DNA from: a bacterium
GTDB lineage: Bacteria > Patescibacteriota > Minisyncoccia > Phycocordibacterales > JBBTRF01
Length of the DNA: 64,000 nucleotides
Reading direction: 5' to 3'
Assembly: GCA_037130265.1 (NCBI GenBank)
Contig: JBAXTI010000001.1
Coordinates: 325,765 to 389,764 of the forward strand
Shown: in pieces, positions 1 to 64,000 of the stretch
Position numbering within the stretch: the first letter of the stretch is position 1
Layout of the letters: each line of letters opens with the position of its first letter
Position numbers and translations under genes: made by a program
Notes under the pieces: generated by a model
The model's input: only the letters and a program-made list of their open reading frames with translations
Databases searched by the model: none
Told to the model about the DNA's origin: nothing

Positions 1-2099
1 TCACTGTCCAGGCAGGCATTCGTTGGCGTGATATTCAGGATTACATAGATCCGTATGATCTGTCGGTGAAGATTATGCAGACTTACTCCAATTTTACCGT
101 GGGCGGTTCGCTCTCAGTGAATGTTCATGGTCGCTATATCGGTCTCGGCCCGATCATTCTAAGCGTGAAGAGTTTCCGTATTGTTCTTGCTGACGGTCGA
201 GTCATTGAGGCGACCCCGCAGAAGAATAAAGACATATTTTACAGTGCTATCGGCGGCATGGGTGGAATCGGTGTTATTAGTGATGTGACGCTGGAACTCG
301 CAGACAATGTACGGGTTGAGCGAACAAGGACCAAGGTTGCCACCGAAGAGTATTATGAGCATTTCAAAAAGAATATTCGCGACAGCGGCACGGTACTGTT
401 TCACAATGGTGATATGTATCCGCCAGACTTCGAGTATGTCTCTTCGGTGAGTTGGATGGTTACCGACAAACCTGTCACTACTGATAGCCGTCTTATCCCG
501 CGGGCGAAAGACTACTGGTTTGAACGTTTTGCTTGGGTGGTAATGAGTGAGTGGCCGAAGGGTCGATGGGTCCGAGAAAACCTTATCGATCCACTGCTCT
601 ATAGTGGCGAAGCTCCGGTGCATACCCGCAACTATGAAGCGAGCTATGATGTTGCCGAGCTTGAGCCAGAGAAACGCAATGAAACCACGTACGTATTGCA
701 AGAATATTTTGTGCCGGTTGAAAAATTTGATGAGTGGGTTCCGAAGATGTCGAAAGTTTTTAATGACAATGATGTCAATGTGATTAACGTATCCATCCGT
801 CACGCACAGGCGGATTCCGGGGCAGTGCTCGCTTGGGCGCGAAAGGAGAGTTTTGCCTTTGTCGTCTACTACAAGCAGGGCACAGATGTTGGTGCTAAGG
901 CACAAGTGGCGCGTTGGACGAATCAAATGATCGATCAGGTGCTTTCTGTTGGCGGTACTTACTACTTGCCGTATCAGCTCCTGGCAACAAACGACCAAAT
1001 ACATCGAGCTTATCCGCATCTCGTGGAGTATTTTGAGATCAAAAATCATTATGATCCGACTGACAAATTCACCAACAAACTCTGGGATACGTATTACAGC
1101 AAAGAAAAGCTTGAGTACTACAAAAAACGACAAAAGGAGCTCTCTGTCGCAAGTACGACGAAAGAATATTATCGACCTGTCGACAACGCGTATTTGGCAC
1201 TTCCTGAGTGGTATATCGTATACAGTGCAGACGAATATGCGCAGGTGTTGAAGGACGCACTTCCTTCGGATTTTCGGTATTTCGGAGCTATTGGTGATTT
1301 TCGAAGGCAATACAAGGCCGTACTCGATATTGCCTCCACGAGCCCGCACAATAACGATGATTACAAGCTAGTATTGAAGGTTATTGGTCTGAGTTTTGGT
1401 GCTGAAAATATCATAAAGGGTTTGTATGAAAATATAATAGGTGCAGCTTCGGAGTGGGTTGCCGGCAATGTTCAGGTGCCCGAAGACATGTACGCCGCCA
1501 AGGTCGCGGCGGAGTATGCCCGATTCATTTACGACTATCCATGGTACGACTTCCACTACTGGTCTGCACTGAAGGGTGTTTGGGCGGTGAGTGCGGAAAA
1601 AGATTATTCCTTGCTGCAGGATTTCCGCAGACTAGAAAGAAAATTCTTCCTCACTTTTGAATTTGGTGCGAAAGCCTTCTACTCTTCAATCATTGCTTTT
1701 GCAACCCACGCACAATTTGGAGTGCAGGATGATATCGTCTACGCGGTGGTCACTAGAGACGGCGGGAAGACTACTGAATTGATCAGCGCTTCGCACTATC
1801 AGCCATTTACGAGGCTGTTGAATACGGAACTAGATAAAGAGAAGGCGAACAAAGGTTTCCAAGTCTGGGATATCTCCGGTAACAATGTGATCACGCTCAC
1901 TTACAGAGACATGGTCGGCGCCAAAGTACTCACCGGCACCAAGGAAATCGAAAGGGATTCTCAAATCGACGCAATTCAGGACGGCACACCGAGCTTTGTC
2001 GAACGCGTCACTGTCGAGGTACGTGTTCAGGATCTACCTCTTGTTTATCGGACACTGAAAGACAACAATATTCAAGTAGATCACTATTACGACTACTGA
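1..2099 (+). CDS. FAD-binding oxidoreductase (FAD-linked oxidase, ALO/GULO-like); 5' end lies outside the window
   Basis: Reading frame is open from nt 3 with no upstream stop. FAD_binding_4-type motifs GGSLSVNVHGR and GGIGVISDVTLEL occur in mid-domain, so the gene must begin upstream. A ~250-aa C-terminal extension has no recognisable family. Confidence 0.6.
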   Translation, partial: TVQAGIRWRDIQDYIDPYDLSVKIMQTYSNFTVGGSLSVNVHGRYIGLGPIILSVKSFRIVLADGRVIEATPQKNKDIFYSAIGGMGGIGVISDVTLELADNVRVERTRTKVATEEYYEHFKKNIRDSGTVLFHNGDMYPPDFEYVSSVSWMVTDKPVTTDSRLIPRAKDYWFERFAWVVMSEWPKGRWVRENLIDPLLYSGEAPVHTRNYEASYDVAELEPEKRNETTYVLQEYFVPVEKFDEWVPKMSKVFNDNDVNVINVSIRHAQADSGAVLAWARKESFAFVVYYKQGTDVGAKAQVARWTNQMIDQVLSVGGTYYLPYQLLATNDQIHRAYPHLVEYFEIKNHYDPTDKFTNKLWDTYYSKEKLEYYKKRQKELSVASTTKEYYRPVDNAYLALPEWYIVYSADEYAQVLKDALPSDFRYFGAIGDFRRQYKAVLDIASTSPHNNDDYKLVLKVIGLSFGAENIIKGLYENIIGAASEWVAGNVQVPEDMYAAKVAAEYARFIYDYPWYDFHYWSALKGVWAVSAEKDYSLLQDFRRLERKFFLTFEFGAKAFYSSIIAFATHAQFGVQDDIVYAVVTRDGGKTTELISASHYQPFTRLLNTELDKEKANKGFQVWDISGNNVITLTYRDMVGAKVLTGTKEIERDSQIDAIQDGTPSFVERVTVEVRVQDLPLVYRTLKDNNIQVDHYYDY

Positions 2100-2174
2100 T
2101 TCTTTGTTTAAATATCTGACGCGGAATGTTGTAATATCTACTAAGCGATCTGATGAAATAAAATTACGGAAAGG

Positions 2175-4007
2175 TTGTATTATGAGTATATGATCTATAG
2201 TCCAAAGTCGCCTCATTTCGGGCATAAAGCAAAAGCGTATATTTTGGCCCATCGGGTGATGTCGGGGATGGCTGCAGTCGTTGTTGTCGGTCTCGGATAC
2301 TGGACTCTCTCGCCAGCAGCATCGACCGCTACGCAGACCCGCTACGTCCTCGGAGAGGTTTCGAAGAGTACGATTGTCGCCTCTCTTTCCGCTTCCGGCC
2401 AAGTGGCGACGTCGCAGCAGATCGACATCAAGCCAAAGGTTTCCGGAGAGGTGGTGTGGGTAGGAGTGAAGCCAGGCGATACTGTTCGTGCTGGGCAGGC
2501 ACTGGTCGTGCTCGACAATACCGACGCAAAACGTACCTTCCTCGATACCGAACAGTCGTATGCGCAGGCATCGCTTCAGTACCAAAAGGATTCAGCGCAG
2601 GCGCCAATCGATTATCAGAAGGCGACCGAGGCGCTCGATGCTGCGAAAGCCGACCTCGTAACGACCTACAACGACACCTTCAATGCCGTCTCAACGACTT
2701 TTTTGAATCTTCCGACTGCGGTCACTGGCATGTATAACATTTTGTACGGCTACGATCTCAATACTAATAAAAGCCAGTGGAACATCGACGGTTTTAAAGG
2801 TCTATTCACTGATCCTGCGCAGAAATCGAGTGTTGAGAGCTTCGCCGATGCGGCCGAAGCTGATTACAAGCTTGCACAGCCAAAATACGATGCGAGCCTC
2901 GATATGTACAAGAAACTCACTCGATATGCCGATGGTACGTCTCTTGAAAAGCTTCTTGCTAGCGCGATAGAGAGTACGACAGCGGTGTCGCAGGCGTTGC
3001 AGAGTGAGATCAATATGCTCGATATGATTGAGACGTATTCGAAGCAGAACAATCGCCAAGTTGTTTCTTCGGTTGCTTCGATGCAGACAAACGCTCGAAG
3101 CTATCTTTCGACAGCGAATACGCAACTGAGTTCGCTCCTCTCCCGACAAAAAACTCTCGACACTACCAAGAAGGCGATTCGCGACAACGAACGCAGCATT
3201 CAGATCCTCACCATTGCCAACCCGAGTGGCGACAAGCCGATTAGCTTGCAGGCTGCCGGACAAAATCTCGCATCGCAAGCCCGCAGCCTAGAGAAGGCAC
3301 GACAGGATCTGGCCAACTACACTGTCGTCGCGCCATTTGCTGGCAAGATCGCATCCGTAAATGCAGAAAAATTTAATACCGTAGGAAGTGGTACTGCCGT
3401 GGCCACACTGATCACCAACAAGCAGGTCGCAAGTCTTTCGCTGAGCGAAGTGGATGTGGCGAAAATCCAGCTTGGCGACAAAGCAACGCTCACTTTTGAT
3501 GCGATCGACGAACTTTCGCTTACCGGCGCAGTCACGCAGATCGACCTGGTAGGCACGGTTTCTCAAGGTGTCGTGAATTACAAAGTGCAGATTACATTCG
3601 ATATCGATGACACGCGAGTGAAGCCGGGCATGACCGTGAATGCTTCTATTGTCACTGATGTGAAGCAGGATGTACTCACTGTGCCTTCGACAGCGGTGAA
3701 GGTGAGGAACGGAGCGAGCTACGTTCTCGTCTTCGATCCTGCTTTGGCTGATGTTGCAAGGTCGGATAGTGCAGCTGGTGGTGCGGCGACACAGGGTATT
3801 GTTCCTGTCGTTGAACCAAAGCAAGTCACTGTCGTCGTAGGTATTTCCAACGACACCGAAACAGAGATTATTTCCGGTTTGAAGGAGGGGCAGCAGATTG
3901 TCGCGCGTACGATCGCTGGTACGGCTGTGAAAACAGCTGCGCAGACAGCTCCTTCGCTCTTTGGCACTGGTGGCGGTGCAGCCCGTGCGGTCGGTGGCGG
4001 GCGATAG
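2175..4007 (+). CDS. Efflux transporter periplasmic adaptor subunit (HlyD/MacA family) with a very long coiled-coil hairpin
   Basis: N-terminal TM anchor (MAAVVVVGLGYW), lipoyl-like segment (VKPGDTVRAGQALVVLD), ~250-aa helical hairpin and C-terminal beta domains. Sits directly upstream of an ABC ATPase + FtsX permease pair. The true start may be an internal ATG near 2259. Confidence 0.6.
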   Translation: MYYEYMIYSPKSPHFGHKAKAYILAHRVMSGMAAVVVVGLGYWTLSPAASTATQTRYVLGEVSKSTIVASLSASGQVATSQQIDIKPKVSGEVVWVGVKPGDTVRAGQALVVLDNTDAKRTFLDTEQSYAQASLQYQKDSAQAPIDYQKATEALDAAKADLVTTYNDTFNAVSTTFLNLPTAVTGMYNILYGYDLNTNKSQWNIDGFKGLFTDPAQKSSVESFADAAEADYKLAQPKYDASLDMYKKLTRYADGTSLEKLLASAIESTTAVSQALQSEINMLDMIETYSKQNNRQVVSSVASMQTNARSYLSTANTQLSSLLSRQKTLDTTKKAIRDNERSIQILTIANPSGDKPISLQAAGQNLASQARSLEKARQDLANYTVVAPFAGKIASVNAEKFNTVGSGTAVATLITNKQVASLSLSEVDVAKIQLGDKATLTFDAIDELSLTGAVTQIDLVGTVSQGVVNYKVQITFDIDDTRVKPGMTVNASIVTDVKQDVLTVPSTAVKVRNGASYVLVFDPALADVARSDSAAGGAATQGIVPVVEPKQVTVVVGISNDTETEIISGLKEGQQIVARTIAGTAVKTAAQTAPSLFGTGGGAARAVGGGR

Positions 4008-4016
4008 TGTATCTGT

Positions 4017-4706
4017 ATGATCGAAATCAATAATATCACCAAGCAGTATGGCACCGGCGAAGCGGCTTTTCAGGCGCTTAAAGGCGTGTCGTTCAAAATA
4101 GAGGATGGCGAATTTGTCGCAATCATGGGACCTTCCGGTTCTGGTAAATCCACACTGATGCATATTTTGGGTTGCCTCGACACGCCGACGTCCGGCACGT
4201 ACCATTTGGACGGCAAGGATGTCTCCGCTCTGTCCGACGATGAGCTGGCACATATTCGCAAAGGGAAGATTGGTTTTGTATTTCAATCGTTCAATCTGTT
4301 GCCGCGCACGACGGTGTTACGCAATGTCATGCTGCCACTCATGTATGCCGGTCTGCCGCCGGAAGATAGGGAAACACGCGCGATCGCCGCGCTGACCGCT
4401 TCGGGTTTGGCGGAGAGTCATTTTGCGCACCGCTCCAACGAGCTTTCCGGCGGGCAGATTCAGCGCGTCGCGATCGCGCGTGCCCTAGTAAATAACCCGA
4501 CTCTCATTCTTGCTGATGAACCAACCGGAAACCTTGATACCGTCACTGGCAATATCGTCCTCGACACTTTCGAACGTCTCAATCGTGAGCAGGGTCGTAC
4601 CGTCGTGCTTATCACTCACGAGCCGGATGTCGCTGCGCATGCGCGACGCATTATCATGATCCGCGACGGGGTAATTGTCTCTGACAAGAAAAATGAATCT
4701 CACTGA
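4017..4706 (+). CDS. ABC transporter ATP-binding protein (MacB/LolD type)
   Basis: Walker [13 protein letters not shown] signature [15 protein letters not shown], Walker [13 protein letters not shown]. Confidence 0.9.
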
Positions 4707-5916
4707 TCTCTTTCATGAAACATACGCGGCACTCTCGGCGAACAAAGTTCGCTCTGGATTGACCATTCTGGGTATCGTCATCGGTATTTCTTCCGTGATC
4801 GCCATGATTTCGATAGGGCAGGGCGCGCAGGGCAGCATCGAGTCGCGCATTCAGTCGCTCGGCGCGAACCTCATCCAGGTGATGCCCGGCCGCCAGCGCA
4901 GCCAGGGCTTCGGGGTCTCCAGCGGTCGCGGTTCGGCGCAGTCTCTTACCCTCGATGATGCCAACGCAATTGTCACTCAAGTCGCCGGCGTGAAAGCAAT
5001 CTCACCGGAAGTCTCCGGGCGATATCAGGTGACCGCAAAAGGCACGAACACGAATACTTCCGTGATCGGCGTCATGGAAAGCTATTTGTCGGTACGCAAT
5101 GCCGCCCTCGCGGACGGCGCTTTTATTGCTGATGGTCAACTTTCGTCTGCACCAAAAGTGGCAGTGCTTGGTCCTACTGTCGAGCTCGATCTTTTTGGCG
5201 AAGGGAGCTCGGCTATTGGGCAGACAATTCGCATCAACAAGATGGAGTTCAAAGTGATCGGCGTCACTGTAGCAAAGGGCAGTAGCGGTTTCAGTAATCA
5301 AGACGACACGATCTTCATTCCGATCACCACGGCACAGCGGTATTTGTCCGGCAGTAAATATGTTTCATCGATCAGTGCGCAGGCTACGGATGCGGACGTC
5401 ATGACGCAAGCAGCGCAGGATATTACCGATTTACTGCTCACTCGCCACAAGATCTCCGACCCCACTTCGGCCGACTTCAGTATCCTGAATCAAAGCGACA
5501 TCATCTCAACTGCTTCGAGTATCACCCAGACCTTCACTATTTTGTTGGCAGCTGTCGCCGGCATTTCGCTGGTGGTGGGCGGTATCGGTATCATGAACAT
5601 GATGCTCACCACGGTCACTGAACGCACGCGAGAAATCGGCTTGCGAAAGGCGATCGGTGCGACGCGGAGCGATATTAGCAAACAATTCCTCATCGAATCG
5701 GTGATTTTGACACTGATCGGTGGAATTGTCGGTACGCTATTGGGTGTGGTTGTTTCGTATACGATAACAGCGCTCAATATTCTCCAGACGAGCGTCTCGG
5801 TGACCTCGGTCTTGCTCGCTTTCGGCGTTTCGGCGGGAATCGGAGTGATCTTCGGGTGGTATCCCGCCCGGCGGGCCGCAGCGCTCAATCCGATCGAGGC
5901 GCTGCGGTATGAGTAG
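4693..5916 (+). CDS. ABC transporter permease, FtsX/MacB family
   Basis: N-terminal TM, large extracytoplasmic domain and three C-terminal TMs, as in MacB-type permeases. Overlaps the ATPase stop. ORF-track start is 4675; the ATG at 4693 (MNLTDLF...) is preferred. Confidence 0.75.
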
Positions 5917-5962
5917 CGGATAAAAAATAGATCAAGAAAAAATAAAAACATAATTAACATAT

Positions 5963-6421
5963 ATGAATCAGATACATCACACGAACAGCAACATGATAAA
6001 AATGATCGGTGCGGCAGTAATCATCGCAGCTCTCGCATTTTATGCCGGACTGAGTTACGGGAAGCGCTCGTCTTCGGTGATAGCCACTACTGGCCAAGGT
6101 ACTAATTTTTCCGCACGAACAGGCGGGGCTGGCTTTGCTGGTGGAGGAACTACCGCCGGCGGACGCAGAGCTGTTGCAGGTGGTGGCTTTGCCACAGGAG
6201 AAGTGCTCTCAAAAGATGCCTCAGGGGTTACCTTGAAGCTCCAGGATGGTGGCACAAAAATCATCTTCATTGCGACCTCGACTCAAGTGATGAAGGCCAC
6301 TATCGGCTCGCTGGCAGACCTTGCGGTTGGCACAAATGTGACTATCATGGGTACTACCAACAGCGATGGTAGCATCGCAGCAAAGTCGGTCCAGATTCGT
6401 CCAAATGGAACCAACAGATGA
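5963..6421 (+). CDS. Secreted Gly-rich beta-strand protein (DUF5666-like), hypothetical
   Basis: Signal/TM anchor MIKMIGAAVIIAALAF, Gly/Ala-rich linker, and C-terminal motif VTIMGTTNSDGSIAAKSVQIRP. Confidence 0.4.
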   Translation: MNQIHHTNSNMIKMIGAAVIIAALAFYAGLSYGKRSSSVIATTGQGTNFSARTGGAGFAGGGTTAGGRRAVAGGGFATGEVLSKDASGVTLKLQDGGTKIIFIATSTQVMKATIGSLADLAVGTNVTIMGTTNSDGSIAAKSVQIRPNGTNR

Positions 6422-6971
6422 ACAAATTGTAGAGAAGGTTCAGGCCGGTGATGCCGAGGCTTTTGGTGTGCTCATGTCGCGCTACGAAAAGAAAATTCTT
6501 CGCTATGGCCGGAAATTTTTGCAAGACACGGAAGATATCAAAGACCTCGTGCAGGAAGTGTTCGTGAAAACCTACATGAACATCCGTAGTTTCGACACGA
6601 GCAAGCGTTTCTCGCCGTGGATCTATCGCATTGCGCACAACGAATTTGTGAATGCGCTGAAGAAGAACCGCTTCAGATTTTTTCCGTTCTTCGATTTTGA
6701 TAAGGACATTGTGTTTCCGCATCCAATCGCCGAAGAGACCGCGGACACCGAAGCGGAAGGCAGAATCAATAAGGAGTTGCTCGACAAGTGTCTCCATCAA
6801 ATCGATGCAAAATACCAAGAGGTGCTCATCCTCTCGTATTACGAAGAGCTGGGGTATCAGGAGATCGCTGAAGTGCTGCAAATCCCGATGTCGACAGTCG
6901 GCGTCCGGTTGCGGCGGGCGAAAGCGCAGTTAAAGAAGATCTATGAACACACCTATGGAACACAAGCATAA
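6405..6971 (+). CDS. RNA polymerase sigma-70 factor, ECF subfamily
   Basis: Region 2 (DLVQEVFVKTY...FSPWIYRIAHNEFVNALKK) and region 4 HTH (YQEIAEVLQIPMSTVGVRLRRAK). ORF-track start is 6366; the ATG at 6405 is preferred. Confidence 0.8.
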   Translation: MEPTDEQIVEKVQAGDAEAFGVLMSRYEKKILRYGRKFLQDTEDIKDLVQEVFVKTYMNIRSFDTSKRFSPWIYRIAHNEFVNALKKNRFRFFPFFDFDKDIVFPHPIAEETADTEAEGRINKELLDKCLHQIDAKYQEVLILSYYEELGYQEIAEVLQIPMSTVGVRLRRAKAQLKKIYEHTYGTQA

Positions 6972-7713
6972 CAACAACACACTACAGGAGACACTGCTCG
7001 CCAAGATCAAGGAGGGGCAGATGGTGATGCGTCCGCGCTGGCACTTTGTCCTGAAGGCCGTTTTGGGCATTCTGGGCATCATTATTATGGCAATGGCGGC
7101 GCTGTATTTGATCAGTTTCATTTTGTTTGCCTTGCGCGAGGCTGGCCTACTCTTTATTCCAGGTTTCGGTTTTCATGGTGTCGGCGTGTTTCTTTTCTCC
7201 TTGCCGTGGATCCTTATTTTGGTGTCGCTGGTGTTTATCGTCTGCCTCGAATTACTCGTAAAGCGTTATGCTTTCAGCTATCGAAAACCGCTGCTGTATT
7301 CCGTATTTGGAGGGCTCGGACTCGTAGTGTTTGGTAGTGCGCTACTTTTCCATTTTGGTTTCCATGAGCAGGTATTTAAGTTTGTTGAACGACAGGGGAT
7401 GCCCGTGATGGACCCGTTCTATCGAGGGTACGCCTTACCTCGAGGCGAAGGCGTGCATCGTGGCAGTATCTCTGGCTTTACGGAGAAGGGGCTGACGATC
7501 ACCACACGCCGCGGCGACGTTTTGGAAGTGCAGATTGCTTCAGAAACCGCTTTTCCGTATGGGCTCGACTTACAGATCGGCGACGAGATTGTTGTGTTGG
7601 GTGAGCGAGCGAGCAGTACCATTGAGGCTGTCGGTATTCGTCGCATCGATGAGCGTATGCGACCGCCAATGCGCGGTATGATGTGGGGTCGACGCGGGCA
7701 AGAGGTGAAATAG
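6943..7713 (+). CDS. Multi-pass membrane protein, putative anti-sigma factor (assigned by position only)
   Basis: Overlaps the ECF sigma stop. Has a cytoplasmic N-terminus, several TM helices and an extracytoplasmic C-domain. No zinc anti-sigma motif is recognisable. Confidence 0.35.
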   Translation: MNTPMEHKHNNNTLQETLLAKIKEGQMVMRPRWHFVLKAVLGILGIIIMAMAALYLISFILFALREAGLLFIPGFGFHGVGVFLFSLPWILILVSLVFIVCLELLVKRYAFSYRKPLLYSVFGGLGLVVFGSALLFHFGFHEQVFKFVERQGMPVMDPFYRGYALPRGEGVHRGSISGFTEKGLTITTRRGDVLEVQIASETAFPYGLDLQIGDEIVVLGERASSTIEAVGIRRIDERMRPPMRGMMWGRRGQEVK

Positions 7714-7848
7714 CGCGGCGGCGAAGCGCAGACCTGCAGGAGGTGAAGCAGGTGAAATATGTTGTGTCCAAAATTGTATTAATAGGTGCCGGCAAAGAGA
7801 TCGCCGGTGCGCGCGGATTATCCGATACATTACAAATACATACAATAT

Positions 7849-8322
7849 ATGAAACGAACAAACACAAAACTCGCATTATACGCAATCTTGCCGGTCCTCG
7901 GACTCGGCCTGCTGGCGGGAACGACCACCGCTTCGGCACATGGTTTTCCGATGGCGAATCTTACTCCACAGGAGATCGCGACCAAGCAGTCGACCATGTT
8001 TGAAGCTCAGGCCAATCTCATCGGCGCCACTGTTGCCGAAGTGAAGGCGGCGTGGGCGCAAGGGAAGTCTCTTGAACAATTGGCGACTGAGAAAGGCGTC
8101 ACTAAAGAGGTTTTGAAGACCAAGATGGAAGCTCAGCGAAAGGCGCAGCTCACCACTCAGCTTCAGGCTCTCGTCTCTCAGGGGGTGATTACTCAAGCTC
8201 AGGCGGATCAACGTCTCAGTTTCGTCACTACCCAGGCGACTACAAACGCCGGAAAGGGCAAAATGAAGCGGGGCATGATGGGTGGACGAGCGATGGGCGG
8301 TTTTGGTCGATTTGGGTTCTAG
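7849..8322 (+). CDS. Secreted hypothetical protein
   Basis: Signal peptide MKRTNTKLALYAILPVLGLGLLAGTTTASA, a helical Q/A/K-rich body and a Gly/Met-rich tail. ORF-track start is 7786. Confidence 0.4.
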   Translation: MKRTNTKLALYAILPVLGLGLLAGTTTASAHGFPMANLTPQEIATKQSTMFEAQANLIGATVAEVKAAWAQGKSLEQLATEKGVTKEVLKTKMEAQRKAQLTTQLQALVSQGVITQAQADQRLSFVTTQATTNAGKGKMKRGMMGGRAMGGFGRFGF

Positions 8323-8370
8323 ATGTAAGAGGCGGAAAAGCGATAACATCGATAGTGTAATTGAACACCA

Positions 8371-8395
8371 AAAATCCCCGGCAGCGGGGATTTTT
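8371..8395 (+). terminator. Rho-independent terminator
   Basis: Hairpin AATCCCCG-GCAG-CGGGGATT followed by TTTTT, ~50 nt after the stop at 8322. Confidence 0.5.
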
Positions 8396-8490
8396 GGTAC
8401 ATTGTTTGCTGCTATTATCCTATCCGCGAAGATATTGTCGCAAGAGTTGAGGGAGGTGACGAATCTCTAGATTTTTTATATACTGCAGTC

Positions 8491-9126
8491 ATGAAAAAGA
8501 AAGCCTCGGCAGACCTCACCCGTGACACCGAATTGTTGTATGAGATTGGATCCTTTCGCCATGTGCAACGAACATGGAAGCGCTTTCACAATTCAGATTT
8601 TGCGAATGCTTCTGAACATACCTTCCGCGTAATGTGGACGGCTTTGTTGCTTGCAAAACACGAACGTAAAATGGGTGGTGCAGCGAAAGCGGTGGATGAG
8701 GAAAAAATTCTGAAAATTGCCATGGCACACGATCTCGCGGAGAGTCGGACCGGTGACGTCGACTACATTTCCCGACAGTATACGCAGCGAGATGAGGAGA
8801 AGGGTGCATATGATATGTTTAACGGAACGGTTTTTGCGGCTGAGGTGTTGCCCTTACTTGCAGAGTATGAAAAGCGCGAATCGATGGAGGCAAAGATTGT
8901 AAAAGACGCCGATACTCTGGATGTTGAGCTCGAGCTGATGGAGGAACATTCTAGAGGCAACAAGGTCGCAGAGCGTCTCATGAGTCTTCGAAAGGTCGCA
9001 GTATTTGAGAAATTATTCACGGAAAGCGCATGCCAATTTTGGAACAAAATTCATCAGACTGACCCCCACGACTGGCACGTGAACTCATCCGGTAATCGTT
9101 TTAATAGCGGGGATTGGAAGAAGTAG
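8491..9126 (+). CDS. HD-domain phosphohydrolase (YfbR-like 5'-deoxynucleotidase family)
   Basis: Metal-binding motifs HTFRVMW, AMAHDLAESRTGD and DADTLD. Confidence 0.65.
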   Translation: MKKKASADLTRDTELLYEIGSFRHVQRTWKRFHNSDFANASEHTFRVMWTALLLAKHERKMGGAAKAVDEEKILKIAMAHDLAESRTGDVDYISRQYTQRDEEKGAYDMFNGTVFAAEVLPLLAEYEKRESMEAKIVKDADTLDVELELMEEHSRGNKVAERLMSLRKVAVFEKLFTESACQFWNKIHQTDPHDWHVNSSGNRFNSGDWKK

Positions 9127-9249
9127 CCAAAAAGGTTTGTATGAATGCGACTTGCCATTTCGTGGTTTTCACGGTATAACATTCTCACCTCCGGCTGTCG
9201 GGGGCGGGTTCTTTGATACCCAAACTGTTGGAATTGTAAGGGACAACCT

Positions 9250-9969
9250 ATGGCAAGGAAAAGTGCTCCTATTCTCGGTGTTCTCGTCGGTCCTTCCGGA
9301 GGCGGAAAGACTGAACTGCAAAAATTGTTGGCAGCGGCTGGTGTCGGCAAGCGCCTGATCACCTGCACTACGAGGGCTCGACGCCCTGACGAAATCGACG
9401 GGGTGGATTACCACTTCCTTACTCGCGATGATTTCGACATCAAGAAAGACGCAGGATCCTTCCTTGAATGGGCCTTGGTCCACGGCCATCTCTACGGCAC
9501 GCCGAAAGATGCGGTCCTCCAGACCCTGTCCGGCGGAGAGACGGTCATTCTTGCGATTGACATCCAAGGTCTCCGTCAGGTTCAACAGATTCAGAGTCCG
9601 CTGATTGAGCGTTCGTTGAGCAGTTTCTTCATCTACGCAAGCATTGGCACGATCCGTCAGCGAATCGCGCTACGCGCTTTCCTCGCCAACAAGCCGATTG
9701 AAGTAGCCGAATTGGATCTGCGCCTCAGCACGGCCAACGACGAGCTGCTTTGTCGCTCGGAATGCGATCGTGTGATCGACAATGATCGTGATGGCAATGA
9801 ACACCTGAAGCTGGCTTACGAGTCTCTTCTCGCCGGCATCCGCCTTCGTCAACAATGCGTCGCGCATGAATCCTGGCGGCGCTGGTTGGGTCAACCTTGG
9901 CTGGCTCGGGGTGCTACACCCACTTCGGCACCTGCTTCTGAGGCTGTCACAACTCCAACTCCCGCCTAA
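9250..9969 (+). CDS. gmk: Guanylate kinase
   Basis: P-loop GPSGGGKT and GMP-binding motif TTRARRPDEIDGVDYHF. Carries a ~40-aa low-complexity Pro/Thr/Ala C-terminal tail. Confidence 0.7.
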   Translation: MARKSAPILGVLVGPSGGGKTELQKLLAAAGVGKRLITCTTRARRPDEIDGVDYHFLTRDDFDIKKDAGSFLEWALVHGHLYGTPKDAVLQTLSGGETVILAIDIQGLRQVQQIQSPLIERSLSSFFIYASIGTIRQRIALRAFLANKPIEVAELDLRLSTANDELLCRSECDRVIDNDRDGNEHLKLAYESLLAGIRLRQQCVAHESWRRWLGQPWLARGATPTSAPASEAVTTPTPA

Positions 9970-9992
9970 GCTGACCTTCGACAATTCATCCG

Positions 9993-10031
9993 CCCGAAGC
10001 ACCTCACTGTGCTTCGGGCGTTTTCTTTTTG
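9993..10031 (+). terminator. Rho-independent terminator after gmk
   Basis: Hairpin GCCCGAAGCAC-CTCACT-GTGCTTCGGGC followed by GTTTTCTTTTT. Confidence 0.55.
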
Positions 10032-10069
10032 TCGGCTCCGTGATATACAATAGATGTCTATTCGCCGCC

Positions 10070-10963
10070 ATGTACACCATCCTCCTATACTACAAATACG
10101 TCCACATCGCCGACCCAAAGGCCTTCATGTTGGCTCAAAAAGCCCTTTGCGAGAGGTTGGGCTTGAAAGGGCGCATCATTGTGGCGGAAGAGGGGATCAA
10201 CGGCACCGTAGAGGGTCTCACCGAACACACCGAGGCATATGTCGCCGAAATGAAGCTCGACCCACGCTTTGCCGATATTCACTGGAAGCGAAGTGCGGGT
10301 ACGCCCGACGGTACGGCTTTTCCACGACTCTCCGTGAAGGCGCGAAAGGAGATTGTCAGCGCACATCTGGAAGATCTCGACCCAAAAACGGGCGATGTAG
10401 ATCCCACCCAACTCACGGCCACTCATCTCGCGCCAGAGACGTTACGTCAATGGTTTGAACAGGGCAAACAATTTTCCATCGTAGACATGCGCAACAATTA
10501 CGAGCACTCCGTCGGTCAATTCAAAGGTGCACATATTCCGAAAATGAGCAACTTCCGTGATCTGCCAAAAGTGGCGGAAGAAATTGCTGACCTCAAAGAG
10601 AAACCGGTACTCACTGTTTGCACTGGTGGTATACGTTGCGAAAAGGCATCCGGATATTTGCTCAAGAAAGGTTTTAAGGATGTATACCAGCTGGATGGTG
10701 GGATTGTCACGTACATGGAGAAGTTTCCCGGAAAGGATTTTGAAGGCAGTCTGTATGTCTTCGATGGACGAGTCACGATGAATTTTAATGACCCGAAGGC
10801 GCACAAAGTAATCGGTCGCTGCGGACGATGTGAGGCGCCTTCGGAGCGCTATGTGAACTGCAAAAATCTCGCCTGCCACGACCACCTCATCATTTGTGAA
10901 GGTTGTTCCGAGGCGAACGGTGAGGCGCTCTGCCTAGCGTGCGCCAAAAGCCTCGTGGTATAA
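10070..10963 (+). CDS. trhO: tRNA uridine(34) hydroxylase, rhodanese-domain protein (UPF0176/YceA family)
   Basis: Rhodanese active-site Cys context VCTGGIRCEKASGYL plus a Cys-rich C-terminus. Start set at ATG 10070 (MYTILLYYKY); the ORF-track ORF beginning at 9866 overlaps gmk and the terminator. Confidence 0.75.
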   Translation: MYTILLYYKYVHIADPKAFMLAQKALCERLGLKGRIIVAEEGINGTVEGLTEHTEAYVAEMKLDPRFADIHWKRSAGTPDGTAFPRLSVKARKEIVSAHLEDLDPKTGDVDPTQLTATHLAPETLRQWFEQGKQFSIVDMRNNYEHSVGQFKGAHIPKMSNFRDLPKVAEEIADLKEKPVLTVCTGGIRCEKASGYLLKKGFKDVYQLDGGIVTYMEKFPGKDFEGSLYVFDGRVTMNFNDPKAHKVIGRCGRCEAPSERYVNCKNLACHDHLIICEGCSEANGEALCLACAKSLVV

Positions 10964-10971
10964 TTTGCTTC

Positions 10972-12225
10972 ATGAATTCTGACATTCCTCCGCGCCTTGC
11001 CCATGAATTTGGCGATGCGGTGGTCGCTCTCGCTGCAGACCAAATCGGCGCTCGCCGTGCCCGCGAAGTACTTTCTCGTTTTTACACCGAAGACGATCTT
11101 CAGATTGACCGAAAAGGTCGACTCACTTGCAATCTCCCTGCACCGCATGAACAACACGTCGGAATCATCGTTCGGGCTTTGATCGGCCAGCTCGAAGACA
11201 GTATTGGTCGCAAGAAACTCACCCAGCAGCTCCTCCGTATTTTTACTGACCTTGAAAAACTTCATCCAGACGGGCAAGGAATGGCTAGTGTCGTGGCGCT
11301 TCTTCCGAATGGCTACCTTGAAGAGGAACGCTTGCGGCTACTCTCAAAAGTTGATCTCGCGCGCCGGGTGAAAGATCAGACGTGGGAGCTCGAGAAGCTC
11401 AATGACGAACTCGAATTTCGTGTTGCACAGCGCACGGAGAGCCTTCAGAAATTGCTTGATGAAAAGGTAAAGACCGAGAAGGTGCTGAAAGCTCAAAGTG
11501 AAGAGTTGCAAAAGGCCAACACAGAGCTCCGAGGCCTCGATCAGGCAAAATCCGACTTCATTTCCGTAGTGGCGCATCAGCTCCGCACCCCGCTAGCGGC
11601 TTTGAAGTGGACACTCAGTCTATTTAATTCAGGTGACGTTGGAGAGTTTTCCGATGAGCAGAAGCAGTATATGAAAAAAATGGCTGAGACGAATGATCAT
11701 ATGATCAAGCTCGTAAACGATCTTTTGGATGCCAACAGCGTGGAAGCCGGCCAACTCAGCTATTATTTCGGTACGGTCCAGGTGGAAGAGGTAATTGAGG
11801 ATGCCGTCGAGGAGCTGGCAGCGTTTGCGAAGACGAAAGAGGTTGCGCTGGCGTACACAAAGCTGCCACTGCAGGCGGTGACAGCCGACGCAGAACGTCT
11901 GCATGCGGCTTTGCAAAATCTCATCGACAACGCGATCAAGTACAGTCGACCAGGCGGGACAATTGCGGTAACCGCCGAAATTGCTGGCCTGATGCTGCGA
12001 GTGAGTGTAGCCGATCAGGGAATTGGAATTCCAGATGAACAGAAATCGCATGTGTTTGAACGATTCTTCCGCGCACGAAATGCGATAAAGGCGGAAAATG
12101 GAGGCACTGGTCTCGGGTTGTTCATTGTGAAGAAAATTATCGAGGATCATGGGGGCACTATTCGCTTCGTTACTCGAGAAAATTCGGGAACCACGTTTAC
12201 GGTTGAATTACCGCTCAAGAAGTAA
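10972..12225 (+). CDS. Sensor histidine kinase (soluble, no TM segment)
   Basis: Coiled-coil, HisKA H-box SVVAHQLRTPLAAL, and HATPase_c boxes (DNAIKYS, GGTGLGLFIVKKII). ORF-track start 10939 lies inside trhO. Confidence 0.8.
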   Translation: MNSDIPPRLAHEFGDAVVALAADQIGARRAREVLSRFYTEDDLQIDRKGRLTCNLPAPHEQHVGIIVRALIGQLEDSIGRKKLTQQLLRIFTDLEKLHPDGQGMASVVALLPNGYLEEERLRLLSKVDLARRVKDQTWELEKLNDELEFRVAQRTESLQKLLDEKVKTEKVLKAQSEELQKANTELRGLDQAKSDFISVVAHQLRTPLAALKWTLSLFNSGDVGEFSDEQKQYMKKMAETNDHMIKLVNDLLDANSVEAGQLSYYFGTVQVEEVIEDAVEELAAFAKTKEVALAYTKLPLQAVTADAERLHAALQNLIDNAIKYSRPGGTIAVTAEIAGLMLRVSVADQGIGIPDEQKSHVFERFFRARNAIKAENGGTGLGLFIVKKIIEDHGGTIRFVTRENSGTTFTVELPLKK

Positions 12226-12237
12226 TACAATAGTCCA

Positions 12238-12630
12238 ATGAAAGAAAAGGCACTCGAAGGGAAGAAAATTTTGTGGGTTGAGGACGATATGTTTTTGAGC
12301 GACCTCATGGCCAAAAAGCTGACGAAGTATGCACCGACCCTATTTCACGCAAAGAACGGCGATGAAGTCTTTTCAGTATTGGAGAAAGAGAAGCCTGATC
12401 TCATCGTGCTCGATGTGCTTTTGCCTGGATTGAATGGTTTCGAGATATTGAAGAAGGTGAAGTCGGACGATGCGACAAAGGCTATTCCAGTGGTGCTCCT
12501 ATCAAATTTGAACCAGAAGAGTGATATCGAAAAGGGTGCCGAGCTCGGAGCGAAGAAGTTTTTGGTGAAAGCATTGCTCACCCCAGATGATATTTTGGAG
12601 GAAGTGGGGAAGGTGCTCGGGGTGCTATAA
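12238..12630 (+). CDS. Response regulator, receiver domain only (CheY-like)
   Basis: Acidic pocket VEDDM, phospho-acceptor Asp in LIVLDVLLPG, and no output domain. Confidence 0.8.
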   Translation: MKEKALEGKKILWVEDDMFLSDLMAKKLTKYAPTLFHAKNGDEVFSVLEKEKPDLIVLDVLLPGLNGFEILKKVKSDDATKAIPVVLLSNLNQKSDIEKGAELGAKKFLVKALLTPDDILEEVGKVLGVL

Positions 12631-12634
12631 TTAC

Positions 12635-13108
12635 ATGGTGGAATACGAGACATACGAAGAGAATAAGTGGTCACTGGGTTTCAAGCAGCGAGAGGATATT
12701 CCGCATTATTTCGGCCATACGATTCGGCGATTCTTTTTTGCTAGTGCATTCACCATGCTTGCTACGCTGCCTTTCTTCAAGAATGAGTTGGCGATTCCTG
12801 TGGGGTATTCGGTATTTGCTATTATCGCTGTGACATTTGCTGCTGGCTACACGAATCCACACTCTCGCTGGATTTTAATGTTTGACAGTGTTATTGCAGC
12901 ACTCGGACTTCTTGTGTTCGGATTCCACTCGGTGACTGGGTATTCAGATTATGGAATGGAGGGGCTGCGGCAGATTCTCTTCTATACCAACCAAGTTTTA
13001 GCGATGTGTTTTCTCGCGGCATTCTATTTTAGCGTTAAATCATTACGCGGGTTCTCAGAGCGGCCACCGATGGGGCCGATGGACGAGCCGACACCTTCAA
13101 AGGAGTAA
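12635..13108 (+). CDS. Membrane protein, hypothetical
   Basis: About four predicted TM helices and no recognisable family. ORF-track start is 12587. Confidence 0.35.
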   Translation: MVEYETYEENKWSLGFKQREDIPHYFGHTIRRFFFASAFTMLATLPFFKNELAIPVGYSVFAIIAVTFAAGYTNPHSRWILMFDSVIAALGLLVFGFHSVTGYSDYGMEGLRQILFYTNQVLAMCFLAAFYFSVKSLRGFSERPPMGPMDEPTPSKE

Positions 13109-13119
13109 TTTTACGTATC

Positions 13120-13623
13120 ATGACGCTATCGACTCACGCTGTTGTTGGCGCGGCCGTCGCGGCCGCGCTCCCGAACCACCCGATCCTGGGTGGTCTTTTC
13201 GCCTTCGGTAGCCACTTCCTGCTCGATGCATTGCCTCATTGGGATTACAAAATCCTATCGGCTTCAGCCAACCCTGAAGTACCATCGAAGCTGGTATTTG
13301 ATCGTCTTTTCCTACTCGATCTTGTTCGCATCGGCGGCGACGCACTGCTTGGGCTGGTGGTCGCCGGAGTATTTTTCGGCCACTTCTCAGCAATTTTCCC
13401 GATACGGCTAGAAAACTGGTTTTGGCTCATTGGCGCCGCATGTGCAATGCTTCCGGATTTCCTCCAATTCGTGTATAGTAAGTACCCAAAAGGACCGATA
13501 GCGCAGCTTCAGGCGTTTCATCGTTGGATTCACACCTCATATCGTCTTGAAGGGAAAACTGTCATCGGAATCGCTAGTCAGGTCGCGCTCGTCATCATCG
13601 TCCTTCTCGTCTCAGCTCGGTAA
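13120..13623 (+). CDS. Membrane protein, possibly a YdjM/DUF457-like membrane-bound metal-dependent hydrolase
   Basis: TM helices and an N-terminal THAVVGAAV...LLDALPHWDY pattern resembling YdjM-family proteins. The match is weak. Confidence 0.35.
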   Translation: MTLSTHAVVGAAVAAALPNHPILGGLFAFGSHFLLDALPHWDYKILSASANPEVPSKLVFDRLFLLDLVRIGGDALLGLVVAGVFFGHFSAIFPIRLENWFWLIGAACAMLPDFLQFVYSKYPKGPIAQLQAFHRWIHTSYRLEGKTVIGIASQVALVIIVLLVSAR

Positions 13624-13631
13624 TATCATCA

Positions 13632-15014
13632 ATGGAACACAATACTCCCGTCACTATTGTCATTTTCGGCGCCACTGGCGATTTGGCGGAGAAAAAACTC
13701 TTCCCATCGTTGTTCAGGCTATTCCTCAACGGCTATTTGCGAGAAGATTGCTTTTGCGTAGTTGGTTTTGCTCGTCGACCTTTCACCAATGAAGCTTTCG
13801 GTACGATGGTGGAGGAGTGGTGTTCTTCAGTCGTGGCGGACGGCGAGAGCGACTTTGAGGAGGTGAGAGACAAATTGGCCGTGTTCATTTCGCATGTCCG
13901 CTATCACCAAGGATATTTCGACCAGCTCGACACCTACGAACGTCTCGCCCTGCTTTTGGCTGAGATCGACGATCGATTTGATGTGTGCAGTCACAAGTTG
14001 TTTCATCTGTCGCTGTCACCGTTTTTCTACGAACCAGTACTCGAAAATATCCACAAGTCTGCACTCTACCTGTCTTGCGCCGATGGTCCAGGTATGACGC
14101 GGGTGCTCCTCGAAAAGCCGATTGGTATCGACGCCAAAAGTGCCAAGAAAATCAACACACTTCTCGCGCGAGTTTTTTCTGAAGAGCAGATTTTCCGCAT
14201 TGATCACTATTTAATGAAAATGCCACTTTGGGATTTGCTAACAATGCATTTCACTGAGCCGAGTTTGAAAGATGTGTGGAATCATGAGTTTATCGATCAT
14301 GTTGAGCTACACCTCTTTGAGAAGATCGATATCCAGGGACGTGGCACCTTCTACGATCATGTGGGGGCGCTACGCGATGTTGGTCAGAACCACTTGTTGC
14401 AGATGCTGGCATTGGTAGCCATGGAGAAACCAAAAACCGACGACGGTGAGGCGTTTCGAGAGGAGCGCCGCAAGGTGATCGCGAAACTTGGACTCCCGAA
14501 GTTGAATCGCAAGTTGCCACGTCTCATTCGCGGTCAGTACGAAGGATACGAGCACGAGGAGGGAGTGGAGGCGGGGTCACAAACTGAGACTTTTTTCTCT
14601 TGTGAGACCAATATTGATACGCCGCGTTGGAAGGGGGTGAGTTTCATTGTCTCTGCTGGCAAGGCTCTTGACGCGTCTGTCACTGAAGCGGTGGTGTATT
14701 TTAAAAATGGCGACCGTATTGAATTTCGTATACAGCCCGATCCACAGGTCACTTTCCATATTGGCGGACGCGTGGATATGATGTCGTGGCGAGTGATTCA
14801 AGATCATTTGGGACACACGCACAACGCACCGGATGGATATGAAAAGGTGTATCACGATGCCTTGCATGGCGAGCAGACTGGCTTCGTGTCAAAGGGGGAG
14901 ATTGAGGCGAGCTGGAAATGCGTCGACACATTGCGCAAGCTTTGGACGGCCTTGCCATTGGTGCACTATACAAAAGGTTCGAAGCCGCTTCACTTTGGCG
15001 AAAAGATGAAGTAA
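13632..15014 (+). CDS. zwf: Glucose-6-phosphate 1-dehydrogenase
   Basis: NAD(P)-binding GATGDLA and active-site peptide RIDHYLMK (consensus RIDHYLGK). Confidence 0.85.
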   Translation: MEHNTPVTIVIFGATGDLAEKKLFPSLFRLFLNGYLREDCFCVVGFARRPFTNEAFGTMVEEWCSSVVADGESDFEEVRDKLAVFISHVRYHQGYFDQLDTYERLALLLAEIDDRFDVCSHKLFHLSLSPFFYEPVLENIHKSALYLSCADGPGMTRVLLEKPIGIDAKSAKKINTLLARVFSEEQIFRIDHYLMKMPLWDLLTMHFTEPSLKDVWNHEFIDHVELHLFEKIDIQGRGTFYDHVGALRDVGQNHLLQMLALVAMEKPKTDDGEAFREERRKVIAKLGLPKLNRKLPRLIRGQYEGYEHEEGVEAGSQTETFFSCETNIDTPRWKGVSFIVSAGKALDASVTEAVVYFKNGDRIEFRIQPDPQVTFHIGGRVDMMSWRVIQDHLGHTHNAPDGYEKVYHDALHGEQTGFVSKGEIEASWKCVDTLRKLWTALPLVHYTKGSKPLHFGEKMK

Positions 15015-15064
15015 AATGGGACGACGAAATAAATGGCGCACGGCGCTCTAAATACCCAAAATAT

Positions 15065-15295
15065 ATGATCAAAGAATTTTTCATGAAAAAGATGCTGGAA
15101 AAGCAGCTCCAAGCATTGCCGGCCGCTCAGCGTGAGCAGATTATTGCTGTAGTCACCAAGCACCCTGCTTTCTTTGAGAAGATTGCCAAGGAAGTGGACG
15201 CCAAAGTGAAGTCAGGCAAAGACAAGAACCTCGCCTCCATGGAAGTGATGCGTGTGCACCAGGCGGAGCTTCAGAAGTTGATGCTGCGGGGATAA
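15065..15295 (+). CDS. Small Lys-rich hypothetical protein (possibly spurious)
   Basis: 76-aa ORF between zwf and ychF with no homology recognised. Confidence 0.2.
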   Translation: MIKEFFMKKMLEKQLQALPAAQREQIIAVVTKHPAFFEKIAKEVDAKVKSGKDKNLASMEVMRVHQAELQKLMLRG

Positions 15296-15309
15296 GAACA
15301 GAACCTGTT

Positions 15310-15337
15310 TTGAATTAGCCTCGCTTTCTGCTACACT
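15310..15337 (+). promoter_or_regulatory. Sigma-70-type promoter for ychF (TTGAAT-16-TACACT)
   Basis: The -10 hexamer ends 9 nt before the ychF ATG and no Shine-Dalgarno is present. Confidence 0.35.
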
Positions 15338-15346
15338 CATCAGACT

Positions 15347-16459
15347 ATGTCTCTTTCTATCGGAATTGTTGGCCTCCCGAACGTCGGCAAATCGACGCTT
15401 TTTAACGCGTTGACGCTGAAGTCTGTGCCTGCGGAAAACTATCCTTTCTGTACCATCGATCCTTCGGTCGGGGTGGTTGCTGTCCCAGATGAGCGTCTCT
15501 GGAAGCTTTCCGAATTCTCAAAAACGCAGAAGACTGTCCCGGCGATCGTGGAATTCGTAGATATTGCAGGTCTCGTGAAGGGCGCTAGCGAAGGTGAGGG
15601 TCTTGGCAACAAATTTCTCACCAACATTCGCGAGACAGATGCCATCCTCGAAGTCGTGCGTATCTTTGAAGACGACAAGATCATCCATGTGCATGGCAAG
15701 GTGGATCCGAAAGGCGATATTGAAACGATCAACCTCGAGCTCATCATGGCGGACCAAGAGACAGTGAAAAAGCGCTTAGTGAACCTCGTGCGTGATGTGA
15801 AGCGTGGGGACAAGGCTGCTGTGGCTGAGGCGGCGGTGTTGGAGCGGATCAAGGCAGCGCTCGACCAGAGCCAGCTCGCGAACTCATTGTCGTTTCGGGA
15901 CGACGAACTGCCATATGCGAAAGGCATGCACTTGCTCACGATGAAGCCAATTCTCTACTGTTTGAATAAAAAAGCGGGAGGGAAGAACCTCGACGAGCTC
16001 GAGGGCGGCAAGGATGCTCGTTTTACGGCACTGCTCGCGTATCTCGCTGAACAGAAGGCTCAATATGTGGTAGTGGACGCGGGCGTGGAGCATGAGCTCA
16101 AGGAAATGAAGGGCGAGGAAAAGGAAATGTTCCGCAAGGAGCTCGGTGGCAAGGATGACGGCATCGACAATCTTATCCGCGCGAGCTACAACCTCCTTGG
16201 CCTCATGACCTATTTCACCACTGGCGAAAAAGAGACCCGTGCTTGGACTATTCAAAAAGGTTCGACTGCGCCGGTTGCTGGCACTGCGATCCATAACGAC
16301 TTCAAAGATCGATTTGTAAAGGCGGAAGTGATTCATTGGGATACATTGCTCGAGGCGGGTTCGTTTGCGACTGCTCGTGAGAAGGGTTTGCTTCGCACAG
16401 AAGGGAAGGAGTATGTGGTGGTGGATGGAGACGTGATGGAATTTAAGGTTGGGGCGTAG
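15347..16459 (+). CDS. ychF: Redox-regulated ribosome-binding ATPase YchF (Obg-family GTPase)
   Basis: G1 motif GLPNVGKST, the YchF-specific coiled-coil insertion and a C-terminal TGS domain. Confidence 0.9.
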
Positions 16460-16500
16460 GTCGCGAACCTCACGTACTTCGCGAATGGACATTTTTGTGT

Positions 16501-16528
16501 AAAAAAAGACCACAGGGGTTACCTGTGG
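16501..16528 (-). terminator. Rho-independent terminator for the minus-strand protease gene (may also act on ychF)
   Basis: Hairpin CCACAGG-GGTTA-CCTGTGG adjacent to an A7 run, which is a U7 tail on the minus strand. Lies 28 nt downstream of the minus-strand stop. Confidence 0.5.
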
Positions 16529-16555
16529 CGTGATGTCTTCTGCTTTTTGCACTGG

Positions 16556-17461
16556 CTAGCGGACTTTGACGACGACGGCGTTGCCGAAGTGTTTACTCTC
16601 GGTCCATCCGACAAAGCGTTTTTTGTGCCCTTCTGGCAGTTGGTCGTAAAGAGACTTGTAGACGACATCCTGGCTGATGACCACCAGGTAAATGCCGTCA
16701 GGTGCGCCCTCAGCTTGAGCAACTGTTCCACTTTCTCCTTGCAAAGGGAGCCAGTTGAGGAGGACGTGGTGTGCGCCGTTGTCGACCACGGTATCGGTCA
16801 ATCCCCGTATGTCCACTTCAGGGTAGGTTCCAAAACGGACTCTGCTATCGATGCTGTCCGTCTTAAAGGTCCTGCCGGGCTTGAATCCATTGAACATGTT
16901 TGTTGCTAACGGCGCACTCAATGTCGGGAAGAGCCTGGATTCTGGGTCAATGGTGCAAAGCACTGCATCGTCGGCATTTCTGGCTGAGTTGATTGACATG
17001 ATCGGGATAATCGGCTCGTTCCCGGTGAACTCACTTGGGCCAATTTTCCTGCAGCCGTGTTGTCCGGTATACTCCTCGAATACATGGTATGCAGTGAGAA
17101 TGGAATTGGTATATTTCCCGCTGAGTCTGGCGCCAGTGCCTACGAGTTGCCAGACTTCGCGGCTGTTCTTCCGGAACATGATGTGAACAGGCACTTCGCC
17201 ACCTTTTCCAGGGGTCAAAACGTGCTCACTGATCCATACGTGTCGCTCCTCGATCTCGCTTGAGGCCGTGTAGAGGCCGAGTGCAACGGCTTTTTTGTGG
17301 GTTTCTTTCAGTTTGATCTGATGATGCCACTTTATTCCGGCGAGAGTGATAAGGATGAGTAGGATAATGATGCCTGCCGTCATCTTGAGGTGAACGGGGT
17401 TTTTCTTCGATGACATGGCGATCTTTGCCGGCCGGGCATTGTGACGGCGATGCTTTTTCAT
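16556..17461 (-). CDS. Membrane-anchored trypsin-like serine peptidase (S1/Trypsin_2-like)
   Basis: N-terminal TM anchor (TAGIIILLILITLAGI). Candidate catalytic triad in the canonical order and spacing: His in ILTAYHV, Asp in NADDAVLCTID, Ser in LQGESGT (a variant of GDSGG). Confidence 0.5.
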   Translation of the reverse strand: MKKHRRHNARPAKIAMSSKKNPVHLKMTAGIIILLILITLAGIKWHHQIKLKETHKKAVALGLYTASSEIEERHVWISEHVLTPGKGGEVPVHIMFRKNSREVWQLVGTGARLSGKYTNSILTAYHVFEEYTGQHGCRKIGPSEFTGNEPIIPIMSINSARNADDAVLCTIDPESRLFPTLSAPLATNMFNGFKPGRTFKTDSIDSRVRFGTYPEVDIRGLTDTVVDNGAHHVLLNWLPLQGESGTVAQAEGAPDGIYLVVISQDVVYKSLYDQLPEGHKKRFVGWTESKHFGNAVVVKVR

Positions 17462-17541
17462 AGTTGTAAAACAGCTCTAAGGTTCGACTTTCTTTATAAC
17501 ATTTATATGGCTATAAGTCAATGTTTTATCATACGCATATT

Positions 17542-17570
17542 TTGACGTCATACCAAATTCGGGGTATACT
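17542..17570 (+). promoter_or_regulatory. Sigma-70-type promoter (TTGACG-17-TATACT)
   Basis: Near-consensus hexamers with 17-nt spacing, ~70 nt upstream of the 17644 ORF. The 5' UTR contains a GTCAAC-GACA-GTCAAC direct repeat. Confidence 0.4.
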
Positions 17571-17643
17571 CATCGTCGGTCAGTTTTTGCACAACCTAGT
17601 CGGTCAACGACAGTCAACCTGCCCTTAGACACTCCATTCCCGT

Positions 17644-17919
17644 ATGAAAACGATATCTCCATTCGGTTTGTTCTGCCAAACGATAATCGCAGTCATCCTG
17701 TTCTCTCACCTTGGCCTCCTGGCATTCGGTTTTGCATGTTTTAATGCCGGTGATCAGACGGCGCTCAGGCACATTGCGATATGTGCTTCGAGTTTCCTAG
17801 TCATCGGCATACCTTGGTGGCTTCGCTTCTGCCGTCCGGTCCTTAAGGCAAAAGAGGAGGATGATCGTCGAATCAAAGAAGTTCTACGCCGAGTAAAAGA
17901 TCCGTGTCAGACGGATTAG
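17644..17919 (+). CDS. Small membrane protein, hypothetical
   Basis: 91 aa with two TM helices, bracketed by a predicted promoter and terminator. Confidence 0.4.
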   Translation: MKTISPFGLFCQTIIAVILFSHLGLLAFGFACFNAGDQTALRHIAICASSFLVIGIPWWLRFCRPVLKAKEEDDRRIKEVLRRVKDPCQTD

Positions 17920-17947
17920 TTGTCCGACCCTCTCTACTCTCTCCAAA

Positions 17948-17980
17948 CAGCCACTGCTCGTCAGTGGCTGTTTTTCTTTT
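17948..17980 (+). terminator. Rho-independent terminator
   Basis: Hairpin CAGCCACTG-CTCGT-CAGTGGCTG followed by TTTTTCTTTT. Confidence 0.6.
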
Positions 17981-17991
17981 CTCGTTTTTGT

Positions 17992-17999
17992 TGTATAGT
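17992..17999 (+). promoter_or_regulatory. Extended -10 element (TGTATAGT) for leuS
   Basis: Ends 8 nt before the leuS ATG with no Shine-Dalgarno, so the transcript is probably leaderless or near-leaderless. Confidence 0.3.
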
Positions 18000-18007
18000 T
18001 TACTCCT

Positions 18008-21000
18008 ATGAAATCGCCGAAATCACCTTTGGGTGCGCCGAAACCGCTGCCGCCGTACGACCACATGTCCATTGAATCAAAATGGCAAAAGCAGTGGGCG
18101 AAGAAAAAGATATACGCCACCAAGGAAGACGCGAAGAAGGACGCCTTCTATGTCCTCGACATGTTCCCGTATCCGTCCGGTGAAGGTCTCCACGTGGGTC
18201 ATCCGAAGGGCTACATCGCTACTGATGTGGTGTCGCGTATGAAGCGTATGCAGGGTCACTCGGTGCTCCACCCGATGGGCTTTGACGCTTTTGGCCTGCC
18301 AGCAGAAAACTACGCGATCAAAATGAAGACCAACCCGGCCATCGCCGTGGAGAAAAATGTGAAGCGATACAAAGAGCAGCTCGAGATGTTTGGTTTTGAC
18401 TATGATTGGTCACGCGAGATAAATACCACCGACCCCGCATACTATAAATGGACGCAGTGGATCTTTTTGAAGCTGCTCGAAAAAGGTCTCGCATATGAGT
18501 CTCATGAGCCGATCAACTGGTGCCCTTCCTGCAAGACCGGACTTGCCAACGAAGACCTCGAGGATGGCAAGTGTGAGCGCTGCGGCAGTGTCGTGGAGAA
18601 AAAGCCGATTCGCCAGTGGGTGTTGAAAATCACCGATTACGCGGAACGACTTCTTGCGGATTTGGATGCAACCGAAAAGCCTTTAATGATCCGTGACACG
18701 GGTCCAGATGCCGTGCGTCCTGGCATGCCATTAGAGGAGCGAAATGCGGTGGTCTGTGTGGTGAAGCATTGGTCTGAAGACAAGTTCCTCTGCTTGCGCT
18801 GGAAGAGTAATGATTGGCACGGACTCGTAGTCGGCGGCGTCGAAAAGGGCGAGCAACTCGCCGAAGCCGCGGTGCGTGAGGTGCGGGAGGAGACAGGCTA
18901 TCAGAATGTTCGCTTTGTCCGCGAATTCGCCAAGCTCGACTCGCAGTTCTACCAGGCGATCAAAAAGGTCAATCGCTTTGCACATTTCACCGGCGTATAC
19001 CTCGAGCTCACGGATGATGCCTGGAAAGATATTGATGAGAAAGAAAAGGCTCTCCATGAGGTGGTGTGGTTGTCGCGCGCTGAAGTTGCTGGTTTCTTGA
19101 ATCGTCCAGACATGAACTATCTCTGGGATGTCTTTGTCGGCAAAGTAAAGGCCGAGCAGCCCGCACTCGATTGGCCAACCTCTATTAAAGAGCTCCAGCG
19201 AAATTGGATCGGCAAGAGTGACGGTATGATTTTTACCGCACCGGTAAAGGACACAAATCTCACGATTCAGACCTTCTCCGCGCACTTTGAGGCCTGCTAC
19301 GCCGATACGTTTGTCGTGATCGCTCCGGATCATCCATTTTTGTCGACCTTGCTCGAAGGTACAAAAGATAAACAGAAAGTGCTCGATTTTTGTGCGGCTC
19401 TTGTGGCGAAGCGTGCACAGCAGGGTTTTGCAGAAGAAAAAGAATCTGAGGGTATTTTTACTGGCCGATACATTGTCGATCCACTTGGCAACGGTGACCT
19501 GCCCATCTGGGTGGCAAGCTTTGCTTTGGCGGACTACGGAACCGGTATCGTGAAGTGTTCTGCTCACGACGACCGCGACTTTGCTTTTGCGAAGAAGTAC
19601 GGCATTAAGATGAAGACTGTTTTGTATCCAAAAGATGCAGTGCTGGCTGAAAAGGTGAGTGCTCAGGAGGTGTGCTTTGCCGATGCGCAGGCCGGTGTTT
19701 TGAGTGAGCCGAAAGAATTTGCTGGCAAGAACGCACGAAGTGTGCGAAAGGAAATTATTGCTCACCTCGAATCAAAAAACCTCGCCAAAAAGAAAACTAC
19801 CTACCGCCTCCGCGACTGGGTGTTCTCCCGCCAGCGATATTGGGGTGAGCCGATCCCTGTGGTGCATTGTGAGAAGTGCGGAGTCGTTCCTGTCCCAGAA
19901 AAGGACCTTCCTGTGAAGCTCCCGAAAGTGAAATCATATGAGCCGACTGGCACAGGTGAGTCGCCTTTGGCTGCTATCGAGAAGTGGGTGAACACGAAGT
20001 GTCCGAAATGTAGAAGTAAAAAGGTAAACGGCGTGCGTCCGAAAGCTCGGCGCGAAACCAACACCATGCCTCAATGGGCGGGTTCGAGCTGGTACTACTT
20101 GCGATACATGGATGCACAAAATAAAAAAGCTCTGGTCAGTCCTGATGCAGAGCAGTATTGGGCACCTGTAGACCTCTATGTCGGCGGGGCAGAACACGCG
20201 ACTCGACACCTCATCTACGCGCGCTTCTGGCACAAGTTCCTGTACGACATCGGTGCGGTATCGACCACGGAACCTTTCAAGAAGCTCCAACATGTCGGCC
20301 TCATCATGGCAGAGGATGGACGAAAAATGTCGAAGCGCTGGGGTAACGTTGTGAATCCAGACGAAATCATCGCCACCTACGGCGCGGATACTTTGCGCGT
20401 GTACGAAATGTTCATGGGACCTTTTGATCAGCAGATTGCGTGGAACACGAACAGCATGATTGGCTCGCGCCGCTTCTTGGAGCGCGTGTGGAAATTGGTT
20501 GGAAAGGTGCAGGTTGGTTCGGCTGCATCATCAACTGGTGCGTCTTCGACCGAGGTAGAATCCTTACTTCACAAAACTGTCAAAAAGGTGGCGGCGGACA
20601 TTGCGGACATGAAATTCAACACGGCGATCAGTACGCTGATGATCTTGCTCAATGCTTTGGATGAGCAGCCTGCCGGTGTATCTCGCGAGCAGTATGAAAC
20701 CTTCCTAAAACTCCTCGCGCCGTTTGCGCCGCATATGACGGAAGAGCTTTGGGCACAGCTGGGAAATAAAACCACTGTTCATCTCGCGTCGTGGCCGGTG
20801 TGCGATGAGGCAAAGATTCAGGAGGCGAGTCGCAAGATTGGTGTGCAGGTGAACGGCAAGGTCCGTGCGGAATTCGAAGCACCAGGCGGAGCATCGGACG
20901 CCGAACTCGAAAAACTCGCACTCGCGTTGCCAGAAGTACAGAAGTGGGTCGCGGGCAAGCAGGTGAAAAAAGTGATTGTTGTAAAAGGAAAACTAGTGAG

Positions 21001-21019
21001 TGTCGTGGTGGCGGAATAG
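18008..21019 (+). CDS. leuS: Leucine--tRNA ligase with an inserted Nudix hydrolase domain
   Basis: HIGH-type motif HVGHPKGY, Zn-binding CPSCKTGLANEDLEDGKCERCG, RNWIGKSDG, CP1 editing domain, KMSKR (KMSKS) and anticodon-binding/C-terminal domains. Residues ~221-387 carry a perfect Nudix box GGVEKGEQLAEAAVREVREETGY. Confidence 0.9.
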   Translation: MKSPKSPLGAPKPLPPYDHMSIESKWQKQWAKKKIYATKEDAKKDAFYVLDMFPYPSGEGLHVGHPKGYIATDVVSRMKRMQGHSVLHPMGFDAFGLPAENYAIKMKTNPAIAVEKNVKRYKEQLEMFGFDYDWSREINTTDPAYYKWTQWIFLKLLEKGLAYESHEPINWCPSCKTGLANEDLEDGKCERCGSVVEKKPIRQWVLKITDYAERLLADLDATEKPLMIRDTGPDAVRPGMPLEERNAVVCVVKHWSEDKFLCLRWKSNDWHGLVVGGVEKGEQLAEAAVREVREETGYQNVRFVREFAKLDSQFYQAIKKVNRFAHFTGVYLELTDDAWKDIDEKEKALHEVVWLSRAEVAGFLNRPDMNYLWDVFVGKVKAEQPALDWPTSIKELQRNWIGKSDGMIFTAPVKDTNLTIQTFSAHFEACYADTFVVIAPDHPFLSTLLEGTKDKQKVLDFCAALVAKRAQQGFAEEKESEGIFTGRYIVDPLGNGDLPIWVASFALADYGTGIVKCSAHDDRDFAFAKKYGIKMKTVLYPKDAVLAEKVSAQEVCFADAQAGVLSEPKEFAGKNARSVRKEIIAHLESKNLAKKKTTYRLRDWVFSRQRYWGEPIPVVHCEKCGVVPVPEKDLPVKLPKVKSYEPTGTGESPLAAIEKWVNTKCPKCRSKKVNGVRPKARRETNTMPQWAGSSWYYLRYMDAQNKKALVSPDAEQYWAPVDLYVGGAEHATRHLIYARFWHKFLYDIGAVSTTEPFKKLQHVGLIMAEDGRKMSKRWGNVVNPDEIIATYGADTLRVYEMFMGPFDQQIAWNTNSMIGSRRFLERVWKLVGKVQVGSAASSTGASSTEVESLLHKTVKKVAADIADMKFNTAISTLMILLNALDEQPAGVSREQYETFLKLLAPFAPHMTEELWAQLGNKTTVHLASWPVCDEAKIQEASRKIGVQVNGKVRAEFEAPGGASDAELEKLALALPEVQKWVAGKQVKKVIVVKGKLVSVVVAE

Positions 21020-21117
21020 GACCTTCCGCTGTGGCGATGTGGTCTAGTGAGGTGGCGTGTCGACAGGTATGTTTCGTGAATGTCAAGCTTCAAAACACCA
21101 CAAAACCCTTTCAGGAC

Positions 21118-21146
21118 TTGACTTTTTGACAAAGCTTGACTATTAT
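21118..21146 (+). promoter_or_regulatory. Sigma-70-type promoter (TTGACT-17-TATTAT)
   Basis: Strong consensus hexamers upstream of the 21187 gene, with overlapping alternative TTGAC boxes. Confidence 0.4.
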
Positions 21147-21186
21147 GACTATCAATGATAATTTAGGTTAATCAATATTACGACAC

Positions 21187-22242
21187 ATGAGCACTATTAG
21201 CTTCAAACCAAAACAAGTAACCAAGCGACTGATCGCCGTTTTGCCTGATCGTGCTCAGGAAGTGATCACTGCTCGATACGGTCTTGGTAAAGAGTCAAAG
21301 CGTCTCACTCTCGAAGCGATTGGCAAGAAATACGGCATCACTCGAGAGCGTGTTCGACAGATCGAAAACTACGCGATTGCGAACATTCGCAAGTCTGATG
21401 CATACGGCAAGGAGAAGACGATTTTTGCTGACCTCGAACAGGTGCTTCATTCTCTTGGCGGTGTTGTCGTAGAAGACGATCTCCTTTTGCACATCTCAAA
21501 AGACGTGTCTCTTCAGAATCACCTCAACTTTCTTTTGGTGCTCGGTGATACCTTCCAGCGACAGAAAGAAGACGAACATTTCAATCATCGATGGCATGTA
21601 AACGAGGAGCTTTCAAAGCAGGTTGAGGCATCTCTCCAGAAGCTCTACAAGAGCATTTCAAATGATGACCTCCTTTCTGAGTCAGAAATGGTCAACAAGT
21701 TTCTCGAACACCTCAAGGACGTTTCTGAGAAGCACAAGAATGAAGAGGTGGTCCGCCGATGGCTCAAGCTCTCCAAGAAAGTGGCGAAAAATCCACTTGG
21801 CGAATGGGGTCTCGCTGATTCTCCAAATATCAAGACCAAGGGTATGCGAGACTACGCATTCCTCGTTATCCGCAAGCACGGTTCACCAATCCACTTCACT
21901 CAGGTAGCGAAGAACATTGAAAAGATCTTCAATATCAAGGCTCATGTTGCAACCTGCCACAATGAATTGATCAAGGATCCACGTTTCGTACTCGTTGGTC
22001 GCGGTCTCTATGCACTCGCAGAATGGGGCTATATGAGCGGTGTCGTGAAGGATGTGATCAAGAAGATTATCGAAAGAAGCGGCCCGTTGACCAAGGGCGA
22101 GATCATTGAAAAGGTACTCAAAGAGCGATATGTGAAAGAGAACACTATCATGGTGAACCTCCAGAACCCGAAGCATTTCAAGAAAGACAAGGAAGGGAAG
22201 TATTCTGTGGTGATTAGTTTGATCCCAGCAGCAAAGGTATAA
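21187..22242 (+). CDS. DNA-binding protein with an N-terminal sigma-70 region-4-type HTH and a C-terminal HARE-HTH-like winged helix
   Basis: N-terminus ARYGLGKESKRLTLEAIGKKYGITRERVRQIE matches sigma-70 region 4. C-terminus HFTQVAKNIEKIF...DPRFVLVGRGLYALAEWGY resembles the HARE-HTH of RNAP delta/ASXL. Confidence 0.5.
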   Translation: MSTISFKPKQVTKRLIAVLPDRAQEVITARYGLGKESKRLTLEAIGKKYGITRERVRQIENYAIANIRKSDAYGKEKTIFADLEQVLHSLGGVVVEDDLLLHISKDVSLQNHLNFLLVLGDTFQRQKEDEHFNHRWHVNEELSKQVEASLQKLYKSISNDDLLSESEMVNKFLEHLKDVSEKHKNEEVVRRWLKLSKKVAKNPLGEWGLADSPNIKTKGMRDYAFLVIRKHGSPIHFTQVAKNIEKIFNIKAHVATCHNELIKDPRFVLVGRGLYALAEWGYMSGVVKDVIKKIIERSGPLTKGEIIEKVLKERYVKENTIMVNLQNPKHFKKDKEGKYSVVISLIPAAKV

Positions 22243-22271
22243 AGATATTGGTGCGGCCCGGCCGCTCAAAC

Positions 22272-22309
22272 AAAAAAGCGCTGTCCCTTGAGTGGGACAG
22301 CGCTTTTTT
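22272..22309 (+). terminator. Rho-independent terminator
   Basis: Hairpin AGCGCTGTCCC-TTGAGT-GGGACAGCGCT followed by TTTTTTG. Confidence 0.65.
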
Positions 22310-22318
22310 GTTATTATT

Positions 22319-23587
22319 ATGTTCATGGATCCATCTCTCGGCGCTGATTTTGCCAATCTGTATTATCGAAGTGTCTCGACGTTCTTGTCGATGTATCCGT
22401 TTTGGCTGCCCCTTTTCTGCGGATATGTCTTTGTGCATACGTGGTTTCATTATATCCGTAGCGAGTTTGTCGAGAAGCAGGGGGGTACATTGTTAGAAAT
22501 TCGCCTGCCGAAGGAAGTCACCAAATCGCCACTCGCGATGGAAATCTTCTTGGCATCTATTTGGCAGAAGGGTTCCGCAAGTTGGATTGATACCTATATC
22601 AACGGCAAGATACGTAATTGGTTCTCACTCGAGATTGCTTCGATAGGCGGCAAGGTCCACTTTTATATTTGGACACACACCAAATTCAAGGACCTTATTG
22701 AAGCGCAACTCTACGCGTACTATCCCGGAATCGTCATCGAAGAGGTGAAGGACTACACTGACCAGGTCTTCACTGATCCCGAAGAGATGCCGATGTGGGG
22801 CACGTACTACAAGCACACGAAGAAGAGCAAGACTGGCGGGTCACAGGATATGTACCAGATTAAGAGCTATGTTGATTTTGGTTTGGATAAGGCTTCGGAG
22901 AAGGAGGAGTTTAAAATTGATCCAATGAACTCCGTGCTTGAATGGATGGGGTCGTTGCAGGCGGGTGAGCAGGCCTGGTTCCAGATTCTCATTCAGGCGC
23001 ACAAAAAACTTGGTTTGCAGGAAGGTCACTTGAAGAAAGTGGATGATTGGCTCAAGTCCTGCGAAACAGAAATTGCCAATATCAAAAAGGCAGCAACACC
23101 AGAGAGCGATTCTGAATTTCCTGGTTTTCCAAATCTCACAAAGGGTCAAGCAGAGGCCATTGCTGCTATTGAACGAAACGCACACAAGCTACCGTTCGAC
23201 ACCTGTATTCGCGGTATGTATATTGCCACCAAGGCGGCCAACAAGCTGCCTGTGCGTGTGCCTGGCCTAATCGGTGCTTTCCGACAGTACGGCGGAAATT
23301 ACAATTATCTCAACAACCTCGGGCTCGGCTTCTATACTGACTTCGAATATCCATGGCAGGATTTTGGACGTATTCGTCGCACGAGTTATGAAAAGAAATT
23401 CTTGGATGCCTTTAAGCATCGCTCATTTTTCACGTATCCATATAAACACTGGAATGGTAAGCCATTCATCATGACCACTGAGTCACTCGCAACCATTTTC
23501 CATTTACCAGGCGCAACGGCAACAACGCCTTCGCTTGACCGTATCGAATCTCGCCGATCTGAGGCACCAAGCAATTTGCCGATCTAA
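22319..23587 (+). CDS. Hypothetical protein with an N-terminal TM segment
   Basis: ~420 aa with no recognisable family. ORF-track start 22292 lies inside the upstream terminator hairpin, so the ATG at 22319 is preferred. Confidence 0.4.
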   Translation: MFMDPSLGADFANLYYRSVSTFLSMYPFWLPLFCGYVFVHTWFHYIRSEFVEKQGGTLLEIRLPKEVTKSPLAMEIFLASIWQKGSASWIDTYINGKIRNWFSLEIASIGGKVHFYIWTHTKFKDLIEAQLYAYYPGIVIEEVKDYTDQVFTDPEEMPMWGTYYKHTKKSKTGGSQDMYQIKSYVDFGLDKASEKEEFKIDPMNSVLEWMGSLQAGEQAWFQILIQAHKKLGLQEGHLKKVDDWLKSCETEIANIKKAATPESDSEFPGFPNLTKGQAEAIAAIERNAHKLPFDTCIRGMYIATKAANKLPVRVPGLIGAFRQYGGNYNYLNNLGLGFYTDFEYPWQDFGRIRRTSYEKKFLDAFKHRSFFTYPYKHWNGKPFIMTTESLATIFHLPGATATTPSLDRIESRRSEAPSNLPI

Positions 23588-23592
23588 TCCAG

Positions 23593-24651
23593 ATGCCACC
23601 CACCGAGATACCAAGAGAGAACTCTGTTGTGATCGTTCCGGATCCAGCGCCTACACCGATCCGGGTGTCGGAACCTTTCGGGGTCGGACGTCCACCGCTT
23701 TGGTCCGCTACCATGGCATGTGGAGTTACTATCCTCGTTGGCTTGTTCGCCTGGCTTTTGTTGTGGTTGCTATTCATACGACCGCCGGCGGCGTTTCCCG
23801 CAAGATCGTTTTTTACGGTGGAGAAAGGTACTGCGTTGAGCGAGCTCTCAGTACAGCTCGAAGCTACGCACCTGATTCGCTCCGCTTCATTCTTCAAGTT
23901 GGCGGCATACGTTTTGGGCAATCAAGGGAAGGTCCTGTCTGGCGAATATTTTGTGAAGACTCCGGTTTCGTCACTCGAGCTTTTGTCGCGCATCGCAAGC
24001 GGTACCTTTGGTGTTGAGTACAAGGAAGTGACCATTCCGGAGGGTTCGAGCGTGAAGCAGGCTTCGGCGATTATTATAAAGGCTGTGCCGAGCTTTGATG
24101 CAAAACAGTTTGTAGTGATCGCTACGCCATTCGAGGGCTATCTTTTTCCAGACACGTATCGCTTCCTGCCAAAGACCACGCCTGAAGAGACTTTGCATGT
24201 GATGCAACAAAATTTCGACCAAAAGATCGCCACAGTCCAAGCTGATATTACGAAGTTCGGTAGGCCGCTCTCGGATGTGGTGAAGATGGCGTCGATTGTC
24301 GAAGAGGAGGGACGCACGACGATCACTCGCCGCACGATCGCGGGTATTTTGTGGAGGCGCATTTCACTTGGTATGCCGCTGCAGGTGGATGCGTCGTTTT
24401 TGTACATCAATGGCAAGAATACCAGCACGCTCACTCTCGCGGATTTAGCGATTGATTCGCCGTACAACAGCTATATACACAAGGGTTTGCCGCCGACACC
24501 AATCACGAATCCGGGTTTGGATTCTATTTTTGCCACGATTACGCCAATCTCGACACCTTACTTGTATTTTCTCACCGACAAAAAAGGCGTAATGCATTAT
24601 GCTCGCACATTTGACGAACATGTGGCAAACAAGGCACAATTCCTGAAATGA
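23593..24651 (+). CDS. mltG: Endolytic murein transglycosylase MltG (YceG-like)
   Basis: N-terminal TM anchor plus YceG motifs FEGYLFPDTY and GLPPTPITNPG. Confidence 0.85.
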   Translation: MPPTEIPRENSVVIVPDPAPTPIRVSEPFGVGRPPLWSATMACGVTILVGLFAWLLLWLLFIRPPAAFPARSFFTVEKGTALSELSVQLEATHLIRSASFFKLAAYVLGNQGKVLSGEYFVKTPVSSLELLSRIASGTFGVEYKEVTIPEGSSVKQASAIIIKAVPSFDAKQFVVIATPFEGYLFPDTYRFLPKTTPEETLHVMQQNFDQKIATVQADITKFGRPLSDVVKMASIVEEEGRTTITRRTIAGILWRRISLGMPLQVDASFLYINGKNTSTLTLADLAIDSPYNSYIHKGLPPTPITNPGLDSIFATITPISTPYLYFLTDKKGVMHYARTFDEHVANKAQFLK

Positions 24652-25796
24652 TTCAGGGACGACACAACATTGCAGAAAAAACATCTCAAAGGAGGGTCTT
24701 CGTGGGCATGTCCGGAGGGGTCGATAGCTCAGTTTCCGCAGCTTTGCTCAAGCAGGCCGGATACGACGTCACGGGAGTGTTTTTGAAGGTGTGGCAGCCG
24801 GTTTTTTTGACGTGCAATTGGAAAGAAGAACGACTCGACGCGATGCGTGTGGCTGCCATGCTTGATATCCCGTTCCTCACGATTGATCTGGAGAAGGAAT
24901 ACAAGGAAGAAGTGGTGGACTATATGATTGGCGAGTATCGCCGCGGTCGCACGCCGAATCCAGACGTGATGTGCAACAAGGAGATCAAGTTTGGGGCTTT
25001 TTTGAAGAAGGCGTTGTCGATGGGTGCCGATGCGGTGGCGACAGGGCATTATGCGCAGAATGTGTTTAATCCCGTGTCTTTGACGTGGGCTAACACGGAG
25101 GGTATGTATGAAATGCGCGAATCTGTCGACACCGACAAAGACCAAACATATTTTCTGTGGACACTCACGCAGTCGCAGCTCTCGAAAGTACTATTTCCCA
25201 TTGGTCATTTGCCGAAACCAGAAGTGCGGAAGCTTGCGCAGAAGTTTGGCCTGCCTACAGCCGAAAAGAAGGATAGTCAGGGTTTGTGTTTTATCGGCAA
25301 GGTGGATATGAAAGATTTTCTTTCGCATTATATTGCGCCGAAGCAAGGAGCTGTCCTCGACGAAAAGGGGAAGGTGATCGGCACACACGATGGGGCAACT
25401 TTCTTCACTCTCGGTCAGCGTCATGGTTTCATAATCACGGAAAAAACCGTTGCTGACAGACCGATGTATGTCTCAGTAAAAGATGTTGAAGCCAACACCA
25501 TCACTGTTTCCGCACGCGAGGTCTCTGATGCTGACACACCACTGACCACTTCGGTCCTCACGATAGGTGGCGTGAGTTGGACTGGACAAGCTCCTGAAAA
25601 TGGTTCCAAATGCGAAGCGCGCATCCGCTATCGACAGCCACTTGAGCAGTGTGTGCTTTTGGCTGAGACAGGCAAAAATGGCCAATACCAGCTCCGCTTT
25701 GCCGTGCCCCAGTTTGCTGCATCGGCAGGACAGTCCGTGGTGCTATATCGAGATGGGGTGTGTCTCGGTGGCGGCATCATTGAGTTGGCAGTATAA
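24648..25796 (+). CDS. mnmA: tRNA-specific 2-thiouridylase
   Basis: PP-loop VGMSGGVDSSVSA, catalytic Cys residues and the C-terminal beta-barrel. Confidence 0.9.
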   Translation: MIQGRHNIAEKTSQRRVFVGMSGGVDSSVSAALLKQAGYDVTGVFLKVWQPVFLTCNWKEERLDAMRVAAMLDIPFLTIDLEKEYKEEVVDYMIGEYRRGRTPNPDVMCNKEIKFGAFLKKALSMGADAVATGHYAQNVFNPVSLTWANTEGMYEMRESVDTDKDQTYFLWTLTQSQLSKVLFPIGHLPKPEVRKLAQKFGLPTAEKKDSQGLCFIGKVDMKDFLSHYIAPKQGAVLDEKGKVIGTHDGATFFTLGQRHGFIITEKTVADRPMYVSVKDVEANTITVSAREVSDADTPLTTSVLTIGGVSWTGQAPENGSKCEARIRYRQPLEQCVLLAETGKNGQYQLRFAVPQFAASAGQSVVLYRDGVCLGGGIIELAV

Positions 25797-25837
25797 TACT
25801 GGCATTACTCACCCAAATAGGTTTTCATCACATTCAC

Positions 25838-26311
25838 ATGGAATCAAATAACAAAATGACTGGTTGGATTATTGGCATCGTCGTTATTGTGCTCTTGGGC
25901 CTTGGCATCTATTGGCTTTCAACACCAAGTACTCCGCGCGCTTCTGATACCGCACAGAATCCTGTTGTCCAGGACGAATACGTTCAGATGGTGAATGTGA
26001 AGCACCAGTACAAGAACGGCCGACACACCTACGTGGGCGAGATCGACCTCCCAACCCCTTGTCATTCTTTGGTAAGTGCATACAACAAGGATGCGAACAG
26101 CACTACCGGATACACCCTTGTGTTCACCTCGACTTCAACATCAGGCATGTGTGCACAGGTTATTACCTCAAAGCCGTTCAAGCTTTCATTCGCGGCGATC
26201 AAGAATATCATCGTTTCAGGTACTCTCAATGGCAAAAAGCTTCGCTTGAATTTGTTTGAAGTGCCAGACAATCAGAATCTCGACAGTTTTAACGTCAATA
26301 TCAAGGGTTAG
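25838..26311 (+). CDS. Secreted hypothetical protein
   Basis: TM/signal anchor GWIIGIVVIVLLGLGIYWL followed by a beta-rich domain with two Cys. Confidence 0.4.
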   Translation: MESNNKMTGWIIGIVVIVLLGLGIYWLSTPSTPRASDTAQNPVVQDEYVQMVNVKHQYKNGRHTYVGEIDLPTPCHSLVSAYNKDANSTTGYTLVFTSTSTSGMCAQVITSKPFKLSFAAIKNIIVSGTLNGKKLRLNLFEVPDNQNLDSFNVNIKG

Positions 26312-26339
26312 TCCGGACGGAGTAGTAGATTGATAGCGG

Positions 26340-27218
26340 ATGAATTCCTCGGTACATATTCTCAAGGCAGACGGCAGTAGACAAGCTTTTCGACCCGAGA
26401 AGCTTGTTTACTCGTTGAAGCGAATTGGTGCCGATGATGCCGTCATCGAAAAGATTGTTGCGCACATCCAGGGAGAGATTGTGGAGGGGGTGACGACGAA
26501 TGATATTTATCATCACGCGTTTAATCTGCTGCGACAGCACCAGAAGCCTGTTGCGGCGAAGTATTCTCTTCGCCGCGCCCTCGCTGGTCTCGGTCCCACT
26601 GGTTTTCCGTTCGAGAAATTCGTCGCCGAAGTCTTTCGTGCGAAAGGCTATACTGCCGAGACAGATCAAACTGTTCGTGGCGCTTGCGTGCCGCACGAGG
26701 TGGATGTGGTCGCGTACAAAGATGACGGAGTTCCTGCGAGCGTTTCAACGGAAGCCGCACTCTCCGGTCCAGACCTCATCATGTGTGAATTGAAATTCCA
26801 CAATGAAGTCGGTTTCAAGACAGACTTGAAAGTGGCACTGTATGTGAAGGCACGTTTCGATGATCTTCGTTCTCAAACGTTTGAGTATGGTGGCAAGAAG
26901 CGCCCCTTCGGTGAGGGTTGGTTGGTGACGAATACGAAATTTACACAGACCGCTATCGACTACGGTCGCTGCGCTGGTTTGAAAATGATTGGCTGGAATT
27001 ATCCCGAAAAAGAAAATCTCGAAGAGTGGATCGAGGAGTCAGGTCTGCATCCACTCACCTGCATTAGTACGCTCACTGACAGTCATCGACAGGAGCTTTT
27101 CCGACGCGGTATCGTGCTGTGCAAGACGCTCATCGCCGATCCGTCTATTTTGACCTCGATGGGACTTTCGACTAGCAAAATCGCTGAAGTGAAAGAGGAA
27201 TTGGAGAGCGTGTGCTAG
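26340..27218 (+). CDS. ATP-cone domain fused to a restriction-endonuclease-like (Mrr_cat, PD-(D/E)xK) domain
   Basis: N-terminus ILKADGSRQAFRPEKLVYSLKRIG resembles the NrdR/RNR ATP-cone. The middle region FEKFVAEVFRAKGYTAE...HEVDVVAY...MCELKF matches the Mrr-type D...E-x-K core. Confidence 0.5.
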   Translation: MNSSVHILKADGSRQAFRPEKLVYSLKRIGADDAVIEKIVAHIQGEIVEGVTTNDIYHHAFNLLRQHQKPVAAKYSLRRALAGLGPTGFPFEKFVAEVFRAKGYTAETDQTVRGACVPHEVDVVAYKDDGVPASVSTEAALSGPDLIMCELKFHNEVGFKTDLKVALYVKARFDDLRSQTFEYGGKKRPFGEGWLVTNTKFTQTAIDYGRCAGLKMIGWNYPEKENLEEWIEESGLHPLTCISTLTDSHRQELFRRGIVLCKTLIADPSILTSMGLSTSKIAEVKEELESVC

Positions 27219-27242
27219 ACGCGCGTCGTTACGTGCTCAATT

Positions 27243-27271
27243 TTGCGCCGAAAGGGCAGTTGGCGTATAGT
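27243..27271 (+). promoter_or_regulatory. Sigma-70-type promoter for pepF (TTGCGC-17-TATAGT)
   Basis: Hexamers with 17-nt spacing; the -10 ends 8 nt before the ATG at 27279. Confidence 0.35.
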
Positions 27272-27278
27272 GTAGGGC

Positions 27279-29147
27279 ATGAAATCTCCAAAAAAGACGA
27301 CGAAGACGAGTGCGTCAAAGTCCGTTGGTAAGCCTGCAGGGAAGGTTGAAAGGAAGCTCGCGTATCCGACCGAGTGGAATCTCGGGATGTTTTATTCTTC
27401 GCACGAGGATCCGCGGATCGAGGCAGACGTGAAGATGCTCGAGACGGCGAACGATTCTTTCGAGAAGAAATACAAGCCACAAGGAGCAGCGGCTCCGGCC
27501 TATGTTCTCGATGAGAATGCATTGCTCATTGCTCTCGAAGATTGGGAGAAGCTTTGCGAGTTCTCGGCTGGTTTCAAGCCGGCTTTCTATCTCGGCATGG
27601 TGCGCGAGGTTAATTCTGCCGACACCATCGCAGAGGCAAAAAGCAACGCACTCTCGGCGCGCTTGGCAAAGACAGGGAACAAAACTGTTTTTTTTCCGCT
27701 CATGCTCGGCAAAGTTGCTCCAGAAGCGCAGGCACGATTTCTCGCCGACAAAAAGCTCGAGCGCTTTCACTACTATCTAAAGCACGTTTTTGATACGAGC
27801 AAGTACGACCTCACCGAGGCTGAGGAAAAGATTCTCAATTTAAAGTCACTCCCCGGCTACTCGCTTTGGGTGGACGGCCAGGCCAAGCTCATGGCGGCAC
27901 AGACAGTGAAGCTTGCAGGCAAGACGATACCAATCTCTGAAGCAATCAACAAGATTCCAAGCTTGCCGATGATGACTCGTCGAAAGCTCTGGGCGGATGT
28001 ACGTACGAAGCTCAAAGATATCGGTGCTTTTGCTGAAGCGGAAATGAACGCGATTTGTATCGACAAGAAAATCAACGACGAACTCCGTGGTCTCAAAGAA
28101 CCGTATACCGCGACACTGCTTGGGTATCAAAATGACGAGGCGACTGTGCTCAATCTCGTGAATACGACCACCAAGGCTTTTCCGGTGGCGCACCGTTTCC
28201 ATAAGCTGAAGGCGAAGTTGCTGAAGGTGCCGAAGCTTGAATTTTCTGACCGCGCGGCCGATGTGGGGAAGGTGTCGCGAGTGGTGAAATTTGATGAGGC
28301 TGTGCGCATCACGACCGACGCGTTCGCGAAAGTGGGTCCGCAGTACGTTGAGATCTTCGAGCGATTTTTGAAGAATGGCCAGATCGACGTGTTTCCACGA
28401 AAAGGGAAGCGTGGCGGCGGTTTCTGTACCTGCGGTACGGTGCTGCCTTCGTTTATTTTGCTCAATCATTCCGGCACCATGGATGGTGTGATGACGTTGG
28501 CGCACGAAATGGGTCATGCGATTCACAGTGAGCTCAGCAATGCGAATCAGCCGATTTTGTCTCGTGGATTTTCTACTTCAGTGGCCGAGACTGCGAGTAC
28601 CTTGTTTGAAAACTTCGCGTTCGAGGAAGTATTTGCGACATTGACCGAGAAAGAAAAGATTATCGCGCTCCACGACCGCATCAGTGACGCGATCATGACC
28701 GTGTTCACTCAAGTCGCCTGTTTCAATTTCGAGCTCGCCTTACATCGGGCGATCCGCGAAAAAGGTGCGCTGTCGGGCGTTGAAATCGCAGCCCTTTTGA
28801 ACAAGGAAATGTCTGCCTACCTCGGGCCAAACGTGAAGCTGCATCCGGACGACGGCTACCGTTTTGTATGGTGGATGCACATCCGCTACTACTTCTACAC
28901 CTACACCTACGCCTACGGCTTCTTGATCTCGCGCGCACTGTATCAGCGATACAAGGAAGACAAGAGTTATCTGAAGAAGATTGAGCAGTTTTTGAGCGCG
29001 GGCAGCAGCAAGTCTCCAGAGGATATTTTCAAAGATATCGGTATCGATGTCACCAAGCCGGAGTTCTTCGCCGACGGCATTCGCGCGATTGAGGACGATA
29101 TCGTACGACTTGAGAAGCTTGCGAAAGGGGCGGGGATGATTAAGTAG
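27279..29147 (+). CDS. pepF: Oligoendopeptidase F (M3B metallopeptidase)
   Basis: HEXXH zinc motif in TLAHEMGHAIH plus M3-family length and architecture. Confidence 0.85.
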   Translation: MKSPKKTTKTSASKSVGKPAGKVERKLAYPTEWNLGMFYSSHEDPRIEADVKMLETANDSFEKKYKPQGAAAPAYVLDENALLIALEDWEKLCEFSAGFKPAFYLGMVREVNSADTIAEAKSNALSARLAKTGNKTVFFPLMLGKVAPEAQARFLADKKLERFHYYLKHVFDTSKYDLTEAEEKILNLKSLPGYSLWVDGQAKLMAAQTVKLAGKTIPISEAINKIPSLPMMTRRKLWADVRTKLKDIGAFAEAEMNAICIDKKINDELRGLKEPYTATLLGYQNDEATVLNLVNTTTKAFPVAHRFHKLKAKLLKVPKLEFSDRAADVGKVSRVVKFDEAVRITTDAFAKVGPQYVEIFERFLKNGQIDVFPRKGKRGGGFCTCGTVLPSFILLNHSGTMDGVMTLAHEMGHAIHSELSNANQPILSRGFSTSVAETASTLFENFAFEEVFATLTEKEKIIALHDRISDAIMTVFTQVACFNFELALHRAIREKGALSGVEIAALLNKEMSAYLGPNVKLHPDDGYRFVWWMHIRYYFYTYTYAYGFLISRALYQRYKEDKSYLKKIEQFLSAGSSKSPEDIFKDIGIDVTKPEFFADGIRAIEDDIVRLEKLAKGAGMIK

Positions 29148-29150
29148 GTG

Positions 29151-29169
29151 GCCGATTTTCGGCTTTTTT
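29151..29169 (+). terminator. Rho-independent terminator
   Basis: Hairpin GCCGA-TTTT-CGGC followed by TTTTTT. Confidence 0.5.
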
Positions 29170-29187
29170 GGTACTATTGTTCAACCA

Positions 29188-31053
29188 ATGAAATCCCACG
29201 ACATTCGCAGCAGATTCCTTACTTTTTTTGAGAAACACGGACACGCCATCATCCCGTCGGCTTCGCTTGTGCCAGAAAATGACCCGACCGTGCTCTTCAA
29301 CACCGCGGGTATGCAGCCGCTCGTGCCGTATCTCATGGGCGGCAAACATCCAGCTGGTACCCGATTGGCGGACTCGCAGAAGTGTGTGCGCACCGGCGAC
29401 ATCGACGATATCGGCGACAATACTCACTGCACCTTTTTCGAAATGCTCGGCAACTGGTCGCTCGGCGACTATTTCAAAGAAGATGCGATCAAGTGGAGCT
29501 ACGAATTCCTCACTAGCAAGACCGAAGGGCTCGGCCTCGACCCGGCGCGACTCTATGTGACCGTGTTTGAAGGCGACGAAAAGGCTGGCGTGCCACGCGA
29601 CACGGAGGCATTTGAGATTTGGAAGAAAGTGGGCATGCCCGAGCACCGTATCTATTTCAAGGGTGCTGACGCCAACTGGTGGCCAGCGGTGAAGAAGGGC
29701 CCAAGCGGCGGAGTGCGCGACGGCTGGACTGGCCCTACTGGTCCTTGCTCCGAAATGTTTTATGACGTGACCGAAAAAGGTCTTGGCGATTTGACTATTG
29801 ATCAATACAACGCGGCCGACGAAAAGCAGCAGGTGGTAGAGATCTGGAATGATGTGTTTATGGAGTTCGAGAAGAAGGATGGCAAAATCCTCGGCAAGCT
29901 CGCGCAGAAGAACGTCGACACCGGCGCCGGCCTCGAGCGACTCTGTATGGTGCTCCAGCGACTCGAGAATCCAAAAGTTCAGAGCGTGTTTGATACGGAT
30001 CTTTTCGATACGATCATGGGGAAGATTGGAGAGTTTTCAGCAGTTGGCTCTGCCGTGGCGCCCGAGACTCCAGCAACCATCCGTGCGAAGCGCATCGTCG
30101 CCGACCATGTTCGCAGCGCCGTCTTTTTGATCAGTGACGGTGTGCAGCCTTCAAATACCGATCAAGGATATATTTTGCGACGTTTGTTGCGACGCGCAGT
30201 GCGTTTTGCTGACGTGCTTGGTATGAAGCCGGGCTCACTTTTCTGGCTTGCGGGGGCGATTATCGAAAAATACGGACCCGTATACGGCAATCTTGTCGAG
30301 AAGTCGGAACACATCAGGAAGGAGATTGATAAAGAAGAAGGAAAGTTTCGTGAGACGCTCAAAAATGGTCTTAAGGAGTTTGAAAAAGGTGTGGATGCCT
30401 TTACCTTGTTTTCTTCATACGGATTTCCTTTGGAGTTGACTGTTGAGCTCGCTAAAGAGTCCGGAAAAAAGGTAGACGTCGCAGATTTTGAAGCAAAAAT
30501 GAAAGCCCATCAGGAACTCTCACGCGCAGGCGCAGCCCAGAAGTTCAAGGGCGGCCTTGCCGATGCCGATGAGATGTCAGTGAAATATCACACTGCGACA
30601 CACCTGCTCCATCAGGCGCTCCGAGACGTGCTCGGCACTCATGTACAACAGAAGGGAAGCAACATCACTGCTGAGCGTCTCCGTTTCGACTTCGCGCATA
30701 CCGCGAAGATGACGGATGACGAGAAAAAGCGGGTTGAGGCTATTGTGAATGAGAAGATCGCAGCAGCACTGCCGATGCAGGTAGCCGAACTCCCAAAAGC
30801 CGAAGCGGAAACTCTCGGTGCACTCCATTTCTTTGGCGACAAATATGGCGATAAGGTGACTGTCTATTATATTGGTGGGCAGGGTTCCGGCGTCGACGCG
30901 GTAAAAACTGCGTACTCAAAAGAATTCTGTGGAGGTCCTCACGTGAAAAATACGATCGAGCTTGCGGGACCAAACGGCAGTTGGAAATTTAAGATTGCAA
31001 AAGAAGAGGCGGTCTCTGCTGGTGTTCGACGCATCAAGGCGGTATTGGCATAG
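29188..31053 (+). CDS. alaS: Alanine--tRNA ligase, short form lacking the C-Ala domain
   Basis: Class II catalytic core (FNTAGMQPL, GNWSLGDYFK), tRNA-recognition mid-domain and editing-domain motifs HTATHLLH / CGGPHV. The protein ends shortly after the editing domain at 621 aa. Confidence 0.85.
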   Translation: MKSHDIRSRFLTFFEKHGHAIIPSASLVPENDPTVLFNTAGMQPLVPYLMGGKHPAGTRLADSQKCVRTGDIDDIGDNTHCTFFEMLGNWSLGDYFKEDAIKWSYEFLTSKTEGLGLDPARLYVTVFEGDEKAGVPRDTEAFEIWKKVGMPEHRIYFKGADANWWPAVKKGPSGGVRDGWTGPTGPCSEMFYDVTEKGLGDLTIDQYNAADEKQQVVEIWNDVFMEFEKKDGKILGKLAQKNVDTGAGLERLCMVLQRLENPKVQSVFDTDLFDTIMGKIGEFSAVGSAVAPETPATIRAKRIVADHVRSAVFLISDGVQPSNTDQGYILRRLLRRAVRFADVLGMKPGSLFWLAGAIIEKYGPVYGNLVEKSEHIRKEIDKEEGKFRETLKNGLKEFEKGVDAFTLFSSYGFPLELTVELAKESGKKVDVADFEAKMKAHQELSRAGAAQKFKGGLADADEMSVKYHTATHLLHQALRDVLGTHVQQKGSNITAERLRFDFAHTAKMTDDEKKRVEAIVNEKIAAALPMQVAELPKAEAETLGALHFFGDKYGDKVTVYYIGGQGSGVDAVKTAYSKEFCGGPHVKNTIELAGPNGSWKFKIAKEEAVSAGVRRIKAVLA

Positions 31054-31078
31054 AAGTGCTTCGTGATACAATATCTGC

Positions 31079-32311
31079 ATGAGTCGGCTCTCTTTTTTCG
31101 GCACAAATAGTGAAAATGAAAAGGAACCGGTGGTTCTAATCCATATCGAAGGCGAGCGTGTGTCTGGTGCATTGGCATTGCGTGGACAGTCCGACACTGA
31201 CGGATTGCTTTCGCATGGTCAACCACCAAAAATAATCTTTTCTTGTGAGGAAGTGTTTCCAGTGCGTCGCCCGGACCACGATATGAATGTTGCTATTGTT
31301 GATGTCCTGAAGAAGGTGCTTGCGCGGATTGAAAAGGAGGGCAAAAAAGATGGTGCGGTGAGTAATGAAGCAATTCGCGAAGTACACTGCACTCTCGCGT
31401 CGCCGTGGTTTTTGTCTCAGACCAAGATTGTGCGTGAAGTGAAGGAGGTTCCGGAGTTGTTCTCCCAGAAGGCGCTCGAGGAGATGGTGGAGCGCGAGTC
31501 TCATGCATTCTGCGACGCTTTCTCAAAGAGCGAATACGGTGAGCGTTTTCATGAAGCACTCGAGCTCGTGGAGAGAAATGTTGTGTCGTTGTCATTGAAT
31601 GGGTACGAGACCGCGGAACCGAGGGGTCAGAAATACAAGGAGATCGAAACTGCTCTGTATTTCAGCGTAGTCGGTGCAGAATTGTTAAAGGCAACACGAG
31701 AATCAGTGGCGCGCGTGTTTCACCGCGCTCACACCACCTTCCACACCTTTCCGCTCGTGGCTTTTTCTGTGGTACGCGACGTGCAGAGCGTCCCGCAGTA
31801 TTTCTTGCTTGCCGATATCGACGGCGAGGTTTCCGATTTCACGATTGTGAAGAAAGGCGTTGCGATGCAAACAATCACCGTACCTCTCGGTGCTCAGCAC
31901 TTTATCCGATCGCTGCAGAAAGGTGCGGGCGTTTCGCCGGAAATGTCGCTCTCCGTCTTGTCTCTCCACGGCATGGACGCACTCTCGGATGAGACAAATG
32001 CAAAAGTCGCACCTATTTTGAAGAAAGCTACACTCGAATGGCAGGCGGCTGTTTCCGAGTCCATCCGCCTCCTTTCCGAAGAGTGTTTTGTTCCGGGTAC
32101 CGTGATCGTCGCGTCAGAAGACCGACTCCAAGCTTTTTTTGCCAATCTGATCAGCGATCATTCTCTCGGTCACGGACCTTCCGACGGAACTCCTTTTTCA
32201 GTGCTGCGCCTCGACCGCGAATTTATTTCGAAACACTATCACGTCGATGCGCCGGAGGTGCATGCAGTGAATCTTTTGCTCACCTCGCTCTTTATTTCGA
32301 AGAAAGGCTAG
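31079..32311 (+). CDS. Hypothetical protein, possibly an actin-like ATPase fold (FtsA/PilM-like)
   Basis: Weak phosphate-1/phosphate-2-like segments (VVLIHIEGERVSGALAL; LLADIDGEVSDFTIVKKG). No confident family assignment. Confidence 0.3.
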   Translation: MSRLSFFGTNSENEKEPVVLIHIEGERVSGALALRGQSDTDGLLSHGQPPKIIFSCEEVFPVRRPDHDMNVAIVDVLKKVLARIEKEGKKDGAVSNEAIREVHCTLASPWFLSQTKIVREVKEVPELFSQKALEEMVERESHAFCDAFSKSEYGERFHEALELVERNVVSLSLNGYETAEPRGQKYKEIETALYFSVVGAELLKATRESVARVFHRAHTTFHTFPLVAFSVVRDVQSVPQYFLLADIDGEVSDFTIVKKGVAMQTITVPLGAQHFIRSLQKGAGVSPEMSLSVLSLHGMDALSDETNAKVAPILKKATLEWQAAVSESIRLLSEECFVPGTVIVASEDRLQAFFANLISDHSLGHGPSDGTPFSVLRLDREFISKHYHVDAPEVHAVNLLLTSLFISKKG

Positions 32312-32374
32312 GGATATCAACAGTTTTTTCTTTTGTCGACACCATTGTGTCAAAATATTTGCTATACTATCGGC

Positions 32375-33631
32375 ATGTCGAGGCCTGTTATCAACGATGT
32401 TCGCCCTTCTGAGCGCCGCAGTATCCGGATTATCCCGGCGTCTTTGCGCAACCAGTTGGAACGTGGTGGGAGTGGTGATCGCGACGAGCGTTCACATCTG
32501 AAAATTCGCAGCAGTATTCTCTGGGCGCTGGTAGTGGTGTGTCTCGGAGTGCTTTTTTACGTCGTGTCGTCATTCTTTACCGGCGCCACAATTACCGTCA
32601 GCCCACTCACCCAAAAAGCTTCGGTGAATATTGTTTTGCTGGCAAGCAAGGTAGCGTCCACAAAGGGTTCAGAGCTCCAGTACCAGTTGGTGACACTCTC
32701 AGATCAGCTCCAGAAAGAGGTGATCGCACAAGGTACTCGCGTGGAGGAGAAGAAGGCGTCTGGACAGGTCGTTATTTACAACATTGAGACCAATGCTGTG
32801 CAGCGACTCATTCGCAACACGCGTTTTCAGACACCGGAAGGTCTTATTTATCGCATCTCTGAACCCACCACAATTCCAGGAAAGAAGGGAACCGTACCTG
32901 GTAGTATAGAGGTGACCGTGTATGCCGATACTGCAGGCGCCGACTACAACATCGGTCTCACCGACCTCACTATCCCTGGCTTCAAGACCAGCCCGACGAA
33001 ATACAAAAATATCTATGCACGTTCAAAGACGACCATGGCCGGTGGTAGCAAGGGTGTCATGCGCGTGGTAAAGCCTGAAGATGAAAAGGCGGCTCGCGAT
33101 ACAATGATTGCGGACCTAAAGACTCGACTTTTGGCATCAGCGCGTGCGCAGACTCCAGCTGACTCCGCTTTTTTCGACCGAGCAACACTCTTTACTGTTG
33201 AGCAACTACCAAATCAGAACAAGGACACCGACACGGTAATTCTCACTCAGAAAGTCGCACTCACCGGTCTTGTGCTCGAGAAGCAAGCACTTGCGCGGGC
33301 CATTGCTCTAAAGGCTGTCAATGGATATGACGAAAAGCCAATCGACCTCGCCACTACAGATGGCCTGGATGTCGTACCTCAAAATATGTCGATCGGTGTA
33401 TTTGATCGCGACCCCGTAAAGCTCGCTGTTTCGGGCACTGCTAGCTTTGTTTGGCTCTATGACGCTTCAAAAATAGCCGCCGCCCTTGTCTCCCAGAAAA
33501 CGGCTCAATTCAAGGAAAGTATGGCTCGTTTCTCAGAGGTTACCCCCGTAAAGGCTATTGTACGACCATTCTGGCGCAGCACCTTCCCGGATGATGTTGC
33601 GCGTATTATTATTGAGCAGTCGAAGCCGTAG
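32375..33631 (+). CDS. Bitopic membrane protein with a large extracytoplasmic domain, hypothetical
   Basis: Cytoplasmic N-terminus, one TM (ILWALVVVCLGVLFYVV) and a ~370-aa outside domain. Start chosen at ATG 32375 because an extended -10 (TGCTATACT) ends 6 nt upstream; ORF-track start is 32333. Confidence 0.35.
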   Translation: MSRPVINDVRPSERRSIRIIPASLRNQLERGGSGDRDERSHLKIRSSILWALVVVCLGVLFYVVSSFFTGATITVSPLTQKASVNIVLLASKVASTKGSELQYQLVTLSDQLQKEVIAQGTRVEEKKASGQVVIYNIETNAVQRLIRNTRFQTPEGLIYRISEPTTIPGKKGTVPGSIEVTVYADTAGADYNIGLTDLTIPGFKTSPTKYKNIYARSKTTMAGGSKGVMRVVKPEDEKAARDTMIADLKTRLLASARAQTPADSAFFDRATLFTVEQLPNQNKDTDTVILTQKVALTGLVLEKQALARAIALKAVNGYDEKPIDLATTDGLDVVPQNMSIGVFDRDPVKLAVSGTASFVWLYDASKIAAALVSQKTAQFKESMARFSEVTPVKAIVRPFWRSTFPDDVARIIIEQSKP

Positions 33632-33734
33632 TGGGTCAATTGAGGGTAAGGACTGGCCAATCCACAGGCTAATGCTTGACTTTTGTGGGGTATTTTTGTT
33701 ATGATGTTATTCACTGTTTTTACAGGATTTATAT

Positions 33735-33950
33735 ATGGAGAAGAAACCAGATACAGGAGTTTTAGGAGTCGTCACGGAGGCGCTTCCTAACACCTTGTTT
33801 AGGGTGAGGCTCGAAGGTCAGGAATCGGAGATGATGGCCTATCTCGCGGGCAAGATGAGAATGAATCACATTCGAGTCTTGATCGGAGACAAGGTGAAGG
33901 TAGAGGTTGATCCATACGGCGGCAAAGGACGAATTACTAAACGATTGTAA
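33735..33950 (+). CDS. infA: Translation initiation factor IF-1
   Basis: S1-like OB fold; [19 protein letters not shown]...[24 protein letters not shown] is near-identical to bacterial IF-1. Confidence 0.9.
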
Positions 33951-33956
33951 ACACCA

Positions 33957-34073
33957 ATGAGAGTAAAAGCTTCAGTAAAAAAAGTATGCGCTCAGTGCAA
34001 GACCGTCCGACGAAAGGGCTACGTGTACGTGGTGTGCTCGTCTAATCCTCGTCACAAGCAGCGCCAAGGCTAA
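33957..34073 (+). CDS. rpmJ: 50S ribosomal protein L36
   Basis: Not in the ORF track because it is under 60 aa. Translates to [38 protein letters not shown], a canonical L36 with its zinc-ribbon Cys/His. Confidence 0.85.
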
Positions 34074-34108
34074 AAGCGTTCATTATTTATAATCCTACTG
34101 TATATCCA

Positions 34109-34489
34109 ATGCGTATCTCAGGTATCACCATTCCAGACGACAAGCGAATCGAGATTGCTCTCACGGCAGTCTTCGGTATTGGTCGTCCACTCGCGCACAC
34201 TATTTTGACCCGAGCGAATGTCGATTTCGGCAAGAAGGCAAAAGACCTCACTGTCGATGAAGAGAATGAGATCCGAAAGATGATCGAGGATTACAAGATC
34301 GAAGGAGACCTCAAGCGAGAAGTCGCGGGCAACGTAAAGCGCTTGAAGGATATCAAGGCATACCGAGGCATTCGACACCTCCGCCGCCTCCCAGTGCACG
34401 GTCAGCGAACTAAGACCAACTCTCGAACTGTCCGAGGCAACGCTCGAAAGACCATGGGTTCTGGACGAAAGGCCGTTGATAAGAAGTAA
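34109..34489 (+). CDS. rpsM: 30S ribosomal protein S13
   Basis: MRISGITIPDDKRIEIALTAVFGIGR... matches the S13 family. Confidence 0.95.
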   Translation: MRISGITIPDDKRIEIALTAVFGIGRPLAHTILTRANVDFGKKAKDLTVDEENEIRKMIEDYKIEGDLKREVAGNVKRLKDIKAYRGIRHLRRLPVHGQRTKTNSRTVRGNARKTMGSGRKAVDKK

Positions 34490-34512
34490 TCCCAATCATT
34501 TATACATTTTTT

Positions 34513-34959
34513 ATGGCAACCCCAAAGAACACAGAAGTAAAGAAGAAGGAGGCAGCGGCCGCTCCAGCGGAGAAGGCGGTAGCAGCTGCGCCTTCAAAGG
34601 CCTCGAAGCTCAAGCTCGACAGTGGTATTTTGTACGTACAGTCTACGTACAACAACACCAAGGTAGTGTTTGCTGATCCAAAGGGCAACGCCGTATTTTG
34701 GTCATCAGCGGGATCTCTCGGTTTCAAGGGTGCAAAGAAGGGCACTCCTTTTGCTGCGGCAAAAGTAGGGGAGACATTGGCAGCAAAGGCAGCACTCCTT
34801 GGTCTCAAGGAAGTGGCAGTCATTGTGAAGGGTGTTGGTTCTGGCCGAGAATCAGCCGTTCGAGGTTTTGTATCAAAAGGCTTCACTATCACCTCTATTA
34901 AAGACGTGACTCCGGTGCCTCACAACGGCCCGAAGGCAAAGAAGCCACGACGCGTTTAA
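34513..34959 (+). CDS. rpsK: 30S ribosomal protein S11
   Basis: Family motifs ...ILYVQSTYNNTKVVFADPKGN...GFKGAKKGTPFAA.... Confidence 0.95.
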   Translation: MATPKNTEVKKKEAAAAPAEKAVAAAPSKASKLKLDSGILYVQSTYNNTKVVFADPKGNAVFWSSAGSLGFKGAKKGTPFAAAKVGETLAAKAALLGLKEVAVIVKGVGSGRESAVRGFVSKGFTITSIKDVTPVPHNGPKAKKPRRV

Positions 34960-34980
34960 TAACATAATCATCGTACTCAT

Positions 34981-35601
34981 ATGAAAATTGGTCCAAAGTA
35001 CAAGATTGCACGACGACTGGGAGCCGCAGTGTTCGACAAAACACAGACGGCTAAATTTGCTGCGTCTGTTGCTCGCCGAGGCGGCGGCAAGGATGCGGGC
35101 AAGAAGAAGCCTCGCCCAAAGAGCGAGTTCGGTACCCAGCTCATCGAGAAGCAGAAGGCCCGATTTACATACGGTGTGATGGAGAAGCAGTTCCGCAACT
35201 ACGTCCGAAAGGCGATTGCTCAGACCAAACTCAACCCAGATGAGGCACTCTTCCGTGCGCTCGAGACACGTCTCGACAACGTCGTGTACCGACTTGGCTT
35301 GGCGAACTCTCGCCTCCTTGCTCGACAGATCGTCTCCCACGGTCACATTTTAGTAAACGGTACTCGAGTGACTATTCCTTCGTACACCATCTCTGAGAAG
35401 GATGCGATCACCATCCGAGATGGTAGCCAGAAGAAGAAGCTCTTCGAGCAGGCAGCGGAGAAGATGAAGAATGCGCCTGCGGTCAATTGGATCAAGAGTG
35501 AGTCGGAGAAGAAACGAGCCGAGATCGTTGGTATGCCGAAGTTTGCCCCTGGCGAGACACAGTTTGATATTGGTGCCATCCTGGAATTCTACAAGCGATA
35601 A
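34981..35601 (+). CDS. rpsD: 30S ribosomal protein S4
   Basis: N-terminal Zn-ribbon-like region and S4 RNA-binding domain (LDNVVYRLGLANSRLLARQIVSHGHILVNG). Confidence 0.95.
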   Translation: MKIGPKYKIARRLGAAVFDKTQTAKFAASVARRGGGKDAGKKKPRPKSEFGTQLIEKQKARFTYGVMEKQFRNYVRKAIAQTKLNPDEALFRALETRLDNVVYRLGLANSRLLARQIVSHGHILVNGTRVTIPSYTISEKDAITIRDGSQKKKLFEQAAEKMKNAPAVNWIKSESEKKRAEIVGMPKFAPGETQFDIGAILEFYKR

Positions 35602-35631
35602 TTATCAATCATTTTAAATAACAACAATCAT

Positions 35632-36609
35632 ATGAATGATCAGAATATCGTACTTCCATCAAAGCCTCGAATCATCAAAGAAGATGGTTCTGTAGGTATT
35701 TACGAAATTGATGGATTGTACCCAGGATATGGCCACACTCTCGGCAACTCTCTCCGACGCATCATCCTGTCGTCTCTTCCGGGCGCAGCGATTACTTCAG
35801 TGAAGATCACTGGAGTTTCTCACGAATTCTCAACCATCGAGGGTGTAAAGGAAGATGTCATCACTATCCTCCTCAACCTCAAGAAGATTCGCATTCAGCT
35901 TTTGAGCGATGAGCCTCAGGTCATGACCCTCCGAGTGAAGGGTGTGAAGAATGCGACCGGCGCAGACATCGAGGCTCCAGGTCAGGTTGTCATCGTAAAC
36001 AAGGAACAGCACATTGCTTCTGTTACCGACAAGAACACCACCTTGGAGATTGAGATTACCGCCCAGAAGGGTCTTGGTTACGTGCCAAAGGAGGTTATCC
36101 AGAAAGAGCGCGTAGACATCGGTTCTATCGCTTTGGATGCCATTTTCACCCCAATCAAGCGAGCCAACTACGAAGTAGAGAATATGCGAGTCGGTAATCG
36201 TACTGATTTCAACCGAATCAAGCTCTTTATTGAGACTGACGGAACCATCACTCCTCACGAGGCGCTCGAGCAGTCTATCGTCACCATGATTGAGCAGCTC
36301 AAGGCGATTGTTGGCTTCAAGGAAGAGGAGATCGCTCCTGCAGAAGAAATGTCAGCAAAAGCTGATGCAGACGATGCTTCTGACAAGTCTTCAAAGAAGG
36401 AAATCGACCCAGAGCTCCTCAAGACCCGAATCGAGACCCTCGACCTCTCACCTCGAACCCTCAATGCACTCACCAGTGCAAACGTCCGAACCCTCGGCGG
36501 CTTGGTTCGAAAGAAGGAGGAGGACATTCTCGATATCGACGGCCTTGGCAGCAAGGGCGTACAGGAGATCAAGAAGTTCTTGAACAAGTACGGCATTTCA
36601 TTAAAATAA
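35632..36609 (+). CDS. rpoA: DNA-directed RNA polymerase subunit alpha
   Basis: N-terminal dimerisation domain (GHTLGNSLRRIILSSLPG) and C-terminal alpha-CTD helix-hairpin-helix. Confidence 0.95.
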   Translation: MNDQNIVLPSKPRIIKEDGSVGIYEIDGLYPGYGHTLGNSLRRIILSSLPGAAITSVKITGVSHEFSTIEGVKEDVITILLNLKKIRIQLLSDEPQVMTLRVKGVKNATGADIEAPGQVVIVNKEQHIASVTDKNTTLEIEITAQKGLGYVPKEVIQKERVDIGSIALDAIFTPIKRANYEVENMRVGNRTDFNRIKLFIETDGTITPHEALEQSIVTMIEQLKAIVGFKEEEIAPAEEMSAKADADDASDKSSKKEIDPELLKTRIETLDLSPRTLNALTSANVRTLGGLVRKKEEDILDIDGLGSKGVQEIKKFLNKYGISLK

Positions 36610-36650
36610 TCCAGACGCCAAACACACCAGAGAGTCATTAATCAACCACC

Positions 36651-37004
36651 ATGAGACACCATAATAAAAATCGAGTATTCGGACGAGAAACAGGACAGCG
36701 AAGCGCCTTGCTCAAGTCGCTCGCACTCGCATTGGTGAATCATGGCCAGATCATGACCACTGAGGCTAAGGCCAAGGAAATTCGACCATTCATCGAGCCG
36801 ATGGTGACCCGAGCAAAGACCGACACCGTCTTCAATCGACGATTGGTCATGGCACGAATTGGTTCTGCTTCAGCTGTGAAGAAGCTTTTCACTGAGATCG
36901 GACCTTCATTCAAGACTCGCAACGGTGGCTACACCCGAGTGATCAAGCTCCCAGCACGAAAGAGCGACTCTGCTCGAATGGCTGTCATTCAGTTTGTAAA
37001 ATAA
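36651..37004 (+). CDS. rplQ: 50S ribosomal protein L17
   Basis: MRHHNKNRVFGRETGQRSALLKSLA... matches the L17 family. Confidence 0.95.
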   Translation: MRHHNKNRVFGRETGQRSALLKSLALALVNHGQIMTTEAKAKEIRPFIEPMVTRAKTDTVFNRRLVMARIGSASAVKKLFTEIGPSFKTRNGGYTRVIKLPARKSDSARMAVIQFVK

Positions 37005-37014
37005 TCATACTTCC

Positions 37015-37362
37015 ATGAAACACACTCTTGACGCAAAAGACCAGAAGCTCGGACGACTCGCTACCAAGGCGGCATCTCTCCTCATGGGCAAGAATCTCAC
37101 TTCGTTTGTTCGAAATGCGGCTCCTACCGATGTGATCGTCGAGATAATCAATGCTTCAAAGGCATCGATCGCGACCAACAAGATGAAGCAGACCACCTAC
37201 GCTCGATACAGTGGTTTCCCGGGTGGTTTGAAGACTCCAAACATGGTGGATATCGTAGCGAAGAAGGGCTACAGTGAGCTCTTCCGCCTCGCGATCCAGG
37301 GCATGATTCCAAACAACCGCCTTCGCCCAGGTATGATGAAGCGTTTGACCATCAGCGAGTAA
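37015..37362 (+). CDS. rplM: 50S ribosomal protein L13
   Basis: LGRLATKAASLLMGK...YARYSGFPGG... matches the L13 family. Confidence 0.95.
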   Translation: MKHTLDAKDQKLGRLATKAASLLMGKNLTSFVRNAAPTDVIVEIINASKASIATNKMKQTTYARYSGFPGGLKTPNMVDIVAKKGYSELFRLAIQGMIPNNRLRPGMMKRLTISE

Positions 37363-37382
37363 TCGGCTATTGTATAACCTCC

Positions 37383-37793
37383 ATGACATCAAACACTACT
37401 GCTTCAGACAAAAAATACACCCAGGGCATCGGCCGACGCAAGACCTCTATTGCGAGCGTTCGCATCACTCCTGCTAGCAAGACCTCTTTCATATTGAATG
37501 AGAAGGATTTGAATACTTATTTTCCAACAGCTGAGCTTCAGCAGATTGCGATGGATGCTTTGGCAAAGTCTGCCGAGAAGTTCAAGGTGAGCGCGATGCT
37601 TTCTGGTGGCGGTATCCACTCTCAGGCAGAGGCACTTCGACACGGCATCGCACGAGCACTTATTCAACACGACATTGAGTTGCGAGGTGCGCTAAAGAAG
37701 GACGGCTTCTTGAAGCGAGACCCTCGAGCAAAGGAGCGACGAAAGTTCGGATTGAAGAAGGCCCGAAAGTCACCGGCTTGGAGCAAGCGATAG
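37383..37793 (+). CDS. rpsI: 30S ribosomal protein S9
   Basis: GRRKTSIASVRI...GGGIHSQAEALRHGIARAL...KKARKSPAWSKR matches the S9 family. Confidence 0.95.
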   Translation: MTSNTTASDKKYTQGIGRRKTSIASVRITPASKTSFILNEKDLNTYFPTAELQQIAMDALAKSAEKFKVSAMLSGGGIHSQAEALRHGIARALIQHDIELRGALKKDGFLKRDPRAKERRKFGLKKARKSPAWSKR

Positions 37794-37799
37794 TCCTAA

Positions 37800-37915
37800 G
37801 CAGACAAAACAAAACCTCACTCTGAGGGATACGCATAAATTTCTGGTGAAATTTTGCTCCGGCTCGGCCCGACGGCCTCCGCAGTTCCCTCAGAGTGAGG
37901 TTTTGTTTTGTCTGC
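37800..37915. repeat. Perfect 30-bp inverted repeat (GCAGACAAAACAAAACCTCACTCTGAGGGA / TCCCTCAGAGTGAGGTTTTGTTTTGTCTGC) around a 56-nt loop
   Basis: Read directly from the sequence, 7 nt after the rpsI stop. Probably a giant hairpin terminator or structured RNA for the ribosomal operon. No target-site duplication or transposase is present. Confidence 0.8.
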
Positions 37916-37950
37916 ATATTTCGCTTGATTGCTCCAAGTCGGAATGACTT

Positions 37951-37959
37951 TGGTATACT
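37951..37959 (+). promoter_or_regulatory. Extended -10 element (TGGTATACT) upstream of the GIY-YIG/grpE/dnaK operon
   Basis: Ends 9 nt before the ATG at 37969 and no Shine-Dalgarno is present. Confidence 0.3.
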
Positions 37960-37968
37960 GGGACTACT

Positions 37969-38226
37969 TTGGCGTATTATGTGTATATCTTGAAGTGCGC
38001 GGATGCGACCTTGTATACAGGCTCGACGAACGACGTGGAGAGACGGGTGGTGGCGCACAATGAGTCGAAGACGGGCGCGAAATACACGAAGTCGCGAAGG
38101 CCGGTGGAGCTGGTGTATACGGAGAAGTGTCGCACTCGCGGAGCGGCATTGAAAAGGGAGTGGGCGATCAAAAAGTTGACCCGCACAGAAAAATTGGCGA
38201 TAATACACCCCTATGGACGACACTAA
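37969..38226 (+). CDS. GIY-YIG nuclease family protein (UPF0213/YhbQ-like)
   Basis: GIY-YIG core YYVYILKCADATLYTGSTNDVERRVVAHN, a conserved Arg/Glu (TEKCRTRGAALKREWAIK), and only 85 aa. Confidence 0.7.
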   Translation: MAYYVYILKCADATLYTGSTNDVERRVVAHNESKTGAKYTKSRRPVELVYTEKCRTRGAALKREWAIKKLTRTEKLAIIHPYGRH

Positions 38227-38830
38227 AAATATGAAGAAACCGCAGAATGATGATGCGCAGGACGACGTTGTGATCGATGACGTCTCCGTTGAAATCGTCG
38301 ACACCAACGAAGAGGGTATCGAGAAGGGTGCACAAGCCAAGCTGAAGGACTTGCGCGACAAGCTGAAGAAGTGCGAGGCTGAAAAGCTCGACTATCTCAC
38401 TGGCTGGCAGCGCACCAAGGCCGACATGGTGAATGCGCGGAAGCGCGACGAGGAGCGTCAAAAGGAGCTCGTGAAATACGCCAACGAGGAGCTCATCCTC
38501 GACATCTTGCCGGTGCTCGACAGTTTTGATATGGCTCGTGCCAACAAAGAAGCTTGGGAGAAGGTGGATAAAAATTGGCGCATGGGTATCGAGCATATTC
38601 AGTCGCAGATTCTCGGTGTTTTGCAAAAGAACGGCCTCACCGAACTCAACCCTCTCGGCGCCGAATACAGCCCGCTCGAGCAGGAGGCGATTGAGATGGT
38701 GGAGTTGACGAATGATGCCGCTGGAAAAGCTCAGGATGGAAAGGTGGTGGCCGTGATCAACAAAGGCTACAGGCTTGGTGACCGTGTCGTCCGTCCACCA
38801 AAGGTGAAGGTGGGGGAGGTGAAGAAGTAA
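38213..38830 (+). CDS. grpE: Nucleotide exchange factor GrpE
   Basis: Coiled-coil N-terminus and GrpE signature ...ANEELILDILPVLDSFDMA... with a C-terminal beta domain. Overlaps the GIY-YIG gene by 14 nt. Confidence 0.85.
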   Translation: MDDTKNMKKPQNDDAQDDVVIDDVSVEIVDTNEEGIEKGAQAKLKDLRDKLKKCEAEKLDYLTGWQRTKADMVNARKRDEERQKELVKYANEELILDILPVLDSFDMARANKEAWEKVDKNWRMGIEHIQSQILGVLQKNGLTELNPLGAEYSPLEQEAIEMVELTNDAAGKAQDGKVVAVINKGYRLGDRVVRPPKVKVGEVKK

Positions 38831-38874
38831 GTCGACTCTTGACTAGGCAATATTTGTGGTATAATCGTAGTCCA

Positions 38875-39186
38875 ATGCTGACACTCGCTCCCCAGCAAAA
38901 TATTGTCGAAAAGGTCCTGAAAACAAGGGCTGGTGGCTATGTCCGTGCTCGTTTTTTGGTCGTGGAATACCAGGGCCAGGTGCGTGTAAAGCTGCTTTCT
39001 GCTACCCCAATCGAGGCAGCTGAAGCCTTTGCAACTCCCACTATTCAGGCCCTTCCAGCACCAGTTGAGCTCGCCGTCTTTGAATTTGTACAATCTCTCC
39101 AGCTCGAGTCTGTCGTCTATCCGCATCTCACCATCAAGGCTATTCTGAAGAGCCAACCAACCCGTGCGCCATCTTTTGCGTCCTAA
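38875..39186 (+). CDS. Hypothetical protein between grpE and dnaK
   Basis: ~104 aa with no homology recognised. The ORF-track ORF starts at 38839. Confidence 0.3.
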   Translation: MLTLAPQQNIVEKVLKTRAGGYVRARFLVVEYQGQVRVKLLSATPIEAAEAFATPTIQALPAPVELAVFEFVQSLQLESVVYPHLTIKAILKSQPTRAPSFAS

Positions 39187-39237
39187 ACTTTTGGATTTTT
39201 GAAAAATCCCTTACTAAGTTTTAACGCAAATTAACCT

Positions 39238-41172
39238 ATGTCAAAAATCATCGGTATCGACCTCGGTACCACCAACTCAGCAGTTGCAGTGATGGAAGCA
39301 GGTAGCCCAAAGATCCTCGAAAATGCCGAGGGTGCGCGTACCACGCCATCCATTGTCGCTCAATCAAAGACCGGCGATCGACTCGTCGGCCTCCTAGCAC
39401 GACGACAGGCGGTGACCAATCCAAAGAATACCGTCTTCCAGATCAAGCGTTTCATCGGACACACATTCGACGAAGAGGCGGTGCAGAAAGACAAAGCCTC
39501 TGTGCCTTTTGAGGTGCAGAAGTCGGCAAATGGCGGCGTTGAAGTAAAAATGGCCGACAAGTGGCTTCGACCGGAGGAGATTTCAGCGATGATCCTCACC
39601 AAGCTCAAGACCGACGCGGAAGCGCGACTCGGCGAGAAGGTGACTCAGGCCGTTATCACCGTCCCCGCATATTTCAACGACGCACAGCGTCAGGCCACCA
39701 AGGACGCAGGCAAGATCGCAGGTCTCGAAGTGATGCGTATTATCAACGAGCCGACCGCCGCAGCACTCGCATACGGCTTCAACAAAAAGAAAGATGAAAA
39801 GATCGTCGTCTTCGATTTCGGAGGCGGTACTTTTGACATTTCTGTGCTCGAAGTGGGTGCCGACCTCGTGGAAGTGAAGTCCACCGACGGCGACGCGCAC
39901 TTGGGCGGAAAGGACATCGACCAAAAGATCATCAAGTGGCTCTCTGATGATTTCAAAAAGGAAACCGGCATCGACCTCATGAAGGATCCTCTCGCTGTGC
40001 AGCGTCTCGACGAGGCCGCAGAAAAGGCGAAGATCGAGCTCTCGACCGCAGTGCAGACCGACATCAACATTCCGTTCATTTCATCCGGCAGCGACGGCCC
40101 GAAGCACCTCGTGAAGACCATGACTCGTTCGACCCTCGAAGATCTCACCCGAGAATTCATTGAACGAGCGATGCTCATCACCAAGCGTGCGATGGAGGCG
40201 TCACCATTCAAGGTGGCTGACATCAACGAAGTGGTGATGGTGGGAGGTCAGACTCGTATGCCAGCAATGCTCGCAGCAGTGAAGGCCTTCTTCGGCAAGG
40301 AGCTCCACATGGGTGTGAATCCTGATGAAGTTGTGGCAATCGGTGCTGCGATCCAGGGAGGCATTCTCGCAGGAGATGTGAAGGACGTGCTTTTGCTCGA
40401 CGTGATTCCACTCTCATTCGGTATTGAGACCATGGGCGGTGTCGCAACCAAACTCATCGAGAAGAACACCACTATCCCGACACAGAAGTCTCAGGTGTTC
40501 TCGACCGCAGCAGACAATCAGACCTCAGTGGAAATCCACATCACCCAAGGCGAGCGTGCGATGGCGGCCGACAACAAGTCGCTCGGCAAGTTTGCCCTCG
40601 ACGGTATTCCACCAGCTCAGCGTGGCATGCCACAGGTGGAGGTGTCTTTTGACATCGACGCCAACGGTATCTTGAATGTGACTGCCAAGGACAAGACCAC
40701 CGGCAAGTCCAACTCGATCAAGATCACCGCGAGCTCAGGTTTGAGCAAGGAAGAGGTGGCGAAGATGCAGAAGGATGCAGAGATGCACAGTGCTGACGAC
40801 CAGAAGAAGCGTGAGGCTGTCGAGGCGAAAAATATTGCCGAGCAGATGATCTACACCAGTGAGAAGGCCTTGAAGGACGCGGGCGACAAAGTGTCTGCCG
40901 ATGTCCGCAAAGGTGTCGAGGACAAGATCGCTGATCTCAAGCAGGTGAAAGACGGTGCTGATTTAGCGAAAATCAAGAGCGCGACCGAAGCCCTTTCGAC
41001 CGAACTCTCGAAGGTAGGCGAAGCGATGAGCAAGGCTTCGCAGGCGGCTGCAGGTGCGAGCGCCGCTGCCGGAGCGAACGGTGCCGATCAGGCCGGTGAC
41101 AAAAAAGACATCGACGGCCCAGTTCGTGACGCTGAGTTCAAAGAGGGCGGAAAGGATGGTGAGAAGAAGTAG
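39238..41172 (+). CDS. dnaK: Molecular chaperone DnaK (Hsp70)
   Basis: [27 protein letters not shown] and [11 protein letters not shown] motifs plus a full substrate-binding domain and lid. Confidence 0.97.
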
Positions 41173-41198
41173 CATCTAAGTAGCTTAGACGACCAGAA

Positions 41199-41274
41199 GG
41201 AGCGGGGTGACGTAGCGAAAAAGAGTGCCATCGGATTTTTCATACGAAAGTATGAGGAAAGTATGACAAATCCG
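41199..41274. repeat. Copy A of a repeated element: AGGAGCGGGG box plus a ~43-nt hairpin (CGGATTTTTCATAC-N15-GTATGACAAATCCG)
   Basis: Lies in the dnaK-dnaJ spacer. A near-identical element occurs at 57468..57535 with the hairpin inverted. Confidence 0.55.
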
Positions 41275-41412
41275 CTCATACTCAAAACCTATTCAAAAAC
41301 ACTGACACACACCCCTCCTCCTACTCTCCGTGACCAGAACGCACACGTCGCGAATGTTGTCGCGGGGAGAATGGAGGAAATAAAAAACGCATACACGCAC
41401 ACACGTATCAAA

Positions 41413-42606
41413 ATGCCAAAAGATTATTACAAAACACTGGGGGTAGAAAAGAACGCCTCGAAAGACGAGATCAAGCAGGCGTTCCGCAAGCTTGCGCACG
41501 AGTATCATCCTGACAAAAAGGGCGGGAATGAAGCCAAGTTCAAAGAAGCGAACGAGGCGTATTCGACATTGTCGGACGACGCCAAGCGTGCACAATACGA
41601 CCGTTTCGGCTCCGCGGGACCTGGCTCCGGTGGCTCAGGGGCAAGCGCTGGCGGATATGCTCGAGGGGGAAATCCGTTTGGAGGCCAGGGTGGTGGCTTC
41701 GACGGTTTTGACTTCTCACAATTCACCCAAGGTTTCGGTGGCGGTAATGGGGGGCAAAATGTGGAGTTCGACATCGGCGACATTTTTGGCGACATCTTTG
41801 GAGGCGGCGGTGGATTCGGCGGCTCAACCGGACGAGGCGGTCAGGGCGGACGAGGTCGGGCACAAAAAGGCCGGGACATGTCAATTGATATTGAAGTTCC
41901 GTTCCGCGATTCAGTATTTGGCTCCACTACGACCCTGCGCTTCAATCGCACGGCAGCCTGCGACCATTGTAAAGGCACAGGTGGTGAGCCCGGTACCGAG
42001 ATCAAGACTTGCGACACCTGTCGCGGTCAAGGAAAGGTGCAGGAAGTCCGACGTACATTCCTCGGCAATGTCAGTACCACTGCCACCTGTCCGACTTGTG
42101 CGGGCAAGGGCACGATTCCAAAAGAAAAATGCAAGGTGTGTCGTGGTGCTGGGGTGCATGACAAGCAGGAAAATCTCGAAGTGGTCATCCCAGCTGGTAT
42201 CAACGATGGCGAAATGCTCCGCATGACAGGAAAGGGCGAGACGGTTTCGGGCGCTTCCGGCAGCGCCAGCATCCCCGGCGATCTCTATGTAAAAATCCAT
42301 GTCGTCCCACATCCGCTTTTCCAGCGCGAAGGCAGTGATCTTCATTCAACTCTCGCCGTGAAGCTTTCAGAAGCGCTCCTGGGCGCGATACGTACTTTCG
42401 CTACGCTTGATGGTGATATCCAACTTAGCATCCCAGCTGGCATCGTGCATGGTGAGCAGCTCCGTGTGAAGGGTCGCGGCGTGCCAATCGGTAACAGCAA
42501 AAACCGCCGAGGCGATCTTTTTGTGAAAGTCGGTGTCGAAATGCCGAAGAATCTCTCAAAAGCGGCCAAAAAAGCTATCGAGGAGTTGAAAAAAGAAGGG
42601 ATGTAG
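41413..42606 (+). CDS. dnaJ: Molecular chaperone DnaJ
   Basis: J-domain with HPD (DYYKTLGV...YHPDKK), G/F-rich region, and four CxxCxGxG zinc-finger repeats (CDHCKGTG, CDTCRGQG, CPTCAGKG, CKVCRGAG). ORF-track start 41263 is inside the upstream hairpin element. Confidence 0.9.
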   Translation: MPKDYYKTLGVEKNASKDEIKQAFRKLAHEYHPDKKGGNEAKFKEANEAYSTLSDDAKRAQYDRFGSAGPGSGGSGASAGGYARGGNPFGGQGGGFDGFDFSQFTQGFGGGNGGQNVEFDIGDIFGDIFGGGGGFGGSTGRGGQGGRGRAQKGRDMSIDIEVPFRDSVFGSTTTLRFNRTAACDHCKGTGGEPGTEIKTCDTCRGQGKVQEVRRTFLGNVSTTATCPTCAGKGTIPKEKCKVCRGAGVHDKQENLEVVIPAGINDGEMLRMTGKGETVSGASGSASIPGDLYVKIHVVPHPLFQREGSDLHSTLAVKLSEALLGAIRTFATLDGDIQLSIPAGIVHGEQLRVKGRGVPIGNSKNRRGDLFVKVGVEMPKNLSKAAKKAIEELKKEGM

Positions 42607-42655
42607 TGGATAACCTGCGTTTCGTTTCAATCAGCCCTCTGTTACAATAGAGGGT

Positions 42656-44680
42656 ATGAAAAAAAGCATTTCCTGGCTTCTTGCAATTGCTCTGTCTTTG
42701 GTCATCGTGTTTTTATGGAGAACAAGTACTCCAGCTGCCGTCGAGGCTCAAACTCTCTCAACTCCGTCAGTCCTCGCTGGCCATGCCTGGTCGTCCAATA
42801 TTGGTTGGGTGAGTTTCAATGGATCAAATGATTCGGGAGGCGGAAGTTCTCATGCGGTAAACAGAGACGCTGCCGGTAATCTCACTGGCTACGCGTGGTC
42901 TTCCAATATTGGTTGGATCAAATTTGGTGGCTTGGACACCGCAACAATACCGACAGTCTCTGCAGCACCTGGTACGCAGCAAATAAATGCGAAAGTGGAC
43001 ACCTCAACCGGACGACTCATCGGCTGGGCTCGGGCGTGTGCGGGGATGAGTGATCCGGTGGGGTGTACGGATGCAGTTCAATCTACTCAGGTCACCGCGG
43101 GAACGAATGGTTTGTCGACATCGTCATCACAAATAATTTTGAATTGGCAGATTGGACTTTTTGAACAGCAGGTTTATGTCACGAATAATACGTCTACCAC
43201 CTTACCCGGACTCCGTATTACATTGGAATCATCACTTCCTTCTGGCACAACTCTTTACTTTGCAAATACTGATAGTAACGGCAAATTTTATTTACAGCAT
43301 AACTATCCCATCTCTCCCGGTCAGACGGTACATATTGTAGCTGAATATTTGAACTTGCTTAGAAATATGCCCCAGACACCTTTGAATTTTTCTGCACAGG
43401 CATTAAATCAAGCCATTTTAGAACCCGTTTTGCCAGTAGGTAGTACTTTGATTAATACAATTCCTTCAAGCTCCATTTTATATCCCAATAACGCTTGGAC
43501 CACCCTTCCACACAAGTTGATATTTTGGAGTACATCGAGTCTGCTATTAGGTGAAAAAATAGCAATACAGTATAGCGATGATAACGGGGTTACTTGGCCT
43601 ACTTATTTTGGTAAGGGGATGAGTATACATGTAATTGATGCACCGACGCCGAATGTGGTCGATTATGGTGCTCCCCATACCATGGTTCCACCTCCGGAAA
43701 ATCGAATGTATAAGGTCTATAAATTACCTGTGGATACTTATCCTGCAAGAGATGGGGGATCGACATATAATCCTAGTTTAACTACTTTATTGACACTTCC
43801 CTCTACTATCGACCCTCGCGGAGGCTGGCGCGGTTGGATTAGCTTGAGTAGCACTGCTGATTCTGGAAATTACGGCGTCCAGCTCGAATCTAACGGCCAA
43901 TATTCTGGATATGCATGGGGATCAGATGTCATCGGTTGGATGCAGTTTACCCCGACAGTGCCCGGTGGCGGGGGTGGTGGGCCAACCTGCCCCGGTGTCT
44001 GCGAAACCGCCAAAACACTTTCCCTCACCTGCGCCACACGTGTAGCCGAGAGCACGGCCGGAAGCTGGACATGGACCGCTACCATCTCGAGTGTCTTTAA
44101 GGGTACTGCCCCATATACATTCAGCTGGATACCTCCGGGTGGCACAACCTCGACACAACAGCCTTTGTTCACTCCAACCACAGGTGCACCTATCAGCGCT
44201 TCTTTCACCACTCCCGCAACCTCTGAACAATTCCCAATGGTCTCGGTCGCAGATACACAAGGATACACCTCCCAACCCATCGCCTGTTCATCTGTTCCTG
44301 TACAGGTACTCCTACCTAGTGTTGAGTTCGGCGGAGTTGCAATTCCAAGTACCAATTCTTCCGAACCAACCACCCCATCTTCGTATCGAAACGCATTCAG
44401 TATGCAACGAGGAAAGGTGGTTGCGCTGAGATATGATGTCTCTGGCGGAAACACAGACGACACCTATCGCATTACGCAATCATTTCAGGGTGTAACAGGT
44501 GATTTGCTCCCAAGCACTGCTGTTCTTTCTGGGGTGCAAACCAAAAAAACCGCTGCACTCAACACAAACGGAGTCTATACCTACACCCTCAAGATCTTCT
44601 CGAAGGATGCCGTTAATCCTAAGACCACTTCGGTAGTCACCGTCACAGTTCGCAATGACCCAGACCTCAATGAATTCTAG
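42656..44680 (+). CDS. Large secreted/cell-surface protein with G(Y/H)AWSSNIGW(I/V) repeats
   Basis: Signal anchor MKKSISWLLAIALSLVIVFLW, three copies of the GxAWSSNIGW motif, a Gly6 run, a Cys-containing segment and Thr/Ser/Pro-rich regions. No enzymatic domain is recognised. Confidence 0.5.
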   Translation: MKKSISWLLAIALSLVIVFLWRTSTPAAVEAQTLSTPSVLAGHAWSSNIGWVSFNGSNDSGGGSSHAVNRDAAGNLTGYAWSSNIGWIKFGGLDTATIPTVSAAPGTQQINAKVDTSTGRLIGWARACAGMSDPVGCTDAVQSTQVTAGTNGLSTSSSQIILNWQIGLFEQQVYVTNNTSTTLPGLRITLESSLPSGTTLYFANTDSNGKFYLQHNYPISPGQTVHIVAEYLNLLRNMPQTPLNFSAQALNQAILEPVLPVGSTLINTIPSSSILYPNNAWTTLPHKLIFWSTSSLLLGEKIAIQYSDDNGVTWPTYFGKGMSIHVIDAPTPNVVDYGAPHTMVPPPENRMYKVYKLPVDTYPARDGGSTYNPSLTTLLTLPSTIDPRGGWRGWISLSSTADSGNYGVQLESNGQYSGYAWGSDVIGWMQFTPTVPGGGGGGPTCPGVCETAKTLSLTCATRVAESTAGSWTWTATISSVFKGTAPYTFSWIPPGGTTSTQQPLFTPTTGAPISASFTTPATSEQFPMVSVADTQGYTSQPIACSSVPVQVLLPSVEFGGVAIPSTNSSEPTTPSSYRNAFSMQRGKVVALRYDVSGGNTDDTYRITQSFQGVTGDLLPSTAVLSGVQTKKTAALNTNGVYTYTLKIFSKDAVNPKTTSVVTVTVRNDPDLNEF

Positions 44681-45401
44681 AAAGGACTTTCACTTCATCA
44701 CCCCAATCATTCTCCAGACTGTAGTGTATGTCTTCAGTCTCGCGTGCTTCAAGGTATTCTGCCGTATTCGATATGAAGGCGTAGAACAGCTCCTCGCTTT
44801 TCAGAAAGTACAGAGAGCTGCGGGAAAAACATCCGCCCTCATCTTCGCCCCAAATCATTCCAGCGAGTGGGATGGCCCACTGGTGCGTATCGGCCTACCG
44901 TTCTTTTGGCGAGGGTCTCCGATGTACTACGTCTCTCAGAAAAAGGACTTCTACGACGCTTCCGGCTGGCGCAAATATATCTATGGAGGCATCTTGTTCA
45001 ACCTCGCTGGCGCGTACCCAGTGTATTCTGGGCACCACGACTACGCCTACTCGCTGCAAAACTTCATCGCTCTGATGGAGATGGGCAAATGCGTCTGCAT
45101 CTTTCCTGAAGGACGTCGCACCACCGATGGAAAAATGGGACCGGCTCGAGGCGGCGTAGCCTTTTTGTCACACGCAACCCAGACTCCCGTCGTGCCGGTC
45201 TCGATGAAGGGTCTGACCCTGCTCAATGCTGGAGACTTTTTCTTGCGCCGACGCACCGTGGTGATCCGCTATGGCACACCGATGATGCCAAAAGAGATTG
45301 TCAGCCCCGTCTCGCTCGCTCAATCCAATGGCCCGACGGTAGACGACTTTCATGCTGGAGCGAATAAGGTGATGGAGAGGGTGGCGGGGATGTTGAAGTA
45401 G
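44655..45401 (+). CDS. Lysophospholipid acyltransferase (PlsC-like)
   Basis: HX4D motif (NHSSEWDG) and FPEGRRT motif, with an N-terminal TM. Confidence 0.7.
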   Translation: MTQTSMNSRKDFHFITPIILQTVVYVFSLACFKVFCRIRYEGVEQLLAFQKVQRAAGKTSALIFAPNHSSEWDGPLVRIGLPFFWRGSPMYYVSQKKDFYDASGWRKYIYGGILFNLAGAYPVYSGHHDYAYSLQNFIALMEMGKCVCIFPEGRRTTDGKMGPARGGVAFLSHATQTPVVPVSMKGLTLLNAGDFFLRRRTVVIRYGTPMMPKEIVSPVSLAQSNGPTVDDFHAGANKVMERVAGMLK

Positions 45402-45447
45402 ACACAATAACCCCTAGCATTTCCGTGATATACTTTTCAGCACTGAA

Positions 45448-46350
45448 ATGAAAACAAACCCACATCAGAAAGTGAATGTTGTACTCGATAAGGATGCCTC
45501 GATAGGACATGAGACCAATAGTTTGGGTAAAAAACTCCTCAACCTCTTCCTCATTCCGACTCTCAACAGTATTCCCGCTAGTTTTCGTGGTTCAATCCGC
45601 AAAAGTCACGCCTCGGCGGACGAAGTGATTGAGAATGCGACTACACACAAGGCACTCGAGGTGCTATACCACAATGGTCACCCTCATCGATCAAAAAATG
45701 TCTTTCAGAAGATTTCGCACCACATCTGGTTCCACAGCAACAATTCCCGGGGCGTACGTAACCGTCTCCGCATTGTTACTCGTGAGCTGAAGCATCGTTT
45801 TACTCAGCACGTCGAGCAAGAAAAGCCGATAAAGGTGCTCAGTATTGCTTCCGGATCATCACGTGCGGTGATTGAGGCCTTGCGAGATGCTCAGACGGTA
45901 GGGAAGTTGCCGATTTCCGGTGTCTTTTTGGACAAAAATCCCGTAGCTATCGATTACAGCAAGCAACTTGCGAAGGAAATGCTCAAAGATCAGCACTCCC
46001 TCGAGTGGGCTGAGACCACCGTCGGCACCTTTTTTCGTGAGTGTCAGCCTGAAAATGAGTTTGATGTCGTGGAAATGGTGGGCCTTCTCGACTATTTCAA
46101 CGATGCTAAAACCATCGAGACTTTCACCTCGATTCGTAAAGCTTTGAAACCAGGAGGCATCCTGGTGACGGCCAACATTGCAGATAACCCTGAACGTACC
46201 TTCGTCACCAAGGCCATCGGCTGGGACATGATCTACCGAAAGGCCGAGGACCTTGCACATTTGTTGGGAGCAGCTGGCTTTGAGTATGATAAAATGAAAG
46301 TGTTCTACGAGCCGCTAAAGGTACACAGCGTGATTGTGGCTGAGAAGTAG
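45448..46350 (+). CDS. Class I SAM-dependent methyltransferase
   Basis: Motif I VLSIASGSSRAV and post-I/II elements (DVVEMVGLLDYF, LKPGGILV). Confidence 0.6.
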   Translation: MKTNPHQKVNVVLDKDASIGHETNSLGKKLLNLFLIPTLNSIPASFRGSIRKSHASADEVIENATTHKALEVLYHNGHPHRSKNVFQKISHHIWFHSNNSRGVRNRLRIVTRELKHRFTQHVEQEKPIKVLSIASGSSRAVIEALRDAQTVGKLPISGVFLDKNPVAIDYSKQLAKEMLKDQHSLEWAETTVGTFFRECQPENEFDVVEMVGLLDYFNDAKTIETFTSIRKALKPGGILVTANIADNPERTFVTKAIGWDMIYRKAEDLAHLLGAAGFEYDKMKVFYEPLKVHSVIVAEK

Positions 46351-46382
46351 CACAGGAGCGACACCTAGGCAACCGAACTATC

Positions 46383-47996
46383 ATGGGATTTCAATCATCA
46401 CTTCTTTTCATTACAACAGGCGTCAATATTCTCCTCTCATTTTTCGTATTCTTCGGGAAAAAGACGGCGACCAACATTATCTATTCGGCTTTCGTCTTCT
46501 CTGTGGCTGTCTGGGCGCTCGGTTTGGCGCTCTTTATTCTTGATGCAGACCTGGTTCGAGCTGTTTGGACTGCCAACATTTATTATGTTGCTGCGGCGGC
46601 CATCCCGGCATTCTTCCTGTACTTCTCAATATCGTTCCTCGAAGATAGTTTCCACCTCACTCTCAAGAACGCCCTCATCTTGCTCCCTCTCTTGGTCCTC
46701 ATCTGCATTTTTGCCTACGACAGTCACTTCTTGGTACTCCTCGTAGAGCAGGCGGAGTGGGGAAAGAACGCCGTTCTCGATTATGGCCACTATTTCGCAT
46801 ACTCAATGTACTTCTTGATGTATGTTTCGGTCGCGTACTATATTTTCTTCCGCCGATATCGAATGTTCAATACTTCGGAGGAGCGTTTGCAACTAAAGTT
46901 TATCATCGGTGGCACCGCAGTGGCTTTTCTGCTCGGAATGGTGTTCAATCTTTTTCTGCCTTTTCTTGGAAACTATCAGTATATTTGGCTTGGACCAGTC
47001 TTCACCCTCATCATGGTCGCCTCAATCGGCTACGCCATTACCCGACACCACCTTTTCGACATGAAAGTGGTCGCGACGCAGTTGATCACTTTCTCTCTGT
47101 GGATTGTACTCCTCGTCCGAGTCTTTTTGTCGAGCAGCAACCTCGACCAGATCATCAATATTGTCCTTCTAATCATCGTGGTGATTTTCGGAACCTTCCT
47201 AATTCGCAGCGTGATAAAGGAAGTCGCTACCCGTGAACGTATCGAGGGCTTGGCCAAAGATTTGGCGAAAGCCAACGATCGTCTCAAGGAGCTCGACAGC
47301 CTAAAATCGGAATTTTTGTCGATTGCATCACATCAGATTCGTGCACCAATCACCGCGATCAAGGGATACGCCTCGCTTATTCTCGAAGAAAATTTTGGCA
47401 AGGTTGCACCTGAGCTAAAGGAGGCAGTGGACGTGATTTTTGAATCAAGCAAAAGTATGGCGATCATGGTTGATGACTTCCTCAACATTTCACGTATTGA
47501 ACAGGGTCGCATGAAATACGACCTCACGATCAATGACCTCAGTGCGCTCGCGACTCAGGTAGTGGATGAGCTCAAGCCGACCGTGGAGAAGAAGGGCTTG
47601 GCGATTTCCTTCACCTTCGACAAAAAAGCCAATTACGAGGCGCGGCTCGATGCTGGAAAGATCAAGCAAGCCGTCACCAACCTCATTGACAACGCCATTA
47701 AATACACGCCAAAGGGCTCTATACACGTCAATTTGGCCCGTAGCGGTGGCAAGCTCGACCTGACGGTCAAGGACACAGGTATGGGCATTTCTAGCCAGAA
47801 CATCCCCAAATTGTTCCAGAAGTTCAGCCGTGCGAAGGACGCAATCACCACCAATGTCGGCGGTACCGGCCTTGGTCTCTACGTGGTGAAACAGATGGTG
47901 GAAGGTCACGAAGGTGGCAAAGTCTGGGTGGAGTCGCCGGGTGAGCACAAGGGTGCGACATTCCATATTGAGGTGGAGGCGTTTGAGAAGAGGTAG
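46383..47996 (+). CDS. Sensor histidine kinase with multi-pass membrane N-terminal domain
   Basis: ~7 TM helices, then HisKA H-box SIASHQIRAPITAI and HATPase_c boxes (DNAIKYT, GGTGLGLYVVKQMV). Confidence 0.8.
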   Translation: MGFQSSLLFITTGVNILLSFFVFFGKKTATNIIYSAFVFSVAVWALGLALFILDADLVRAVWTANIYYVAAAAIPAFFLYFSISFLEDSFHLTLKNALILLPLLVLICIFAYDSHFLVLLVEQAEWGKNAVLDYGHYFAYSMYFLMYVSVAYYIFFRRYRMFNTSEERLQLKFIIGGTAVAFLLGMVFNLFLPFLGNYQYIWLGPVFTLIMVASIGYAITRHHLFDMKVVATQLITFSLWIVLLVRVFLSSSNLDQIINIVLLIIVVIFGTFLIRSVIKEVATRERIEGLAKDLAKANDRLKELDSLKSEFLSIASHQIRAPITAIKGYASLILEENFGKVAPELKEAVDVIFESSKSMAIMVDDFLNISRIEQGRMKYDLTINDLSALATQVVDELKPTVEKKGLAISFTFDKKANYEARLDAGKIKQAVTNLIDNAIKYTPKGSIHVNLARSGGKLDLTVKDTGMGISSQNIPKLFQKFSRAKDAITTNVGGTGLGLYVVKQMVEGHEGGKVWVESPGEHKGATFHIEVEAFEKR

Positions 47997-48003
47997 TCCG
48001 ACC

Positions 48004-48038
48004 AAAAAGCCGCGCCATTTCGTTTGGTGCGGCTTTTT
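48004..48038 (+). terminator. Rho-independent (A/T-tract) terminator
   Basis: Hairpin AAAAAGCCGCGCCA-TTTCGTT-TGGTGCGGCTTTTT. Confidence 0.5.
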
Positions 48039-48040
48039 GG

Positions 48041-48046
48041 TATAAT
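48041..48046 (+). promoter_or_regulatory. Extended -10 box (TGGTATAAT) for trpS
   Basis: TATAAT ends 6 nt before the trpS ATG at 48053 with no Shine-Dalgarno, so a leaderless mRNA is likely. Confidence 0.35.
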
Positions 48047-48052
48047 CGAGCG

Positions 48053-49063
48053 ATGTTTAGCTTCAAAAAACTCGCAGGCGCGGTAACACCAAACACAAGC
48101 CCGAGCGGTAGCAGTAAGCCAATCCTTTTGTCCGGCATCCAGCCAACTGGTCGGCCACACATTGGCAACTATTTTGGTGCGATGAAGCAGTTTGTCGACC
48201 TTCAAGACAGCCACGATGGCTACATCTTCACGGCCGACTTTCACGCGCTCACTAAGATTCAGAGTGCCGCCGAGCTCTCCCAGGCCACATACGATCTCGT
48301 CCTCGACTACCTCGCTATCGGACTCGACCCGAAAAAGGTGACGCTCTTCAAGCAATCTGACACGCCACAGGTGACCGAACTCGCGTGGATCTTCAACTGC
48401 CTCACGACTATGCCGTACCTAATGCGCGCCCACGCTTTCAAGGACGCTGAGGCGAAGAACAAGGAGATCAACGTAGGCATGTTTGATTACCCGATCCTCA
48501 TGGCGGCTGACATTCTCATCACCGATGCAGCTGTCGTGCCGGTAGGACAGGACCAGAAGCAACATGTCGAATACGCACGCGATACTGCCGAGAAGTTCAA
48601 TCGTATTTTTGGGGACACTTTCAAGTTGCCTCAGCCGCTCATTCTCGATAGCGTGAAAACCGTACCCGGTATCGACGGCCAGAAGATGAGCAAGAGTTAC
48701 AACAACCACATTCCGCTGTTCTCGACCGACGAGGAACTGCGCAAATTGGTGATGTCTATTGTGACCGACTCTGGTTCGGCCGGCGGCGTGCCGGTGAATG
48801 TTCGGGCGATCCACGAGTTGCTCCGCGACAAAGCTTACCTTGACGCGCTTTACACCGAGAAAGCAGGGAAGTACAAGGACCTGAAAGAGGCATTACTTGC
48901 CGACCTCATCGCCTTCGTGACCCCATTGCGAGAGCGCCGCGCTGAATTGGCCAAAGATCGCAATCGTGTCCTGAAAATCCTCGCTGAAGGCGGCAAAAAA
49001 GCTCGCGCTCGGGCCGAAACGAAGATGGTGGAGGTGCGGAAGAAGACGGGCTTAGCGTTGTAA
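48053..49063 (+). CDS. trpS: Tryptophan--tRNA ligase
   Basis: HIGH-type PTGRPHIGNY, KMSKS (QKMSKSY) and a TrpRS-typical ~335-aa length. Confidence 0.9.
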   Translation: MFSFKKLAGAVTPNTSPSGSSKPILLSGIQPTGRPHIGNYFGAMKQFVDLQDSHDGYIFTADFHALTKIQSAAELSQATYDLVLDYLAIGLDPKKVTLFKQSDTPQVTELAWIFNCLTTMPYLMRAHAFKDAEAKNKEINVGMFDYPILMAADILITDAAVVPVGQDQKQHVEYARDTAEKFNRIFGDTFKLPQPLILDSVKTVPGIDGQKMSKSYNNHIPLFSTDEELRKLVMSIVTDSGSAGGVPVNVRAIHELLRDKAYLDALYTEKAGKYKDLKEALLADLIAFVTPLRERRAELAKDRNRVLKILAEGGKKARARAETKMVEVRKKTGLAL

Positions 49064-49087
49064 AAAAGTCAGAAAAATTTAAAACAA

Positions 49088-49120
49088 AACAATCGCTCAT
49101 CTCGAGCGGTTGTTTCTTGT
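49088..49120 (+). terminator. Rho-independent terminator
   Basis: Hairpin AACAATCGCTC-ATCTC-GAGCGGTTGTT followed by a T-rich tract. Confidence 0.45.
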
Positions 49121-49231
49121 GCCTATAGTATAGCACATCGGCGTATGGAAACAACGGTGACAACGCGCCGAATGTTTGACATATTTTGAAATGTGTAGAC
49201 AAGTATATTCGCTGTCTGTTATTATGGCTAG

Positions 49232-50977
49232 ATGTTCAAAAAAATATTGCTGTTGCTTCGGCCATTTTGGGGCACCTTCGGGGTCCTCATTTTTCTCGTC
49301 TTCGCGAGAAAGGCCTTCGAGCTCGTCCAGCCGTATTATTGGGGAAAGCTCGTGGATGTCTTCTTCCATCCGGAAGCCAGTCAGATCAAGTACCTTATTC
49401 TTATCATCGGCCTCACCATGGCTGCTGATTTGATATTAGACTGGATACACACTATTTTTGAAAATCAAAAATTTATCTTCCGTATTGATAAACTGATTGA
49501 TTTGAATACTGCCAAAAAAGCCGCGTCCCTTTCCTTGGGGCAAATAACTGGCCAGAACTCCGGCTTTCGGCAAAAAGTAGCCTCACAGGGAGCGAGTGCA
49601 GTCACAAACACCGCACAGTTGGCGATCTACGATATTCTTCCGGGAGTCGCCACTATCATTTTTGCTTTCTCTTTCCTCTTCATCAGCAATCACATTCTTG
49701 GATATATTGTCTTAGCGACGGTCGGTGTCTCGCTCCTTGTTGTGACTCCGGCAAACATGAAAATGGCTCGAAAAATCCGCGAGTATCGGAAAGTGGATGA
49801 TATCCTCGGACAACAATACTCAGAGGTGCTTCGCTCGCTTCCACTCGTAATGCTCTCTGGTCAGGAGGAAGAGACTATCGGGCGACTGGATAGAGAGTAT
49901 GAGAAGGTGGCAACTTTTGCGGAAAAAATGTGGCTAAGATATCACACAGTTACGGGGCTTTCCCGAGACTTTATCGACAAAGCCGGAAACTTGGCTGTCA
50001 TTGCAACCGGAGCGTACCTCGTACTGAACGGCTCACTCACTGCCGGCGCACTCATGGCTTCCATTGCCTGGGCACGAATGGTCTTTAATCAGACCGCTCA
50101 ACTCGCGCGTGTCTCGAGACGACTCGTGGTGATTTCTGTGGACGTTCTCCGCTACTTCGAGATCATCGACCTCAGGTCAAACATTGTCTCGCCGGAAAAT
50201 GGCGTGAAGTTTAGCCCACTGAAAGGTGCGGTGGATTTTAAAAATGTTTCTTTTGCGTATCCGGAAGCAAAGACCGATACGAATGCATTGCACAACGTGT
50301 CATTCTCAATCTCACCCGGTGAAGTGGTGGCGATTGTCGGACATTCTGGAGCGGGGAAGTCGACCATCGTAAGCCTGCTCCTCCGTGGCTTCGACCCGGT
50401 GTCTGGCGAGATCGATATTGACGGCGTGGACCTCAAACAGGTGGATCTGGGTTCATTCCGCTCTTCCATCGGCTACGTCGAACAACAAGTGCGCCTTTGG
50501 GACGACACATTGCGATACAATTTGCTCTTTGGCATCAAGGACCAGAGCAAGATCACCGAGGAGCGACTGAAAGAAATCGCCGAGCTCTCGAAAATCAGTG
50601 CATTCTTCGACCGACTACCCGACGGCTTCGACACCAAGATTGGCGAAAACGGCGTGAAGCTCTCCGGCGGCGAGCGACAGCGCGTGGCTATTGCCCGAGC
50701 GTTGCTCAAGGATCCGAGCCTACTCATTTTGGACGAAGCGACAAATAGTCTCGACACCATCAACGACGCCCACATCCAGCAGGCGATGCGCGACGCTATG
50801 AAGGGACGCACCGGCATCATCATCGCTCACCGACTTTCGACCATCCGCCATGCGGACAAGATCATCGTGATGGAGAAGGGTCGAGTAGCCGGCATGGGCA
50901 GCCACACCGAACTTCTCGCCACCTGCGAACAGTACAAAAACCTCGTCGAAAAGGAGGGGCAGGTGATCGTGGCATAG
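49232..50977 (+). CDS. ABC exporter, fused permease/ATPase (MsbA/type-I exporter family)
   Basis: Six-TM domain, Walker A GHSGAGKST, signature [15 protein letters not shown] and Walker B ILDEATNSLD. Confidence 0.85.
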   Translation: MFKKILLLLRPFWGTFGVLIFLVFARKAFELVQPYYWGKLVDVFFHPEASQIKYLILIIGLTMAADLILDWIHTIFENQKFIFRIDKLIDLNTAKKAASLSLGQITGQNSGFRQKVASQGASAVTNTAQLAIYDILPGVATIIFAFSFLFISNHILGYIVLATVGVSLLVVTPANMKMARKIREYRKVDDILGQQYSEVLRSLPLVMLSGQEEETIGRLDREYEKVATFAEKMWLRYHTVTGLSRDFIDKAGNLAVIATGAYLVLNGSLTAGALMASIAWARMVFNQTAQLARVSRRLVVISVDVLRYFEIIDLRSNIVSPENGVKFSPLKGAVDFKNVSFAYPEAKTDTNALHNVSFSISPGEVVAIVGHSGAGKSTIVSLLLRGFDPVSGEIDIDGVDLKQVDLGSFRSSIGYVEQQVRLWDDTLRYNLLFGIKDQSKITEERLKEIAELSKISAFFDRLPDGFDTKIGENGVKLSGGERQRVAIARALLKDPSLLILDEATNSLDTINDAHIQQAMRDAMKGRTGIIIAHRLSTIRHADKIIVMEKGRVAGMGSHTELLATCEQYKNLVEKEGQVIVA

Positions 50978-51039
50978 TCCTACGTCTCCTTCGTCAATTC
51001 ACCCCCCCGCTGTCCCCACCACCTCACCAAATACAGTGA

Positions 51040-51045
51040 TATAAT
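51040..51045 (+). promoter_or_regulatory. Extended -10 box (TGATATAAT) for the giant surface-protein gene
   Basis: Sits in the 100-nt spacer upstream of 51080/51113. Confidence 0.3.
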
Positions 51046-51079
51046 TTGCGGTATATGAGAGATTCTCGTCCAGCACGAT

Positions 51080-54000
51080 TTGCTGTTTTGTGCCATTTCT
51101 CTGGCACCTTCCATGCTTGATATTCTCAACACAATTGGGGCCGCCATCATCACCGCTTTCTCTAGCATCGCCCTATTGTTTTCCGCCTCCACAGCACCAG
51201 CTGCAGTAGTGGTCTCCCAGCAGGGAACCACCGCATCTTCTGTTTCCTCGTCCACCCTCGCCGTCACCACCGACTCGGGTACCGCCTCCACCACCGTTTT
51301 TAACACATACATCACGCAGCCCGTCATCGAACGCATTGTCGAGCGAGCAGGGGAGACTGCGGCCACCTCTGGCGACTCCTCCACCTTCGTCACCCAACAA
51401 GAATTCACCCAGAAGCTCAACACCCTCTCTGCCACCCTCGGCCGCTCCCTGTATGGCAACTCATACCCAGCACCAAGCACCAACTACGGTGGTGGTGGTG
51501 TGCAGAACATGATCTCGTTGTCCAACAAGATTGATCAACTCACCAACACCGTCATCACCACGCCCACCATCACCGGTGCCACCATCAATGGCGGTACCAT
51601 CTCTGCCACCACTGCTGCCTTCTCTGGTGACGCCACCCTCTCCTCCACCACCGCCTCCTCCCTCACCGTCACCGGCCTATCATCTTTCGCAGGTCTCACC
51701 ACCCTCGGATACGCCTCCACCACCCAAATCGGCTCAACTGGCTCGGCATACTTTGCCACCAGTGGCGGCTCAGTGGGTATCGGCACCACCTCTCCCTCAG
51801 ACCTCCTTGCAGTGAATGGTGCGGTATACCTGGCCGCCACCACCCCTGCTGTCACTTCCAACCGCCTGTACAACAGCTCAGGTGATCTATACTGGGGAGG
51901 CAACCTCGTGTCAGGCGCTGCTGTCGGCACCTGGACATCGACTTCAGGCAATGTATATCGTCCGACGGGGAATGTGGGGATCGGTACTACCTCTCCATGG
52001 CGTGCACTTTCCGTGAACGGTTCCTCTGACCTTGGCAACAATGCTTTGGCAGGATCCTTCACCTCTACGACCACAACAGCTACCTCTACGTTTGCCGGAG
52101 GTTTCTCTGCCGCGAGCTCTACTTTCAACATCTTGAATCACAATGGGTATGTGGGGATTGGGACGACTACTCCAAAAAGAATGTTGCATCTTTCTAGTGT
52201 TACCTCAGCCACGGATCAGATGATTCGTGCTGAAAGTTCTGTTTCAACTAACGGTGCAACTATTCTGACCATGAATGATGTTGGCGATATATTTCAATTC
52301 GTAATGAATGGTTCAAATATTGGGAACGGATTTGTTTCAACAACAAACAACGCAGCCAGATTGCAATCTACAGGTGCTGGTGGAATGATTCTTAATACCA
52401 CTAACGCTAGTGCACCTATTGTTTTTGGAACAGGAGGCGTTGCGCTTGCAAATGAAAGGATGAGGCTCACAAGTACTGGTAATCTTGGTATCGGTACGTC
52501 CACTCCCGGCCAGAAACTTTCGGTGGCGGGGGACATTTTGGGGAACAATATTATCGGCTCGTATTTCACGGCGACTTCGACGATCGCATCTTCGACTCTT
52601 TCTACCGGAGGGCTCGCAATCGGCACGTCGCAGTTTGTGGTACAGCAGAATAGTGGGCGAGTGGGCATTGGTATCGCAAATCCAACCGAGAAACTGCACG
52701 TAACTGGCTTGAGGACAAACAATTCTGCCAGAATTCTTGTTACTGATGAAAATGGGGCGATAGCTCGACTGAATGCAGATGGGTATAACAACGGCACTGA
52801 TGCTGCTGCCAATCTTTTCTTGTCTGGAGATGGAAATCAGGGAATTAAAATGGTTTCCGGCGGGGTGTCCTCTTATATAACAGCAGGTTCAACAGGTGTG
52901 AGTATTACTGGTGCGGGAACGGGCTACGGCCTAACTCTTGCTGGGCCAACTAACACTCTCGGAGGAACGCTAAGTACCGACTCGAGCGGTTCGAGTGTTT
53001 GGGTGCCGCTCACAATTACTGCGAATGATAGCCAGGCAACAAACGTACTTTCAGTCGGCAAATCATCTTCAGCCGGTTCTTATTTATTGATGAATTCTTC
53101 GGGTAATCTTGGCATCGGCACCACCACCCCCGGCCAGAAGCTTTCGGTGGCGGGGGACATTTTGGGGAACAATATTATCGGCTCGTATTTCACGGCGACT
53201 TCGAGTACGGCGACTTCCACCTTCTTGGGCGGAGCGACCTTTGCGACTGGTGGGGGAAATGTGGGGATTGGGACGGCGACAACGGATGCACTACTTAGTG
53301 TGGTTAGTCCAAACAATGCGGTCGATACAATTTTATCAGTACGAACAAATAATTTATCGCAAGGTGTCGGGATTGGATACTCTTCAATAAGAGCGATTGG
53401 TTCAAGTGCAAACGTTGATTTGACAATAGCTGCCAAAGGATCAGGTACTGCGTATCTTGGTGATTCTGGAAACGGCTTTTTTGTGAGCCCGAGTGTTGCT
53501 GGAGCAAGTATAAGTACAAATGGTATAACCAGATTCAGTCTAATTGACGGTGTTGCAGCATTTGCGACGGATGGTTTCTCTATAACCGCAAACAGCGCAA
53601 CAGCCGCGACTATTATGGGCGGCAACGTCGGCATCGGAACAGCGAGTCCAGCTGACAAATTACAAGTAACAGGTGGAAATATTTTACTGGACGCTGGCGG
53701 TTCTATACAATTTGGTTCAACTGGTTTAAATAGCGTCGGTATTAAAGGTTATTGGGCTGGTTCCGGTAGCTACATGCACGTGTACTCAGTGGGGGATATT
53801 CGTAACTACTTGGATGCTAATAATAACTCCATTAACAATTTTGAAATCTATGGAAACGTAGCCGAAGGAACAACGGAGGGAGCCTTATTTACAGTTCAAG
53901 ATACAGGAAACGTCGGCATCGGCACCACCACCCCATACGCAAAACTTTCTCTTAGCGCCAACCACACCGGTACTCACAACCCAACACTCTTTGCTATCGC

Positions 54001-56068
54001 CTCAAGTACCGGTGGCACCTCAACCACCACCGCCTTTACGGTGTTGGCGAATGGAAATGTGGGCATCGGGACGTCGAGTCCGGCAGACAAGCTCGATGTG
54101 GCTGGATTTATAAAAACTGCGAAAATCCCTTTTGCAACCAATACTGCCTTAACAGCGGTAACAACAAGAGCCATGTCTTCTGTGGAATATAAAGGCAAGC
54201 TTTACGTTGGAACTTCAGATGGCAATGTGTATGTCTACGATGGATCAACATGGACATTTTCTTATAACAATGGATCGGGCCCAGTAATCGGGTTAGTGGT
54301 TTACAATGGAAATCTGTATGCAGCTTTTCAGAATGTGGGTGTAATTTCTTTTAATGGAAGTACTTGGGGCTCAGCCTTAGGGTCGCTGCCAACTTATATC
54401 TATCAAATGGCTGTTTATAATAGCAAGCTTTACGTGTCTATTTATGATGGTGGTGCAAGTCAAGTGAAGATGTATACCTTTGACGATACTTCTTGGGTTG
54501 AGTTGACAAATATTCCGTATTATCACAGCGCGGATCAGTATGGCATTAGAACCCTAGCTGTCTATAACGGGAAATTGTACGGTGGAAATGGTCTAGGAGA
54601 GGTATACGCTTTTGATGGTTCAAGCTGGGCACTCTTGACTGACTTAGGAGCATTTAGCATTACAACTTTTGGGACATACAAAGGGAAATTGTTTGCAAGT
54701 GGTGGTGGCAATGTGTATTCATTTGATGGAAGCACGTGGTCCTCATCTTTATACTCAACCGGATATCAGATAAACAGTTTTGTTGAATATGCTGGAAAGC
54801 TATATATTGGGGCTGCCAACGGAAATCCAGCTATTTATATGGTTTCCTACGACGGAAACTCGTTTACCGCAGAGACATCTGTGAATGCTTCGTTTACTGA
54901 TTATATAACTTCAGGTACGGTGTATAACGGAAAATTATATATGACAGGATCGTCGGCTCTAATGTATTCCGAACGTCTCGAATCGCAACTTGCGAAGGCG
55001 TATGATCCGACCCTAGTTCCATTCAATGAGCAGTATCAGAATTTCACCAAGAATCTTACCGTGACGGGCAACGTCGGCATCGGCACCACTTCTCCCGCCG
55101 CCCGCCTCTCCGTCACCCAATCCGCCAACACCAACGCCGGCGGCCTCTGGCTCGCCGGCACTGATGGCGACTATCGCGCCATCTACATGTCCGACACCAG
55201 CGGTACCCTCTCCTTCAACGGTGGAGACAATGCGGGCACCCTCAATACCGCGAGCCTCAACTCTGCCGGAGCCTGGATCAACGCTTCAGACCGCTCATAC
55301 AAGGAGAACATCGTTGATTTCTCCACCAAATACACCCTCGATGACATCATGAAGCTCGAACCTCGCTTCTACACCATGAAAGGCACCGGCAAGCCACAAA
55401 TCGGCTTCATCGCTCAAGAAGTGAAGCTGGTTATCCCTGAAGTGGTGGAAGGCGTGGACGGCTCCATGGGTGTCTCCTACGGCAACATGGTGGCCATTGC
55501 AATCCAGGGGATTAAGGAGTTGAATACGACCCTGCGCGAAGTGGGAACAAAGATCGCAGGGTTTGCGGATAAGATCATGTCAAGAGAAATCGTTGTTTCT
55601 GAAAGAATCTGCATCAACACCACCTGTGTCACTGAAGATCAGCTGAAATTACTCCTGAAAAATGCCGCTGCTCTCGCTTCAACTCCGGCTTCGACCCCGA
55701 CCCAAAGCTCGTCTGGCGATACCGCCACCACAACACTCGACACCACCGCCCCAGTCATTACACTCAATGGCAATAACCCTGCTCAAATAGAGAAGAATGC
55801 CAGCTATCTTGATCTCGGTGCGACCGTTACAGATAACGTGAGTCTGAACCTTGGCTATCTGACCACAGGTGACCAGATCGATACCACCGTCCCAGGGACT
55901 TACACCGTGACTTACACCGCCACCGACGTTGCCGGCAACACGGCTACCGCTTCGCGCACGGTGATTGTCTCTGATCCTGCGGCGCCAGCGCCCGTTGACC
56001 CTGCACCCACCGAGAGTGCCCCAGCTCCAGTCGACCCTGCACCAACACCCATTGAAGTAGCACCGTAG
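51080..56068 (+). CDS. Giant (1662 aa) surface protein: fibre-like Gly/Thr/Ser repeats, beta-propeller, Peptidase_S74 intramolecular-chaperone domain, Ig-like domain and Pro-rich tail
   Basis: N-terminal TM/signal anchor (the start may be the ATG at 51113). More than ten G(N/Y)VGIGTTSP(x)KL(S/H)V motifs. A YNGKLY/FDGS(S/T)W repeat set forms a ~6-7-blade propeller. S74 motif SDRSYKENIV...GFIAQEV...PEVV...IQGIKEL. Ig-like segment GTYTVTYTATDVAGNTATASRTVIV. Tail PAAPAPVDPAPTESAPAPVDPAPT. Confidence 0.6.
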   Translation: MLFCAISLAPSMLDILNTIGAAIITAFSSIALLFSASTAPAAVVVSQQGTTASSVSSSTLAVTTDSGTASTTVFNTYITQPVIERIVERAGETAATSGDSSTFVTQQEFTQKLNTLSATLGRSLYGNSYPAPSTNYGGGGVQNMISLSNKIDQLTNTVITTPTITGATINGGTISATTAAFSGDATLSSTTASSLTVTGLSSFAGLTTLGYASTTQIGSTGSAYFATSGGSVGIGTTSPSDLLAVNGAVYLAATTPAVTSNRLYNSSGDLYWGGNLVSGAAVGTWTSTSGNVYRPTGNVGIGTTSPWRALSVNGSSDLGNNALAGSFTSTTTTATSTFAGGFSAASSTFNILNHNGYVGIGTTTPKRMLHLSSVTSATDQMIRAESSVSTNGATILTMNDVGDIFQFVMNGSNIGNGFVSTTNNAARLQSTGAGGMILNTTNASAPIVFGTGGVALANERMRLTSTGNLGIGTSTPGQKLSVAGDILGNNIIGSYFTATSTIASSTLSTGGLAIGTSQFVVQQNSGRVGIGIANPTEKLHVTGLRTNNSARILVTDENGAIARLNADGYNNGTDAAANLFLSGDGNQGIKMVSGGVSSYITAGSTGVSITGAGTGYGLTLAGPTNTLGGTLSTDSSGSSVWVPLTITANDSQATNVLSVGKSSSAGSYLLMNSSGNLGIGTTTPGQKLSVAGDILGNNIIGSYFTATSSTATSTFLGGATFATGGGNVGIGTATTDALLSVVSPNNAVDTILSVRTNNLSQGVGIGYSSIRAIGSSANVDLTIAAKGSGTAYLGDSGNGFFVSPSVAGASISTNGITRFSLIDGVAAFATDGFSITANSATAATIMGGNVGIGTASPADKLQVTGGNILLDAGGSIQFGSTGLNSVGIKGYWAGSGSYMHVYSVGDIRNYLDANNNSINNFEIYGNVAEGTTEGALFTVQDTGNVGIGTTTPYAKLSLSANHTGTHNPTLFAIASSTGGTSTTTAFTVLANGNVGIGTSSPADKLDVAGFIKTAKIPFATNTALTAVTTRAMSSVEYKGKLYVGTSDGNVYVYDGSTWTFSYNNGSGPVIGLVVYNGNLYAAFQNVGVISFNGSTWGSALGSLPTYIYQMAVYNSKLYVSIYDGGASQVKMYTFDDTSWVELTNIPYYHSADQYGIRTLAVYNGKLYGGNGLGEVYAFDGSSWALLTDLGAFSITTFGTYKGKLFASGGGNVYSFDGSTWSSSLYSTGYQINSFVEYAGKLYIGAANGNPAIYMVSYDGNSFTAETSVNASFTDYITSGTVYNGKLYMTGSSALMYSERLESQLAKAYDPTLVPFNEQYQNFTKNLTVTGNVGIGTTSPAARLSVTQSANTNAGGLWLAGTDGDYRAIYMSDTSGTLSFNGGDNAGTLNTASLNSAGAWINASDRSYKENIVDFSTKYTLDDIMKLEPRFYTMKGTGKPQIGFIAQEVKLVIPEVVEGVDGSMGVSYGNMVAIAIQGIKELNTTLREVGTKIAGFADKIMSREIVVSERICINTTCVTEDQLKLLLKNAAALASTPASTPTQSSSGDTATTTLDTTAPVITLNGNNPAQIEKNASYLDLGATVTDNVSLNLGYLTTGDQIDTTVPGTYTVTYTATDVAGNTATASRTVIVSDPAAPAPVDPAPTESAPAPVDPAPTPIEVAP
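52478..52580. repeat. Internal direct repeat copy 1 (~100 bp; encodes GNLGIGTSTPGQKLSVAGDILGNNIIGSYFTATS)
   Basis: Near-identical at the nucleotide level to 53102..53205, inside the giant gene. Confidence 0.7.
53102..53205. repeat. Internal direct repeat copy 2 (~100 bp)
   Basis: About 95% identical to 52478..52580 and in the same reading frame. Confidence 0.7.
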
Positions 56069-56073
56069 ATGAC

Positions 56074-57426
56074 TTGTATGCTATGATTTCGCCTATGGAA
56101 CGAACGTATATCCGCGACCTCGCGGGCAAAAAGGGGCAGGAAGTAAGTATTTCTGGTTGGGTGGACATCCGCCGCGATCAGGGCAAGCTTATTTTCTTTG
56201 ATTTCCGCGATGTGAGTGGCAAAGTGCAAGGCGTCATTCTCCCGAACGCCAAAGACGCACATGCTGTCGGTAGCACCCTTCGCCCAGAATGGGTGGTACA
56301 GGTGCACGGCAAGGTCAATCCTCGACCAGAGCGAAACGTGCAGAAGGACAAGCAGAACGGCGACATCGAGCTTGAGATTTTGGGGATCAAGGTGCTCTCC
56401 GAAGCCAAGGAGGTACCATTCGCCTTGGGGGCGGAAACCAATCTCGACACTCATCTCGACCACCTGCCATTCACGCTCCGCAGCCCTCGCTCGCGAGATA
56501 TTTTCACCATGCAAGCGTCGATCCTTCGTGCGTACCGCGACTCACTCGCGTCTCAAGGCTTCACCGAGTTCATCTCTCCAGCACTTGTGGGTGGAGATGC
56601 AGAGGGCGGGGCAGCAGCATTCAAAGTCGAATACTTCAAAGACAAGACCGCCTTTCTTGCGACCAGTCCGCAGTTCTACAAGCAGATCATGGTCGGACCT
56701 TTCGAGAAGGCGTTTACCGTAGCGAAAATCTTCCGAGCCGAGAAGAGCGCGACCACTCGACACCTCAGCGAAGCAACCTGCCTCGACTTTGAGATGGGCT
56801 TCATCCAGGACGAAACCGCGCCCATGCGAGTGCTCGAAAACGCCATCCGCGACACTGTGAAGGCGGTCAGCGCCGACCACGCCGATATCTTTGCTCGTTT
56901 TGGTACCAACGCACCATTGATTCCAGCAAAGATTCCTGTGTTTACCTTGAAAGAAGCTCAGGACCTTGTCGCCAAGGAGTACAATCGTGCAATCGAGGAC
57001 ACCAACGATATGGCGCCAGAGGACGAGCGACAGATCTGCGAGTATGCGAAGAAAAACCTTGGTTCAGATTTCGTATTCATCACCCGATTCCCAACAAAGA
57101 AGCGTGCCTTCTACACCTACGAGGAGCCGAGCGAGGCACCGTTCTCACGTGGTTTCGACTTACTCTTCCGCGGGCTGGAGATAAACAGCGGGGCACAGCG
57201 CATCCACAACTACGAAGCGCTCGTCGCCCGCATGAAGGAGCGCGGCCTCAATCCGGATAAGTTTTCATTTTATCTCCAGGCTTTCAAGTACGGCATGCCA
57301 CCACATGGAGGATCATCAACAGGTCTTGAGCGTTTCACTGCTCGCATGTTGGAAATTCCAAACGTCAAAGAGGCGACCACTTTCCCTCGAGATATGAATC
57401 GTATCGATAATTTGTTGAGTCAGTAA
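56074..57426 (+). CDS. aspS: Aspartate--tRNA ligase, archaeal/eukaryal type (class IIb; likely non-discriminating)
   Basis: OB-fold N-domain plus motifs [60 protein letters not shown] and C-terminal FPRD. These match archaeal-type AspRS, not bacterial AspS. The start may be the ATG at 56095. Confidence 0.8.
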   Translation: [450 protein letters not shown]

Positions 57427-57467
57427 GAAGACGGCAAAAAGAGACAGGAAAGTTGCTTGTATATGTA

Positions 57468-57535
57468 GGAGCGGGGCTTTTTGAGTAGGTGCGGATTTGT
57501 CATACTTTCCTCATACTTTTGTATGATAAATCCGC
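57468..57535. repeat. Copy B of the repeated element: AGGAGCGGGG box plus a 45-nt hairpin (GCGGATTTGTCATAC-N15-GTATGATAAATCCGC)
   Basis: Lies in the aspS-scpA spacer. The stem is ~95% identical to copy A, the loop is the reverse complement of the copy A loop, and the flanking box has the same orientation. Confidence 0.55.
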
Positions 57536-57591
57536 ACTGACGAAAAAACAGTGGCGGACACCCCTCTCTTATTTTGATACAATAAGCCCCA

Positions 57592-58383
57592 ATGAACGGC
57601 GCACGCGACAATTCCACCTTCAAGATCAAAACCGAAGTCTTCGAAGGTCCGCTCGACCTGTTGTTGAGCTTGATTGAAAAGCGCAAACTACTGGTAAATG
57701 ACATTTCGCTCGCCAAGGTGACCGACGACTACATCGCCTTCCTGCAAAATCGCGGAGGTGGTGGTACAGATGCGAACAACCTCGGCGATCCGACCGCTGC
57801 GCCATTTCCTATGGCGGAAAGTGCCAACTTCATCCTCATTGCTTCGACACTCCTACTCATTAAATCGAAGTCACTGCTGCCAACCCTGTCGCTCACCGAA
57901 GAAGAAAAGGGCAGTATCGAAGACCTCGAGACGCGCCTGAAAATGTATCAGAAGATCAAGGAACTCTCGCTACATGTGAAGGAGCGTTTCGGCGCTACCC
58001 CGATTTTCGCCAAGACAGAATCGAAGACTGCGGTGCCAGTGTTTTCACCTGAGCCAGAGATTACACCTGCCGGTGTCCTTGCGGCAATCAAAGAGGTCAT
58101 TCGCAATCTGCCAAAAAAAGAATTCATCCCGAAGGCAGTCGTGCGCAAGGTAATGAGCCTCGAGGAGATGATCGTGAATCTCACCTCGCGTATCCAATCG
58201 AGCATCAAAATGAGTTTCAAGGATTTTGCGGGAGTGGGGAAGCAAGAGCGTGTGCATGTTATCGTGAGCTTCCTCGCCATGCTCGAGCTGGTGAAGCAGG
58301 GCGTCGTCGATGTCACACAGGATGCGCATTTTCAAGATATCACCATCGAGACGCAGGCTGTCGGCGTTCCGAGGTATAATTAA
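57592..58383 (+). CDS. scpA: Segregation and condensation protein A
   Basis: ScpA N-terminal motif FEGPLDLLLSLIEKRKLLVNDISLAKVTDDYIAFL plus the C-terminal winged helix. Confidence 0.85.
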   Translation: MNGARDNSTFKIKTEVFEGPLDLLLSLIEKRKLLVNDISLAKVTDDYIAFLQNRGGGGTDANNLGDPTAAPFPMAESANFILIASTLLLIKSKSLLPTLSLTEEEKGSIEDLETRLKMYQKIKELSLHVKERFGATPIFAKTESKTAVPVFSPEPEITPAGVLAAIKEVIRNLPKKEFIPKAVVRKVMSLEEMIVNLTSRIQSSIKMSFKDFAGVGKQERVHVIVSFLAMLELVKQGVVDVTQDAHFQDITIETQAVGVPRYN

Positions 58384-58388
58384 TTTCC

Positions 58389-58991
58389 ATGAATCTCCCC
58401 CTTTCAGCACAACTCGAAGCGCTCCTTTTCTGGAAAGGTGAGCCTGTGACGCACAAGCGTGTCGCGGAGATTTTGAAGACGACGAACCCGGGCCTCACGC
58501 CGGAGGCGCTGAACCTTGCGATCACCGAGCTCGAGACAGCGCTGGCGAGCCGGGGCGGCGGGCTAGTATTGGTGCAAAAAGACGACGAGCTCATGCTCGG
58601 CACCGCACCTGCGGCCGCACCCCTCATCGAGCAGCTCACCCGCGAAGATCTCACTCGCGACCTCGGCAAGGCCGGCCTCGAGACCCTCTCAATTGTCCTC
58701 TACAAAGGTCCGATCAGCCGCCGCGAAATCGACAATATCCGCGGCGTCAATTCGACTTTCATCCTTCGCAACCTTCTCATTCGCGGTCTAGTGGAGAAAG
58801 TGAATTCGCCCGAAGACCAGCGTGCCTTTTTGTACAAGCCCACCATGCAGCTCATCACTTTCATGGGTCTCACCAAACCGGAAGAGCTTCCTGAATACGA
58901 GGCCATGCGACAAAGCGCCGTCGTGACGAACGATGATCCAGCCGACACACCAGCAGCCGAGCTGGTTGCACCTGAGGCCGCAACAGAGTAG
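58389..58991 (+). CDS. scpB: Segregation and condensation protein B
   Basis: Tandem winged-helix domains (LEALLFWKGEPVTHKRVAEIL...; ...LETLSIVLYKGPISRREIDNIRGV). Confidence 0.85.
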   Translation: MNLPLSAQLEALLFWKGEPVTHKRVAEILKTTNPGLTPEALNLAITELETALASRGGGLVLVQKDDELMLGTAPAAAPLIEQLTREDLTRDLGKAGLETLSIVLYKGPISRREIDNIRGVNSTFILRNLLIRGLVEKVNSPEDQRAFLYKPTMQLITFMGLTKPEELPEYEAMRQSAVVTNDDPADTPAAELVAPEAATE

Positions 58992-59015
58992 TATATTTTT
59001 ACGCGCTTAACACCA

Positions 59016-59987
59016 ATGATACGTACTGGAAAATACGAAGCAGCAGGATTCGGAAGCCTCCTCATTGCAGGCAGCTTGGTTTCCGTGCACGCGCTTTTCC
59101 CAGTCTTTTCTGCGACCATTTCTGCAAAGCTCACCGCACTCAACCTCGCGGGCGCACACGCTGCAGTTACTGAAACCCTTCCCACAAAGACACCTTTCCA
59201 GGTACCATTTGCTCTGGAAGCAAGTGCAGCGTACGTCATCGACACCGTCACTGGTGAAGTCCTTTTCTCGCGGAACGGCACCACCAGCCTCCCGCTCGCT
59301 TCAGTGACCAAGCTCATGACCGCACTCACTGCGTACGAGCAGCTGCCACCATCGACAGTGGCCGTAATCCGCTCCAGCGACATTGTGCAAGAAGGGGACA
59401 GCGGTCTCCTTGCCAACGAACATTGGCGATTGAAAGACCTCCTCGACTTCACCCTCCTTGTTTCTTCCAACGACGGCGCGAGTGCCCTCGCTTCAGCGAG
59501 CATGGCATTTAGCACGAGCTCACAAGACGCCGACATACAAAAGAGAGAATTTGTGACCCTCATGAATCAAAAGGCGCAGAAGCTTGGCCTCACTAGCACG
59601 TATTTCAGCAATGAAAGCGGGTTGGATATTAGCTCCACCACCGCTGGCGCCTACGGTTCTGCGAAAGATATGACGACACTCTTTTCGTACATCCTCGACA
59701 ATCATCCAGAGATGATCGAAGCCACCCGATATGAGAAGGTGAGTTTCACCTCAATTGACGACTTCCGGCATCCAGCCAAAAATACCAACGAAGCGGTGAA
59801 CGCGATTCCCGGACTGATTGGTTCGAAGACCGGACTCACCGACCTTGCTGGCGGCAATCTTGTGGTGGCGATGGACATCGGCTTTCAGCACCCAGTGATC
59901 ATTGCAGTGCTTGGCTCTTCGGAGGAGGGCCGTTTCAGCGACACTGAAGCACTCGCCAGCTCGACGCTTGCGTATTTTCGACAATAG
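59016..59987 (+). CDS. D-alanyl-D-alanine carboxypeptidase (serine-type, S11/PBP5-like)
   Basis: N-terminal signal anchor plus SxxK (ASVTKLMT), SxN (SSNDGA) and KTG (SKTGLT) motifs. Confidence 0.8.
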   Translation: MIRTGKYEAAGFGSLLIAGSLVSVHALFPVFSATISAKLTALNLAGAHAAVTETLPTKTPFQVPFALEASAAYVIDTVTGEVLFSRNGTTSLPLASVTKLMTALTAYEQLPPSTVAVIRSSDIVQEGDSGLLANEHWRLKDLLDFTLLVSSNDGASALASASMAFSTSSQDADIQKREFVTLMNQKAQKLGLTSTYFSNESGLDISSTTAGAYGSAKDMTTLFSYILDNHPEMIEATRYEKVSFTSIDDFRHPAKNTNEAVNAIPGLIGSKTGLTDLAGGNLVVAMDIGFQHPVIIAVLGSSEEGRFSDTEALASSTLAYFRQ

Positions 59988-60039
59988 AATAGCCACGCGT
60001 CTCTCACTCGTCGTAGTGAGGCTGTGATATGATATCGGA

Positions 60040-61134
60040 ATGAGAAGTGGCAAGATTGACAAGCTTTTTTTGTGGACTTCGATCGCGCTCGTCGCGGTCG
60101 GCATCACCATCTTCATCTCCGCCTCACTCGGTCTTTTGAGCCGCTCCGGCTCGCTGTATTCCGGCGTCGTTTTCAATCACCTTTTCTTCGGCTTGGGTCT
60201 TGGCAGCATTGCTTTTATCATCACGTCGCGTATCCACTATCGCAAATGGCGCACATACTCGTTTCATATTTTTGCCGCAACCCTCCTACTCGCAGCGCTC
60301 GTCTTCGTCCCAGGAATCGGCCTCAAACACGGCGGGGCGAGTAGATGGGTCAACTTCGGTTTCATCTCATTTCAGCCCTCTGAACTCCTAAAAATGGGCT
60401 ACCTCTTCTATCTTGCTGCTTGGCTCTCGGGCGCCAAAGAGAAGGTGGCGACGTTGAAAAAAGGGTTGTTTCCATTTGTCATTATCACAGGTATTGTCGG
60501 GGCACTCATGCTTCTCCAGCCAGATACCGCCACCTTCGGAGTCATGGTCTTTGCTGGTTTGGCGATGTATATCGTGGCGGGGGCACCATTCAAACACCTC
60601 GCCACTCTTGTTGTCGGTGGGGCAGCGATCCTGGCGCTACTCATTTTTCAGCGCCCATATCTCATGCAGCGCGTGCAGACATTTATTGATCCCGCGAGCG
60701 ACGCGAGCGGGTCGGGATATCAGATCCAGCAATCGCTCATTGCCATCGGCTCCGGCCAATTGACCGGCCGCGGCTTCGGACAGAGCATTCAAAAGTTCAA
60801 TTTCTTGCCAGAGCCCATTGGCGACTCTATTTTTGCGGTTGCGAGTGAAGAATTCGGGTTTGTCGGCAGCCTCACGATCATCCTGGTTATCTGTTTCTTT
60901 GCCTTGCAAGTATTCAAAATCGCCACCCGAGCCCCCGACCCATTCGGTGGACTGTTGGCCGTGGGAATTGGTATACTGATGGTGTCGCAGTCGTTTGTGA
61001 ATATCGCCTCGATGCTCGGTGTGATACCGTTGTCGGGCCTGCCACTGGTATTTGTGAGTCATGGCGGCACGGCACTGTTCTGCTCATTGGCTGAGCTCGG
61101 CATCCTCTGCAATATTTCGAAATACCGTACATAG
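60040..61134 (+). CDS. ftsW: SEDS-family peptidoglycan glycosyltransferase FtsW/RodA (called ftsW from its murG neighbourhood)
   Basis: 10-TM SEDS architecture with conserved FQPSELLK and PLVFVSHGGTAL segments, directly upstream of murG. Confidence 0.8.
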   Translation: MRSGKIDKLFLWTSIALVAVGITIFISASLGLLSRSGSLYSGVVFNHLFFGLGLGSIAFIITSRIHYRKWRTYSFHIFAATLLLAALVFVPGIGLKHGGASRWVNFGFISFQPSELLKMGYLFYLAAWLSGAKEKVATLKKGLFPFVIITGIVGALMLLQPDTATFGVMVFAGLAMYIVAGAPFKHLATLVVGGAAILALLIFQRPYLMQRVQTFIDPASDASGSGYQIQQSLIAIGSGQLTGRGFGQSIQKFNFLPEPIGDSIFAVASEEFGFVGSLTIILVICFFALQVFKIATRAPDPFGGLLAVGIGILMVSQSFVNIASMLGVIPLSGLPLVFVSHGGTALFCSLAELGILCNISKYRT

Positions 61135-61184
61135 CAGGCGCGCCACATAGATACTCGCATACCAAACTCAATTATTTTTATCAA

Positions 61185-62312
61185 ATGAAAATCGTTTTTA
61201 CCGGCGGAGGCACAGGCGGGCATTTCTATCCGATTATTGCGGTGGCTGAAGAGGTGGCGGCACTAAGCAAGGAGCGCAAGCTGCTCGACCCTGAGCTCAT
61301 CTACATGGCCAACACGCCATACAACGAAAACCTTCTTTTCTCGAAGGGCATTCGTTTCGTTTCGACACCAGCCGGCAAAGTACGCCGATATTTTTCTTTG
61401 CTCAATGTCACCGACGCGATCAAGACCGCTTGGGGCGTGTGTCTCACTTTGGTGAAGCTTTTTCAGATTTATCCTGATGTCGTGTTTGGCAAGGGTGGGT
61501 ATGTGAGTTTTCCGACGTTGTTTGCAGCGCGACTCTTGCGAATTCCGATAGTCATTCACGAATCGGATAGTCGCCCAGGACGTGTGAACGCCTGGGCGGG
61601 GAAGTTCGCTAAGCGTATTGCTTTGTCGTATCCACAATCGGCAGAATTTTTCCCGGCAGACAAGACGGCCCTCACCGGCAACCCAATCCGACAAGAGATC
61701 CGCGAGCCTTTGACCAACGGCGCGTACGAATATTTTGGCTTTCAGAAAGACATTCCGACCATCCTCATTTTGGGTGGATCACAGGGCGCTGTCACGATTA
61801 ACGAAAATTTGATGGACATTTTGCCTGATCTTGTCGAAACATTTCAGATCATTCACCAAACGGGAAAGGCCAATCTTGAGGCTGTTCAGCGCACTGCAGA
61901 TGTGGTCCTTGGGGACAGCAAACACAAAGACCGCTACAAGGCCTTCGACTATTTAGATGACCTCAACATGCGCATGGCGGCTGGGGTATCACAGCTGGCG
62001 ATCTCCCGAGCCGGTTCCACGATTTTTGAGCTTGCTGCGTGGGGCATTCCGAGTATCATTATTCCAATCAACGAAACAGTCTCGCATGACCAGGTCCACA
62101 ACGCCTTCAACTACGCTCGTGCTGGTGGCTGTATCGTGATTGAAGAAGGAAACCTTTCGCCACATTTACTACAGACGGAAATCCAACGCCTTTTTGAAAC
62201 AGCCGACCTGCTCCCGACGATGTCTGTTGCTGCGAAAAAATTTAGTCGCCTCGACGCCGCTCGCCTTATTGCTGAAGAGATCCTCGGCATCGCATTGCAG
62301 CACGAGAAATAG
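61185..62312 (+). CDS. murG: UDP-N-acetylglucosamine--N-acetylmuramyl-(pentapeptide)-pyrophosphoryl-undecaprenol N-acetylglucosamine transferase
   Basis: N-terminal GGGTGGHFYPIIAVAEE and C-terminal GT-B motifs (ISRAGSTIFELAAWGIPSIIIP). Confidence 0.9.
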   Translation: MKIVFTGGGTGGHFYPIIAVAEEVAALSKERKLLDPELIYMANTPYNENLLFSKGIRFVSTPAGKVRRYFSLLNVTDAIKTAWGVCLTLVKLFQIYPDVVFGKGGYVSFPTLFAARLLRIPIVIHESDSRPGRVNAWAGKFAKRIALSYPQSAEFFPADKTALTGNPIRQEIREPLTNGAYEYFGFQKDIPTILILGGSQGAVTINENLMDILPDLVETFQIIHQTGKANLEAVQRTADVVLGDSKHKDRYKAFDYLDDLNMRMAAGVSQLAISRAGSTIFELAAWGIPSIIIPINETVSHDQVHNAFNYARAGGCIVIEEGNLSPHLLQTEIQRLFETADLLPTMSVAAKKFSRLDAARLIAEEILGIALQHEK

Positions 62313-62342
62313 GCGAATAATTTTGCCCGGCGTTCATTTTTA

Positions 62343-62388
62343 AAAGAAAAAAAACCACCTACACCCGGAATTGGACCGGGTAGGTGGG
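62343..62388 (-). terminator. Rho-independent terminator for the minus-strand gene 62415..63155
   Basis: Hairpin CCACCTAC(A)CCCGG-AATTGGA-CCGGGTAGGTGG next to an A8 run, which is a U8 tail on the minus strand. Confidence 0.5.
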
Positions 62389-62414
62389 GAAGTTGACCGA
62401 AGTAACGACATTGA

Positions 62415-63155
62415 CTACGTCGCAGGGAGAATCCGCGTAATCGGCGCCACTTGGAAACTATGCTCATCCGAAGCGTCGAAGCGAAGTTGCAGACCCTGAC
62501 CATTTTCAAGCACGAACTCATCGGCGGCAAAGCAGACATCCTCTCGAGTCGGTATCGCCCTGTTGGAACAAATCTTAAATCCGGCCAACACCATTTCACT
62601 CGCCCAATAACTCGCCAAACCACTGATGATGCAGTTGTTCCGGGCACAGACCAGAATCCGCTGATGTTGCTTCACTGAGTAGAATCCACGAATCTCTCGA
62701 CGAGCGTGCAGTGAGTGCCGCCAGAGGGCCTGGAAGGCATTCTCTCCTTTGAATGCGTTGAGTGGTTGGTCAGGAAACTTCCTTAGCAACTCCTGGATCT
62801 CCGCACCAGCCGGCGTTGAACTCTCAGGCAGTGCGAGCTTCCTCAGGAAACCAAACCCTTTTGCACCGACCTTCTCCTGAAGGGTTGTCACTGTAAGCCG
62901 GGAATCGGCTTCACCGGCTGCGGCCAGAACGTAGTCGAACGGAGGCGTACCAGTTCGAATCAGCTGCTCAGCAAAGATGCCTGCCTGCAACTCACCAAGA
63001 TGGCTAAGCGTACGGTTGCCATCTTCGGAATCAGCTGCTCTCATGAACACGATCGTTGTCCTCAGCATTCTGCTATCTCCAGGGGGCATGGTCATCTGCT
63101 TTTCTTTCTCTTGTACGCGAACATAGGATCGCGCGGGTTTTTGGTTGACCGACAT
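62415..63155 (-). CDS. Hypothetical protein (weak resemblance to the histidine-phosphatase fold)
   Basis: 246-aa minus-strand ORF with its own terminator. The N-terminus TTIVFMRAADSEDG...LSHLGELQAGIFAEQL loosely resembles PGAM/SixA N-termini, but the catalytic RHG is not conserved. Confidence 0.3.
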   Translation of the reverse strand: MSVNQKPARSYVRVQEKEKQMTMPPGDSRMLRTTIVFMRAADSEDGNRTLSHLGELQAGIFAEQLIRTGTPPFDYVLAAAGEADSRLTVTTLQEKVGAKGFGFLRKLALPESSTPAGAEIQELLRKFPDQPLNAFKGENAFQALWRHSLHARREIRGFYSVKQHQRILVCARNNCIISGLASYWASEMVLAGFKICSNRAIPTREDVCFAADEFVLENGQGLQLRFDASDEHSFQVAPITRILPAT

Positions 63156-63270
63156 TGCCGGCTACGAGCCGACATGAGGCTATTCAATTGGAAACGATCC
63201 AAATACAGCTGTGCGCATTATATCACCAAAGTGCGTCTCGGTCAATACTCTGAAACGGCCGATTTTGCCC

Positions 63271-63276
63271 TATAAT
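63271..63276 (+). promoter_or_regulatory. -10 box TATAAT for gltX
   Basis: Sits 11 nt upstream of the gltX ATG at 63288 in the divergent intergenic region. Confidence 0.3.
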
Positions 63277-63287
63277 AGAGGGACTTT

Positions 63288-64000
63288 ATGAATGTTCCAA
63301 CACCGAAAACGGCCGCTAATGCCGGCGCCGCTGCACCGAAGATCATCACCCGTTTCGCCCCATCGCCGACCGGTCTTTTCCATGTGGGTAGCTATCGCAC
63401 CGCGCTTTTTAGCTATTTGTATGCCCGTCAACACGGTGGCAAATTTATCCTGCGTATCGAGGACACCGACAAGCTTCGTTCGAAGCCGGAATACGAGGCG
63501 AACATCATCGAGAGTCTCGCATGGATGGGTTTGGAGTACGATGAAAAATATCGCCAATCAGAACAAGCGCCGACACACCGAAAATATCTGGAGCAGATGA
63601 TTGCAGAAGGGAAGGCATATGTGTCCCGCGAGCCGGCCAAGGACAAGGAGGGGAACCCTGTACTCGACCCGGCGAGCGGGTTGCAAAAAATAAACGATCT
63701 TATCCGTTTTAAAAATCCGGGTACGAGGGTGGCGTTCACCGATCTCATTCGTGGTACTATCGAGATGGAGACGGCGGATCTCAAAGATTTCGTCATTGCA
63801 AAAAATCTCGACACGCCGCTTTTTCATTTGGCCGTTGTCGTCGACGACTTCACTGAGGGTGTCACACATATCATTCGTGGAGAAGACCATATTTCCAATA
63901 CACCGCGTCAGATCCTCATTCAGCGTGCCATCGGCGCGCCCGAGCCAATCTACGCACACCTTCCACTGGTACTCGGTGAAGATCGTTCCAAACTTTCGAA
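63288..64000 (+). CDS. gltX: Glutamate--tRNA ligase, 3' end outside the window
   Basis: Not in the ORF track because it runs off the window edge. Translation gives IITRFAPSPTGLFHVGSYRTALFSYLYARQHGGKFILRIEDTD (HIGH region) and FHLAVVVDDFTEGVTHIIRGEDHISNTPRQIL. Confidence 0.85.
   Translation, partial: MNVPTPKTAANAGAAAPKIITRFAPSPTGLFHVGSYRTALFSYLYARQHGGKFILRIEDTDKLRSKPEYEANIIESLAWMGLEYDEKYRQSEQAPTHRKYLEQMIAEGKAYVSREPAKDKEGNPVLDPASGLQKINDLIRFKNPGTRVAFTDLIRGTIEMETADLKDFVIAKNLDTPLFHLAVVVDDFTEGVTHIIRGEDHISNTPRQILIQRAIGAPEPIYAHLPLVLGEDRSKLS

Follow-up and report, generated by a model that had tools for sequence, protein, structure and literature searches.

Gene structure and integrity of the insertion

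Does a gene that reads as a leucyl-tRNA synthetase (LeuRS) with a Nudix hydrolase inside it encode one genuine protein, and if so, what could such a domain do within a synthetase? This question is raised by leuS of the window, that is, of the whole 64,000-nucleotide stretch of DNA analysed here. The preliminary description of this gene as one frame of about 1003 aa holds (Table 1), the insert that it placed at 18668-19168 is correct to within two codons, and the motifs that it quoted are all present (HIGH as HVGH, CPSC, CERC, the Nudix box, RNWIG, and KMSKS as KMSKR). As relatives of the encoded protein measure 988-991 aa, translation of leuS may in fact begin as many as about 14 codons further downstream. 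No database record of the exact 1003-aa protein was found.

The protein scores 967.2 bits with the leuS_bact equivalog model TIGR00396 (cut-off 548.4), the match being divided into two stretches with the insert between them. A Pfam search of the whole protein recovered tRNA-synt_1, the LeuRS editing domain (PF13603), Anticodon_1 (PF08264), and NUDIX (PF00293). The class I signatures HIGH (here HVGH) and KMSKS (here KMSKR) are kept across 120 relatives, and the CP1 editing domain is located downstream of the ZN1 knuckle, as is the arrangement in bacterial LeuRSs. Judged by these features, the window protein is a functional-looking bacterial LeuRS with an autonomous domain of Nudix fold.

Table 1. 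Features of the leuS gene of the window and of its product
Feature	Residues (aa)	Position (nt)	Strand	Remarks
leuS ORF (bacterial-type LeuRS with insert)		18008..21019	+	1003 aa + stop; single uninterrupted frame
HIGH motif (HVGH)	62-65	18191..18202	+	Invariant in one alignment of relatives
ZN1 zinc knuckle	CPSC 172-175, CERC 189-192	18521..18583	+	Alignment and motif check
Inserted module	221-385	18668..19162	+	N-terminal linker 221-240; Nudix fold about 241-376; flexible C-terminal linker 377-385
Nudix box GGVEKGEQLAEAAVREVREETGY	276-298	18833..18901	+	Every specified position fits G-x5-E-x7-R-E-U-x-E-E-x-G-U
X-loop region		18941..18976	+	Aromatic pair F314-Y315 16-17 residues past the box; near-invariant K319-x2-N322-R323
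Subfamily-conserved E346 (91%) and W354 (100%)		19034..19069	+	C-terminal half of Nudix fold
CP1 editing domain	398-588	19199..19771	+	PF13603; GTG 510-513 and AHDDRD 519-524 present; Thr-rich motif replaced by FSAHFEA 423-429
KMSKS motif (KMSKR)	773-777	20324..20338	+	Motif check
Anticodon-binding domain	850-961	20555..20890	+	PF08264

The HMMER alignment of the window protein to the Thermus thermophilus LeuRS (1H3N) stops at residue 220 (T. thermophilus 208) and restarts at residue 386 (T. thermophilus 209), so the module between these positions is a clean insertion. It is situated in a surface loop, at the tip of a helical hairpin, with the ZN1 knuckle on one side and the CP1 linker on the other. 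In insert-free close relatives (803-841 aa), the junction reads LLADLD directly followed by ALDWP, and in the window protein the RNWIG motif (aa 398-402) follows the insert in frame. No promoter-like or terminator-like site that would split leuS was detected on the + strand, and an antisense ORF (18731-19765) had no family match and was treated as spurious. Neither Hint/splicing nor homing-endonuclease Pfam matches were obtained, repeats around the insert (10-13 nt) do not exceed the chance level, and no mobile-element signatures flank it, which argues against an intein or a mobile insertion.

An assembly chimera or an undetected frameshift could in principle have fused a separate Nudix gene to leuS, and one GTDB locus (L043), where a 164-aa Nudix ORF runs into the beginning of a LeuS frame of 760 aa, resembles a frameshifted or split copy. 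However, the frame in the window is continuous on both sides of the insert, the junction is exact to the residue, and the same in-frame architecture recurs in over 100 assemblies, independent of one another and drawn from four sources (NCBI, JGI, ENA, and Logan), which indicates that LeuRS-Nudix is not a chimera. Moreover, the dN/dS of the insert equals that of the LeuRS core, and the insert is under the same constraint as the core. An artefact is thus extremely improbable and can be regarded as already effectively refuted; as initially claimed, the LeuRS motifs are in frame on either side of a genuine domain insertion, and not of two genes.

Properties of the Nudix domain

The Nudix domain was recognized by PF00293 at aa 248-360, scoring 49.0 bits against the whole protein and 52.8 against the insert alone (cut-off 21.1), and the insert has the alpha/beta/alpha sandwich Nudix fold. 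These results bear out the earlier claim that a whole Nudix fold, its box intact, lies between the ZN1 knuckle and the CP1 linker. In the window copy, all catalytic Nudix residues are intact, and the inserted hydrolase domain is complete and apparently active. By HMM alignment, 33 of 166 embedded domains, together with several free-standing copies, form a variant lineage in which E7 of the box is replaced by Q and R15 by A, T, or M, while E16 is kept. Practically no variation is seen at the three metal-binding glutamates, also in this lineage.

As to the substrate, ApnA hydrolases are marked by an X-loop Tyr that follows the Nudix box at a distance of about 17 residues (Dunn et al. 1999, as summarised in PMC5389931). 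In the window protein, Y315 is 17 residues past Y298, and among 122 embedded domains this position is occupied by Y in 77 and by F in 38, the Tyr rule being a correlation only. The sequence following the box (QNVRFVREFAKLDSQFYQAIKKVNR) contains neither the Pro that marks ADP-ribose diphosphatases nor the SQPWPFPQS that marks NADH diphosphatases. The assignment to these two subfamilies was rejected: their signatures are absent, and the NudC, NudE, and NudF models score far under their cut-offs. Similarly, the equivalog models of RppH (PRK00714; 24-28 bits vs. cut-offs of 116-118) and MutT (TIGR00586; 18.1 bits vs. 97.9) do not apply, and all other Nudix equivalogs of NCBIfam are also far under their cut-offs. 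Similarity to the closest characterised Nudix proteins is weak (E about 1e-4); the matches to 1F3Y (E 1e-3/4e-4) and CT771 (E 5.5e-4) are likewise weak, their aligned part being mostly the Nudix box. Taken together, the predicted substrate class leans weakly toward ApnA/NTP and away from ADP-ribose/NADH.

Distribution of synthetase-embedded Nudix domains

The expectation that LeuRSs of other Patescibacteria carry the insert was confirmed, although the picture is broader than the initial one. LeuRS-embedded Nudix domains were found in many Patescibacteria, at two insertion sites (A and B) and in one to three copies, and results of our analysis indicate that LeuRS-Nudix is an old, vertically inherited trait of Paceibacteria-type Patescibacteria. 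Domains at sites A and B of one protein are only 15-40% identical, which rejects a recent intragenic duplication between these sites. Other modules also occur in these LeuRSs, namely HAD_2 in the ZN2 loop, and Ser_hydrolase and Ham1 at site A. A few prolyl-tRNA synthetases (ProRSs), class II enzymes of DPANN archaea, carry the Nudix module in a linker. Among the top 150 representatives, every identified host of a Nudix domain that is not free-standing is a synthetase, and only about three independent insertion events lie behind this association. Insert-free close relatives exist as well, and loss of the module can leave linker scars.

Free-standing versions have the canonical box in 19 of 33 cases, and no synthetase genes lie beside them in the five contexts examined, except at L043 with its frameshifted-LeuS-like arrangement. 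A query with the insert only, run against an index of 5.8 billion proteins, returned just three Nudix proteins, all free-standing, and not a single LeuRS; the lack of LeuRS results from the limited word index, since whole-protein and exhaustive HMMER searches recovered the embedded copies.

Possible functions of the embedded domain

We tentatively favour, at somewhat less than even confidence, a function in by-product clean-up, in which an active, tethered pyrophosphohydrolase acts on nucleotide polyphosphates made by synthetases or on aberrant NTPs. The inserted domain would be a Mg2+-dependent enzyme held beside the aminoacylation site, and its most likely job would be the hydrolysis of Ap4A, Ap3A, Ap4N, and similar compounds, which synthetases make from aminoacyl-adenylate, or of aberrant NTPs. 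In organisms whose genomes are tiny, a synthetase and the enzyme that clears its by-products would thereby be united in a single chain. Ap4A clearance and a new proofreading step had been raised as possibilities in the preliminary description. Such coupling would depend on proximity and fixed stoichiometry rather than on a channel, as the same module operates from two LeuRS loops and from the ProRS linker. Also the occurrence of one to three copies at two LeuRS loops, and losses with linker scars, argue against geometry-specific coupling. Further points that weigh against a clean-up role are the weak similarity to characterised Nudix proteins, the position of free-standing copies away from synthetase genes in the five contexts examined, and the small number of independent insertion events. 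Our search found no data showing that LeuRS or ProRS in particular makes Ap4A.

The embedded domain might instead be an ordinary pyrophosphohydrolase with a housekeeping role and the specificity of MutT, RppH, or some other enzyme, lodged in an insertion-tolerant loop and with no tie to leucylation. Its benefit would be expression and stability gained from an essential, constitutively expressed carrier in a minimal genome. We regard this as a real possibility, if on balance an unlikely one. The connective-polypeptide region between the Rossmann-fold halves is a classical insertion hot-spot of class Ia synthetases, and all insertion sites lie within it. The presence there of unrelated HAD and serine-hydrolase modules, in addition to Ham1, suggests that LeuRS may simply be a permissive carrier, and the two sites and variable copy number of the Nudix module, the free-standing versions, and the insert-free close relatives, which show that loss is possible, point the same way. 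However, the restriction of hosts to synthetases, including the unrelated class II ProRS from a different domain of life, makes a random choice of carrier unlikely. The long retention at two sites with a dN/dS equal to that of the core is compatible with passenger and coupled models alike. An RNA-directed activity, i.e., the stripping of 5' pyrophosphates or of non-canonical caps (Np4A, NAD) in the manner of RppH, Dcp2, or AvrM14, is improbable. Recruitment could be explained by the ability of synthetases to make Np4-capped species or by placement on the translation machinery, but the RppH scores given above and the absence of an evident RNA-binding extension within the 165-aa module speak against it; decapping and ApnA hydrolysis overlap chemically, so that this explanation partly merges with clean-up.

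Similarly low is the probability that the domain is a non-catalytic sensor or scaffold that binds a nucleotide (Ap4A, ADP-ribose, or ppGpp) or tRNA and controls LeuRS allosterically with no turnover. Non-enzymatic Nudix domains have precedent (PMC5389931), and the variant lineage is a coherent one, but the box of the window copy is perfect, and the invariance of the metal-binding glutamates even in that lineage makes catalysis the simplest explanation. Less probable still is extra proofreading or self-protection, in which the Nudix domain would hydrolyse non-cognate aminoacyl-adenylates or adenylate-mimicking LeuRS inhibitors and thereby offset the altered CP1 site. The CP1 domain of the window protein does have FSAHFEA in place of the canonical, Thr-rich FTTRPDT (TTRPDT), with GTG and AHDDRD retained, and the insert adjoins ZN1, which flanks the synthetic site in LeuRS structures. 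However, we found no correlation between Nudix gain and loss of the Thr-rich motif: the inserts accompany each of the three CP1 types, canonical TTRPDT among them, and the SAHFEA type is shared by insert-free relatives. Moreover, aminoacyl-AMP is an acyl-phosphate and not a nucleoside diphosphate-X, and to our knowledge belongs to no known Nudix substrate class.

The clean-up function may also be part of a wider scheme, which we consider rather doubtful at present. In ultra-small symbionts (CPR bacteria and, in the case of ProRS, DPANN archaea), synthetases could have turned into carriers of enzymes for the removal of their own by-products and for damage control. Quality control in translation, or the control of alarmones, would then include a physically coupled layer that has so far gone unrecognised. 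LeuRS would gather as many as five hydrolase modules (one to three Nudix copies, HAD, serine hydrolase, and Ham1), which might jointly dispose of Ap4A/ApnN, PPi/AMP, aberrant NTPs, and perhaps mis-esterified products where they are made, and the LeuRS-Nudix of the window would be the simplest member.

Novelty and significance

A full-text literature search found no published description of a LeuRS-embedded Nudix domain, and a clan-wide Nudix review never mentions tRNA or synthetases, which is consistent with the initial impression that the architecture is undescribed. LeuRS-Nudix sequences are already public and Pfam-annotated. Such genes are currently labelled 'leucine--tRNA ligase' or 'class I tRNA ligase family protein', and these plain ligase labels conceal enzymatic domains that add as many as about 700 residues.

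Synthetases are heavily studied, and their accreted domains have repeatedly exposed new biology, e.g., editing and Ap4A signalling. A catalytically intact nucleotide pyrophosphohydrolase inside LeuRS, conserved over a large uncultured radiation and with a parallel origin in a synthetase of class II, would amount to a natural experiment with a bearing on whether dinucleoside polyphosphates made by synthetases do harm as by-products or serve as signals. It also illustrates the packing of housekeeping chemistry into essential proteins by genome-reduced symbionts.

Comparison with known systems

In comparison with bacterial LeuRSs (T. thermophilus 1H3N/2BYT and E. coli 4AQ7), the window protein aligns (E 4e-190) over HIGH, KMSKS, ZN1, the post-ZN1 CP1, ZN2, and the anticodon-binding and C-terminal domains. 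It differs from them in the 165-aa Nudix module between T. thermophilus residues 208 and 209 and in the replaced Thr-rich motif of CP1, and from the T. thermophilus enzyme in the lack of the leucine-specific domain (T. thermophilus 581-636 uncovered).

The Nudix hydrolases that act on ApnA in trans, such as NUDT2, the lupin Ap4A hydrolase 1F3Y, Aquifex 3I7U, Chlamydia CT771, Thermus Ndx1, and E. coli RppH/YgdP, degrade a product made by synthetases. They share with the insert the Nudix fold and box and the X-loop aromatic residue or Tyr about 17 residues past the box, and they rank among its best sequence and fold matches, although they resemble it only marginally in sequence (E about 1e-3 to 1e-4) and are, unlike the insert, free-standing. 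The best structural match of the insert (17-18% identity), the free-standing 2AZW of the E. faecalis MutT/Nudix family, is a structural-genomics target whose function is listed as undetermined in the clan-wide Nudix review, and it thus permits no functional transfer. In M. smegmatis MutT1 and M. tuberculosis Rv2985 (19-20% identity), the Nudix domain is joined to another partner, a histidine-phosphatase domain, and the NCBIfam MutT1 model gives 24-28 bits vs. a cut-off of 475.

In NadM-Nudix (NMN adenylyltransferase/Nudix hydrolase), a Rossmann-fold adenylyltransferase with a HIGH motif is also covalently joined to a Nudix domain, which hydrolyses a nucleotide related to the product of the transferase (PMC7824862). 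In contrast to LeuRS-Nudix, this is a terminal fusion and not a loop insertion, its Nudix domain is of the ADP-ribose type, and no synthetase is involved; the corresponding model (NF003787) matches weakly, far under its cut-off. The principle of an extra catalytic module is shared with other synthetases that have accreted domains, namely CP1 of Leu/Ile/ValRS, INS of bacterial ProRS, and the GNAT domain of certain IleRSs (NF040702). These modules are directed at aminoacyl-tRNA, adenylate, or inhibitors, their folds are unrelated to Nudix, and none of them is a nucleotide pyrophosphohydrolase.

Nudix domain of the window leucyl-tRNA synthetase (LeuRS)

The preliminary description had proposed a Nudix domain inside LeuS, and this observation holds, as one ORF gives both a match to the NCBI bacterial LeuS equivalog (967 bits vs. 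a cut-off of 548, split into two stretches) and a Pfam NUDIX match above the gathering score of 21.1 (49 bits when the whole protein is scanned, 52.8 bits with just the insert), with all motifs quoted there found in their places. The HMMER alignment to T. thermophilus LeuRS ends at query residue 220 (T. thermophilus residue 208) and restarts at 386 (209). Since residues 208 and 209 are adjacent in the solved LeuRS, the segment between them is a clean insertion. In close insert-free relatives the junction reads LLADLD/ALDWP.

Coordinates of features in the window (nt, + strand where indicated), of insertion sites and of two loci from other assemblies
Feature	Location	Strand	Basis or remark
leuS ORF, single, uninterrupted, 1003 aa	18008-21019	+	ORF reading
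Class I catalytic core of LeuRS			Pfam
Inserted segment	18668-19162 (aa 221-385)	+	HMMER alignment to T. thermophilus LeuRS
NUDIX domain	aa 248-360		Pfam
LeuRS editing domain (CP1)	aa 398-588		Pfam
CP1 motif FSAHFEA	19274-19294 (aa 423-429)		FTTRPDT in T. thermophilus and E. coli
Leucine-specific domain, absent	about 20310-20325 (aa 769-773)		just before KMSKS
Anticodon-binding domain	aa 850-961		Pfam
Site A (window's site)	profile position 208		occupied in 79/120
Site B	within CP1, past AHDxRD motif
Site C	within ZN2 knuckle		HAD_2 in Pfam-scanned relatives
351-aa protein	21187-22242	+	directly 3' of leuS; Sigma70_r4 domain, weak HARE-HTH match
Alanyl-tRNA synthetase (AlaRS), only 621 aa	29188-31053	+	tRNA-synt_2c plus tRNA_SAD
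677-aa ORF	66-2099	+	no Pfam match at E<=1e-5
674-aa ORF	42656-44680	+	no Pfam match at E<=1e-5
1662-aa ORF	51080-56068	+	Peptidase_S74 (endosialidase chaperone) domain and one bacterial surface Ig-like domain near C-terminus
Nudix ORF (164 aa) overlapping start of 760-aa LeuS frame	L043, 507-3217		same strand
ProRS-Nudix	L065, 5593-7524		tRNA_bind (PF01588) gene directly upstream

AlphaFold2, with an alignment of 32 inserts, predicts for the insert the Nudix fold expected in the preliminary description (Nudix-type strand-helix-strand order, pLDDT 90.9, pTM 0.84). In the full-length model (pLDDT 80.5, pTM 0.68) the Nudix block, at 85-94, is among the best-predicted regions, and its linkers are lower. 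Compared with L003, the closest genome (aa identity 91%), the insert has a dN/dS of 0.026 and the remaining LeuRS one of 0.027; both values are approximate, as dS is near saturation. No promoter- or terminator-like sites interrupting leuS were found on the + strand, no meaningful repeats flank the insert, and the antisense ORF overlapping it has no family match. The insert represents a folded domain under constraint rather than an artefact; misassembly as its origin is effectively excluded.

The CP1 of the window LeuRS lacks the canonical Thr-rich motif and retains GTG and AHDxRD. Three CP1 types occur in Paceibacteria LeuRS (TTRPDT, SAHFEA, and NSVPQT), and these enzymes may differ in editing specificity or competence. 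The window enzyme lacks a leucine-specific domain, as nothing before its KMSKS corresponds to residues 581-636 of T. thermophilus LeuRS. Among the other genes of the window, that directly downstream of leuS encodes a protein of unusual, regulator-like architecture, AlaRS is shorter than is usual in bacteria and contains no additional domain insertion, and the 1662-aa ORF encodes a large surface or tail-fibre-like protein.

Distribution of the Nudix module

The preliminary description had raised the possibility that other Patescibacteria LeuS carry the insert. This is the case: PF00293 (Nudix) is present in most of the best 120 LeuRS relatives (803 to 1558 aa) from a collection of 5.8 billion proteins, and those named by source are Patescibacteria (Parcubacteria/Paceibacterota, Taylor-, Nomura-, Wolfe- and Pacebacteria). 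Mapping of every sequence onto an insert-free LeuRS profile located three insertion sites: A, between the ZN1 zinc knuckle and the CP1 linker, B, and C. Site A is occupied by Nudix, Nudix with a second Nudix, Nudix with a PF06821 serine hydrolase, the serine hydrolase alone, or Ham1. Site-C inserts of relatives other than the HAD_2 carriers are shorter (about 175-197 aa). Six LeuRS (P0010, P0013, P0035, P0040, P0050, and P0065) reach 1477-1558 aa, nearly twice the normal size; among those scanned with Pfam, P0013, P0040, and P0050 each contain three Nudix stretches, accompanied by HAD_2 in the ZN2 loop of P0013 and by a PF06821 serine hydrolase in the other two. In P0053 and P0055, an insert of roughly 210 aa replaces Nudix at site A; Pfam, applied to P0053, identifies its insert as Ham1-like (ITPase family).

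An unbiased HMM count detected Nudix domains in 105 of 121 LeuRS, 166 domains in total. The Nudix box (G-x5-E-x7-R-E-U-x-E-E-x-G-U; aa 276-298 in the window) is fully canonical in 124 of them, and of its residues, E16 is retained in 165, E19 in 162, and E20 and G22 in all 166. A coherent variant lineage (E7 to Q, R15 to A/T/M) accounts for 33 domains. This lineage, represented in P0001-P0003, L058, L060, L061, and L063, keeps E16/E19/E20, occurs free-standing as well as in tandem with a canonical Nudix, and is the second site-A module in many relatives; it may be a paralogue that only binds or that works by an altered mechanism. Site-A and site-B copies within one protein share only 15-40% identity, and in 120 of 125 cases a copy has its nearest neighbour among those at its own site; therefore, both insertions are old. 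Linker-like residues at the junction of some insert-free relatives suggest secondary loss.

With each GTDB species represented by one genome, a pattern scan returned 62 loci, essentially all labelled as Patescibacteria-type MAGs (a few with evidently automatic labels), and 57 of them lie in LeuRS-sized reading frames. The LeuRS-Nudix architecture is a lineage-wide feature. At locus L043, either the assembly contains a frameshift or the LeuRS is split in nature, probably the former.

When 1.84 billion representatives were searched exhaustively with HMMER, 143 proteins reached E<=1e-30. Among the best 150 matches, 105 include LeuRS sequence and 33 are free-standing (126-231 aa). The remaining 12 comprise combinations of a CP1 fragment with Nudix, tandem Nudix proteins, and a single prolyl-tRNA synthetase (ProRS) of class II. 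In ProRS-Nudix proteins (class II, 641-674 aa; five clusters, P0256 and P0272-P0275), the module follows the anticodon-binding domain and precedes the C-terminal one, and relatives of these proteins that lack it bear the labels Nanoarchaeota or Woesearchaeota (DPANN archaea). One ProRS copy is 42% identical to the window insert over 153 residues, linker included. In the genomic contexts examined, no synthetase genes lie beside free-standing copies, except one probable frameshifted LeuS. The similarities point to about three independent insertion events (LeuRS sites A and B, ProRS), all in synthetases, to which the module appears to be tied.

Possible function

Every characterised-family model in NCBIfam scores far under its cut-off for the insert, and its best structural match, listed as of undetermined function, permits no transfer of function. 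According to PMC5389931, the X-loop, about 17 residues past the box, is marked by Tyr in ApnA hydrolases, by Pro in ADP-ribose diphosphatases, and by SQPWPFPQS in NADH diphosphatases. In the window insert, the X-loop has two adjacent conserved aromatic residues, F314-Y315 (115 of 122 domains have Tyr or Phe), and neither the Pro nor the NADH motif was found in it. The characterised enzymes that come closest to the insert in profile and fold (AvrM14, lupin Ap4A hydrolase, CT771, Dcp2, Rv2985/MutT1, Ndx1, DIPP1, and 3GRN) cut 5'-5' polyphosphate bridges or NTPs, and Ham1, found at the same LeuRS site in relatives, is another NTP pyrophosphatase family. These three weak lines hint in one direction. 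Synthetases are among the main producers of Ap4A and related ApnN in the cell, and Nudix enzymes degrade these compounds (PMC10148737, PMC7705103). Tentatively, we favour an active pyrophosphohydrolase that, tethered beside the adenylation site, would clear Ap4A-type by-products or aberrant NTPs by proximity. The near-invariant K319, N322, R323, E346, and W354 are candidate phosphate-binding or catalytic residues.

Nearly as likely as such by-product clearing, and likewise doubtful, is that the domain is a passenger housekeeping enzyme: all insertion sites lie within the insertion-tolerant connective-polypeptide region, unrelated hydrolases occupy the same sites, and the module varies in where it lies and in how many copies it has, and is open to loss. 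We consider it improbable that the domain acts at RNA ends, as in decapping, or serves as a sensor without catalysis, and slightly less probable still that it proofreads adenylates or hydrolyses inhibitors. Proofreading is weakened because the presence of Nudix is independent of the CP1 motif type and because aminoacyl-AMP is not a known type of Nudix substrate.

Comparison with known systems

The searched full-text literature, which is thin in subscription journals so that absence is not proof, contains no description of a Nudix-carrying LeuRS or other synthetase, and the words "tRNA", "synthetase", and "ligase" never occur in a clan-wide Nudix review. The LeuRS-Nudix sequences are already public, Pfam-annotated, and named simply leucine-tRNA ligase. 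They would represent a familiar enzyme in which a catalytic module, so far undescribed there, is embedded, and this design recurs throughout a major radiation of uncultured organisms. The closest conceptual precedents are NadM-Nudix, in which a HIGH-motif adenylyltransferase is fused to Nudix, and the Ap4A hydrolases, which act in trans on synthetase products.

Follow-up and report, generated by a model that had tools for sequence, protein, structure and literature searches.

The mosaic adhesive trimer (MAT) fibres of Bdellovibrio bacteriovorus, described for Bd3182 and for the shafts of Bd2133 and Bd1334 (Caulton et al. 2024, PMC10769870), carry tip modules for which TNF-like, C-type lectin, β-sandwich, FGE, collagen-like and invasin types have been published, and their attached end, like that of phage fibres, is the N-terminus (PMC10769870). 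Folding driven by an S74 domain has precedents in endosialidase, phage T5 pb1 and Bd3182 (PMC10769870 for the S74 biochemistry). Patescibacteria are not listed in the MAT paper (PMC10769870).

Work on how the ultra-small Patescibacteria find and hold their partner cells has been directed to type IV pili and lately to Pam pili, and the preprint on the latter makes brief mention of a 'tail fibre-like protein', uncharacterised, adjoining the pilus operon (bioRxiv 10.64898/2026.03.03.709456). Such proteins of Patescibacteria are homologous to the MAT prey-recognition fibres of Bdellovibrio and to S74-matured phage fibres, and constitute a very large, tip-swapping family whose members are candidates for host-range determinants. 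The gene analysed here adds a Kelch-propeller tip, an internal S74 domain and a codon signature suggestive of module import. As judged by sequence, the characterised proteins nearest to it are the MAT fibres of Bdellovibrio and phage tail fibres that bear S74, which makes a trimeric, self-processing surface fibre a well-supported prediction.

Gene structure and assembly integrity

The fibre gene occupies positions 51080..56068 of the window, i.e., of the whole 64,000-nucleotide stretch of DNA that was analysed, and like all features described below it lies on the + strand. Its maximal ORF is open over 1662 codons from a TTG at 51080 and is the largest in the window, as the first-pass annotation had stated; the NCBI model starts at ATG 51113 and gives 1651 amino acids. 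A perfect extended −10 element, TGATATAAT, is present at 51037..51045, 68 nt upstream of ATG 51113, in agreement with the earlier proposal that the gene has its own extended −10 box. The TGNTATAAT motif is over-represented, with six occurrences in the window against 0.96 expected, a count reached in 0 of 100 shuffles. The element at 51037–51045 was not reported by a promoter scan that demanded a −35 element as well.

The first-pass annotation had allowed that the gene might be an artefact of repeats collapsed during assembly. No internal repeat exceeds one of 119 nt with 89% identity, the identity of internal repeats in general is 60–89%, and exact tracts extend to 64 nt at most. An ENA contig (NODE_1, 368 kb, coverage 20) holds the same gene, with identity unbroken over 22,888 nt. 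Collapse of repeats is unlikely.

N-terminus, stalk base and fibre shaft

Kyte–Doolittle windows of 19 residues that exceed 1.6 occur solely at the N-terminus (aa 1–27). The single hydrophobic segment there, ILNTIGAAIITAFSSIALLFSAS (aa 15–37; 51122..51190, Kyte–Doolittle), is 19–23 residues long and may be a signal-anchor or else a signal peptide of atypical form; its motif is common to the relatives P0008 and P0119, and an AxA-like site (STAPA-A) follows it. The basic n-region that would be expected of a signal peptide or of a type II anchor is absent from the fibre protein. The segment is followed by a spacer rich in Ser, Thr and Ala (aa 38–75; 51191..51304), read from the sequence and variable in the family alignment, and by a family-specific stalk-base module (aa 77–177; 51308..51610) that runs from QPVIERIVER through a heptad-like helix and SNKIDQL to PTITGATINGG. 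Approximately 20 of 119 relatives share the stalk-base module, which has no Pfam matches; a database search with this N-module (QPVIERIxER, helix, NKIDQL) returned one weak match.

The fibre shaft (aa 230–1010; 51767..54109), delimited by motif and profile, consists of ten GxVGIGTxxPxxxL[SH]V capping-loop repeats spaced by β-rich bodies of 50–150 residues, and contains an internal duplication of 119 nt (52478–52596 and 53102–53220). The whole protein contains 11 copies of the core G-x-[VL]-G-[IL]-G, all of them followed by xxxL[SHQDA][VL], so the earlier count of more than ten fibre repeats stands; in 2000 shuffles of the protein the fibre motif had a mean of 0.058 and the blade motif of the propeller (see below) a mean of 0.0075, with a maximum of one copy for each. 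The shaft is matched by 115 of 120 relatives and by the PHROG family phrog_9942 'tail fiber protein' (2.9e-18). Against the PDB, the fibre repeats match the β-helix of Bd2133 (8OND) with E = 4.5e-5 as a single sequence and 1.3e-8 as a profile, and also match 8OJN, 8ONB and 8ONC (9e-6) as well as 8OL4 and 8ONF (2e-4). A trimeric fibre, as proposed in the first-pass annotation, is the best reading of a protein whose repeats match the crystallised MAT capping loops (8OND, 8OJN and 8OL4).

An eleventh repeat lies beyond the propeller, between the connector EQYQNFTKN and a pre-cleavage segment (aa 1311–1402 in all; 55010..55285). This region, with which the mature fibre would end distally, is 59–77% identical to relatives and matches 8OND, 8OJN and 8OL4 in the profile search. 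Its pLDDT in the monomer model is about 40, a value that would fit a region unable to fold except in a trimer.

Propeller module

Between the tenth and eleventh repeats, aa 1016–1310 (54125..55009) are predicted to form a seven-bladed Kelch-type β-propeller. The blade motif Y-x-[GS]-[KN]-L-[YF] is present in seven copies, and AlphaFold2 models aa 1010–1320 as an all-β structure with 27 strands arranged in seven four-stranded blades (pLDDT 84.5, pTM 0.85). The propeller profile matches Kelch propellers with E = 2.8e-24, and the model superimposes in Foldseek on BamB, WD40, Ycf48 and designed propellers with TM of 0.6–0.67. A propeller of six or seven blades had been anticipated, and the confident model argues for seven. 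No Pfam match was obtained for the module, with no Kelch family appearing even at E <= 1; some stand-alone propeller homologues do carry Kelch or DUF5122 matches. We regard the propeller as the putative ligand-binding tip module, with three copies per trimer. Kelch propellers are generic interaction modules, and the fold thus gives no indication of the ligand.

Synonymous-codon mosaic

A strong mosaic of synonymous codons, seen here for the first time, runs through the fibre gene. From its start to its end the gene has fourfold-site GC3 values of 0.68, 0.45, 0.36, 0.74 and 0.58, compared with 0.62 for the flanking genes, and the value of 0.36 in the propeller differs from that of the flanking genes with p = 1.5e-10. 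At least eight synonymous-codon switches occur within the gene, and maximum likelihood places breakpoints at aa 1006 and 1321, on the repeats that flank the propeller. Foreign synonymous codons characterise the shaft bodies and the propeller, and the codons of the N-module and of the S74 block have a native appearance. The mosaic is confined to the fibre gene and does not extend to its paralogue P0047. Between GC3 and sharing within the family there is no significant overall link (Spearman 0.27, p = 0.12). The position of the breakpoints is consistent with import of a cassette, or swapping of the tip, at the repeats on either side of the propeller.

S74 domain and C-terminal modules

The Peptidase_S74 chaperone/autoprotease (aa 1403–1530; 55286..55669) was assigned by Pfam, profile and model, with PF13884 scoring 40.5 bits against a cutoff of 22 over aa 1403–1456. 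In the motif SDRSYK the predicted catalytic dyad Ser1403 (55286–55288) and Lys1408 (55301–55303) is intact (S-D-x-x-x-K) and invariant among 22 aligned C-termini of the family. The S74 family profile matches 8JOV (5e-16), 6F45 (3.9e-13), myelin regulatory factor, MyRF (7DC3, 1.5e-11) and 3GUD (0.005). The model of the domain has pLDDT 88–96 and superimposes in Foldseek on the ICA domain of MyRF (7DC3) with an rmsd of 2.7 Å over 120 columns (TMt 0.62). The domain is internal rather than C-terminal, since 132 residues follow it: a linker rich in Thr, Ser and Pro (aa 1531–1553; 55670..55738), read from the sequence and of low pLDDT, an Ig-like domain (aa 1554–1630; 55739..55969) and a tail rich in Pro and Ala (aa 1631–1662; 55970..56065), likewise read from the sequence. 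The S74 domain, the linker and the tail were all called in the first-pass annotation and are borne out by the Pfam score and the sequence.

The same annotation described the Ig-like domain as of DUF5011/HYR type. The first part of this assignment holds, DUF5011 being the former name of PF16403 (Bact_surface_Ig-like), which the domain matches with 53.5 bits against a cutoff of 27 over aa 1560–1630 and profile positions 1–71 of 71; the second does not, the overlapping HYR match being weak and below threshold (16.6 bits against 21.7). The Ig model, with pLDDT 84–96, matches BT2262, the Big_3 domain 2KPN, SraP, SlpX and InlK in Foldseek, and the S-layer proteins SlpX and SbsB are among its structural matches. 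In the Pro/Ala tail no hydrophobic window or anchor is found by Kyte–Doolittle analysis, and the fibre protein contains no LPXTG motif, C-terminal hydrophobic segment or known wall-binding domain.

If the chain is cut at Ser1403, the Ig domain and the tail would be lost, and the propellers would be left near the distal end. Because both modules follow the cleavage serine, they would be absent from the mature fibre and would not serve as a decoration of it. That S74 is not terminal, as it is in phage and MAT proteins, and that an Ig domain and tail of no evident purpose would be discarded with it, count against the explanation that we consider best.

Family and genomic context

The combination of domains had been thought undescribed, which is an overstatement: the exact protein is already in NCBI as an 'immunoglobulin-like domain-containing protein', it has at least 1581 relatives, mostly in Patescibacteria, and 63 of the 120 best matches combine S74 with PF16403. 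The relatives carry names from automatic annotation, 'tail fiber domain-containing' or 'DUF5011 domain-containing' protein, and we found no study of the Patescibacteria fibre family in the literature, though its sequences are annotated. It is the propeller tip alone that is rare, the combination of S74 and Ig being common in the family. Among 119 relatives the propeller is common to P0108 only, where it stands in a repeat–propeller–EQYQNFTKN–repeat cassette without S74, and only about 4 of the 143 best representatives of the propeller join it as a tip to fibre motifs. Propeller, fibre and S74 occur together also in P0255 and in one phage protein. The paralogue P0047 in the same genome has the same C-terminus without the propeller.

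No full-length orthologue was found among 5.8 billion proteins, the best match other than the protein itself covering 19% at 55% identity, and segment-wise BLAST gives different sets of relatives for different segments of the gene. Among 37 S74-bearing relatives, the S74 module is shared in 98% of pairs and the tip (>=150 aa) in 14%.

The fibre gene follows an exporter with ABC_membrane and ABC_tran domains, as first noted, but a meaningful link between the two is not upheld: the closest relative, L002, has the same order of genes (methyltransferase, HisK, TrpRS, ABC, aaRS, ScpA, ScpB, DD-carboxypeptidase) without a fibre gene at this site, so the adjacency to the exporter is incidental. Across 80 related genomes, the gene occurs at the syntenic site in none. 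The adjacent aaRS has its best matches in MAGs of Ca. Taylor-, Nomura- and Kaiserbacteria/Paceibacterota, which identifies the reduced-genome organism suspected earlier as a Patescibacterium. Within 10 kb the neighbours are housekeeping genes (HisK, TrpRS, the ABC exporter, aaRS, ScpA/B and a PBP5-like protein), and neither of the two 10-kb flanks contains a phage, baseplate, sheath or integrase gene. P0047, the paralogue, is situated inside the str operon, with rpsG and fusA as its neighbours. Phage proteins match parts of the fibre protein at 25–36% identity. The context of the gene is cellular, not phage.

Proposed function and mechanism

The gene product is probably a chromosomally encoded, homotrimeric fibre of the cell surface, of the kind represented by phage tail fibres and the Bdellovibrio MAT fibres. 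The N-terminal hydrophobic segment would direct export and probably retain the protein in the membrane. From homology, three C-terminal S74 domains would associate and nucleate folding of an interdigitated triple β-helix shaft, in which the GxVGIGTxxPxxxL repeats are expected to form the capping loops. The intact and invariant motif suggests that the Ser1403–Lys1408 dyad cuts before Ser1403, releasing a fragment of 260 residues (S74, linker, Ig domain and Pro/Ala tail) and leaving a mature fibre of approximately aa 38–1402. Scaled from the Bd3182 model, this fibre may measure some tens of nanometres and end in a short β-helix stub. The three seven-bladed propellers of Kelch type would be placed immediately behind the stub, and they are the likeliest module to bind the ligand. 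By analogy only, the ligand would most plausibly be a structure on the surface of a host or partner cell. With an architecture like that of phage tail fibres or of the fibres with which Bdellovibrio recognises prey, the protein is a plausible candidate for a cell-attachment fibre, a role in host attachment being proposed purely by analogy. To our knowledge, not all Patescibacteria are proven episymbionts. The family would diversify by exchange of modules between conserved repeats.

More tentatively, and as a scenario that is possible rather than probable when taken as a whole, the fibre family may be a host-recognition repertoire of Patescibacteria that evolves like the receptor-binding proteins of phages, with the GxVGIGTxxP repeats doubling as recombination joints. 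The Kelch-propeller cassette and several shaft bodies may then have come from donors of lower GC, switching the ligand specificity, and may have been joined to an N-terminal anchor and an S74 block of native origin. What follows S74, the Ig domain with its Pro/Ala segment, may be an addition to the chaperone specific to Patescibacteria, serving for example in the handling of the precursor in a monoderm wall.

The same structure could also belong to a general fibre of the envelope or matrix, such as an S-layer-associated spike or an adhesin for particles or biofilms, that recognises no specific host. Both paralogues reside in strings of housekeeping genes, which suggests constitutive expression, the Kelch and Ig modules are generic, the Ig matches include the S-layer proteins SlpX and SbsB, and the title of PMC12625730 suggests that some Parcubacteria may be free-living. 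For a purely structural component, however, conservation and synteny would be anticipated, and the fibre gene is missing from its site in 80 relatives; together with the lack of a full-length orthologue among 5.8 billion proteins and the swapped tips, this is a pattern typical of receptor-binding proteins, and we consider a purely structural or generic role unlikely. If the function were generic adhesion only, the protein would be an unremarkable member of a family that has been annotated already.

MyRF carries its anchor in the part that follows the ICA domain, and cleavage frees the N-terminal trimer. An analogous release can be envisaged here, in which the signal peptide is cleaved at the AxA-like site (STAPA-A) after the hydrophobic segment, the precursor is retained in the wall by its Ig domain and Pro/Ala tail, and cleavage by S74 sets the trimer free. 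The internal position of S74, with 132 residues after it, the match to 7DC3 and the Pro-rich segments known to span the wall in Gram-positive surface proteins would all fit. Such a mechanism is nevertheless improbable, given that a C-terminal hydrophobic segment, LPXTG and a known wall-binding domain are all absent, that the hydrophobic segment of 19–23 residues exceeds a typical signal-peptide h-region, and that the N-terminus is the attached end in MAT and phage fibres (PMC10769870). A fibre freed in this manner could be a soluble lectin or a bacteriocin-like agent, or could be re-bound non-covalently.

It is very improbable that the gene product is no cellular surface protein but a tail fibre belonging to a prophage or to some particle derived from phages, such as a tailocin, eCIS or gene-transfer agent. 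The PHROG tail-fibre matches, the S74 domain typical of phage fibres, the NCBI label 'tail fiber domain-containing protein' on relatives and the foreign codon usage in shaft and propeller would agree with such an origin, but housekeeping genes surround the locus where phage, baseplate, sheath or integrase genes would be sought (10 kb), P0047 is located inside the str operon, virion fibres do not have a hydrophobic segment for export at the N-terminus, and the phage identities of 25–36% have partial coverage.

In endoNF, the endosialidase of phage K1F, a propeller is followed by a β-helix stalk and S74. The order of propeller, short triple β-helix and S74 in the fibre protein mirrors this arrangement, and a viral propeller protein with an intramolecular chaperone domain matches structurally (TM 0.72), as would be expected of a tailspike-like depolymerase with a glycosidase propeller acting on a host capsule or wall polymer. 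The matches are nonetheless to Kelch interaction propellers (2.8e-24 to ~1e-9), with no sialidase or glycosidase among the 60 PDB matches listed and no sialidase in the top 50 Foldseek matches, and the blades bear Kelch-like Y-x-G-K-L-Y...DG-x-x-W motifs, not Asp-boxes, and we hold a depolymerase to be very improbable.

Finally, an assembly chimera of fibre genes from several genomes, joined via repeats conserved at the DNA level, would also explain the sharp codon mosaic with its at least eight switches in a sequence of metagenomic source, but is extremely improbable, considering a frame that is open across 4989 nt, internal repeats that are just 60–89% identical with no exact tract beyond 64 nt, flanks that both belong to one genome syntenic with L002, and a second assembly (a contig of 368 kb compared with 464 kb), probably from the same reads, that is identical over 22.9 kb.

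Comparison with known systems

As for the MAT fibres, the surface fibre proposed here is encoded by a chromosomal gene of a bacterium that probably lives on other cells, and it begins with a hydrophobic segment that may correspond to the N-terminal export signal of MAT fibres. The shaft has the same capping-loop repeat, Bd2133 carrying GNLGLGTAAPTSALHV and GNVGIGATAPTAKLEV, the tip is a swappable module, and SDxxxK marks a C-terminally placed S74 domain. The organism, however, is a monoderm-type Patescibacterium and not a Gram-negative predator. The MAT N-domain of ~130 residues is β-rich and directly follows the signal peptide; the N-module of the fibre protein, which is shared among Patescibacteria, looks different, with a putative helix, and the MAT entries in the PDB cover tips only. 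Furthermore, S74 is terminal in MAT fibres but is followed here by the Ig domain and the Pro/Ala tail, and a Kelch propeller falls outside the published types of MAT tip.

Among phage fibres with a C-terminal chaperone, i.e., the K1F endosialidase, T5 pb1, the distal subunits of S16/T4-like long tail fibres and the GA-1 neck appendage, similarities are noted in the S74 fold, the Ser–Lys dyad and the triple β-helix just before the cleavage site, and for endosialidases also in the propeller ahead of the stalk. Unlike these proteins, the fibre protein is encoded outside a virion cluster, has a hydrophobic export segment and a non-terminal S74, and its propeller is of the Kelch rather than the sialidase type; identity is limited to 25–36% over parts of the sequence.

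The ICA domain of MyRF (7DC3) is the best structural match to the S74 domain, and in both proteins the domain is internal with more sequence after it. MyRF is, however, a eukaryotic membrane-bound transcription factor without a fibre shaft, and its ICA domain is followed by a TM helix and a lumenal domain instead of an Ig domain. The propeller resembles those of the Kelch proteins KLHL20/22, Keap1 and IVNS1ABP in its blade motif, its profile match (E down to 2.8e-24) and its four-stranded blades, but has seven blades compared with the usual six and is embedded in a fibre rather than combined with BTB/BACK domains.

Domain architecture of the fibre protein

The fibre gene (51080..56068, + strand) reads from a TTG start through 1662 open codons and is the longest ORF of the window, as the first-pass annotation had stated; in the public gene model translation begins at an in-frame ATG (51113), giving 1651 aa, and the longer, 1662-aa reading is used for all residue numbers here. 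A 464 kb contig in NCBI carries the exact protein, named 'MAG: immunoglobulin-like domain-containing protein [bacterium]'. The protein contains 13.3% Thr, 12.5% Gly, 11.5% Ser and 10.2% Ala, strongly hydrophobic 19-residue windows occur in aa 1–27 only, and this N-terminal hydrophobic segment is the sole candidate anchor. More than ten fibre repeats had been claimed, and the motif G-x-[VL]-G-[IL]-G is indeed found 11 times between aa 230 and 1330, running on in all 11 cases into T-x-x-P-x-x-x-L-[SHQDA]-[VL]. Seven copies of the blade motif Y-x-[GS]-[KN]-L-[YF] are present (aa 1037–1282); 2000 shuffles of the protein gave on average 0.058 fibre motifs and 0.0075 blade motifs. Matches in PHROGs are tail-fibre families (best phrog_9942, 2.9e-18, aa 354–510), and in a single-sequence PDB search the sole significant match of the shaft is 8OND (Bd2133; 4.5e-5).

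The propeller region has no Pfam match. An AlphaFold2 model of aa 1010–1320, based on an alignment of 47 homologues, is confident and all-beta (pLDDT 84.5, pTM 0.85) with 27 strands forming seven blades, in agreement with the six to seven blades predicted earlier. Foldseek relates the model to generic propellers (BamB, WD40, Ycf48 and designed ones; TM 0.6–0.67), and the alignment profile matches Kelch propellers in the PDB with E-values down to 2.8e-24; no sialidase is present among the 60 PDB sequences listed for this profile.

The Peptidase_S74 assignment is borne out by Pfam (40.5 bits, cutoff 22). The catalytic motif is S1403-D-R-S-Y-K1408, of which Ser1403 and Lys1408 do not vary across an alignment of 22 family C-termini. 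Of the DUF5011/HYR-type label given to the Ig-like domain, the first half holds, as PF16403 (Bact_surface_Ig-like, formerly DUF5011) scores 53.5 bits against a cutoff of 27; HYR stays under its cutoff. In an AlphaFold2 monomer of aa 1311–1662 the S74 and Ig domains are modelled with pLDDT 88–96 and 84–96, respectively, and the shaft segment preceding the cleavage site stays unfolded (pLDDT ~40), which would be expected of an obligate trimer, yet is no evidence of one. By Foldseek, the S74 part resembles the MyRF ICA domain (7DC3, rmsd 2.7 Å), and the Ig part bacterial surface Ig-like domains (BT2262, 2KPN, SraP, SlpX, InlK). Among solved structures, the profile of aa 1311–1662 matches the phage tail fibres 8JOV (5e-16) and 6F45 (3.9e-13), MyRF (1.5e-11), the GA-1 neck appendage (0.005) and, via the fibre repeat, the mosaic adhesive trimer (MAT) fibres of Bdellovibrio (8OND, 1.3e-8; 8OJN/8ONB/8ONC, 9e-6; 8OL4/8ONF, 2e-4). 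The fibre protein is a real feature, and its initial domain dissection is correct.

Relatives and module combinations

At least 1581 relatives were found, their names being mostly those of Parcubacteria/Paceibacterota lineages; a few carry Methylocystis, Methanoregula or Actinomycetota labels, possibly as a result of binning contamination. There is no full-length relative or orthologue among the matches, the best of which covers 19% at 55% identity. In segment-wise BLAST, 22 relatives were obtained for the N-module, 114 for the shaft, one (P0108) for the propeller, 30 for the last repeat, 65 for S74 and 70 for Ig. As sole query in a database search the N-terminal module gave one weak match, and it is described here from relatives already identified. 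Within 37 S74-bearing relatives, the S74 modules are related in 98% of pairs and the tips, over at least 150 aa, in just 14%; the tip of our fibre gene is found in none of the 37.

That the domain combination is undescribed, as had been proposed, did not hold up: PF13884 and PF16403 occur together in 63 of the 120 relatives listed. The propeller type itself is common, with 1079 cluster representatives at E <= 1e-3 in an exhaustive HMMER search, many of them giant multi-propeller proteins. Fibre motifs and propeller are combined only in P0001, P0108, P0255 and P0315 among the best 143 representatives, and P0255 carries propeller and S74 in one protein. Among viral structure models, propeller proteins are matched with TM of about 0.7, and one of them is annotated with an intramolecular chaperone domain. 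Uniqueness of the combination is therefore not supported. P0108 (1372 aa, Logan assembly), likewise a fibre protein, has, at aa 930–1320, the same 'GNVGIGTTSP - propeller - FGEQYQNFTKN - GNLGVGT' cassette; its N-terminus is a classical signal peptide and its C-terminus lacks an S74 domain, making it an 'NS74'-type counterpart. In other relatives (e.g. P0039, P0063, P0070, P0087, P0031, P0007) the S74 + Ig C-terminus is joined to intein, GDSL lipase and FG-GAP/VCBS modules, and further to LVIVD, YadA head, LamG and peptidoglycan-binding modules, which shows that the repertoire of inserted modules is wide.

Codon mosaic and internal duplication

Against a baseline of 0.583 ± 0.052 for the window genes, the fibre gene has a mean GC3 of 0.50 that is strongly heterogeneous along the gene: 0.69 in the N-module, 0.45 in the shaft (alternating between ~0.25 and 0.7), 0.36 in the propeller, 0.71 in the last repeat and S74, and 0.54 in Ig. 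Maximum-likelihood breakpoints flank the propeller at aa 1006 and 1321 (log-likelihood gain 35.7) and coincide with the flanking GNVGIGT repeats. The contrast persists at fourfold-degenerate sites, where the propeller (0.36) lies below both the seven flanking genes (0.62; p = 1.5e-10) and the S74 block next to it (0.74; p = 2.3e-10). The Thr codon ACC is used 34 times out of 42 in the N-module and six out of 28 in the propeller. This codon mosaic is a new observation, and we read it as evidence of differing module histories, i.e., cassette import. An assembly chimera of fibre genes is a formal alternative source of the mosaic, but an unlikely one, since the longest exact internal tract in the gene is 64 nt, a single genome supplies both flanks, and a second assembly shows no difference across 22,888 nt. 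A rule by which high GC3 marks widely shared modules is not significant (Spearman 0.27, p = 0.12), the modules at the two extremes, propeller and S74, being the only ones that follow it.

The 64-nt tract lies in a 119-nt internal duplication (52478–52596 and 53102–53220; 89% identity) that encodes GNLGIGT(S/T)TPGQKLSVAGDILGNNIIGSYFTATS, and both copies are high-GC3 islands amid low-GC3 shaft bodies. A-biased mutation of the DGR type was rejected for the duplicate, as the 13 mismatches are a mixture of types.

Genomic locus and paralogue

The neighbours of the fibre gene are housekeeping genes on the + strand throughout: acyltransferase, methyltransferase, histidine kinase, TrpRS and ABC exporter upstream, and class II aaRS, ScpA, ScpB, DD-carboxypeptidase, FtsW and MurG downstream. 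No phage genes were found around the fibre gene, and the window showed neither a tRNA gene nor any other hallmark of integration. The best relatives of the aaRS are exclusively Patescibacteria of Paceibacteria type, headed by a Ca. Taylorbacteria MAG (81%). In the latter (locus L002) the gene order is that of the window, except that the ABC exporter is directly followed by the aaRS; a 568-bp non-coding gap (L002 9418–9985) takes the place of the 5-kb fibre gene, and tblastn detected no fibre remnant in it. The exporter does lie directly upstream of the fibre gene in the window, as noted originally, but a functional link is rejected because L002 keeps the ABC–aaRS adjacency without the fibre gene. 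A fibre gene is missing from the syntenic site at all 80 loci; the gene was therefore inserted, or lost, in a lineage-specific manner, and the exporter adjacency is incidental. Elsewhere in the window, a 674-aa protein (42656–44680, + strand) without Pfam match begins with a classical signal peptide (MKKSISWLLAIALSLVIVFLW...). Its GC3 is the lowest of the window genes (0.43 vs 0.58 ± 0.05), and given this low value it may likewise be a surface protein of imported origin.

A paralogue in the same MAG, P0047 (1659 aa), has near-identical repeat peptides and the same C-terminus of S74, linker, Ig and Pro-rich part; the propeller is missing, and codon usage (GC3) is uniform, unlike that of the fibre gene. 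It lies between rpsG (S7) and fusA (EF-G), in an insertion (6825–17207 of the ENA NODE_94 locus) that also holds a 173-aa protein without assigned function and a 618-aa CarboxypepD_reg-domain protein, and that falls inside the normally conserved str operon. The peptide of the 119-nt duplication occurs twice in P0047; with just 72–74% DNA identity over ~130 nt, recent gene conversion between the two genes is rejected.

Promoter signals

The extended -10 box ascribed to the fibre gene is present as a perfect TGATATAAT at 51037–51045. A sigma-70 scan of the window requiring a -35 element did not report this promoter; the extended -10 alone is enriched, TGNTATAAT being found six times in the window against 0.96 expected (about six-fold), mostly just 5' of genes, and it may serve the source organism as its main promoter signal. 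A terminator-like hairpin at 51071–51085 is no better than chance (3 found vs 5.4 expected). Upstream, the extended -10 TGGTATAAT of TrpRS (+ strand, 48038–48046) ends only 7 nt before ATG 48053, a spacing that points to a leaderless mRNA; in the ENA annotation this gene has a later start (311 aa vs 336 aa).

Proposed maturation and comparison with known fibres

Maturation by S74 domains is established for endosialidase and T5 pb1. By homology with S74 fibres, for which we rely on published biochemistry (PMC10769870), the C-terminal S74 domains would trimerise and template a triple beta-helix, after which S74 would cleave before Ser1403 and thereby also shed the linker, Ig domain and Pro/Ala tail. 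Aa 1321–1402 would then form the end of the mature fibre, and three Kelch propellers would sit directly behind this tip. Attachment to partner cells, as proposed earlier, is a plausible role by two analogies, one with MAT fibres and the receptor-binding proteins of phages, the other with the usual lifestyle of the phylum (PMC11665869). A literature search found no papers linking Patescibacteria to S74 or MAT fibres; one 2026 preprint mentions an uncharacterised 'tail fibre-like protein' next to the CPR Pam pilus operon (bioRxiv 10.64898/2026.03.03.709456).

Compared with MAT and phage S74 fibres, the shaft and chaperone of the fibre protein are homologous and would be expected to work alike, with trimer and surface location as predicted properties. 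Two differences stand out. The S74 domain is internal in the fibre protein, whereas it is terminal in MAT and phage fibres, and unlike either of these, the fibre protein has a Kelch-propeller tip, the published MAT tips being TNF-like, C-type lectin, beta-sandwich, FGE, collagen-like and invasin (PMC10769870).

Follow-up and report, generated by a model that had tools for sequence, protein, structure and literature searches.

An internal Peptidase_S74 chaperone domain followed by additional domains in a large, putatively secreted protein of Patescibacteria

The 64,000-nucleotide stretch of DNA analysed here (referred to below as the window) encodes a large protein with a genuine domain of the Peptidase_S74 type, also termed intramolecular chaperone auto-processing (ICA), that is located well upstream of the C terminus, an internal layout that is uncommon but has a precedent in the animal protein MYRF. 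Judging from its sequence, the domain is probably catalytically competent. The interpretation favoured here, and considered likely, is that it functions as a cleaving assembly module within a secreted fibre protein of ~1,650 aa and that the 260-aa fragment that it would release carries extra domains.

Members of Patescibacteria spend their lives attached to other microbes, and, to our knowledge, what has been learned about the machinery on their surfaces goes little further than type IV pili. If cleavage does take place, a large, multicopy family of secreted fibres in these organisms would be matured by a phage-type self-cleaving chaperone, with a conserved Ig-bearing fragment also being shed or repositioned. 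Such a family would add to MYRF a second, independent example of an internal chaperone splitting a protein into two oligomeric parts, and the S1403A substitution would offer a simple handle on fibre assembly in these bacteria. Should the C-terminal tail be a mere solubility aid, the protein would represent a routine domain-architecture variant.

Genomic context and overall organization of the protein

The gene is an open reading frame without interruptions (positions 51080 to 56068 of the window, + strand, as are all the features described below) that codes for 1,662 aa when counted from the first TTG. The same protein is annotated by NCBI as MEI6345989.1, "immunoglobulin-like domain-containing protein," with 1,651 aa and a start at Met12 (nucleotide 51113). 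Its neighbours code for a TyrRS/TrpRS-type synthetase, an ABC transporter, AspRS, ScpA/B, a D-Ala-D-Ala carboxypeptidase, FtsW, MurG, DnaK/J, RpoA, LeuRS, and AlaRS; the AspRS in the window is 79 to 81% identical to proteins from Patescibacteria/Paceibacterota. All neighbours checked across the 64-kb window are housekeeping genes, with no phage structural genes among them. This is a cellular gene, surrounded by housekeeping genes on a Patescibacteria (CPR) chromosome, rather than part of a prophage. Scans of the window for tRNAs and Rfam families returned nothing relevant, and no second copy of S74 was found in it.

The sole hydrophobic segment of the protein detected in the hydropathy scan (aa ~15 to 45, positions 51122 to 51214) is presumed to be a Sec signal peptide or an N-terminal anchor. 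Because its n-region carries no positive charge, this signal makes the export of the fibre protein plausible, short of proof. Several full-length relatives have classical signal peptides at their N termini, and 65 of 116 relatives have a hydrophobic N terminus.

Most of the chain (aa 230 to 1340, positions 51767 to 55099) appears to form the fibre body, which was delineated by a motif scan that revealed 10 copies of the G-x-V-G-I-G-T-x-x-P...L-x-V-x-G motif and by matches to phage tail-fibre profiles, such as that of the PHROG profile phrog_9942 to aa 354 to 510 (E value of 2.9e-18). It includes ~6 to 7 repeats of ~45 aa each, built on the VYNGKLY motif and placed by motif positions only (aa ~1020 to 1320, positions 54137 to 55039), which have no match in Pfam and, by their sequence, look beta-propeller-like. 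Directly upstream of the predicted cleavage site is a 73-aa stalk that ends in AGAWINA and was recognized from its conservation in relatives (aa 1330 to 1402, positions 55067 to 55285). With 62 to 88% identity, the stalk ranks among the top-conserved segments of these proteins (it is the most conserved one in 5 of the 8 compared), and its residues R1366, N1389, W1399, and A1402 are invariant in the alignment of relatives. Modelled as a monomer, it shows short beta-strands with pLDDT values below 50, and tail-fibre PHROG matches are found upstream of it. An NCBIfam search of the protein yielded nothing informative.

The S74/ICA domain and its catalytic dyad

A first-pass annotation, made from the DNA sequence alone, had assigned an S74 motif to positions 55285 to 55620 of the window. 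This assignment was confirmed: the 86-aa peptide that it listed is present exactly at aa 1403 to 1488 (positions 55286 to 55543), and the suggested profile-HMM check returned the Pfam family Peptidase_S74 (PF13884) at aa 1403 to 1456 (E value of 3.4e-10; 40.5 bits versus the cutoff of 22). The boundaries required an adjustment, as the reading frame begins at 55286, one base later than proposed, and the proposed end lies ~77 nucleotides past that peptide. The complete S74/ICA domain occupies aa 1403 to 1501 (positions 55286 to 55582) and consists of the Pfam core and a long C-terminal helix (aa 1467 to 1501) that, according to the structural model, is the equivalent of the trimeric coiled-coil helix.

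The AF2 model of the monomer has a mean pLDDT of 80.8, exceeding 90 in the core. Its top match in the PDB is the ICA domain of MyRF (7dc3; E value of 4.7e-5, probability of 1.0, and TM score of 0.59 to 0.65, with sequence identity of only about 21%), followed by the endoNF chaperone (3gw6). A sequence search of the PDB with the single protein reached only the Ig domain; the S74 structures required the family profile, which matched 7dc3 and also two chains of phage tail-fibre chaperones (8jov and 6f45), with the Ser and Lys residues in register.

The predicted autoproteolytic centre (positions 55283 to 55303) comprises Ala1402 followed by Ser1403-Asp-Arg-Ser-Tyr-Lys1408, with the Ser codon at 55286 to 55288 and the Lys codon at 55301 to 55303. 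The initial proposal that this Ser and the Lys five residues downstream correspond to the catalytic dyad agrees with the alignments: both residues are invariant in the two alignments of relatives, and the profile alignment to 7dc3 places K1408 on K592 and S1403 on an Ala of that chain. This Ala presumably reflects the S587A substitution, which is documented only for the longer 351-717 construct (PMC8326128). The catalytic dyad is S587/K592 in MyRF and S911/K916 in endoNF, and either S587A or K592A eliminates MyRF cleavage altogether (PMC8326128). By analogy with the reported "cleavage at the serine residue" (PMC3742440), the cut in the patescibacterial protein would be expected at Ser1403. As the MyRF dyad mutants are uncleaved and the S587A construct was nonetheless expressed and purified for crystallization (PMC8326128), conservation of the dyad suggests that it is catalysis, rather than folding, that is under selection.

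The C-terminal region downstream of the chaperone domain

The distance from Ser1403 to the stop codon is 260 aa, of which ~160 aa lie beyond the S74/ICA domain. That the domain is not C-terminal had been recognized in the first-pass annotation, which estimated the remainder at ~170 residues (174 follow the listed peptide) and correctly described a linker, an Ig-like domain, and a Pro-rich tail; it missed the chaperone helix, which extends to aa ~1501, and the Cys-x4-Cys hairpin-helix that comes after it.

This latter element, a Cys-x4-Cys beta-hairpin followed by a short helix (aa 1502 to 1531, '...ERICINTTCVTEDQLKLLLKNA', positions 55583 to 55672), was defined from the model and from conservation and has no matching Pfam family. 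Its two cysteines, C1511 and C1516, are invariant, and the mature protein contains no others; they are probably disulphide-bonded. A Ser/Thr/Pro-rich linker (aa 1532 to 1555, positions 55673 to 55744), predicted to be disordered from pLDDT values below 50 and weakly conserved in relatives, connects the hairpin to a Bact_surface_Ig-like domain (PF16403/DUF5011; aa 1556 to 1632, positions 55745 to 55975). The PF16403 match covers aa 1560 to 1630 (E value of 2.5e-14; 53.5 bits versus the cutoff of 27), the model is all-beta with pLDDT values of 71 to 92, and there is a weak sequence similarity to 2kpn. In the relatives, the conservation of this Ig-like domain equals that of the S74 core. The protein ends with a Pro/Ala-rich tail that, by its sequence and the model, is predicted to be disordered (aa 1633 to 1662, positions 55976 to 56065). 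The hydropathy scan revealed no hydrophobic anchor in this tail and no hydrophobic window anywhere beyond aa ~45. In the tails of 86 long-tailed relatives, where a C-terminal sortase-like motif was sought, none was detected, and only 3 of the 86 contain a TM-like segment, which would be the parallel to MYRF.

Distribution among relatives

At the E value threshold of 1e-3, 17,717 library proteins match S74, and the best 150 of these (representatives of 50%-identity clusters) were surveyed, so the counts describe the clade of this protein and not S74 proteins at large. The survey for C-terminal extensions suggested by the first-pass annotation showed that, in these best 150 of 17,717, 86 proteins have at least 170 aa between the Ser residue and the C terminus; the extension is the majority state among the closest relatives. 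Together with the precedent of MYRF/MrfA, this means that the novelty implied by that annotation was overstated. Within the same best 150 of 17,717, the CX4C motif is found in 55 of the 86 long-tailed proteins and an alternative two-Cys motif in 17, an Ig domain follows S74 in 20 of the 86 and precedes it in none, and the long tails without an Ig domain are of low complexity. The dyad is retained in 87 of 90 long-tailed, 13 of 13 intermediate, and 51 of 52 short-tailed domains.

Among named genomes, the extension is present in 20 of 22 patescibacterial loci versus none of the 9 loci from other phyla, where the Ser residue is 99 to 141 aa away from the stop codon (about 94 to 141 aa in terminal versions overall). 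Patescibacterial genomes carry several paralogues each. No conserved neighbouring gene, such as an adjacent ABC exporter that could serve as a dedicated partner, was found in 40 related loci. The literature search for a link between S74/ICA and Patescibacteria returned only unrelated microbiome papers.

The post-chaperone cassette is typical of Patescibacteria and under purifying selection and therefore probably has its own job. As to what this job might be, the most plausible guesses are that the cassette holds or positions the assembling C termini at the cell envelope or that it acts as a released Ig-bearing trimer.

Proposed mechanism and alternative explanations

In the proposed scheme, the chain would be exported via its N-terminal hydrophobic signal, and three chains would come together via the ICA domain, including its long C-terminal helix, templating the folding of the upstream conserved stalk and the repeat-rich fibre. 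Ser1403 and Lys1408 would then cut the chain at Ser1403, producing a mature fibre trimer, each chain of which has about 1,390 residues, and a C-terminal fragment of 260 residues that contains the chaperone, the Cys-x4-Cys hairpin, the flexible linker, the Ig-like domain, and the Pro-rich tail. A more speculative extension of this scheme, which we regard as improbable, is that the cassette is an envelope tether that keeps the C terminus at the cell wall during fibre assembly and that autoproteolysis then frees or repositions the fibre, so that these proteins would be counterparts of MYRF in a bacterial, extracellular setting; if so, ultrasmall episymbionts would possess a self-timed deployment of host-contact fibres.

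The first-pass annotation had offered two options, release of a larger functional C-terminal fragment or co-option of the domain as a non-cleaving trimerization module. The near-equal retention of the dyad in long- and short-tailed domains favours the former. Under the latter, the S74 domain would be a permanent part of the fibre, and the Ig domain with the Pro-rich tail would form its distal tip, e.g., a receptor-binding end. Such an arrangement would fit the good conservation of the Ig domain, the common presence of Ig-like domains at adhesin tips, and the anchor-free tail, which would be a free distal end if the N terminus is anchored; the purified S587A variant of MyRF (PMC8326128) also indicates that the uncleaved state is physically possible. 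However, the dyad that MyRF requires for cleavage is kept in nearly all long-tailed domains, the Ig domain is attached through a disordered and weakly conserved linker rather than rigidly, and the tails, fewer than a quarter of which contain Ig, are much more variable than would be expected of a receptor-binding tip. A permanent, uncleaved module seems unlikely.

Far less probable still is that a tail-fibre gene of a phage or prophage, or a fibre gene of a phage-tail-like particle, happens to be present in a bacterial contig. S74 is chiefly familiar as a domain of the tail spikes and fibres of phages, and PHROG tail-fibre profiles match the protein both in its repeats and in its S74 region. 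The prophage explanation was nevertheless rejected, given the housekeeping neighbours throughout the window, the predicted N-terminal export signal, which is absent from virion proteins, and the phage-collection records, which share no more than the S74 core; moreover, the relatives are paralogues found in several copies per patescibacterial genome. Metagenome-assembled genomes do contain errors, and a tail-like cassette lacking S74 is present in one protein (P0084), so the extension could in principle result from a fusion of two genes by a sequencing or assembly error or from a read-through of a lost stop codon. The chance of this is negligible: the frame is uninterrupted, NCBI calls the same protein, and its modules are found again in this order in no fewer than 20 independent clusters at 50% identity and, across different assemblies, in nearly all the patescibacterial loci, a recurrence that effectively refutes a fusion artefact. 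The cleaving assembly module remains the preferred reading.

Comparison with known systems

The phage chaperones (the endoNF/K1F CIMCD, 3gw6; gp12 of phi29 and GA-1; the long tail fibres of T5 and S16, 6f45) belong to the same Pfam family, PF13884, share the S-D-x-x-x-K register and the fold, including the long C-terminal helix, and likewise come directly after a repeat-rich fibre with similarity to tail-fibre profiles. In phages, as the first-pass annotation had stated, this domain is the extreme C terminus and is discarded: PHROG profiles stop about 10 residues past the match, 287 records in the phage collection match the S74 core only, and, in Streptococcus phage phiARI0399, the match stops one codon short of the stop codon. 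The patescibacterial protein, with its additional hairpin, linker, Ig-like domain, and Pro-rich tail, departs from this phage-type CIMCD arrangement. It is also a cellular protein with a predicted export signal and not, as phage fibres are, a part of the virion.

The closest structural match is MYRF/MrfA (7dc3), for which an S74/ICA domain in an internal position, with further domains after it, has already been established (PMC3742443, PMC3742440, PMC3828593). In MYRF, both fragments are oligomeric, a precedent for an internal ICA domain splitting a protein in two, and the predicted cut in the patescibacterial protein would similarly put the ICA domain at the N terminus of a larger C-terminal fragment. 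The domains that follow, however, are not related between the two proteins, and the setting is bacterial and extracellular rather than the eukaryotic ER membrane: MYRF has a transmembrane segment after the ICA domain, which this protein lacks, and an NDT80/PhoG-type DNA-binding domain, for which this protein has no Pfam match at E values of up to 0.1.

The "tail fiber domain-containing" and other S74 surface proteins of Bacteroidota, Ignavibacteria, Actinomycetes, and other bacteria are, like this one, cellular proteins with long upstream regions followed by S74. In the 9 loci from those bacteria, S74 is terminal, whereas in the Patescibacteria clade the post-ICA cassette has been added to it.

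Internal S74 Domain and Anatomy of the C Terminus

A single long ORF (51080..56068, forward strand), coding for 1662 aa when counted from its first TTG, spans the S74 domain. The identical protein is recorded at NCBI as MEI6345989.1, called from Met12 (1651 aa) on a 464-kb contig of a MAG and named "immunoglobulin-like domain-containing protein", and database pipelines already mark such proteins with both Pfam domains, S74 and Bact_surface_Ig-like. The peptide quoted in the first-pass annotation is found exactly at aa 1403-1488 (nt 55286-55543), with 174 residues C-terminal to it, although the interval reported for it began one base too early, so that it contains stops when translated as given, and ended ∼77 nt beyond the peptide.

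The domain that starts at aa 1403 is a member of the S74/ICA (intramolecular chaperone auto-processing) family by its HMM match, its catalytic dyad, and its fold; this identity, initially proposed from the consensus, is supported by Pfam, phmmer, an AlphaFold2 model, and a family profile. The Peptidase_S74 match (PF13884, aa 1403-1456, E 3.4e-10) scores 40.5 bits, where the curated cut-off is 22, and aa 1393-1543 matched 17,717 proteins at E <= 1e-3 in a phmmer search of 1.84 billion representatives. In the family alignments, S1403, D1404, Y1407, and K1408 are invariant. The model of aa 1381-1531, built from a 28-sequence family alignment, has a mean pLDDT of 80.8 (core >90); its best PDB match is the ICA domain of the animal myelin regulatory factor MyRF (7dc3; E 4.7e-5, probability 1.0, TM 0.59-0.65), followed by the endosialidase chaperone 3gw6. 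The family profile matches the phage tail-fibre chains 8jov and 6f45 as well as 7dc3. In its alignment to 7dc3, Lys1408 falls on K592 and Ser1403 on a position occupied by Ala in the 7dc3 chain, which we read as the S587A substitution, documented only for the longer 351-717 construct.

According to the alignments and models, a conserved 73-aa stalk (aa 1330-1402, ending in AGAWINA) leads up to Ser1403, where the cut is predicted. The ICA domain itself occupies aa 1403-1501 and includes a long helix (aa 1467-1501) equivalent to the coiled-coil helix. Because the Pfam S74 model stops after 54 residues of the chaperone, the real extension past the complete ICA domain is ∼160 residues rather than 174. 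Directly behind the chaperone helix lies a small beta-hairpin-plus-helix module (aa 1502-1531; 55583-55672, forward strand; ERICINTTCVTEDQLKLLLKNA), matched by no Pfam family, with the consensus ELC[IV]xxxC[IV]TxxQLKxLL. The mature protein has no cysteines besides the two invariant ones of this module, which suggests a disulphide. It is followed by an S/T/P linker (aa 1532-1555; disordered in the model), an all-beta Ig-like domain (aa 1556-1632, pLDDT 71-92; PF16403 at aa 1560-1630, E 2.5e-14), and a Pro/Ala-rich tail (aa 1633-1662), also modelled as disordered.

Distribution of the C-Terminal Extension

How rare a nonterminal S74 domain appears depends on the comparison group. In phages, the domain is terminal: PHROG profiles stop ∼10 positions past the match (267-438 of 449, 539-634 of 643, and 232-327 of 343), the matches of 287 phage records are confined to query residues ∼1-113, and none reaches the tail, and in Streptococcus phage phiARI0399 the match stops one codon ahead of the stop. 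Among the closest relatives (the best 150 representatives at 50% identity, of the 17,717 matches), the majority, 86, have at least 170 aa between the Ser and the C terminus (260 aa in the window protein); this distance is <100 aa in 36, 100-130 aa in 16, and 130-170 aa in 12. In named genomes, 20 of the 22 Patescibacteria loci carry 180 aa or more downstream of the Ser, whereas all nine loci from other lineages (Margulisiibacteriota, Ignavibacteriales, Micrarchaeia, three Bacteroidota, Thiotrichaceae, and two Actinomycetes) have 99-141 aa. The post-S74 extension is thus a recurrent, Patescibacteria-typical feature; on account of this recurrence, we reject both a single fusion event and an error of assembly as its origin.

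Among the 86 long tails, the CX4C motif is present in 55 and is replaced in 17 by an alternative YC...GxC motif (in fuller form, G[IV]xxxDxxTGxxYC...NG...GxC); a PF16403-like Ig domain follows S74 in 20 and precedes it in none. Past the domain, 43% of the residues are P, T, S, or E. The protein P0084 (337 aa, encoded outside the window) combines a coiled-coil-like region, a GITVFD...C...GEC motif, a PF16403 Ig domain, and a Pro-rich tail but lacks both the S74 domain and a signal peptide, so the post-chaperone cassette also occurs on its own.

Fibre Body and Genomic Setting

The body of the protein contains ten GxVGIGTxxP...LxVxG motifs and is matched by phage tail-fibre PHROGs. At aa ∼1020-1320 (54137-55039, forward strand), it carries ∼6-7 copies of a ∼45-aa VYNGKLY repeat, a region with no Pfam match that looks like a beta-propeller inserted in the fibre. 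The sole hydrophobic segment is N-terminal (aa ∼15-45); the N terminus is hydrophobic in 65 of 116 relatives, and several full-length relatives start with classical Sec signal peptides. Just behind the signal peptide, relatives P0124, P0128, P0129, P0132, and P0133 share a conserved LLASVYCSTLGSWxxDxxC motif, absent in the window protein, which may be an attachment element.

The neighbouring genes code for AspRS, an ABC transporter, ScpA, ScpB, a D-Ala-D-Ala carboxypeptidase, and a tRNA synthetase of class I and Tyr/Trp type, as well as for FtsW, MurG, DnaK, DnaJ, RpoA, LeuRS, and AlaRS. Since these are housekeeping genes and the AspRS shares 79-81% identity with proteins named Patescibacteria group or Candidatus Paceibacterota, the fibre gene is cellular and belongs to a Patescibacteria (CPR) bacterium, and a prophage origin is rejected. 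No conserved neighbouring gene was found to accompany the relatives in 40 related loci. The window (1-64000) is a gene-dense housekeeping region with coding almost all on a single strand, where no tRNA genes or Rfam families (at the gathering threshold) were detected. Its LeuRS (18008-21019, forward strand, 1003 aa) has a NUDIX match (PF00293, aa 248-360, E 8.2e-13) within the catalytic domain, before the editing domain, an unusual insertion; two ORFs of ∼675 aa each (66-2099 and 42656-44680, both forward strand) match nothing in Pfam at E <= 1e-5.

Cleavage and the Released Fragment

The first-pass annotation offered two readings of the internal domain, self-cleavage that frees a larger C-terminal fragment or a non-cleaving trimerisation module. 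MyRF S587/K592 have been equated with S911/K916 of the phage endosialidase endoNF (PMC8326128); both dyad residues are indispensable for cleavage, which requires the trimer and falls at the serine (PMC8326128, PMC3742440). MyRF carrying S587A or K592A undergoes no cleavage, yet an S587A construct could still be expressed and purified for crystallisation (PMC8326128). Among the relatives, the dyad is kept in 87 of 90 long-tailed, all 13 intermediate, and 51 of 52 short-tailed domains, a retention that, given these mutants, points to catalysis, and not folding, as the property under selection. The stalk immediately before the Ser ranks with the best-conserved segments (62-88% identity; R1366, N1389, W1399, and A1402 invariant), compatible with functional stalk-chaperone coupling as in endoNF. 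Dyad retention and the conserved stalk both favour a cleaving module, which the domain probably is, and hence the release of a larger C-terminal fragment. The first-pass interpretation is thus borne out in part; the novelty ascribed to this layout was overstated, as MYRF provides a precedent and many members of this clade share the layout.

In the putative released fragment, the Ig domain is not decaying sequence, as it is conserved as well as the S74 core (identities of 94% and 84%, respectively, to homolog P0122, 66% and 69% to P0123, 64% and 65% to P0144, and 61% and 46% to P0002), while the linkers between the parts are disordered and variable. A TM-like segment is present in only 3 of the 86 long tails of relatives and a sortase-like motif in none. 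The fragment could serve as a solubility aid, as a trimeric factor set free with its Ig domain, or as an envelope tether during assembly. The last of these, a wall-bound analogue of the MYRF membrane tether, would be the most novel but seems unlikely.

Comparison with Known Systems

The literature searched yielded nothing linking S74/ICA domains with Patescibacteria. What gives the finding its weight is mainly the post-chaperone cassette, which recurs and is typical of Patescibacteria, and the part it may play when episymbiotic bacteria deploy their fibres. In contrast to the phage arrangement, where the domain is terminal, the window protein carries it internally. It lacks both the NDT80 domain and the downstream transmembrane segment of the MYRF family and therefore is not a member. 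It does resemble MYRF in carrying its ICA domain internally: in MYRF, this domain divides the chain into two oligomeric fragments (PMC3742443), and in the window protein it would likewise split the chain, at Ser1403, into two oligomeric parts.
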